Source: a bacterium
Lineage (GTDB): Bacteria > Bacteroidota > Ignavibacteria > UBA10030
Direction of reading: 5' to 3'
Assembly (NCBI GenBank): GCA_043803945.1
Contig: JAZDJN010000068.1
Coordinates: 1 to 19,280 of the forward strand
Length of the DNA: 19,280 nucleotides
Below, one piece after another: positions 1 to 19,280 of this stretch (the first letter of the stretch is position 1; every line of letters starts with the position of its first letter). Under the pieces are notes generated by a model. The model did not search any database and had not been told where the DNA came from. It worked only from the letters and a program-made list of their open reading frames with translations. The position numbers and the translations under genes were made by a program.

Positions 1-2409
1 GAAGATTATCATGAACAACTCGGCTCTCCAGCTATTGATGCTGGTGATCCTGGATTCTCATACGCTAATGAGCCATCGCCTAATGGCAGCAGAGTGAATA
101 TTGGTGCCTATGGGAACACAGCGGAGGCAGCGAAGAGCTCATCGGGCGGCTTGCCTACACTGACAGACTATTATGTGAATGCGTCCACCGGAAGTAATAC
201 AACAGGTGATGGTACACAGACAAAGCCATGGAAGACAATTACATATTCTCTGGGCAACATAACCGGCACTGGACGCACGCTGCACATCGCTGCGGGAACA
301 TACAATACGACACTTGGTGAGACATTCCCGATACTGATGAAGAATGGTATCTCGCTCATAGGAGCGGGTATGGATGTCAGCATCATTGATGCGAGCTCGA
401 GTGACATGGTTATAAAGTGTTTGAGTATTGTTGATGCTGCAACACGAGTCGAAGGATTTACGGTCAAAGGTGGAAAGGTAACTGCGTCGTCCTCCGCAGG
501 CGCCGGTATATTCATCTCAGCCGGTTCTATGTTGAAGGTTGCAAACAATAAGATCACTGGAAACATTAATGGTTCAGTGGGAAAAGGAGGAGGACTCTAT
601 ATAGAAAACTCCTCACCATGGGTAGTAACCAATACGATTAGTGGCAACAGTGTTGGAGCTTCTGGAGATGGAGCAGGGATCTATATCACAAATGGATCAC
701 CGGTGATAGAGGGGAATCGAATCATAAGCAATGTTGCCGGAAATGCGAACTATGGTGGTGGAGTATTCATTTCCGGATCGACAAGTGCACCAAGGATAAT
801 AAATAATCTGATTATAAAAAATCCTGAGGGCGGGATCATCTGTGAAAGCTACTCTAAACCGCGCATTATTAACAACACGATTTGCGAGAACTCCGGCCCC
901 GGCATTATGATATCATCGGCCAATCCTGATACGATTATGAATAATATCATCTCGTTGAATTCAGGTTACGGGATCAATGAGAGCGGGACGACAAGCGATC
1001 CCGGGAAAGTCTGGTACAATCTCTTTTATGCAAATAACTCTGGTGTATATAACGATGAGGGAACGACAGAGTACTATACAGTAAGCACATTGAACACGAC
1101 GGTAAGCGAAGCAAAGAATAATCTTGAGGGCGATCCGCTTTTTCTTGATCGTAAGAATGGAGACTATCATGAAAGGGCGGGGTCTCTCGCTATCGATGCC
1201 GGTAACCCAGCCTCTTCATATGGTAGCGAGCCCGCACCGAATGGCAGCAGAGTAAATATCGGGGCATATGGGAATACAGCGGAAGCGGCGAAGAGCATAC
1301 CAAGCGATCTCCCGAATTATTCGGATTATTATGTGAATGCATCCGGCGGCAATAATGTAACCGGAGATGGATCGCAATCGAGGCCGTGGCAGACCATCAC
1401 CTTTGCACTCGGTCAAATTACCGGCACAGGCCGGATGCTTCATGTTGCAGCCGGCACATATGATACGACGCTGGGTGAGACCTTTCCGATCGTTGTAAAG
1501 AACAGTGTCTCGATGGTTGGCGCCGGAAAAAATCAGAGTATTCTTGATGCTTCCTATACAAACCTTGTTCTCCAATGCATCGGTATTGTTGAGCCTTTAA
1601 CTTCAATTGAGGGATTTACGATTAAAAGGGGAACACTCCCGTTAAATTTTTCATCGGCGGCAGGAGTCGTTGTTGCAGCCGGATCAAAACTGCGAATTAC
1701 CGACAATGAAATCGTCGAGAACACCAATCAGTCCTGGGGAAATGGCGGCGGCATGTATATCGCCAATTCTTCGCCTGCTATCGTGAATAATACAATCAGC
1801 CGGAACAGCCCCGGCACATTTGGCAATGGTGCAGGAATATATATTTACAATTCTTCACCATTGATTCAGAATAATACAATTACAAACAACAAATCGGGAT
1901 ACACGAGCTACGGGAGCGGTATCTATGTTACCGGAGCCACCAGCTCTCCGAGAATCCTCAACAATATCATAACTCTAAATGTCGAAGGTGGTATTAATTG
2001 CGAGGGTTCCTCAAAACCCAGGATTATCAATAATACAATATCGGACAATACGACCGATGGCATTGTGATATCTTCGGCGAATCCGGATTCAATCATTAAT
2101 AACATTATCTCCTTGAATTCAGGTTATGGTATCAATGAAACGAACTCGATCAGCGATCCGGGGAAAATCTGGTACAATCTCTTTTACTCTAATAGTACAG
2201 GTGTCTATCGTGATGAAGGAACATCGGACTACTACACAGTGAGTACATTGCATGCTTCGGTTGCAGAATGCAAGAATAACATTGAAGGCGATCCGATGTT
2301 TATTAATAAGATCGATGGAGATTATCGGCTCCGTATTGGATCTCCGGCAATTAATACCGGCGACCCGGGAGCTCCTCTCGACTCCGATGGCTCACGCGCT
2401 GATATTGGT
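1..2409 (+). repeat. Tandem in-frame repeat of a 1158-bp (386-codon) beta-helix module: the tail of an upstream copy (1-93) plus two full copies (94-1251 and 1252-~2409).
   Basis: RVNIGAYGNTAEAAKS restarts at nt 94 and at nt 1252, exactly 1158 nt apart. The two units are colinear throughout (DYYVNAS.G.N.TGDG.Q..PW.TIT..LG.ITGTGR.LH.AAGTY.TTLGETFPI ... SLNSGYGINE....SDPGK.WYNLFY.N..GVY.DEGT..YYTVSTL ... GDY). The window begins with the end of a further copy. Confidence 0.9.
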
Positions 2410-5400
2410 GCGTTGTACTATCAGACTCAGGCACCTGCGGTTTCTGTGCTCAGCTCCCCGAGTAATGGTGCAACTGCGCAGCCTACTACGCTCACATTGA
2501 GCTGGACTGCATCCGCCGGTGCGACGAAGTACCATCTTCAGGTCTCAGCATCCTCGGCGTTTACACTTCTCGTTGTTGACGATTCTACACTCACTGGAAT
2601 ATCACGATCGGTTGGTCCTCTAGCAAACAATACAACATATTATTGGCGTGTGAGGGCGGGAAGCTCAGCAGGATGGAGTGCATTCTCCGGGAGTTGGAGC
2701 TTCACAACGGCCGCTATCTCCACGCTCCTCGGTGAGTACAAATCCGATGCCAACACGGTTCTCCTGATGCATATGAACGAAACCAGCGGCTCAACAGTGA
2801 GTGATGCAAGCAGTTATGGCAACAACGGCATCGCAACTGGGACAACGATCTCAGATGGAAAAATTAGTAAAGGGAGAAGTTTTAATGGTGCTGGTGATTA
2901 TATTTCTGTTCCTCATTCCTCGTCATTAAACTATTTGAGTGAATTGACTATTGAAGGATTCTTTAGAATAAGTTCTGCTGTAAATTATGCAGGCATCACC
3001 AAGGGAACGACTCAATGGGCTTATTCACTTGCTTTGATGGGTCAACGACTAGCGTTCACAAATGGAGCACCCGGTAATAGTGGTACAATAATGGCTGATT
3101 CCATTCCATCGAACACTTGGATTCATCTTGCGGCAATTATTTCAGGAGCAAATGTAAAGTTATATTTCAATGGCGTGAAAAGTGTGGAGTCAACTCTTTA
3201 TTATCCAATTACGAACAACACTGAAGAATTAACTATCGGCATCGATAAACCTGGCTCCGTAGAGTATTATAAAGGTCTAATCGACGAAGTTCGCATCTCG
3301 AATAAAGCCCGCTCGCCTCAGGAATTTAATCTTCAACTTCCTCCCAAAAATCTCTCTGTTTCCTTGGCGGGCTTGGCGGCTAATCTTTCCTGGCAGAATG
3401 GAGGCGGTGCAGTCGGATTGCTCCGGTATAAAATCTACCGCGGCTCCGATTCAACGAACGTTTCACTCATCGATTCAACAATTTCAACCTCATACTCGAA
3501 TTTAGGTCTTACCGCAGGTACGAAATATTATTATCGATTAAGCGCGGTTGATTCGACTGGTTTTGAAGGGGCAATGAGTTATGCGGTCAGTGCTGTTCCG
3601 CAAACCGGAGCCTCGGCGCCAACAGTTTCAACGAGTGCAGCATCCAGCATTACTTCTACATCTGCAACCTTAAACGGCTCTGTTAATCCGAACAGTTCAT
3701 CGACTACGGCGTATTTCGAGTGGAGCACGAACACGAGCTTTTCTCCACTTAATACCACTCCTGTGCAGAATATCGGTTCAGGAACTACTGCGAGCAATAT
3801 TTCAGCAAGTTTAACAAGTCTTACTCCTGGCACGACCTATTACTATCGGGTGTTTGCTCAAAATACCGGCGGTACCGTAAGAGGAACAACACAGAGCTTT
3901 TCTACAATTATTCAAGCTCCGGATGTTGTGACGTTATCATCTCCATCAAATGGTGCAAGCAGCCAGCAAGTTAGTGTATCCTTAAATTGGAATTCATCTG
4001 CGCGCGCAGTATCCTATCGTATTCAAGTTTCAACATCTCAAACATTTACTACTCTCATAGTGGACGACTCCACATTAACAACCACCGCCCGTCAAGTTTC
4101 GGGACTCTCAAATGGTGTTACGTACTATTGGCGTGTCAGCGCAAAGAATGCAGGTGGCACAAGCACTTGGTCTTCAACATGGAACTTCATCACAACAATA
4201 GTAGCTCCTGCAGCTCCAGCAATTACAGCACCGGCATCAGGATCAATAAACCAGCCGTTGAATCTGACCCTGAGCTGGACAGCTTCACTCACCGCGACTC
4301 GCTATCGCTTGCAAGTCTCAACCAGCTCGACGTTTTCTCCCTTGCTAGTTGACGATACAACACTCACATCGACTTCTAGACAGATCGGAGCGCTCTCCTA
4401 TTCAACAAAGTATTACTGGCGCGTAAGCGCTGGGAATTCAGGAGGAACGAGTTCCTATTCGACCACAGCAGATTTTACAACGATTCCCACACCGCCCGCG
4501 ACAATTAGTGTCAGTAACACCTTTACGTTCCCCGGTAAGAGCAGGGCTGGTGAATACACGGCGGCGGACTTCAGAATCATCGGACTGCCTGGATCGACCG
4601 ATGTTCCTCTAACCGATTTGCTTCCGGGTTCAAAGGGAAAAGACTGGCAGGTGTACTGGGATAATGGTGCATCGACGAATTATTTCGTCGAATTCGATGG
4701 AAGCAGTATATTCCAGTTTGGCCGAGGGAAAGCATTCTGGATTGTGGCAAAATCCCAGGTCACAATCAACCGATCGCTGACATACCCCTCCTTCAACACT
4801 TCCGGAGAAGCTGAGATTGCACTTCATGCCGGATGGAATCTCATCACGAATCCATTTTCAACAACAATTCCCTGGTCGAGAATACAAAGTGCCAATCAGA
4901 CCTCAGCGTCAATCTTCATCTTCAATGGCTCCTTTGCTTCCTCATCACTCTTTGAACCATACGTCGGGTATTACTACTTCAATGGATCGCCGGGTACGAC
5001 CCTCTCCGTACTGAAGGTGCCGTACTTTAGCCTCTATGGCAGTGTCGGCAAGCCGTTTGAAAATGTTTATGAAGGATGGAAAGTAACGATGATGCTTTCT
5101 TCTGAACAAGGACAAAGAAGCGAGACATGGTTCGGAGTATCCCGTAGCGCGAAGAATGAAATGGACGAACTCGATGTTCGGAAACCGCGAGCTCTCGGAG
5201 CCATTAATGATATGTTCTTCGATCGACCCAATTGGGATGACCGCTATACATCATTTGCTTCTGACATCCGGGAGAGAATTCATGATCTTGAGACGTGGGA
5301 TTTTACCGTGAATGTCGAGCCCTTGAAACGAGTTGTGCTTACATTTAGCGGCGTCGATGAAATTCCACTTCCTTACGAAGTCTACTTGCTCGATCATGCC

Positions 5401-5811
5401 AATGCTCAGTCTCTCAATCTGCGGAAAGACTCGATGTACAGCATTACAACGCCCTTGAAAAGCCTGCAGCTCTCCATCCTCATTGGCACAGAGGAAAAGA
5501 TCAGGGGGAAGGTCAAAGATATGTTGCCAAAAGAGTATTCGTTGAGCCAGAATTTTCCCAATCCATTTAATCTCTCAACGAGTTTCAACGTAATCATGCC
5601 GCGCCCTACCTCGGTGAAGCTTATGGTTTATAACATCCTTGGGCGGGTCGTTCGGACTCTCTTCACAGGCGACATGGAAACGGGAAGTTATTGGTTTACG
5701 TGGGATGGAAGGGACGATCGTCAATCGAGGGTACCAACCGGTGCTTATTACTGTCGTTTAGAAATTGTTGGGGAACGAACACTGATGACCAGGATGCTTT
5801 TAATTAAATGA
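1..5811 (+). CDS. Giant secreted multidomain surface protein, 5'-truncated by the window edge. Contains tandem right-handed parallel beta-helix (PbH1) modules, FN3-like domains, a LamG/concanavalin-like domain, a conserved pre-CTD module and a T9SS C-terminal sorting domain.
   Basis: Frame 1 is open from nt 1. Nt 1-93 translate to EDYHEQLGSPAIDAGDPGFSYANEPSPNGSR, matching the end of the internal module (GDYHERAGSLAIDAGNPASSYGSEPAPNGSR). The ORF-track start at 94 is therefore an internal GTG (Val), and the true start lies upstream of the window. PbH1-like repeats are present (e.g. ISGNSVGASGDGAGIYITNGSPVIEGNRII; PRIINNTICENSGPGIMISS). A LamG-like block runs about 2725-3325 (LLGEYKSDANTVLLMHMNETSG ... 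DEVRISNKARS). FN3-like blocks each end in a YYWRV...W.F.T motif (about 2431-2710 and 3343-4485). The C-terminus KEYSLSQNFPNPFN...VKLMVYNILGRVV...GAYYCRLEI (about 5536-5808) is a typical T9SS type-A sorting domain. Stop TGA at 5809-5811. Confidence 0.9.
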   Translation, partial: EDYHEQLGSPAIDAGDPGFSYANEPSPNGSRVNIGAYGNTAEAAKSSSGGLPTLTDYYVNASTGSNTTGDGTQTKPWKTITYSLGNITGTGRTLHIAAGTYNTTLGETFPILMKNGISLIGAGMDVSIIDASSSDMVIKCLSIVDAATRVEGFTVKGGKVTASSSAGAGIFISAGSMLKVANNKITGNINGSVGKGGGLYIENSSPWVVTNTISGNSVGASGDGAGIYITNGSPVIEGNRIISNVAGNANYGGGVFISGSTSAPRIINNLIIKNPEGGIICESYSKPRIINNTICENSGPGIMISSANPDTIMNNIISLNSGYGINESGTTSDPGKVWYNLFYANNSGVYNDEGTTEYYTVSTLNTTVSEAKNNLEGDPLFLDRKNGDYHERAGSLAIDAGNPASSYGSEPAPNGSRVNIGAYGNTAEAAKSIPSDLPNYSDYYVNASGGNNVTGDGSQSRPWQTITFALGQITGTGRMLHVAAGTYDTTLGETFPIVVKNSVSMVGAGKNQSILDASYTNLVLQCIGIVEPLTSIEGFTIKRGTLPLNFSSAAGVVVAAGSKLRITDNEIVENTNQSWGNGGGMYIANSSPAIVNNTISRNSPGTFGNGAGIYIYNSSPLIQNNTITNNKSGYTSYGSGIYVTGATSSPRILNNIITLNVEGGINCEGSSKPRIINNTISDNTTDGIVISSANPDSIINNIISLNSGYGINETNSISDPGKIWYNLFYSNSTGVYRDEGTSDYYTVSTLHASVAECKNNIEGDPMFINKIDGDYRLRIGSPAINTGDPGAPLDSDGSRADIGALYYQTQAPAVSVLSSPSNGATAQPTTLTLSWTASAGATKYHLQVSASSAFTLLVVDDSTLTGISRSVGPLANNTTYYWRVRAGSSAGWSAFSGSWSFTTAAISTLLGEYKSDANTVLLMHMNETSGSTVSDASSYGNNGIATGTTISDGKISKGRSFNGAGDYISVPHSSSLNYLSELTIEGFFRISSAVNYAGITKGTTQWAYSLALMGQRLAFTNGAPGNSGTIMADSIPSNTWIHLAAIISGANVKLYFNGVKSVESTLYYPITNNTEELTIGIDKPGSVEYYKGLIDEVRISNKARSPQEFNLQLPPKNLSVSLAGLAANLSWQNGGGAVGLLRYKIYRGSDSTNVSLIDSTISTSYSNLGLTAGTKYYYRLSAVDSTGFEGAMSYAVSAVPQTGASAPTVSTSAASSITSTSATLNGSVNPNSSSTTAYFEWSTNTSFSPLNTTPVQNIGSGTTASNISASLTSLTPGTTYYYRVFAQNTGGTVRGTTQSFSTIIQAPDVVTLSSPSNGASSQQVSVSLNWNSSARAVSYRIQVSTSQTFTTLIVDDSTLTTTARQVSGLSNGVTYYWRVSAKNAGGTSTWSSTWNFITTIVAPAAPAITAPASGSINQPLNLTLSWTASLTATRYRLQVSTSSTFSPLLVDDTTLTSTSRQIGALSYSTKYYWRVSAGNSGGTSSYSTTADFTTIPTPPATISVSNTFTFPGKSRAGEYTAADFRIIGLPGSTDVPLTDLLPGSKGKDWQVYWDNGASTNYFVEFDGSSIFQFGRGKAFWIVAKSQVTINRSLTYPSFNTSGEAEIALHAGWNLITNPFSTTIPWSRIQSANQTSASIFIFNGSFASSSLFEPYVGYYYFNGSPGTTLSVLKVPYFSLYGSVGKPFENVYEGWKVTMMLSSEQGQRSETWFGVSRSAKNEMDELDVRKPRALGAINDMFFDRPNWDDRYTSFASDIRERIHDLETWDFTVNVEPLKRVVLTFSGVDEIPLPYEVYLLDHANAQSLNLRKDSMYSITTPLKSLQLSILIGTEEKIRGKVKDMLPKEYSLSQNFPNPFNLSTSFNVIMPRPTSVKLMVYNILGRVVRTLFTGDMETGSYWFTWDGRDDRQSRVPTGAYYCRLEIVGERTLMTRMLLIK

Positions 5812-5825
5812 GGACGGATAATTAG

Positions 5826-6308
5826 ATGAGTTTAGAGCCCACTAAACACACGAAAGACACTAAAGGTGTTAAAAGATCAAAGCTCATATATCCAGAAGAG
5901 AGTTATGCCATCATTGGAGCTTGCTTTAATGTTTACAAACTAATGGGATGTGGTTTTCTGGAGGCGGTGTACCAAGAATGTCTCGAGATTGAATTCAGTA
6001 CTCAGAATATTCCGTTTCACTCTCAATTTGAATTAACGTTGAAATATCGAGACCACCCACTGAAACAACATTTTAAACCTGATTTTGTCTGCTACGAGAA
6101 AATCGTTATAGAATTAAAGGCTGTATCAACACTTGTTGATGAACATCGTGCACAGGTCCTCAACTATCTCAATGCGACCAAGATGCAACTCGGTTTGCTA
6201 GTGAACTTTGGTCATTATCCAAAATTAGAGTATGAGCGGTTCATATTAACTACAGATGGTGCAAAGAATCAACCTATCAATCTACAGATGGAATGTGACA
6301 TACATTAA
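5826..6308 (+). CDS. GxxExxY family protein (PD-(D/E)XK nuclease superfamily).
   Basis: The family motif is present in MGCGFLEAVYQECLEIEF (G-F-L-E-A-V-Y = GxxExxY). A PD-(D/E)XK-like core is seen in FKPDFVCYEKIVIELKAV, followed by HRAQVLNYLNATKMQLGLLVNFG, typical of this family. The gene starts 14 nt after the upstream stop, with GAGGA about 13 nt upstream of the ATG. No alternative in-frame start occurs before the conserved core. Confidence 0.85.
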   Translation: MSLEPTKHTKDTKGVKRSKLIYPEESYAIIGACFNVYKLMGCGFLEAVYQECLEIEFSTQNIPFHSQFELTLKYRDHPLKQHFKPDFVCYEKIVIELKAVSTLVDEHRAQVLNYLNATKMQLGLLVNFGHYPKLEYERFILTTDGAKNQPINLQMECDIH

Positions 6309-6347
6309 TGAGAGAAATATTTTGTGTATTCCGTGTGTTCCGTGGGG
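5838..6347. repeat. Imperfect inverted-repeat pair (~27 bp arms) bracketing the GxxExxY ORF.
   Basis: The left arm is 5838-5864, CCCACTAAACACACGAAAGACACTAAA. The right arm is 6321-6347, whose reverse complement is CCCCACGGAACACACGGAATACACAAA. About 21 of 26 aligned positions match by eye. The left arm lies inside codons 5-13 of the ORF (PTKHTKDTK). Confidence 0.75.
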
Positions 6348-6376
6348 ATGATTAATCACAAATAAGGATTGAAGCC

Positions 6377-6901
6377 ATGCAGCGTATGTATCATCGAATG
6401 AAGTCAATAAGTCTGATTCTTTGCGGCGTTATACTCTTTGAGTCCCTGATGATAACCAAAGGATGGGCAGGCGAAGATATTGTCGTGAAGAATATTCGAT
6501 TCGAGTTCACAGGGAATAAAGTGTTGATTCACTACGATGTCATCGGCCCTGCCGGTCAGCAGTACAACATTAAGGTGTTACTCAAGAGAAGAAAAAATCC
6601 GCGGTTCGAATTTGTTCCAAAAGCAATTTCGGGTGATGTCGGAGAGGGCCGAAGCGGGGGGTATGGTAAGCAGATTGTCTGGGAGATTGAACGCGACTTT
6701 CCGAACGGTCTGGATGGTGATGATTTCTATTTCCGCATCGAAGCCGAGGTAATTACAGCGGGATCATCTCTTCTCTACTATCTGGGGGGAGGGGCGGTCG
6801 TAGTGGGTACTGCAGCATATTTCCTCCTGATGAAGAAGACCGATAGTGGCGTCAGCGAAGGAACGTTCCCCAAACCGATCGGTCGACCGACCGGCTATTG
6901 A
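6377..6901 (+). CDS. Hypothetical membrane-anchored protein: N-terminal signal peptide or anchor, beta-rich extracytoplasmic domain, C-terminal TM helix.
   Basis: The ORF is 174 aa. There is an N-terminal hydrophobic stretch (ISLILCGVILFESLMITKGWAG) and a beta-strand-like alternating pattern (IVVKNIRFEFTGNKVLIHYDVIG...YNIKVLL...KQIVWEIERDF...FYFRIEAEV). The C-terminal hydrophobic helix is LLYYLGGGAVVVGTAAYFLLM, followed by KK. AAGGA lies about 11 nt upstream. The start is uncertain; in-frame ATGs also occur at 6386 and 6401. No family was recognised. Confidence 0.6.
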   Translation: MQRMYHRMKSISLILCGVILFESLMITKGWAGEDIVVKNIRFEFTGNKVLIHYDVIGPAGQQYNIKVLLKRRKNPRFEFVPKAISGDVGEGRSGGYGKQIVWEIERDFPNGLDGDDFYFRIEAEVITAGSSLLYYLGGGAVVVGTAAYFLLMKKTDSGVSEGTFPKPIGRPTGY

Positions 6902-6971
6902 TGTTTATTGGATCTTTGTGACAATCCAGCGAGGGATATTATTTTTCGATACTATTCAATGTTCCATATTA

Positions 6972-7079
6972 CCCACGAAACACGCAAAATACACGAAAGA
7001 GGTAATAGACAATCCGAGTAAAAACAAACCAAATCTGTGAAGATGAGCAATGTTTTGTATGTTTAGTGTGTTTGGTGGG
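6972..7079. repeat. Second, ORF-less convergent pair of the same inverted-repeat family (29-bp arms, 50-nt spacer).
   Basis: One arm is 6972-7000, CCCACGAAACACGCAAAATACACGAAAGA. The other is 7051-7079, whose reverse complement is CCCACCAAACACACTAAACATACAAAACA. About 22 of 29 positions match by eye. Both arms share the CCCACnAAACAC core with the arms at 5838 and 6347. Confidence 0.7.
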
Positions 7080-7163
7080 CCAAGCAGATACTTTTCTTTT
7101 TTAAATATTTGCATTGTCATTTTTCACTTTGATATTTGATAGTGATATCGTTTTGGAGGTCCT

Positions 7164-8357
7164 ATGAAATCTTCTATGAATGTTTTAATTGTCTGTGTGC
7201 TCTGTGTGTGTTTTCTCAGCTCAGCACACGCTCAGATAGTGACAGGTGAGAGTAATACTGGATCGCTCCGGTTCTCCGGAAAGAAACCGATAGATACGAC
7301 ACCTCCCACGATTGAGCTTCTAGAACCTATAGAAACGGTACAGCGAGGGCTCAAAATAGTGCGAGACGAGGGAGTGGTCATAAAAACAAAGAACAATCCG
7401 GTGAGGATCAAAGGTATCGCATTTGACTCAAGCGGCATAGCATCGTTGACGATTAACGAAAAGGATGTCTTGCTGAGAAAAACCATGAGTGGTTTTGAGT
7501 TTGTCGATGACGTTCTTCTAAAGTCGGGCGTGAACGAGATCGAAGTCCTGGCAACGGATCAGTATAAGAATTTCAACCGCATCGTGTTGAAGGTGCAACG
7601 AGAAACGCTTGCCGATCTCCGCCTTGGCGATAACTATGCCCTCATGTTTGCAAGTGATCGTTATAATGAGTGGCCCCCCCTGATTAATCCGATTAATGAT
7701 GCGCGGACCATCAAGAAAGAGTTAAGCGATTCTTATGGCTTTGAGTGTCCGCTGATAGAGAATCCAACGCTCGACACGGTATTTTCTACGCTGAGAGAAT
7801 ACACCAAGAAACAATTCGGCCCGAATGATCAATTGCTTATATTCATTGCAGGTCATGGGCATTTTGACGAAGATTTTAAAGAAGGATTTATTGTGACGAG
7901 CGATTCGAAGTCGAATGATCTAAGCAGGAAAACGTATATCTCCCATGAGCGTCTTCGCTCGATTATCGATGCAATCCCATGTCAGCACATCCTCCTGATC
8001 ATGGATGTCTGCTTCGGAGGAACATTCGATCGTTCTATTGCGATGGGAATAAGCAAAGGAGGGGATAATGAGTACTCAGATATCTCCGACCCCGAGTTTA
8101 TTCTCCGAAAGATGAAATATAAAACGAGGATATATTTGACATCCGGCGGGAAAAGTTATGTGCCAGATGGGCGCCCGGGTCAGCATTCGCCATTTGCGCG
8201 CAAATTCTTAGATGCCCTGCGCGGATTCGGCGGGAGAGATAAGATCCTCACACTCAAGGAGATTCTGGTTTATCTCGAGCGTGTGAATCCGGAGCCGCGG
8301 TATGGTGAGTTTGGAGGTAATGAACCTGGAAGTGATTTTCTTCTCATTGCGCGATGA
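7164..8357 (+). CDS. Caspase-like cysteine peptidase (family C14, clan CD) with an N-terminal signal peptide and an Ig-like domain.
   Basis: The signal peptide is MKSSMNVLIVCVLCVCFLSSAHA-Q. A beta-sandwich-like N-domain follows (PPTIELLEP...VRIKGIAFDSSGIASLTINEKDV...GVNEIEVLATDQ). The caspase fold begins at NYALMFASDRYNEWPPLINPINDARTI. The catalytic-dyad context is LLIFIAGHGHF (His231, nt 7854-7856) and HILLIMDVCFGGTF (Cys283, nt 8010-8012). A strong RBS (GGAGG) lies 5 nt upstream of the ATG. Confidence 0.85.
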   Translation: MKSSMNVLIVCVLCVCFLSSAHAQIVTGESNTGSLRFSGKKPIDTTPPTIELLEPIETVQRGLKIVRDEGVVIKTKNNPVRIKGIAFDSSGIASLTINEKDVLLRKTMSGFEFVDDVLLKSGVNEIEVLATDQYKNFNRIVLKVQRETLADLRLGDNYALMFASDRYNEWPPLINPINDARTIKKELSDSYGFECPLIENPTLDTVFSTLREYTKKQFGPNDQLLIFIAGHGHFDEDFKEGFIVTSDSKSNDLSRKTYISHERLRSIIDAIPCQHILLIMDVCFGGTFDRSIAMGISKGGDNEYSDISDPEFILRKMKYKTRIYLTSGGKSYVPDGRPGQHSPFARKFLDALRGFGGRDKILTLKEILVYLERVNPEPRYGEFGGNEPGSDFLLIAR

Positions 8358-8420
8358 GCCGTTCTTCAGTTCTAGAAACGTTAAGCGGCTAGCTGAAGAG
8401 GAGATCAGAGATTCAGCTGT

Positions 8421-8460
8421 AGTGGCCTTGAGATGCCTTTACTCAAAGCCTGAGGATCAG
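8421..8460 (+). repeat. Copy 1 of a short hairpin-forming direct repeat (partner at 9014-9080).
   Basis: AGTGGCCTTGAGATGCCT (18/18 identical to 9014-9031) is followed by ...CTCAAAGCCTGAGGATCAG. GGCCTTGAG (8424-8432) pairs with CTCAAAGCC (8442-8450) at 8/9 positions, with a 9-nt loop. The copy lies 64 nt after the caspase stop. Confidence 0.6.
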
Positions 8461-8473
8461 AAATTATTTGTTG

Positions 8474-8494
8474 TCTGACAGTTGCAATGTCAGA
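8474..8494 (+). terminator. Possible weak intrinsic terminator hairpin downstream of the caspase gene.
   Basis: TCTGACA-GTTGCAA-TGTCAGA forms a perfect 7-bp stem with a 7-nt loop. It is followed by the T-rich TATGATTTGTTGTT. The stem is AT-rich and there is no clean U-tract, so support is weak. Confidence 0.25.
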
Positions 8495-8702
8495 TATGAT
8501 TTGTTGTTATCTAGGCAAGATAATCTCTCTTATCGAGAATCTTCTCTCTTGCACCTTGAACATCATCCTTGAAACAAGTACTTTACCGGTGAGATATTCC
8601 CGGTGTACCAGAATTCTCGATCCTCAGAAGGTGTAGGAGAGTCTTTACGTGGGGATAAAGGCGAGAATATAAAGAATAAAAACCCTTTACAAGGAGATTT
8701 CA

Positions 8703-8900
8703 ATGACTATTCAAATTGATGATGAAAAACTTTTCGAACTTGTCAAGAAAGCTGTATCGGAAGTTATTGAGGAAAGAATTGTAGAGTTCAAATTGCAGCA
8801 TCTTCCGGTCGCCGATAATGAAGAAGTGGAAGAAATAAGAACCATCTTTGGATCCCCAGAGATTTATAGAAAGCAGAATTTTAAAAGGATCGACTCCTAA
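8703..8900 (+). CDS. Small acidic antitoxin-like protein (65 aa).
   Basis: A good RBS (AAGGAG) lies 7 nt upstream of the ATG. The helical acidic sequence is ...VIEERIVEFKLQHLPVADNEEVEEIRTIFGSPE.... Its stop is immediately followed by a RelE/ParE-like C-terminal remnant in the next frame, which is the usual antitoxin-then-toxin order. Family assignment is from memory of similar small antitoxins only. Confidence 0.55.
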   Translation: MTIQIDDEKLFELVKKAVSEVIEERIVEFKLQHLPVADNEEVEEIRTIFGSPEIYRKQNFKRIDS

Positions 8901-8901
8901 T

Positions 8902-8982
8902 GTGGAGATTGACAAGAAAGATAAGGTTATTAGAGTTCACGACATCGGGTATAGAGGAGATGTGTATAAGAAGTCTTTTTAG
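8902..8982 (+). pseudogene. C-terminal remnant of a RelE/ParE-family toxin gene (the N-terminal ~60 codons are missing).
   Basis: Frame 1 translates to VEIDKKDKVIRVHDIGYRGDVYKKSF*. This resembles the conserved C-terminus of RelE/ParE toxins (...Y.ID...K.I.IL.IGHRKDVYK). The frame opens only at 8839 (after a TAA) and contains no ATG. What remains is too short to encode a functional toxin. Confidence 0.5.
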
Positions 8983-9013
8983 CTATGGGGGGATTATTCC
9001 CGGCAGTGCAAGC

Positions 9014-9080
9014 AGTGGCCTTGAGATGCCTGCCCCAAAATGTATTTGTATGGGGTCTCTGCTCAAGGTCTGAGCATTAG
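9014..9080 (+). repeat. Copy 2 of the short hairpin-forming direct repeat (partner at 8421-8460), with an enlarged loop.
   Basis: AGTGGCCTTGAGATGCCT is at 9014-9031. GGCCTTGAG (9017-9025) pairs with CTCAAGGTC (9062-9070) at 9/9 positions including one G:U. The loop is 36 nt versus 9 nt in copy 1 and contains a 5-bp sub-hairpin CCCCA/TGGGG. The copy lies 32 nt after the stop of the toxin remnant. Confidence 0.6.
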
Positions 9081-9247
9081 ATACCGAACAGAAGCCCTCG
9101 ATAAAACCTTCGAAGGTAGACATTTCGGGAACATTGTGAGTGTTCATTATAATGAACGAGATTGTGGATGAGCTTGTCCTGTAGGTCGATGGGAAAAAGG
9201 ATGAGGCGAAGATGGGGGATATAGCTGCATGACTGTTTAGGACTTGA

Positions 9248-9607
9248 ATGAGGGATGTTATGATTCGTATACGTGTTGTGAAGCCTCTTAAAAAGTTTCG
9301 AGTTCGGTTGGAGCTGACAAACGGCAAGAATAAGATTGTGGACCTTGATCCCTATTTGCGAGGCCCCATATTTGAACCGCTTAGGTCCGACCGCAAGTTG
9401 TTCAGTACGGTCTCAGTGGATCCTGATTTAGGCACGATTGTATGGAAGAATGGAGCAGACATCGACCCTGATGTACTTATTGAGGGTTGTAAATCTGCAT
9501 GGATGGAAAAAACGAGAGAAGCACTCCCCACATCTTCTCGGTATAAAACTACCATTGAAACATTTGCTGTCAAAGAAGCAAAAAAGCTGTATAAAAGGAA
9601 AAAGTAA
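9248..9607 (+). CDS. DUF2442 domain protein.
   Basis: The sequence MIRIRVVKPLKKFRVRLELTNGKNKIVDLDPYLRGPIFEPLRSDRKLFSTVSVDPDLGTIVWKNGADIDPDVL matches the DUF2442 pattern (V..V.....L.L.F.DG....VDL......GP.F.PL.D...F..V.VD...GT..WPNGADI.PD.L). The start may instead be the ATG at 9260, which has GAGGGA just upstream. The basic C-terminal tail is not part of the domain. Confidence 0.75.
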   Translation: MRDVMIRIRVVKPLKKFRVRLELTNGKNKIVDLDPYLRGPIFEPLRSDRKLFSTVSVDPDLGTIVWKNGADIDPDVLIEGCKSAWMEKTREALPTSSRYKTTIETFAVKEAKKLYKRKK

Positions 9608-9797
9608 AAATCTAAATAAAGTGTGGACTTAGAGGACTAAATATTGTTGTGGTTCGACTGTAGACTGAGCAAGTCGATTTGACCTCGAAGGAATCGAGCG
9701 ATGCAATCCTTCATCAAGTTCTACGCTCCCGTCAAGTCATTCCGTGATGCTTTAACACGCCTGCCCGACTTGCCTGCACGCCAAGGTGGGCCTGTTA

Positions 9798-9826
9798 CTT
9801 GCCTGCCGGTAGACATGGCAGGCAGG
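9798..9826. repeat. Palindromic hairpin element in the long leader upstream of the giant gene.
   Basis: CTTGCCTGCC-GGTAGACAT-GGCAGGCAGG forms a 9/10 stem with a 9-nt loop. A partial extra copy of the arm (CTTGCCTGC) occurs at about 9769. This element generates the spurious 'LPARQGG / PAGRHGRQAG' ORF translations. Confidence 0.6.
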
Positions 9827-10036
9827 CGGGGAATCCAGATCAAAGAATTGCTCGAGCGTTCTGCTCCACATCCTTTAAAGCGAAAACATTGTTGGATAGA
9901 TTCTACCCTTTACTCTATCGCCTGTTTGTCTGTAAGGTAAAAGTTGCTGGCATTGCCATGTATGCAATATTTCCGTTCGATATACAGGATTTCTAGATAA
10001 GGATAAAGTCTATCTCTGTGGAAAGGTTGTAGCGAT

Positions 10037-13000
10037 ATGAAAAGGTATCTGCTCTCTTTCTTTCTTGGTTTCAATCTTCTCTTGTTCGCAGATTTGAATG
10101 CCCAAACCATCGTACCGCAGGTCAATGCATTTGATTCTGCAAGTCCTCAAGTAGGCTTTCCCTTTTCAGATGGATTTGAGAATGGATTGGGCAATTGGAT
10201 TGTCAGTGGATCGGATTGGGACACAACATCTGCAACGTCAAGAACTGGAAGGTATTCGATTACCGAGAGCCGGATCGGGTACTATCCTGCAAATATTATT
10301 GCAACGATTACCTTAGCCGCCCCTTTGAATTTAAGCTCAGCAATATCTCCCGTGGTGAGATTCTGGCATAAATATTCTCTCGGAAGTAATGATAATTATT
10401 ATGTTGAGGTTTCGACGAATGGTGGAACAAGCTGGACAGCACTTAGAAGTTTTTATTCTTATTCCTCAGGTGCAATCCAAAATACATGGACGCTGGAGCA
10501 ATATGATCTAAAGAACTATCGCGGAGCATCAGTGAAGGTGCGATTCCGCCTGGAGTCGGATGGTACAAACCAGAGCGATGGCTGGAATATCGATGATGTA
10601 TCCATAACCGAATTAGAGCCGTCGGGATCCATTCCCTTTTCAGATGGATTTGAAAATGGATTGAGCAAATGGATCATCAGCGGATCGGATTGGGATACGA
10701 CGTCTGTGACTTCAAGAGCAGGAAATTCTTCGATCACAGAGAGCCGCACAGGATATTACCCGGCCAATGGCAATGCAACGATTACTCTCGCCACATCATT
10801 GAATTTAAGCTCGGCAATAGCTCCCGTGCTAAGATTCTGGCATAAATATTCTCTGGGAAGCAATGATAACTACTTTGTTGAGGTTTCAACGAATGGTGGA
10901 TCAAGTTGGACAACACTAAAAAGTTTTTATCCATATTCATCAGGGGCAATCCAAAGTACGTGGACACTGGAGCAATATGATCTAAAGAACTACCGTGGAA
11001 CAACAGTTAAGGTGCGATTCAGCCTGGAGTCGGACGGAACGAATCAGAGCGATGGCTGGAATATTGATGATGTATCCATAACTGAATTAGAGGCATCTGC
11101 ATCCTTGCCATTTTCAGATGGCTTCGAGAATGGATTGAGCAATTGGTTTGTAAGCGGCTCTGATTGGGACACAACGACTGCAACCTCAAGAGCTGGTAGG
11201 AGTTCGATTACTGAGAGCCGGCTTGGATATTATCCGGCGAATGGAAATGCAGCGATTACATTGGCTGTTCCTTTGAATCTAAGTTCGGCAATATCTCCCG
11301 TGTTGAGATTCTGGCATAAATATTCTCTCGGAAGCAATGATAATTACTATGTCGAGGTTTCAACGAATGGTGGAACAAGTTGGACAGCACTCAAAAGTTT
11401 TTATCCTTACTCCTCCGGAGCAATCCAAATCATGTGGACACTGGAGCAATATGATTTAAAAAACTATCGTGGTTCAGCGGTTAAGATACGATTCCGCCTG
11501 GAGTCGGATGGAACAAACCAGAGCGATGGCTGGAATATAGATGACGTATCCATAACTGAATTGGAGACATCGGCTTCTTTGCCCTTTTCAGATGGATTCG
11601 ATAATGGCTTGAGCAAATGGCTCTTCAGCGGATCGGATTGGGACACAATATCTACGACGTCAAGGACAGGAAGGTATTCGATTAACGACAGTCGTATCGG
11701 ATATTACCCGGCGAATGGAAATGCAACAATCACACTCGCGACCCCGTTGAATTTGAGTGCATCTATATCTCCTGTATTAAGATTCTGGCACAAAGCTATG
11801 ATTAACAAATACGATTATGCCTATGTTGAATTATCAACGGATGGCGGATCGGTCTGGATAAAATTAGGTCAATACGGTTACGACTTTTACCAGAGTACCT
11901 GGAAGATGGAGCAATACGACCTACAAAACTACCGTGGACCGACGGTGAAGATACGTTTTCGATTGTATGTTGATGGGAATACATCGGTAGCTGATGGATG
12001 GTATATCGACGATGTAGAAGTGAAGGAAAATCTAGCCACACCAACGCTCTCTCTTCCATTTAAAGATGGGTTTGAGAATGGACTCACCAATTGGATAGTG
12101 AGTGGATCGGATTGGGACACCACGTCTTCGACCTCAAGAACTGGAAGATCTTCGCTCACAGACAGCCGGATAGGATCTTACCCGATGAATGGAAATGCGA
12201 CTGTTACATTGGCAACTCCATTGAATTTGAGCTCTGCAGTATCTCCTTTGCTAAGCTTTTGGCACAAGGCGATGATCAATGATTATGATTACATGTATGT
12301 GGAAATATCAACGGACGGCGGATCCGTCTGGACAAAATTAGGTCAATACGGTTACGATTTTTACCAGAGCACCTGGACGATGGAACAATTCGATCTCCAA
12401 AATTACCGTGGATCGACAGTGAAGATACGGTTTCGATTGTATGCTGATGAGAACACCTCGGTTGCTGATGGATGGTATATTGACGATGTAGAAGTGAAGG
12501 AGAGAACAACGGCGCCAATGGTATCTCTTCCATTCATTGATGGTTTTGAAAATGGATTAAGTAACTGGATAATCAGCGGGTCGGATTGGGACACGACATC
12601 ACAAAATTATCGAACGGGACAATATGCAATTACGGAAAGTCGGCTTGGGAATTATCCCGATTATTCAAACGCATCAATCACACTCGCAGGATCATTAAAT
12701 TTAACATCAGCACTCTCTCCCGTTATACGATTCTGGCATAAGTACGCTACGGCTACCTATGAGAACTCTTATGTCGAGGTTTCTACGAACAACGGGAGCA
12801 ACTGGACTACTATTAAAACAATTAGCTATGGCACACAAAGCACATGGAAAATGGAGGAAATCAGTTTAAATAGTTATCGCGGTGGGACTATAAAAGTACG
12901 GTTCAGATTTAAATCTGACGACTCAAACAACAATGATGGTTGGTATATCGATGATGTACTCATCGCTGACTCTCCCTTGATCAAAGTTCTTTCACCGAAT

Positions 13001-16000
13001 GGCGGAGAGATGATCCAGCCGGGAACAACATGTAAAATCAGTTGGATTGCAGTTGGTTTAAGTGGCTCACGTCTTGAGTACAGTCTTGATGATACCAGCA
13101 ATTGGGTGTTTATCTCAAATATTGCCGCCACAACAGATAGCTATAACTGGCTTGTGCCGGGTGTCTCGTCATCTCGCTGCAGGATAAGAGTAAGCGATGT
13201 CAATAATTCGTTGATCAATGACATCAGTGATAGTATGTTTATTATAGGGGCGACCGGTTCCATGTTGCCATCAGTAACAACAGTAACTGCGACTTCAATC
13301 ACATCTTCGACCGCTTCACTGAACGGCACTATTAATCCGAATGGCTCTACTACAACTGCGTATTTCGAGTGGGGCACAAGCAGCGCACTTGCTTCGTATT
13401 CTACGACACAATCGCAATCGATTGGTTCAGGCACGAGTGCCATTACGTTCTCAGCAAGTTTATCAAGTTTAACTCTGAGTACCAACTATTATTTTCGTGC
13501 AGTAGGACAGAATAGTGCAGGTACACAGAAAGGATCGATTATTAGTTTCGTTACAGGCGGTGCGGTTGGCATTCCTACGATAACAAGTTTTTCCCCAACC
13601 TCCGGTCCAATTGGCACAGCAGTTACTATCACAGGCACAAACTTCAATCCCACCGCTTCCAATAATATCGTCTACTTTGGCGCCGTAAAGGCAACGGTGA
13701 CATTAGCCACTTCAACATCACTCACGGTGACCACACCGACAGGAGCCACCTATGCGCCGATCACAGTGACGGATACAACTACGCACCTAATGGCGTATTC
13801 TGCATCACCGTTCAATGTAACATTCACAGGTGGTGGATCTGTTACAGCAAGCTCTTTTGCAGTAAAGGTTGACTTCGCGACGGGGACTAATCCGTGTGGA
13901 TTAGCCATCGGTGATGTTGACGGAGATGGAAAAACCGACTTGGTGATTTGTAACAACACGTCAAACACAATATCTGTATATCGCAATACGGCGATAACTG
14001 GAACACTAGAGGCTAGTTCTTTCGCCGCAGGTGTGACTTTCGCAACAGCGGCCAGTCCAGTGAGTGTTGCACTCGCTGATTTTAATCGTGACGGCAGGTT
14101 AGATATTTTAGTTGCGAATTATGAGGCCTCGAGTGTTTCCATTCTACAGAATTCGAGCACTATTGGAAATATATCATTCAGATCGAAAGTAGATTTCAAC
14201 GTTGTCAGCCAGCCGTGGGGATTAGCCGTCGGAGATATCGACAAGGATGGAAAACCTGATTTTGCGGTGACCAACTATTTAAGTAGTATCGTTTCAGTAT
14301 TTAAAAATATCGAGAACGGACAGAATCTCTCCAATATCTCCTTTGCAACCAAAGTGGATTTGACAACAGCTGGATCGCAACCATTCGGCGTGGCACTTGC
14401 TGATATTGACTCTGATAGTAAGGTTGATCTAATTGTTTCGAATTATGTTTCTCAGAAAGTAAGTGTCTTTAAAAACAATAGCACCATCGGTGATATAAGT
14501 GCTGGATCCTTTCAAACAAGAGTGGATTTTTCAACGGGTACGAATTTAAGAGATGTAGTTATAAGTGACATTGATGGAGATGGAAAGCTTGATCTTGTGC
14601 TTGGCAATGATGGAGGAAATGTTGTTTCAATCATGCGAAATACGAGTAGTGTCGGTTCTATTACAGCCTCATCGTTTTCTCCAAAGGTAGACTACGTTGT
14701 AGGTAACTGGCCCGAGCATTTGGTGATTGCTGATATTGATGGCGACGGGAAATCGGATATTATAACAGGTAACAATGGTAGTGGAACGTTATCCATGTTG
14801 AAGAATAAAAGCACTATTGGCAATATTGATGCAACATCTTTTTCCTCCAAGATAGATTTCACAGTCGGTTCGTTGCCTGTGAATCTCAGTGTTGGTGTTG
14901 CAGATTTCGATATGGACCAAAAGCCAGATTTGGCTGTACTTAATGAATACAGTAATACCATATCAATATTTCGCAATACTATTGGTACTCCTAAAATAAT
15001 GGGCGAGTACCAACCTGATTCCAACACAGTTCTCCTTCTTCATATGAACGAAACCAGCGGGACAAAACTAACTGATGAAAGCGGCAAATCAAACCACGGA
15101 ACAGCCACTGAATCTCTTAAGCCTGAGAGTGGTAAATTCGGCAATGGATGGGGAGTTACGAATAAGAACCAGCAAATCATCGTTCAACACCATCCGACGC
15201 TGAACGCCGGCAACGAACCAATGACAATCGAGATGTGGGTAAAAGCAAGAATGTCGCCGACATATGGGAAACGGCTTGCAAGCAAGTTCCATACTGGTCC
15301 GCCATATAGAGGATGGATACTTGCTCTGACCCCGAATAATTATCGGTTCGGGGGAATGACAAACACGGGCCAAACAGAGAGCGATGTAACAAATGTCTCG
15401 GGCCCCACTTCTCTCGCAGATGGGAAATGGCATCACGTGGCGCTGGAGATATCCCTAACGGAAATGAGGGTGTATGTTGACGGTGTTCTGGAAGGGACAG
15501 CTTCAATTACCAATGTCAACTCCACAGACAACGCGGGGATAATCTATTTGAACGAAACAGGAGGCGAAGATTGGTCGGGAGTCTTTGATGAGTTTCGTAT
15601 TTCGAATGTTGCTCGCTCACCACAAGAATTCAATCTCCAGCTTCCGCCCAAAAGTCTCTTGGCGTCCTCGGCGTCCTTGGCGGTTAACTTGTCATGGCAA
15701 AATGGGGGCGGCGCAGTTCCATTCATGCGATACAAAATTTACAGCGGTAACGATTCTTTAAATGTCTGGCTTATCGATTCCACAACGAATACGAACTTCA
15801 CGAATTCCGGATTAGCGCAGGGGACAAGGTACTTCTATCGTGTGAGTGCAGTCGACTCAACTGGATTTGAAGGGGTAAAGAGCTACGCAGTGAGTGCCAT
15901 ACCGCAAACCGGCGTCTCAGCGCCAACAGCCACAACAAGTGCAGCATCTGCTATTGCTTCTATGTCAGCTACGCTGAACGGTTCTGTCAATCCAAACGGA

Positions 16001-18373
16001 TCATCAACCACCGCCTATTTCGAATGGAGCACAAACTCGAGCTTCTCTCCACTGAACACAACGTCATCGCAGAACATTGGCTCAAGCACTTCAGCAACAA
16101 ATATTTCAGCAAGTTTAACAAGTCTTACTCCTGGCACGACCTATTACTATCGAGTGTTTGCTCAAAACACCGGCGGCACTGTGCGGGGAACAACACAGAA
16201 CTTTACCACACTCATTCAAGCCCCGGATGTTGTGACACTCTCTTCTCCTACAAACGGGGCAAGCAGCCAGCCCGTGACTGTCACATTAAATTGGAGCTCA
16301 TCTGCACGCGCAGCATCCTACCGCATTCAGGTCTCGACATCTCAATTGTTTAGCTCGCTGCTCCTTGATGATTCAACAATCACCACAATTTCACGGCAGT
16401 TATCTGGTCTCTCAGGTAGCATCACATATTACTGGCGTGTCAGTGCAAAGAATGCCGGGGGCACCACTGCATGGTCTTCCACATGGAGCTTCACAACCGT
16501 GGCGGGCCTTCCATCCGCTCCCACACTCGCTGCGCCGGCAGATAATGCCACAGGCTTAGCCATTAACCCGACATTGAGTTGGAACAGTGTAATTGGAGCT
16601 ACCTCATATCGTTTGCAGATCTCTACACTCAGTAATTTCTCCTCATTGGTTCTCAATCAGTCAGGAATAACAGGGCTCTCATTCCAGGCGACAGGCTTAT
16701 CGAACAGCACTACGTATTACTGGCGAGTGAGTGCCACCAATACTGGTGGAGAAGGCTCATTCTCATCCACGAGTTCATTTACAACGATCATGAGTTTACC
16801 CTCTGCTCCAACGCTCTCATCCCCCGCCAATAATGCAACGAATCAAGCAAGCAGCGTACTTCTTGGATGGTCTTCTATTTCAGGAGGAACGTTTTATCAT
16901 CTTCAAGTATCAACAAATCAGACGTTCTCTTCTCTGAGTATTGAAGACTCTCTTCTTACTACGAACTCGAAGCAGTTAAGTAACCTTGCTACAAATTCAA
17001 CATACTATTGGCGAGTCAGAGCAAAGAATGCTGCCGGATATGGAAGTTGGTCTTCGGTTTATAGCTTTAGTACCATCGCATCCAAAACAGTCACATCGCC
17101 AGGAACTATATTTCCTTCTAATCCTACCTCATCGACTGACTACCGGCTGGTAAGTTTCCCTGGTACTACATCGCTCATGACCTCCCAGGTATTTTCAGGT
17201 TCTCAAAACACCGACTGGAGAATCTATCGCGATAATGGTTCTGCTGTCCCGAACCATCTTTCAGAGCTTTCTGCCAGCTCGTCCTTAAATATCGGTGAGG
17301 GATATTGGCTGCTCAGCAAAGGAACACTCAATTTCTCTCGCTCTCTCACAATGCCTCAACTCTCCAGTGATGGTACATACAGCATTAATCTCCGCAGTGG
17401 ATGGAACATCATCGGCAATCCGTTTGATGTTGCTGTTCCGTGGGATCTCATTCGCAGTGTTAATGGATTTTCATCCAATCGAATCATCTCTTCGTATGAA
17501 GGTGCTGCAGGATTTCAAAGTGCAGTAACACTGGAGCCATTTAAAGGATATTACTTTAACAGTGCATCGACAAGCTTAAAAATTCCATATCCATTCCCGG
17601 CAATGAACGTTATGCCTTTGGAGCAAGCCCAAATCGATTGGAAGATTCAGCTTGTTCTAGAGACCGATATCAATAAGGATGCAGAGAATTATCTCGGCAT
17701 TGCTCCAGCCGCGAAATTGGATCTTGACGAGTTCGATCAGCCTAAGCCACCAATGATGTTCGATCAGGGATTTCTCTATTTCTCACGGCCTGAGTGGGAT
17801 AAGCGATATGGATATTTCAATACAGATTATCGTCCTTCGGTGGGCGACGGACAGGTGTGGGAATTTGTCGTCTCGAATCCAAGGCGGTCTACATTCACTC
17901 TCCGTTTCCCTGATGTCGACAACGTCCCACTCATGTATGATGTCATTTTAATATGCCAACAGAATGCGACTCCGAGGAATCTGCGTCAGAAAAAATTTGC
18001 AGAGTATCAGATGGTGGGGGAGAAGATGCAATTCAAGTTGATAGTGGGGAAGCAAACGTACGCTGATGAGCAGGTAAAGCTGTTATTGCCGCGTGAATTT
18101 GTGCTTGCCCAGAACTATCCCAATCCCTTCAATCCATCGACACAAATCAGCTATTGGGTTCCGAAGGAATCCGCGATCCGGATTGAAGTCTGGTCGATTC
18201 TTGGCCAACATATTACAACTCTTGTTGATAGGGTGCATCCTCCGGGTGAACACAGTGTTATTTGGTATGCGCTGGATCAATCTGGAAGGTCAGTTTCGAG
18301 CGGTGTCTATTTCTATAAGCTTGTGGTCAATAACCAGGTTGTTGCCACCATGAAGATGATGTACTTACGATAA
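10037..18373 (+). CDS. Giant (2778 aa) secreted T9SS-cargo protein. Order of domains: six MAM-like (immune-inhibitor-A-type) domains, Ig-like domain, FN3-like domain, IPT/TIG domain, 7 FG-GAP/VCBS repeats, LamG, FN3-like domains, conserved pre-CTD module, T9SS CTD.
   Basis: The signal peptide is MKRYLLSFFLGFNLLLFADLNA-Q. Six units start at PFSDGFENGL..W and end at DGW.IDDV (10157-12976). An Ig-like block follows (VLSPNGGEMIQPGTTCKISW...CRIRVSD). The IPT/TIG block is IPTITSFSPTSGPIGTAVTITGTNF...VYFG...LTVTTPTGA (about 13571-13775). Seven repeats of the type F.TG..P..L.IGDVDGDGK.DL...N....T.S...N lie at about 13850-14990. The LamG-like block is IMGEYQPDSNTVLLLHMNETSG ... DEFRISNVARS (about 15000-15620). 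FN3-like blocks carry the YYWRV motif (about 15640-17080). The CTD is REFVLAQNYPNPFNPSTQISYWVPKESAIRIEVWSILGQ...GVYFYKL (about 18095-18370). Stop TAA at 18371-18373. Confidence 0.92.
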   Translation: MKRYLLSFFLGFNLLLFADLNAQTIVPQVNAFDSASPQVGFPFSDGFENGLGNWIVSGSDWDTTSATSRTGRYSITESRIGYYPANIIATITLAAPLNLSSAISPVVRFWHKYSLGSNDNYYVEVSTNGGTSWTALRSFYSYSSGAIQNTWTLEQYDLKNYRGASVKVRFRLESDGTNQSDGWNIDDVSITELEPSGSIPFSDGFENGLSKWIISGSDWDTTSVTSRAGNSSITESRTGYYPANGNATITLATSLNLSSAIAPVLRFWHKYSLGSNDNYFVEVSTNGGSSWTTLKSFYPYSSGAIQSTWTLEQYDLKNYRGTTVKVRFSLESDGTNQSDGWNIDDVSITELEASASLPFSDGFENGLSNWFVSGSDWDTTTATSRAGRSSITESRLGYYPANGNAAITLAVPLNLSSAISPVLRFWHKYSLGSNDNYYVEVSTNGGTSWTALKSFYPYSSGAIQIMWTLEQYDLKNYRGSAVKIRFRLESDGTNQSDGWNIDDVSITELETSASLPFSDGFDNGLSKWLFSGSDWDTISTTSRTGRYSINDSRIGYYPANGNATITLATPLNLSASISPVLRFWHKAMINKYDYAYVELSTDGGSVWIKLGQYGYDFYQSTWKMEQYDLQNYRGPTVKIRFRLYVDGNTSVADGWYIDDVEVKENLATPTLSLPFKDGFENGLTNWIVSGSDWDTTSSTSRTGRSSLTDSRIGSYPMNGNATVTLATPLNLSSAVSPLLSFWHKAMINDYDYMYVEISTDGGSVWTKLGQYGYDFYQSTWTMEQFDLQNYRGSTVKIRFRLYADENTSVADGWYIDDVEVKERTTAPMVSLPFIDGFENGLSNWIISGSDWDTTSQNYRTGQYAITESRLGNYPDYSNASITLAGSLNLTSALSPVIRFWHKYATATYENSYVEVSTNNGSNWTTIKTISYGTQSTWKMEEISLNSYRGGTIKVRFRFKSDDSNNNDGWYIDDVLIADSPLIKVLSPNGGEMIQPGTTCKISWIAVGLSGSRLEYSLDDTSNWVFISNIAATTDSYNWLVPGVSSSRCRIRVSDVNNSLINDISDSMFIIGATGSMLPSVTTVTATSITSSTASLNGTINPNGSTTTAYFEWGTSSALASYSTTQSQSIGSGTSAITFSASLSSLTLSTNYYFRAVGQNSAGTQKGSIISFVTGGAVGIPTITSFSPTSGPIGTAVTITGTNFNPTASNNIVYFGAVKATVTLATSTSLTVTTPTGATYAPITVTDTTTHLMAYSASPFNVTFTGGGSVTASSFAVKVDFATGTNPCGLAIGDVDGDGKTDLVICNNTSNTISVYRNTAITGTLEASSFAAGVTFATAASPVSVALADFNRDGRLDILVANYEASSVSILQNSSTIGNISFRSKVDFNVVSQPWGLAVGDIDKDGKPDFAVTNYLSSIVSVFKNIENGQNLSNISFATKVDLTTAGSQPFGVALADIDSDSKVDLIVSNYVSQKVSVFKNNSTIGDISAGSFQTRVDFSTGTNLRDVVISDIDGDGKLDLVLGNDGGNVVSIMRNTSSVGSITASSFSPKVDYVVGNWPEHLVIADIDGDGKSDIITGNNGSGTLSMLKNKSTIGNIDATSFSSKIDFTVGSLPVNLSVGVADFDMDQKPDLAVLNEYSNTISIFRNTIGTPKIMGEYQPDSNTVLLLHMNETSGTKLTDESGKSNHGTATESLKPESGKFGNGWGVTNKNQQIIVQHHPTLNAGNEPMTIEMWVKARMSPTYGKRLASKFHTGPPYRGWILALTPNNYRFGGMTNTGQTESDVTNVSGPTSLADGKWHHVALEISLTEMRVYVDGVLEGTASITNVNSTDNAGIIYLNETGGEDWSGVFDEFRISNVARSPQEFNLQLPPKSLLASSASLAVNLSWQNGGGAVPFMRYKIYSGNDSLNVWLIDSTTNTNFTNSGLAQGTRYFYRVSAVDSTGFEGVKSYAVSAIPQTGVSAPTATTSAASAIASMSATLNGSVNPNGSSTTAYFEWSTNSSFSPLNTTSSQNIGSSTSATNISASLTSLTPGTTYYYRVFAQNTGGTVRGTTQNFTTLIQAPDVVTLSSPTNGASSQPVTVTLNWSSSARAASYRIQVSTSQLFSSLLLDDSTITTISRQLSGLSGSITYYWRVSAKNAGGTTAWSSTWSFTTVAGLPSAPTLAAPADNATGLAINPTLSWNSVIGATSYRLQISTLSNFSSLVLNQSGITGLSFQATGLSNSTTYYWRVSATNTGGEGSFSSTSSFTTIMSLPSAPTLSSPANNATNQASSVLLGWSSISGGTFYHLQVSTNQTFSSLSIEDSLLTTNSKQLSNLATNSTYYWRVRAKNAAGYGSWSSVYSFSTIASKTVTSPGTIFPSNPTSSTDYRLVSFPGTTSLMTSQVFSGSQNTDWRIYRDNGSAVPNHLSELSASSSLNIGEGYWLLSKGTLNFSRSLTMPQLSSDGTYSINLRSGWNIIGNPFDVAVPWDLIRSVNGFSSNRIISSYEGAAGFQSAVTLEPFKGYYFNSASTSLKIPYPFPAMNVMPLEQAQIDWKIQLVLETDINKDAENYLGIAPAAKLDLDEFDQPKPPMMFDQGFLYFSRPEWDKRYGYFNTDYRPSVGDGQVWEFVVSNPRRSTFTLRFPDVDNVPLMYDVILICQQNATPRNLRQKKFAEYQMVGEKMQFKLIVGKQTYADEQVKLLLPREFVLAQNYPNPFNPSTQISYWVPKESAIRIEVWSILGQHITTLVDRVHPPGEHSVIWYALDQSGRSVSSGVYFYKLVVNNQVVATMKMMYLR
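10157..12976 (+). repeat. Six tandem in-frame copies of a 474-bp (158-codon) MAM-like domain unit.
   Basis: The Pro codon of the (F/I/L)PF(S/K/I)DGF motif falls at 10160, 10634, 11108, 11582, 12056 and 12530, exactly 474 nt apart each time. Copies 1-3 share one C-terminal half (KYSLGSNDNYYVEVSTNGG.SW...ESDGTNQSDGWNIDDVSITE). Copies 4-5 share another (KAMIN.YDY.YVE.STDGGSVW...NTSVADGWYIDDVEVKE). Copy 6 is divergent. Confidence 0.92.
15587..16492 (+). repeat. Dispersed paralogous block shared, without gaps, with 3283-4188 of the first giant gene.
   Basis: The offset is 12304 nt at both ends of the block: DE(V/F)RISN at 3283 and 15587, and W(N/S)F at 4180 and 16484. The protein blocks are colinear (QEFNLQLPPK...YRVSAVDSTGFEG...SATLNGSVNPN.SSTTAYFEWSTN.SFSPLNTT...NISASLTSLTPGTTYYYRVFAQNTGGTVRGTTQ...IQAPDVVTLSSP.NGASSQ...YYWRVSAKNAGGT). 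A 53-nt run is perfectly identical (3796-3848 = 16100-16152). Confidence 0.9.
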
Positions 18374-18382
18374 TATAATGCA

Positions 18383-18571
18383 CTCCATCCTTCGATGAAC
18401 TCAGGATGGAGATTCTGGAGGAGAAGAAGAAAAACTCCACAGTGAGCTTGTCGAACTGTGAAGTCAGAAGATCTTGTGAAAGCTATCAATCTCCACCCTT
18501 CGATGAACTCAGGATGGAGATTCTGGAGGAAAAGAAAAAAAACTCCACAGTGAGCTTGTCGAACTGTGGAG
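18383..18571. repeat. Two tandem composites (108-bp period), each made of hairpin A, a purine-rich linker and hairpin B, immediately upstream of the GIY-YIG gene.
   Basis: Hairpin A is CTCCATCC-TTCGATGAACTCA-GGATGGAG at 18383-18411, and again at 18491-18519 with the stem arm CTCCACCC. Hairpin B is CTCCACAG-TGAGCTTGTCGAA-CTGTG(A/G)AG at 18435-18463 and 18543-18571. The linkers ATTCTGGAGGAGAAGAAGAAAAA and ATTCTGGAGGAAAAGAAAAAAAA are also conserved. Confidence 0.9.
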
Positions 18572-18607
18572 AAAGAAGGCGCAGTAAATGAAATAAGGAG
18601 GGAGGAC

Positions 18608-18907
18608 ATGAATAAGACGTGGTACGTCTATATCTTGCTATGTTCGGACAACTCATATTACACAGGTAGAACATCGGAGCTCATCAGACGTCTTCAAGAA
18701 CATAAACGAGGGATCGGAAGTGAGTACACAAGAATTCGTCGACCTGTGAATTTATTGTGGTATGATGTATTTCCAAACGAGTTTCAAGCTCACTGTGCCG
18801 AGAGGCAGATAAAAGGATGGATAAGAGCAAAGAAAGAAGCTTTAATGAAAAATGATTTTGAATTACTGATAAAATTATCACGTAGCAGGTCTTCTAAAGA
18901 TGTGTAG
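18608..18907 (+). CDS. Small stand-alone GIY-YIG nuclease family protein (UPF0213/COG2827-like).
   Basis: The sequence MNKTWYVYILLCSDNSYYTGRTSELIRRLQEHKRG ... AERQIKGWIRAKKEAL contains the GIY (VYIL) and YIG (YYTG) motifs. It also has the conserved Arg region and the ...E.QIKGW.R.KK tail typical of this family. The start is placed at ATG 18608 because AAGGAGGGAGG lies directly upstream. The ORF-track start at 18566 lies inside hairpin repeat B. Confidence 0.85.
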   Translation: MNKTWYVYILLCSDNSYYTGRTSELIRRLQEHKRGIGSEYTRIRRPVNLLWYDVFPNEFQAHCAERQIKGWIRAKKEALMKNDFELLIKLSRSRSSKDV

Positions 18908-18914
18908 GATATTC

Positions 18915-19106
18915 CTCCATCCTTCGACAAGCCTTCGCCCTGAGCTCAGGCCGAAGGGCTCAGGATGGAAGCGGTTTCTTTTTATAGATGGAAATATTAT
19001 TTAGAACTCCACAGTGAGCTTGTCGAACTGTGGAGTAAGGAAAAACCATTCTCCATCCGTTGCCAAGCTTTCGCTCTGAGTCCAGGCCGAAGAGCTCAGG
19101 CCAGAG
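18915..19106. repeat. Downstream hairpin-repeat cluster: an A-type stem with a nested palindrome in its loop, a perfect B hairpin, and a degenerate A-type copy.
   Basis: At 18915-18970, CTCCATCC-TTCGACAAGC[27-nt palindromic insert containing CCTGAGCTCAGG]TCA-GGATGGAA. At 19007-19035, CTCCACAG-TGAGCTTGTCGAA-CTGTGGAG. At 19051-19106, CTCCATCC-GTTGCCAAGCTTTCGCTCTGAGTCCAGGCCGAAGAGCTCA-GGCCAGAG (degenerate). Confidence 0.8.
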
Positions 19107-19137
19107 GTTTAAGATGCTATCAAAAAAAGGGTAAGTC

Positions 19138-19280
19138 ATGATTCTTACAAGATTTCATTATTCCTCAAGGCGGATTGTCCCGCCTCTTCTCATTGCACTT
19201 CTGTTCTATTTAGCGCCACCCCCACTTCTAGCTCAGGAAAAAGGATTACAACGTGAGAGAATTGAAAATGCACGATGGGC
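19138..19280 (+). CDS. 5' end of a putative secreted protein; continues past the window edge.
   Basis: ATG at 19138 is preceded by AAAGGGTAAG. The frame stays open to the window end and translates to MILTRFHYSSRRIVPPLLIALLFYLAPPPLLAQEKGLQRERIENARW. This is signal-peptide-like (basic n-region, hydrophobic core, LLA-Q). It is too short for any functional call. Confidence 0.4.
   Translation, partial: MILTRFHYSSRRIVPPLLIALLFYLAPPPLLAQEKGLQRERIENARW

Follow-up and report, generated by a model that had tools for sequence, protein, structure and literature searches.

The window analysed here, a stretch of bacterial DNA of 19,280 bases, holds a gene of the GxxExxY nuclease family enclosed by the two arms of an inverted repeat and, further downstream, a second pair of the same arms that encloses no open reading frame (ORF). 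What these arms are, and what ties them to the nuclease, is the question that the locus raises. A sequence-only reading of the window had left three answers side by side: the arms could be the terminal inverted repeats that bound a small mobile cassette, the ORF-less pair being its MITE-like deletion derivative; they could form a stem in RNA that is processed like that of an intervening sequence (IVS); or they could be recognition sites for the nuclease itself. GxxExxY (PDDEXK_3) is a large bacterial family, with 12,061 clusters at 50% identity, and some of its genes are said to sit in 23S rRNA intervening sequences. In a 2012 survey of PD-(D/E)XK proteins the function of PF13366 was given as "unknown, multiple transfers" (PMC3424549). 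We found no description of a gene-plus-arms architecture in the published literature on GxxExxY, PF13366, the arm sequence or repeat-encoded peptides.

Four arms in the window

The core CCCACNAAACAC, with at most one mismatch allowed, occurs four times in the window, each time within one of the four arms (Table 1); the expectation from shuffled sequence is 0.17, and none of 200 shuffles attained four matches. An inverted-repeat search returned L1 and R1 as 27-nt arms, 81% complementary and 455 nt apart, and L2 and R2 (6972-6998 and 7053-7079) as 27-nt arms, 78% complementary and 54 nt apart. The four arms with their shared core were therefore found where they had been proposed, R1 being shifted by one base. 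Every arm is built of three tandem 9-mers of the form CACNAAANA.

The likeness between the two pairs goes beyond the arms. A repeat search matched 6312-6346 to 7045-7079, a 35-nt segment that includes the right arm, at 77% identity, and the outer flank of R2 (7080-7091, CCAAGCAGATAC) is similar to the sequence outside the right arm (CTGAGTAGTTAC) of the closest full element, at locus L061. These two resemblances are the only signs that L2/R2 itself may derive from such an element. On the left, the segment outside L1 is common to the window and L061, so the cassette, that is, the gene with its arms, reaches at least ~11 nt beyond L1.

Table 1. Coordinates of the arms, the gene and the gaps that they occupy in the window.
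Feature	Position	Strand	Description
Intergenic gap 1	5812..6376	+	565 nt, occupied by the cassette; 11-50 nt in relatives
GxxExxY / PDDEXK_3 nuclease ORF	5826..6308	+	160 aa as read; conserved domain 5877-6257
Outer-left segment	5827..5837	+	TGAGTTTAGAG; counterpart in closest full element (L061) TGAGTTTACGG
L1, left arm	5838..5864	+	CCCACTAAACACACGAAAGACACTAAA, three 9-mers of CACNAAANA; fits the metagenome-wide consensus ttGCCCACGAAACACACgAAA.ACACGAAA
R1, right arm	6320..6346	-	minus-strand reading CCCACGGAACACACGGAATACACAAAA
Intergenic gap 2	6902..7163	+	262 nt, contains the ORF-less pair; 20 nt in L062, 34 nt in L066
L2, left arm of ORF-less pair	6972..7000	+	CCCACGAAACACGCAAAATACACGAAAGA
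Interior of ORF-less pair	7001..7050	.	50 nt, no ORF; last bases GAGCAATG akin to GAGAAATA just inside R1
R2, right arm	7051..7079	-	repeat search

The nuclease gene

The ORF between L1 and R1 belongs to the GxxExxY family. It matches TIGR04256 (E 8.7e-42; 142.2 bits against a cut-off of 35) over profile positions 2-116 of 116, as well as PF13366 PDDEXK_3 (E 2e-41; 141.5 bits, cut-off 22), and it has kept all of the invariant columns of the family, G25, E30, Y33, E40, D70, K82, H91, Q94 and Y98. The GxxExxY motif is present, and the invariant E..D..ExK and QxxxY residues, among them the catalytic D and ExK, are intact. An AF2 model (pLDDT 88) has a Cas4 / lambda-exonuclease-like fold, with Cas4 SSO0001, lambda exonuclease and RecE as the nearest solved folds. 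Judged by the invariant residues and the modelled fold, the nuclease is probably an active enzyme. Against its homologue in L061, pN is 0.10 and pS 0.76. No other family than PF13366 matches the ORF, which encodes no transposase of a recognised family; a sequence search of the PDB found no relative, PADLOC gave a single marginal 13-bit match, and PHROGs none.

As had been proposed, L1 lies within codons 5-13 of the ORF, and translation confirms that it encodes PTKHTKDTK. Translation through L2 likewise yields a 64-aa ORF (6846-7040) that contains LPTKHAKYTKE. The repeat-encoded tail of the nuclease, however, is a peculiarity of the window copy: the point at which nearly all homologues begin, MSKLIYPEESY, corresponds to residue 17 of the window protein, and the left arm of relatives is 5' untranslated sequence, 7-30 nt ahead of the start codon. 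We rejected the tail as a functional, conserved feature, as nearly all homologues lack it. At the canonical start the window has AGA for ATG, preceded by GGTG for the GGAG ribosome-binding site, and a deletion of 1 nt puts an upstream ATG in frame. With the canonical start lost, translation would have to begin at this ATG, at 5826. The window copy, having neither a start codon nor a ribosome-binding site of its own, may be decaying.

Insertion into an operon

Gap 1 is bordered by the stop codon of a gene for a 1905-aa T9SS-type protein and the start codon of a gene for a 174-aa membrane protein, in an operon made up of the genes for a large secreted protein, a membrane protein and a caspase. 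We compared it with three syntenic relatives of identical gene order (L062/L063, L064/L065 and L066/L067). In these the two gaps measure 11-50 nt and 20-34 nt, as against 565 and 262 nt in the window, which indicates that both arm pairs were inserted into formerly tight operon junctions. Gap 2 of L064, at 196 nt, contains an unrelated pair of a different arm type. Both pairs of the window are missing from the three relatives, so that neither is fixed, and L2/R2 is polymorphic for presence at the orthologous gap (absent in L062 and L066). The closest homologue of the nuclease, in L061 (84% identity), lies in an unrelated gene context.

The insertions carry no recognisable duplication of their target. 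Inspection agreed with the earlier impression by eye, in that we saw no direct repeats beside either pair, nor beside 55 hairpins from metagenomes, at whose flanks complementarity often runs on past the arms. Exact ends of the element could not be defined from the window, the relatives or the hairpin flanks. For two phage-borne hairpins, no high-identity empty sites were found in viral contigs.

Arms around other GxxExxY genes

Of 18 distinct GxxExxY genes, 15 had flanking inverted repeats with a score of at least 12; among 254 controls placed at random, one did. Three genes scored lower. Two of them, which lie in L059, turned out to have flanking inverted repeats in a later repeat search, leaving the gene of L111 as the only one of the 18 without inverted flanks. 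Loci with a named taxon are from Calditrichota, Cytophagia, Victivallis, Ignavibacteriota, Scalindua and Bacteroides. In Bacteroides finegoldii (NZ_OY725952.1) the locus reads radA, GxxExxY, FAD-protein gene, and carriers of the family include a 4.1-Mb Scalindua contig (JALDRA010000001.1) and contig_54644 of ERZ25039512 (1.8 Mb). Paralogues devoid of flanks, which would have spoken against the arms as part of an element, are hence not the rule; as far as sequence comparison goes, a gene between arms is the general arrangement in the family. A scan of genome contigs with the single back-translated protein returned only four loci, its patterns being too specific; one of these, L004, matched solely through the repeat-encoded peptide.

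Arms of the CACGAAA type accompany each of the 11 genes with ~60% or more identity to the window protein. Most of the more distant genes have arms of other 9-mer types, namely CGCGAAAAG, CAAATGAAA, GATGAACCG, CACAGAGGA, ATCGCAAAG and ACACGGATA. One Scalindua genome has three arm types, each with a gene of its own, inside 20 kb. Arm type broadly follows the nuclease clade, but not strictly: the arms of L192 are of the CACGAAA type although its gene has only 48% identity. A genome in which several arm types coexist, each with its own gene, offers natural cognate and non-cognate controls.

Constraint on the arms

The arms are kept as sequence rather than as base pairs. The logo of the metagenome arms reads as the consensus given for L1 in Table 1, and at its variable positions the two arms of a pair match each other no more than by chance (for example, 0.29 against 0.30 expected). 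Sixteen gene-bearing pairs show 63 differences between their arms. Of these, 13 would leave a G·U pair on the sense strand and 13 on the antisense strand; the other 37 are transversions, which break the pair on both strands. The arms of the window and of L061 are identical at 23 of 27 positions (85%), even though synonymous sites between the two genes are saturated. These figures also bear on the suspicion that the four arms are a chance similarity, or intergenic sequence evolving neutrally. AC-rich 9-mers are indeed low-complexity, and we can name nothing else in its favour; the excess of core matches in the window, the inverted flanks of the GxxExxY genes, the arm identity at saturated synonymous sites and the presence of the arm motif in more than 150 unrelated contigs refute it, and we give it practically no credence.

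A different reading is that the arms act mainly as RNA, in a stem that is processed by RNase III or that stabilises or regulates neighbouring messages, while the nuclease gene merely rides in the loop. Both predicted stems do appear in the minimum free energy (MFE) folds: L2/R2 folds at -30 kcal/mol (z = -2.1), and the MFE structure of the whole cassette (z = -1.1) is closed by the L1/R1 stem. The anatomy is that of the IVS in the 23S rRNA of Coxiella, an element of ~430 nt whose 28-bp stem surrounds a small ORF and is cut by RNase III midway (PMC4990558). Moreover, in 16 of the 17 contexts with co-directional neighbours the cassette points in their direction too, and it fills the gap from stop to start codon. 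The absence of covariation between arms and the equal numbers of sense and antisense G·U pairs, however, are at odds with selection on a stem, as are the 37 differences that no strand can pair, and arms that stay alike in genomes of 31% to 70% GC exceed what a stem requires. The z-scores are modest, and the fold of the entire gap (6899-7166) was no better than shuffles (z = -1.2). No Rfam family reached its gathering score in the window, where matches at E <= 1 amounted to a sub-threshold resemblance to long miRNA-precursor hairpins; rRNA was found neither in the window by Rfam nor by motif in the 190-odd loci fetched. Of the IVS-like processed stem, then, the anatomy and the co-orientation stand, without covariation, G·U excess or an rRNA locus to go with them, and we consider a mainly RNA-level role unlikely.

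A scan for promoters and terminators gave counts not above those of shuffles. We rejected a transcription terminator as the identity of the hairpin: on both strands a T-run lies 5' and an A-run 3' of it, the opposite of what a terminator has.

Miniatures and solo arms

We tabulated what lies between convergent arms in metagenome contigs chosen by the arm motif (at least 120), which is very common there. The matches listed, from 120 contigs, contain 271 arms; 85 convergent pairs are formed among them, and the median length of the interior is ~25 nt. Most of these pairs are hairpins with loops of 3-100 nt, and the gene is present in only four of the contigs. Miniatures are far commoner than gene-bearing copies among the matches listed, with hairpins outnumbering gene-bearing pairs ~20:1. 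The repeat recurs in many bacterial phyla, paired or solo, and rarely around the gene; the GC content of the arm-bearing contigs spans the range given above. A blastn search of plasmids with a perfect hairpin gave no match, possibly owing to low-complexity masking.

At least some of the miniatures arose, to judge by what they retain, through internal deletion. In L183 and L166, ATGAAAGA and the final ~30 nt of the ORF are kept between intact arms, and the opening codons of the ORF survive in the short copies of L002 and L004. Such remnants are confined to two of 43 mid-sized interiors, so most hairpins could instead be the primary unit. This leads to another account, in which a hairpin maintained by the host or mobile on its own, much like REP elements, came first and GxxExxY genes invaded its loops secondarily; "empty" pairs would then be targets for gene homing. 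The preponderance of hairpins and the 41 interiors with no trace of the ORF fit it. So do the elements of differing arm types nested in each other's loops (L041, L126 and L157), and the solo arms and arrays described below. The deletion derivatives in the four loci just named argue the other way, as does the observation that each nuclease clade has its own arm type, which is expected if arms and gene travel and evolve together and less so if genes invade host hairpins. In the window, furthermore, the filled and the empty pair are both new relative to the syntenic loci. We regard a hairpin-first origin as rather improbable.

Some well-conserved arms have no partner. In phage-like contigs they stand just 5' of start codons, and those with a perfect consensus lie immediately before ribosome-binding sites and start codons; by crude ORF calls, 11 of 15 solo arms are co-oriented with the gene that follows. 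These arms speak for an action as RNA, for which a left arm would be an unstructured AC-rich leader ahead of the ribosome-binding site. L115 has arrays of arms in the same orientation. Neither solo arms nor arrays are predicted by a model in which the arms are purely terminal repeats.

A candidate mobile nuclease cassette

We think it somewhat more likely than not that the region contains two members of a single family of small selfish elements, with arms that serve as recognition sites, probably for the element's own nuclease. A full copy of ~520 nt would run from the outer segment through an arm (27 nt, three CACNAAANA units), a ribosome-binding site and the gene to the inverted arm. The gene would supply a GxxExxY protein of ~125 aa, a minimal PD-(D/E)XK enzyme akin to Cas4, RecB and lambda exonuclease. 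The second copy, with its arms around 50 nt, would be an ORF-less miniature of MITE or REPIN kind. The arms may serve as terminal-inverted-repeat sites for binding and cleavage, with three 9-bp sites at each end read by the cognate nuclease; recognition by the nuclease fits the sequence conservation, the tracking of clades by arm type and the high arm identity between the window and L061. The nuclease might cut at or between the arms, and host repair of the cuts would then copy or move the element; miniatures could be mobilised in trans. We know of no strand-transfer activity for a 125-aa PD-(D/E)XK nuclease, and movement would accordingly need host repair. As cassettes nearly always share the orientation of their neighbours and span the whole gap between stop and start codon, they are probably transcribed with the host operon. 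RNase III might then cut the 27-bp duplex of the two arms in that RNA, as it does in 23S rRNA intervening sequences, so that insertions would do no harm.

Of the three answers given at the outset, the mobile cassette with a MITE-like L2/R2 is the best supported. The insertions, the flanks of the GxxExxY genes and the abundance of ORF-less pairs, some of them internal deletions, speak for it; a target-site duplication and exact ends were not found.

Comparison with known systems

The cassette shares features with four kinds of element. The cassette and the ORF-bearing 23S intervening sequences of Leptospira and Coxiella (PMC4990558) are both elements of ~430-520 nt in which terminal inverted repeats of 27-28 bp close a long stem around one small ORF; both are sporadic, seem to have been transferred horizontally, and lie within a host transcript whose direction they share. 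Its 27-nt stems, at 81% and 78% complementarity, agree with the ~28 bp of those sequences. Their location does not: the cassette lies between protein-coding genes rather than in helix 25 or 45 of 23S rRNA. It also differs in that its ORF encodes a PD-(D/E)XK nuclease, where theirs encodes the four-helix-bundle protein S23p, and in that its arms are made of 9-mers.

REPINs and RAYTs (PMC3116915, PMC3337134) likewise combine a gene flanked by an inverted short repeat with dispersed gene-less inverted pairs, and several cognate gene-repeat types can occur in one genome. The RAYT enzyme, however, is an HUH Y1 transposase (IS200/IS605-like) and not a small PD-(D/E)XK nuclease; its repeat is a GTAG-tagged REP hairpin rather than 27 nt of tandem 9-mers; and a RAYT is as a rule present once, whereas GxxExxY genes occur in several copies, three of them inside 20 kb of L059. 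With MITEs and their parent insertion sequences the cassette shares terminal inverted repeats, an intergenic site, presence/absence polymorphism and internal-deletion derivatives that outnumber the coding copy. L2/R2 is short, non-coding and bounded by inverted repeats, as a MITE is, but shows no target-site duplication; the cassette, unlike those parents, has no transposase of a recognised family, and its arms are nearly unchanged across phyla.

Homing endonuclease genes, among them PD-(D/E)XK ones such as I-Ssp6803I, are also small selfish nuclease genes that could spread through cleavage and host repair. The GxxExxY gene, in contrast, is outside any intron or intein and has inverted repeats of its own, and as insertion sites vary between copies there is no single homing site.

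A broader reading would join several of these strands. GxxExxY proteins could be enzymes that maintain and spread palindromic elements built of 9-mers in many phyla, as the PD-(D/E)XK counterpart of RAYT/REPIN, with arm "iterons" particular to each clade; ORF-bearing 23S rRNA intervening sequences would be elements of the same kind, and the arms would pair in the transcript and be clipped out, which would let the elements persist within operons. We put this forward tentatively, as a possibility we would not yet wager on. It touches, as do the locus and the comparative data, on where ORF-bearing intervening sequences come from and how they move, a question that dates from the early 1990s (PMC4990558). 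The large PDDEXK_3 / GxxExxY family gains from the present analysis a concrete, testable proposal, that of a minimal nuclease with a cognate 27-nt arm composed of three 9-bp sites. In annotation, translated arms yield spurious peptides, PTKHTKDTK among them, and gene calls acquire false extensions at the N-terminus; the arms also account for some unexpectedly long gaps in otherwise compact operons.

Insertion of both arm pairs into a conserved operon

A repeat search recovered both inverted pairs picked out from the sequence alone, L1/R1 around the GxxExxY nuclease ORF (the cassette) and the ORF-less L2/R2 downstream, and profile matches bore out the identity of the enclosed ORF (see table). 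Allowing one mismatch, the core CCCACNAAACAC has four matches in the window's 19,280 bases, one in each of these arms; shuffles gave an expectation of 0.17, and 0 of 200 contained four. In every window arm a 9-mer pattern, CACNAAANA, stands three times in tandem. L1 indeed covers codons 5-13 of the nuclease ORF, and the 64-aa ORF that crosses L2 owes its existence to the repeat, its translation being as spurious as had been supposed.

For synteny we used contigs carrying homologues (56-60% and 45% identity) of the 174-aa membrane protein, from the lineages L062/L063, L064/L065 and L066/L067. All three have the gene order of the window: a large T9SS-type beta-helix protein comes first, followed by the membrane protein, a caspase-domain protein and a second large protein. 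Between the stop of the large protein and the start of the membrane gene there are 11, 50 and 13 nt in the relatives and 565 nt, with the cassette, in the window; between the membrane and caspase genes there are 20 nt in L062, 34 nt in L066 and 262 nt, with L2/R2, in the window. In this presence/absence comparison, which the sequence-only reading had proposed, the cassette is missing from the first gap of all three lineages and L2/R2 from the second gap of L062 and L066: both pairs are insertions. The membrane/caspase gap of L064 (196 nt, 5305-5502) holds an independent inverted pair (CGCGGAGACGCGGAGATCGCAGAGAACCGCAGAGG, inverted partner ...CGCGGCTTTGCGCCTTTGCG) with another 9-mer type (CGCGGAGA / ATCGCAGAG), so two different members of this class of element have each colonised this junction. 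The neighbourhood in L061, the contig with the closest nuclease homologue, is unrelated to that of the window.

The window's caspase-domain protein weakly matches the EACC1-associated caspase model, and its gene is flanked by very large beta-helix/fibronectin-type secreted proteins with T9SS-type C-terminal tails.

The nuclease and its N-terminus

Nearly all of the 119 closest homologues start at MSKLIYPEESY, residue 17 of the window protein. Because L061 (homologue P0002, 84% identity) reads ...ACGAAAGGAGATGACAATGTCAAAACTT... after the left arm and the window ...ACTAAAGGTGTTAAAAGA-TCAAAGCTC... at the same place, the window copy has lost the ribosome-binding site and ATG; a 1-nt deletion brings the upstream ATG at 5826 into frame. 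Judging from this alignment, the N-terminal tail arose by accident in this one copy. In a few database entries the protein is extended by TKHTKY, HEKHER, HTKHAK or the like, because gene callers translate across the same DNA repeat.

The protein itself looks functional: all invariant family residues are kept, including D70, E80-x-K82 and Q94-x-x-x-Y98 (domain numbering), the proportions of nonsynonymous and synonymous differences from the L061 homologue are 0.10 and 0.76 (the latter saturated), and the AlphaFold2 model has a mean pLDDT of 88. The solved folds closest to the model are Cas4 SSO0001 (4ic1, E 4e-4, TM 0.52), lambda exonuclease and RecE.

Arms across the GxxExxY family

The family is large (12,061 clusters at 50% identity, E <= 1e-3), and some of its genes may be linked with 23S rRNA intervening sequences. 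We scored inverted repeats between 170 nt of upstream and 260 nt of downstream sequence for 18 distinct GxxExxY genes whose flanking DNA was long enough; genome, metagenome, viral and plasmid collections supplied them. A score of at least 12 was reached by 15 of the 18, as against 1 of 254 positions drawn at random from contigs of the same kind; of the three genes below that score, two, on L059 (Candidatus Scalindua), proved flanked after all by repeat search (I3, I10). The link between gene and arms, vulnerable to paralogues without flanks, thus held up, and the architecture is general for the family. Named carriers are Calditrichota, Cytophagia, Victivallis, Ignavibacteriota, Candidatus Scalindua and Bacteroides finegoldii; a Didemnitutus genome (Verrucomicrobiota) has an ORF-less pair, and in Gemmatirosa a hairpin adjoins the GxxExxY gene.

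Among genes with about 60% identity or more to the window protein, 11 of 11 are flanked by arms of the window's CACGAAA type. Beyond that distance other 9-mer units prevail, with the exception of L192, 48% identical yet of CACGAAA type. The three L059 genes lie within 20 kb among glycosyltransferase genes, each with its own arm type; at the third, an extra left-arm copy makes an adjacent empty pair (13031 / 13326). On a Fusobacteria plasmid (L194), a GxxExxY gene lies between direct, not inverted, ~45-nt repeats (CAGATTTAATCCGTGTACCTAT...).

Miniatures

A metagenome pattern scan for the arm motif returned at least 120 contigs. Among the matches listed there were 271 arms and 85 convergent pairs, with interiors mostly of 3-100 nt (median ~25), on contigs of 31% to 70% GC; only 4 of the contigs listed had a GxxExxY gene between arms (interiors ~390 nt). 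Arms are far commoner than the gene. The consensus, ttGCCCACGAAACACACgAAA.ACACGAAA, reaches 2-5 bases past the search pattern; since the arm motif itself picked the sample, for seeded arms the logo is partly circular, while partner arms and bases outside the pattern are free of this. Complementarity often carries on into the flanks of these pairs, where no direct repeats were seen.

Alignments indicate that some miniatures are deletion derivatives. Against the full cassettes L104 and L169, L183 and L166 have a ~340-nt internal gap, reading left arm, ATGAAAGA, gap, last ~30 nt of the ORF (GAATGGGAGCGGTTCGT..CTGA), right arm; L002 has, in tandem with a full copy, a truncated one in which the ORF is cut down to its initial 33 nt, and L004 retains codons for PKLIYPTE. 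ORF remnants occur in only 2 of 43 mid-sized interiors. At three loci, an element of one arm type sits inside the loop of an element of another. For L2/R2 itself, the signs of a possible derivation from the cassette are limited to two: 35 nt that match the R1 end at 77%, and a resemblance of its outer right flank to that of L061. Of the proposed mobile cassette with a MITE-like derivative, insertion, general flanks and some deletion miniatures stood, but no target duplication was found.

The CACGAAA-type pair of L157 contains a start remnant of a second GxxExxY subfamily (ATGACAGAAAATGAAATA), and L115 has same-orientation arrays in which two arm types alternate. On the 1.8-Mb contig L058, a GxxExxY cassette has a Y1_Tnp (IS200/RAYT-like) gene at a distance of 9 kb; the gene is probably unrelated but bears on the question of miniatures being moved by a hairpin transposase that the host encodes.

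Sequence and pairing of the arms

Another proposal, an IVS-like RNA stem, has anatomy on its side, as the Coxiella 23S intervening sequence is matched by the cassette (28-bp stem, one small ORF, ~430 nt, RNase III cuts in mid-stem; PMC4990558). Where the two neighbours are co-directional, cassettes share their orientation in 16 of 17 cases, typically beginning right behind a stop codon and ending shortly ahead of the following start, which fits transcription from the host operon. However, the site is not rRNA, folding is modest (z = -2.1 for L2/R2, -1.1 for the cassette), and an Rfam search gave no family match. At variable 9-mer positions paired arms agree no more than shuffled partners (0.29 vs 0.30; 0.51 vs 0.49). 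Differences between arms in 16 gene-bearing pairs include 13 that give G·U on the sense strand, 13 on the antisense strand, and 37 transversions that break the pair on both. Window and L061 arms are identical at 23 of 27 positions with synonymous sites saturated. This lack of covariation, the G·U balance and arm identity at saturation place the constraint on each arm's sequence and not on pairing, as expected for a protein-recognition site.

Solo arms (TTAACCACGAAACACACGAAAGACACGAAAGG), with perfect or near-perfect consensus and no inverted partner, occur several per contig in phage-like IMG/VR contigs, in one orientation, 0-50 nt upstream of ribosome-binding sites and start codons; 11 of 15 are co-oriented with the next gene (crude gene calls). 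From this placement, an arm on its own may serve as a leader or in expression, and a pure terminal-repeat model cannot explain the solo arms.

The explanation with the best support is that of a selfish cassette accompanied by miniatures of MITE or REPIN type. The arms would be recognition sites, most likely of the cognate GxxExxY nuclease, and their pairing in host transcripts may make insertions tolerable. The system works like three known ones but differs from each at the defining point: from REPIN/RAYT (PMC3116915, PMC3337134) in that its enzyme is not an HUH transposase, from ORF-bearing intervening sequences in that its site is not rRNA, and from a MITE with its parent in having neither target duplication nor a recognised transposase. 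We found no account in the literature searched of GxxExxY function or of the arms-plus-nuclease architecture.

Coordinates and repeat units in the window and in comparison loci
Feature	Locus	Position	Details
L1/R1 inverted arms	window	5838-5864 / 6320-6346	27 nt, 81% complementary, 455 nt apart
L2/R2 inverted arms	window	6972-6998 / 7053-7079	27 nt, 78% complementary, 54 nt apart
GxxExxY / PDDEXK_3 ORF	window	5826-6308	TIGR04256 E 8.7e-42; PF13366 E 2e-41
Large secreted proteins	window	94-5811, 10037-18373	
Caspase-domain protein	window	7164-8357	Peptidase_C14
DUF2442 ORF	window	9248-9607	E 1.1e-14
GIY-YIG cassette	window	18383-19110	
GIY-YIG ORF	window	~18609-18907	~100 aa; PF01541 E 4.6e-17
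Repeat A	window	18383, 18488; longer variants 18914, 19046	CTCCATCCTTCGATGAACTCAGGATGGAG
Repeat B	window	18435, 18542, 19007	CTCCACAGTGAGCTTGTCGAACTGTGGAG
GxxExxY loci	L059	6894-7449, 9962-10432, 12434-13350	
9-mer unit, first gene	L059		ATCGCAAAG
9-mer unit, third gene	L059		ACACGGATA
9-mer unit	L188		CGCGAAAAG
9-mer unit	L189		CAAATGAAA
9-mer unit	L190		GATGAACCG
9-mer unit	L196		CACAGAGGA
Direct-repeat GxxExxY locus	L194 (CP102406.1)	~1513-1887	
Nested arm types	L041	1426-1559	
Nested arm types	L126	1471-1834	
Nested arm types	L157	2813-3042	
Alternating array	L115	1150-1500	
Y1_Tnp gene	L058	744-1280	
Solo arms	L024	4186, 7394, 8694	
Solo arms	L048	1386, 2444	
Solo arms	L053	926, 4522, 5791	
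Solo arms	L054	2204, 9717, 10255, 11217	
Solo arm	L031	8486	
Solo arm	L051	10295	

Other features in the window

The DUF2442 ORF is partly overlapped by an antisense 114-aa ORF without family match. Directly after the 2778-aa ORF lies another small-nuclease cassette, this one of the GIY-YIG kind, with arrays made up of two short hairpin repeats on both sides of the gene (A-B-A-B-[gene]-A'-B-A''); this cassette parallels the GxxExxY one as a stand-alone nuclease gene with palindromic repeats in an intergenic gap.

Follow-up and report, generated by a model that had tools for sequence, protein, structure and literature searches.

The 99-aa GIY-YIG nuclease gene at positions 18608-18907 of the window, the stretch of 19,280 nt analysed here that makes up the whole contig, has around it seven hairpins of a single family, whose orientation alternates along the array, and the locus is probably an Ssn-like system, in which a single-domain GIY-YIG gene is bracketed by, and co-evolves with, its own family of hairpin repeats. 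By analogy with the experimentally characterised Ssn enzymes, the nuclease most likely recognises and cuts the flanking hairpin as single-stranded DNA (ssDNA). The kind of system is already known, and both the nuclease branch and the hairpin type found here differ from those published. A sequence-only reading of the locus had proposed a nuclease-repeat partnership analogous to REP/RAYT. That proposal is supported: none of the three outcomes named beforehand as speaking against it (hairpins lacking positional association with GIY-YIG genes, homologous genes devoid of such flanks, stem substitutions free of covariation) was found. The same reading was not aware of any formal description of such a system; one exists, published in March 2025, in which Ssn GIY-YIG nucleases are flanked by NTS/SRM hairpin repeats that are cut as ssDNA (Chenal et al. 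2025, Nat Commun; PMC11893778). The features of the array are as follows.

18383-18411, + strand: hairpin A1, CTCCATCC-TTCGATGAACTCA-GGATGGAG, with a perfect 8-bp stem and the TTCGA...CTCA reading on the + strand
18435-18463, - strand: hairpin B1, a family member with the TTCGA...CTCA reading on the - strand; its 3' arm, CTGTGAAG, leaves one stem pair broken
18491-18519, + strand: hairpin A2, whose 5' arm, CTCCACCC, gives one C.A mismatch in the stem
18543-18571, - strand: hairpin B2, with a perfect 8-bp stem; closest upstream flank of the nuclease gene
18595-18601, + strand: Shine-Dalgarno sequence AAGGAGG, 6 nt 5' of the ATG, read directly
18608-18907, + strand: single-domain GIY-YIG nuclease gene, 99 aa, with the catalytic set conserved
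18785-18797, + strand: CAAGCTCACTGTG within the nuclease coding sequence, the exact reverse complement of part of hairpin B
18915-18970, + strand: hairpin A3, whose outer stem is TCCATCC/GGATGGA; between its TTCGA...CTCA edges runs a long inner helix, a near-palindrome of 26 nt; closest downstream flank of the nuclease gene
19006-19036, - strand: hairpin B3, with a perfect 9-bp stem
19051-19106, + strand: hairpin A4, paralogous to A3 but degenerate, with 84% identity to it over 50 nt

The elements that the earlier reading had listed (A and B hairpins, linker and downstream copies, including the perfect B and the degenerate A that correspond to B3 and A4) were all found at the positions it gave. 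Its two tandem A-linker-B composites are present as an 88-nt unit occurring twice, 108 bp apart, at 93% identity, but B1 is imperfect where a perfect form had been quoted, and A2 carries its mismatch. The palindrome nested in A3 was likewise recovered, as a near-palindrome within a 40-nt 'loop', with a length of 26 nt instead of 27. A1 begins 10 nt past the stop codon of an upstream gene encoding 2778 aa and is separated from B1 by a purine-rich linker of 23 nt. B1 and A2 together form an 85-bp inverted doublet without a gene, inside the 55-158 bp range of such doublets elsewhere; B3 and A4 form another of ~100 bp. The span from B2 to A3, 428 bp, falls among the sizes of units that carry the gene (348-468 bp). 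Exact copies of the loop motif TTCGAYRARCTCA number five in the 19.3-kb window, each within 250 bp of the gene, and six matches were obtained at up to one mismatch (0.28 in shuffles; 0 of 200 shuffles reached six). The copy of CAAGCTCACTGTG in the coding sequence corresponds to the 3' half of the hairpin B loop plus 5 nt of the arm, and was absent at the equivalent coding position in homologues.

The GIY-YIG domain (Pfam PF01541, E=3e-17) is the one domain of the protein, covering residues 5-76 of 99, and no extra DNA-binding domain is present. The catalytic residues Y8, Y17/Y18, R28, H32 and E65 show little or no variation across 37 homologues; most homologues have lengths of about 95-130 aa, and the family carries the signature ERQIKGW.RAKKEAL. 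The predicted fold (beta-beta-alpha-alpha-beta-alpha, pLDDT 90.5) is UPF0213/Slx1-like. A PDB profile search returned 1zg2 (E=4.8e-24), 1ywl (1.6e-19) and Slx1 (6e-4), and the same proteins held the top ranks in Foldseek, where Slx1 superposed with an rmsd of 1.8 A over 73 columns. By BLASTP the protein is 41% identical to UPF0213 BH0048, which scored 92.6 bits against the family HMM, versus 55-67 bits for NTS-type Ssn. Identity to NTS-flanked Ssn-type proteins, used in this comparison as a stand-in for N. meningitidis SsnA, was 31-35% (pairwise E 1e-8 to 6e-13). The published Ssn criteria are cd10448 membership in CDD, or a tblastn match at E<1e-10 with SsnA of N. meningitidis, in a single-domain protein of ~94 aa that has no extra DNA-binding domain (PMC11893778). 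These sequence comparisons suggest that the window protein belongs to a sister branch of NTS-type Ssn, one that may fall outside the published cut-off, and, because the protein is closer to UPF0213 BH0048 than to NTS-type Ssn, transfer of the ssDNA-cutting mechanism to it is an extrapolation. The branch is large, with 27,433 clusters at 50% identity (E<=1e-3). Searches of NCBIfam, PADLOC and PHROGs gave no match to families of anti-phage defence or of phages. BapE of Caulobacter is reportedly a characterised small SOS-induced endonuclease, possibly of this nuclease group; no weight was placed on this.

Hairpins of this family accompany homologous genes elsewhere. Among 85 homologous metagenome genes, ~85% have such a hairpin within 200 bp and ~15% have none detectable. 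Positional association with GIY-YIG genes had been set beforehand as a test, and it was borne out: with the count restricted to non-coding DNA, hairpin density was 1.85/kb within 250 bp of 80 homologous genes, a five-fold enrichment over other non-coding DNA (0.36/kb); in long ORFs more than 1 kb away it was 0.006/kb. Overall, density fell from 1.6-3.0/kb within 100 bp of the gene to 0.007-0.03/kb beyond 2 kb, and scrambled-edge controls yielded no hairpins. Orientation follows a strong rule, with hairpins usually lying upstream in one orientation and downstream in the other, in the manner of terminal inverted repeats: the closest upstream copy is B in 41 cases and A in 12, as with B2 in the window, and the closest downstream copy is A in 50 and B in 11, as with A3. 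Where hairpins were detected on both sides, 36 of 42 pairs are inverted and 30 of 42 have the B..A layout. An inverted flank match scoring at least 15 was found in 44 of 82 genes and in no shuffles (examples are 28/28 in the Sphingobium locus L214 and 49/51 in L148). In most genomes the gene has an inverted copy on each side, the two often making up perfect terminal inverted repeats of 26-52 bp. In the window, the inverted match between the two hairpins next to the gene covers only 10 nt, and the clearest local repeat is the direct A-linker-B duplication (108-bp); both points were counted against the preferred interpretation.

Copies also occur away from such genes. Single copies and gene-less inverted doublets are scattered through intergenic DNA, some hairpins surround unrelated genes (for example the acyl-carrier-protein gene in L134), and among viral contigs selected by the motif only 1 of 120 carries such a nuclease gene, most copies there being far from any such gene and many having stems of only 3-5 bp. 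Since many copies lie far from a nuclease gene, the association is one of genes flanked by repeats, not of repeats adjoining genes. The same holds for REP/RAYT. A scan of species genomes with CTCC-N4-loop-N4-GGAG, proposed by the sequence-only reading, gave only six matches in six unrelated genomes and none near a GIY-YIG gene; it is little informative because the CTCC/GGAG stem is rare. The hairpins were absent at phage-encoded homologues, at more distant plasmid homologues (including those from Legionella, Cupriavidus and Xanthomonas), at E. coli yhbQ and at a decayed, stop-interrupted nuclease copy on a Sphingomonas paeninsulae plasmid. The exact window protein was found in no contig besides the window itself.

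Units with CCGYTYR...YRARCGG at their ends fall into two size classes: those lacking the gene measure 55-158 bp (n=28, with a further one of 214 bp), those containing it 348-468 bp (n=27). The gene-less doublets and gene-carrying units have an identical end type. The background of repeats in other intergenic DNA and around unrelated genes could be taken to mean that ordinary intergenic palindromic repeats and small non-essential genes merely share tolerant gaps, co-located with no functional link. This is most improbable in view of the five-fold enrichment, the fixed orientation rule, the constant spacing between the gene and its perfect inverted repeats, the bimodal unit sizes and the partition of repeats by nuclease branch described below.

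The hairpin structure is under selection: its outer stem varies in sequence and covaries, the unpaired segments TTCGA and CTCA are conserved, and the inner pair or helix covaries. In copies picked by the loop alone, 71% of cells were paired, compared with 49% in shuffles and 27-35% with slid partners, and the covariation score was 0.548 versus 0.18, so that stem covariation stands far above the controls, in line with the earlier reading. The A and B loops differ at three positions, among them a compensatory change (T6-A9 versus C6-G9), and across 150 copies the inner pair was paired in 93% of cells as C-G, G-C or U-A. Because this inner pair covaries, the 13-nt 'loop' is an internal loop, with TTCGA on the 5' side and CTCA on the 3' side, that an inner helix closes. 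This helix is a single base pair in minimal copies and is long in 'nested' ones, which corrects the anatomy given by the sequence-only reading. Long 'loops' had also been considered as insertions of one mobile hairpin into another, an explanation dropped in favour of a variable inner helix. Genuine nested hairpin copies do occur (L039, L063 and L093).

Stem mismatches were A.C in 42 cases and G.T in 15, with the asymmetry present in upstream and downstream copies alike, which argues against a role at the mRNA level and for one folded DNA strand. The bearing is on whether the hairpins act in cis as RNA structures within the nuclease mRNA, those upstream hiding the ribosome-binding site and those downstream serving as terminator or stabiliser, with no recognition by the nuclease. 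In Sphingomonads the upstream hairpin does contain, in its 3' part, a GAAGGA Shine-Dalgarno sequence 5-8 nt ahead of the start codon. Overlap between the downstream hairpin and the stop codon is frequent, and the flanks fold well as RNA (z = -4.0 and -4.6). A purely RNA-level function is nevertheless very unlikely: the repeats are met in either orientation, in arrays, in doublets that lack a gene and beside unrelated genes; downstream copies show A.C and not G.U mismatches on the mRNA strand; no terminator-like T tract follows the hairpins; and the sister enzyme Ssn does not bind RNA (PMC11893778). A simple promoter/terminator scan was empty at the hairpins, and they were rejected as terminators. 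An Rfam scan of the window and 12 related loci gave no family above threshold, only weak recurrent matches to RF02901.

Nuclease branch and hairpin class partition cleanly, the window branch having TTCGA..CTCA hairpins only and the published Ssn branch NTS-SRM only. The published SRM motif, HGTCWYN(0-2)YYVSBRHN(0-5)WNVSBRGN(0-2)RNCYNB, was not found within 500 bp of any of 90 genes of the window's branch (108 kb). As a control, the expression finds NTS itself and SRMs beside all six NTS-type genes; these six carry their SRMs in an inverted, tag-outward layout, and none has a TTCGA..CTCA hairpin. Since only 71% of published Ssn homologues have an SRM (PMC11893778), the SRM is an associated rather than a defining feature of Ssn; conversely, ssnA is present in 81% of genomes rich in SRMs (PMC11893778). 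This partition, together with the cutting of its flanking hairpin as ssDNA by the sister family (PMC11893778), bears out the partnership idea.

The cassette is present or absent, and exchanged, between related genomes. It lies between nrdR and trmJ in Sphingobium and is absent in Rhizorhapis, and Sphingobium strains have swapped it (allele exchange) within flanks that are 98-100% identical. The nrdR-trmJ site is occupied across Sphingobium and Sphingomonas, so the repeats flank a usually single-copy nuclease gene kept at one chromosomal site over long periods. No target-site duplication was found in 39 of 56 units, and where present it was mostly 1-2 nt, consistent with chance; no excision product was seen. 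On this account we infer, rather than observe, that the repeats are mobile. Three doublets were flanked by TTAAG.

Allelic replacement within near-identical flanks and the lack of target-site duplication would also be expected of a homing-type selfish nuclease gene that lands or stays in pre-existing REP-like repeats made by something else, the repeats being its target or homology arms and not its products. The many copies far from any nuclease gene fit this as well, as does the incapacity of a GIY-YIG enzyme for strand transfer, the fold being that of a hydrolase with strand transfer beyond its own chemistry. Such a history is unlikely all the same. An independent origin of the repeats is hard to reconcile with the strict one-to-one match, in different phyla, of each nuclease branch with its hairpin class; no further enzyme comes up repeatedly as a candidate in the neighbourhoods examined, where no Y1 transposase was present either; and the protein has no separate DNA-binding domain of the homing-endonuclease kind.

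For the preferred Ssn-like reading, a mechanism may be proposed by analogy with the Neisseria and Wolbachia Ssn enzymes, which cleave ssDNA beside the hairpin in a site- and strand-specific manner and are inactive on dsDNA and RNA (PMC11893778). The protein would bind the folded hairpin on ssDNA in one orientation, the bound strand being 5'-stem-TGAGC..GTCGAA-stem, the G.T wobble-tolerant one, with 5'-CTCCACAG-TGAGCTTGTCGAA-CTGTGGAG-3' as a predicted substrate. It would cut the ssDNA a few nucleotides 5' of the hairpin and would not act on dsDNA or RNA. More speculatively, repeat copies could be cut as ssDNA at replication forks, in incoming transforming DNA or in recombination intermediates, and subsequent repair or gene conversion between copies could make the repeats uniform, disperse them and take the gene between them along. 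A benefit to the host, if any, could lie in recombination or transformation control, as in Neisseria.

It is also conceivable, although doubtful, that the UPF0213-like branch forms, outside the published Ssn clade and independently of it, another very large group of ssDNA nucleases specific for hairpins, that the units of ~0.35-0.47 kb and the 55-158-bp doublets are mobile autonomous and non-autonomous elements, and that UPF0213/YazA/YhbQ proteins generally are structure- or sequence-specific ssDNA nucleases. From the Ssn work it is established that a GIY-YIG domain on its own can recognise a hairpin on ssDNA and cleave next to it, and that the genes live among their own repeats (PMC11893778). 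The window locus would carry this principle beyond the NTS/SRM class, to a sister branch linked with another hairpin module, which is highly conserved and escapes the published search motif. It would thereby enlarge the catalogue of enzyme/site pairs usable as ssDNA tools, give UPF0213-like proteins a testable function, and explain a repeat that litters metagenomic assemblies and is a source of spurious ORFs (peptides ...PSTSSG, FDKLR and LSLSKG). Whether the elements move, and how movement could be driven by a hydrolase that lacks strand-transfer chemistry, are questions that can be put concretely to the inverted-end cassettes, the gene-less doublets and the Sphingobium allele swap. If truly mobile, the units would be among the smallest self-contained mobile units known, and the first with a GIY-YIG hydrolase as their only protein.

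Several known systems were compared with the locus. Integron attC sites and type III toxin-antitoxin repeat arrays were rejected: the locus has neither an integrase nor conserved R'/R'' boxes, and its repeats lie on both sides of the gene and in both orientations. The consensus of Rfam RF02901, AaHKsRNA41 (Aggregatibacter sRNA 41), contains GCUGAGCUUGCCGAAGC ... GGUUCGGCAAGCUCAGC, a B-then-A doublet of nearly the same motif. Membership was ruled out by scores far under the gathering threshold of 97 (25.3 bits in the window and 21-31 bits in L199); from its sequence, AaHKsRNA41 may be a transcribed doublet of a related repeat. Insertion sequences and MITEs are resembled in that gene-carrying (348-468 bp) and gene-less (55-158 bp) units share inverted ends, but target-site duplication is missing, and there is no DDE or HUH transposase and no known transposase fold. 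The lack of target-site duplication is shared with IS200/IS605, as are hairpin ends probably read as ssDNA, although the ends are inverted here and same-strand there.

REP/REPIN elements, imperfect palindromes 20-40 bp long that pair up as inverted doublets, have a conserved GTAG tag and an associated HUH Y1 (IS200-like) transposase, RAYT (TnpA_REP). The present repeats are alike in being hairpins with conserved unpaired nucleotides and covarying stems, in forming inverted doublets and in flanking a usually single-copy nuclease gene at a long-stable chromosomal site. They differ in that the sole gene between the window repeats encodes a GIY-YIG hydrolase and not an HUH/Y1 transposase, which makes a covalent DNA intermediate impossible, and in that the hairpin consensus has no GTAG tag, its conserved part lying inside the hairpin and not 5' of it. 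The CGTC-tagged REPs of Di Nocera et al. 2013, which include Neisseria dRS3, are likewise short palindromic repeats, mostly head-to-head dimers, and in 2013 had no known enzyme of their own (PMC3733652); they correspond to the NTS/SRM class now tied to Ssn. Identity with them was ruled out by loop length and tag, their stems being 8-9 bp with 4-5 nt loops and an unpaired CGTC tag, whereas here the apical module is at least 13 nt and the tag is base-paired.

The closest relatives in sequence and fold are UPF0213 proteins (BH0048, PDB 1ZG2; EF2693, PDB 1YWL; E. coli YhbQ; B. subtilis YazA), with profile E values of 5e-24 and 2e-19 (rounded) to BH0048 and EF2693, and eukaryotic Slx1, a structure-selective nuclease for branched DNA (PMC7017083, PMC8287910). 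E. coli yhbQ, however, is without such hairpins, and Slx1 differs in having a zinc-finger domain and requiring Slx4. Full-text literature on the motif sequence and on UPF0213/YhbQ yielded nothing on such a pairing; that on GIY-YIG with REP or MITE eventually led to the Ssn paper (PMC11893778). Ssn was shown there by experiment to bind and cut its flanking hairpin as ssDNA and not to bind RNA, and its authors too remark on the IS-like architecture and the REP/RAYT analogy (PMC11893778). The window branch differs from Ssn in being 31-35% identical to NTS-flanked Ssn proteins and nearer UPF0213 BH0048, in its apical module (TGAGC..GTCGAA, 13 nt or longer with an internal pair, as against a GC-rich stem and 3-5-nt loop in NTS/SRM), and in that the published search motif matches none of its hairpins (0/90 loci). 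It agrees with Ssn in encoding a single-domain GIY-YIG protein of about 94-100 aa, in the dispersed, clustered and mostly intergenic distribution of the repeats and their wide phylogenetic spread, and in having inverted hairpin repeats on both sides of the gene with the conserved tag outward (B2 upstream and A3 downstream in the window); Bacteroidota-type copies, read in their inferred functional orientation, even begin with the (T/C)GTCAT tag of NTS.

The nuclease gene is located in the final 900 bases of the contig, and its product consists of one GIY-YIG domain (Pfam PF01541, E=3e-17). Seven hairpin copies of one family, alternating strictly in orientation, were found round the gene; A copies read TTCGA...CTCA on the + strand and B copies on the - strand. 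The features of the locus are as follows:

18383-18411, hairpin A1, upstream of the nuclease gene
18435-18463, hairpin B1, upstream of the nuclease gene, one broken pair
18491-18519, hairpin A2, upstream of the nuclease gene, one broken pair
18543-18571, hairpin B2, upstream of the nuclease gene
18608-18907, + strand, GIY-YIG gene of 99 codons with a strong ribosome-binding site (AAGGAGG)
18915-18970, hairpin A3, downstream of the nuclease gene, inner palindrome of 26 nt
19006-19036, hairpin B3, downstream of the nuclease gene
19051-19106, hairpin A4, downstream of the nuclease gene

The hairpin layout described in the sequence-only reading was accurate save for small details (the broken pairs of B1 and A2, and the 26 nt of the A3 palindrome). 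The exact loop motif occurs five times in 19.3 kb, always at the nuclease locus, and the shuffled window gave 0.28 matches with up to one mismatch allowed. The A-linker-B unit occurs twice, at a spacing of 108 bp and with 93% identity; this being a local direct duplication, it is also a copying unit in the window. The gene-proximal hairpins B2 and A3 do not form a clean inverted repeat. Over 13 nt of the coding sequence, CAAGCTCACTGTG (18785-18797), there is exact reverse complementarity to a portion of hairpin B, and this stretch would base-pair with B copies of the 5' leader; the codons at this position are unrelated in homologues, and the segment could be a gene-conversion relic from a hairpin or a site of regulatory pairing.

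The upstream neighbour of the array (10037-18373) encodes a 2778-aa protein with a C-terminal tail of type IX secretion. About seven tandem repeats of ~170 aa with a GWNIDDV motif, FG-GAP/VCBS-like repeats and fibronectin-like modules were seen in this protein, and 10 nt separate the end of its gene from the first hairpin. A second long ORF (94-5811) encodes 1905 aa. The best protein relatives are from Ignavibacteriales and Bacteroidota and, like the type IX secretion tail, indicate the FCB group; the window is the complete contig of a MAG.

In the first three relatives inspected (one Ignavibacteriales MAG and two metagenome or MAG contigs), the gene-adjoining hairpins kept the loop edges TTCGA(C)...(G)CTCA on differing stems (GTCACCC, GTCATGC, GTCATGG, ACATCC, ACACCC). 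Eighty metagenomic loci were then gathered via protein alignment and scanned for TTCGA...CTCA bounded immediately by a perfect stem, the loop being 80 nt or shorter. Up to 100 bp from the gene, hairpin density was 1.6-3.0 per kb; past 2 kb it was 0.007-0.03 per kb, and three scrambled versions of the loop edges gave zero matches with the same finder and loci. Because the repeats avoid coding DNA, the comparison was redone against non-coding DNA only, which gave 1.85 per kb near the gene, 0.36 per kb in distant non-coding DNA (0.006 per kb in long ORFs) and thus a five-fold enrichment at the gene. With a slightly relaxed finder, a copy lay within 200 bp of ~85% of 85 genes. The family also has copies far from the gene, dispersed through intergenic DNA in numbers that extrapolate to the order of a hundred per genome; at the enrichment measured, coincidence is an extremely improbable explanation. 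An unrelated acyl-carrier-protein gene beside a serine-palmitoyltransferase-like gene was also bracketed by hairpins (locus L134, 407-871), a parallel to the NTS repeat clusters reported at particular genes in Neisseria.

For analysis of structure, every TTCGA-N4-CTCA in gene-bearing loci was taken regardless of its flanks (170 distinct copies), and pairs were counted on an ungapped alignment of 150 of these. Cells were paired in 71% of cases versus 49% in shuffles and 27-35% with the partner slid by 1-3 columns, and the covariation score was 0.548 versus 0.18. At the five loop-proximal stem positions, 76-93% of copies were paired and as many as five pair types occurred. In the loop, position 6 paired with position 9 in 93% of the copies, the pair being C-G, G-C or U-A (T-A in the window's A copies, C-G in its B copies), and in copies with a long 'loop', including A3 and A4, an inner helix is stacked on this pair. 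The element is therefore an outer stem, an internal loop (5' TTCGA, 3' CTCA) and an inner helix of variable length, and its structure is under selection. True nesting of a whole hairpin within another was found at L039, L063, L093, L142 and in the 'nested' ends of Sphingobium.

Stem mismatches in the TTCGA reading were A.C in 42 and G.T in 15 cases (events partly non-independent), alike in upstream and downstream copies, so that it is the complementary TGAGC..GTCGAA strand that keeps G.T wobbles at both unit ends. This asymmetry is expected if one DNA strand folds and is read in the same way at either end, and is not expected of mRNA structure; action of the hairpins at the mRNA level is accordingly very unlikely.

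Partial tandem duplications were seen inside hairpins at L194 (~5000-5300 and the other strand), L073 (4019-4081) and L001 (10312-10356), for example 16-nt units TGCTTCGAGAGCCTCA x5, 19-nt units with CCTCA at their end, and units of 23 nt; the breakpoints fall on or close to the CTCA/TGAG edge and may mark sites of breaks. Annotated homologues often end in HPSTGSG, RPSTSSG or HPSINSG (proteins P0038, P0071, P0080, P0104, P0106), which is the translated downstream hairpin (CC TTCGAC..GCTCA GG), and repeat-derived peptides probably also yield spurious small ORFs in annotations. Rfam RF02901 (Aggregatibacter sRNA), whose consensus includes the doublet TGAGCTTGCCGAA...TTCGGCAAGCTCA, gave weak, recurrent matches at 18379-18525 (- strand) of the window and 257-391 of L199; Pasteurellaceae may transcribe a related repeat.

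Orientation relative to the gene was scored over the 85 genes with the relaxed finder, B being the orientation in which the sense strand reads stem-TGAGC..GTCGAA-stem. The nearest upstream copy was B in 41 and A in 12 cases, and the nearest downstream copy, which often overlapped the stop codon, was A in 50 and B in 11. Where both flanks were detected, 36 of 42 pairs were inverted, 30 of them as B..A. The flanks form long inverted repeats at many loci (28/28 at L214, 29/29 at L218, 31/31 at L202, 49/51 at L148), and an inverted flank match score of at least 15 was reached at 44 of 82 genes and in none of the shuffles. Delimited by their proteobacterial ends, CCGYTYR...YRARCGG, gene-carrying units measured 348-468 bp (n=27) and gene-less derivatives 55-158 bp (n=28, plus one of 214 bp); no consistent target-site duplication was found at these units. 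The window fits this scheme, with a gene-carrying unit of 428 bp (B2-gene-A3) and gene-less doublets of 85 bp (B1-A2) and ~100 bp (B3-A4). Three gene-less doublets in differing contexts were flanked by a 5-nt direct repeat, TTAAG (L145 1378-1450, L056 6301-6371) or CTTAA (L177 9852-9944), which could reflect target preference or duplication of one sub-family; most units lack a flanking repeat.

At one group of loci, from Sphingomonadaceae, the unit separates nrdR from a trmJ-like gene for a SpoU-type methyltransferase; the flanks are 70-85% identical from genome to genome. The order nrdR-cassette-trmJ was found in complete Sphingobium genomes and a Sphingomonas replicon; in Rhizorhapis the cassette is absent (nrdR-52 bp-trmJ) and the 5.4-kb locus was hairpin-free throughout in three assemblies. 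Two Sphingobium genomes have identical NrdR and flanks 98-100% identical, yet their cassettes are 45-72% identical, the divergent stretch running from just past the nrdR stop codon into the opening codons of trmJ. One of the two is similar to the simple-ended cassette of Sphingobium sp. SCG-1, the other to the nested-end cassette of metagenomic contig L172, whose NrdR is 97% identical to that of S. faniae. The cassette is thus long-lived at one site, like RAYT genes, yet exchanged as a block. The Sphingobium nuclease ORF lacks a stop codon and continues in frame through the right-hand hairpin into the methyltransferase gene (L214 3042-4136, L216, L218, L172 9998-11047), from which gene callers predict a GIY-YIG-SpoU fusion of 349-364 aa. 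In sphingomonads (L142, L165, L172, L191) a Shine-Dalgarno-like GAAGGA 5-8 nt ahead of the start codon belongs to the upstream hairpin's 3' edge (..TCGAAGGA..), so that leader-RNA folding could gate translation.

A profile of 37 relatives matched the UPF0213 NMR structures 1ZG2 (E=5e-24) and 1YWL (E=2e-19), and Slx1 weakly. With the confident AlphaFold model (pLDDT 90.5), the top Foldseek matches were again the UPF0213 structures, followed by Slx1 (rmsd 1.8-2.8 A over ~72 residues) and, after it, the N-terminal domain of UvrC. In the alignment of relatives, the catalytic residues Tyr, Tyr, Arg, His and Glu are invariant or nearly so. The family is very large, with 27,433 cluster representatives (50% identity) at E<=1e-3 and 9,345 at 1e-10; defence, phage and NCBIfam models gave no match to the nuclease. 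Such flanking hairpins were absent from E. coli yhbQ, from plasmid-borne, more distant homologues in Legionella, Cupriavidus and Xanthomonas, and from phage-encoded homologues. The latter include those of jumbo phages RHph_Y65 of Rhizobium (L223) and RP13 of Ralstonia (L225), ~50% identical to a consensus composed for the nuclease family; the gene can thus occur where the repeats are missing. On a Sphingomonas paeninsulae plasmid, a homologue located between rnc and era (L226 3001-3270) is hairpin-free, carries an interrupting stop codon and looks like a decayed copy.

The REP/RAYT-like partnership of nuclease and hairpins proposed in the sequence-only reading is supported, and this kind of system is real. 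That reading knew of no formal description; one exists (Chenal et al., Nat Commun 2025, PMC11893778), and literature searches on the hairpin motif sequence, and on GIY-YIG with REP, REPIN or MITE, yielded nothing else. SsnA of Neisseria meningitidis is a 94-aa, single-domain GIY-YIG protein (CDD cd10448) whose target, NTS, is a hairpin repeat that extends dRS3; SsnA binds NTS solely as ssDNA and on one strand, cuts a few nucleotides upstream, and is inactive on dsDNA and RNA (PMC11893778). The Ssn-related motif (SRM) lies near 71% of homologous genes, on both sides in 42%, and 81% of genomes with >200 SRMs encode an Ssn homologue; the authors likened NTS-ssnA-NTS to an insertion sequence and drew the REP/RAYT parallel (PMC11893778).

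The published SRM, converted to a regular expression that recognises NTS, had no match within 500 bp of 90 genes of the window's branch. Viral contigs were scanned for NTS itself, and six of the 119 loci obtained held a GIY-YIG gene of clearly different type (YILAS.RNGTLY.GVT...). All six were SRM-flanked, upstream on the sense and downstream on the antisense strand, and none had the TTCGA..CTCA hairpin. These NTS-flanked proteins stood in for meningococcal SsnA in the following comparison:

Identity to the window protein and score against the HMM of its family
Own branch: 147-157 bits
UPF0213 BH0048: 41% identity, 93 bits
NTS-flanked Ssn-type proteins: 31-35% identity, 55-67 bits
E. coli YhbQ: 30% identity, 51 bits

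Each nuclease branch thus has its own repeat class in the same tag-outward layout. This reciprocal partition is strong evidence for the predicted reading of the hairpin by the protein; that the gene is of homing type and parasitises repeats that arose independently is an unlikely explanation. As a partner of its hairpins, and by analogy with the sister family, the nuclease would most likely bind the hairpin in folded form on ssDNA, in a single orientation, and cleave 5' of it. More speculatively, cuts followed by repair between copies might drive the spread and homogenisation of the repeats, with the gene carried along, and the host might employ the system to modulate recombination or transformation.

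The system belongs to the kind published in 2025. The evidence favours a sister branch of Ssn with its own cognate hairpin class. What is new here is this branch, with a distinct, very widespread hairpin class missed by the published motif, and evidence of cassette-like behaviour. The putative functional strand of Bacteroidota-type copies opens with the same (T/C)GTCAT tag as NTS, which hints at common descent of both repeat classes.
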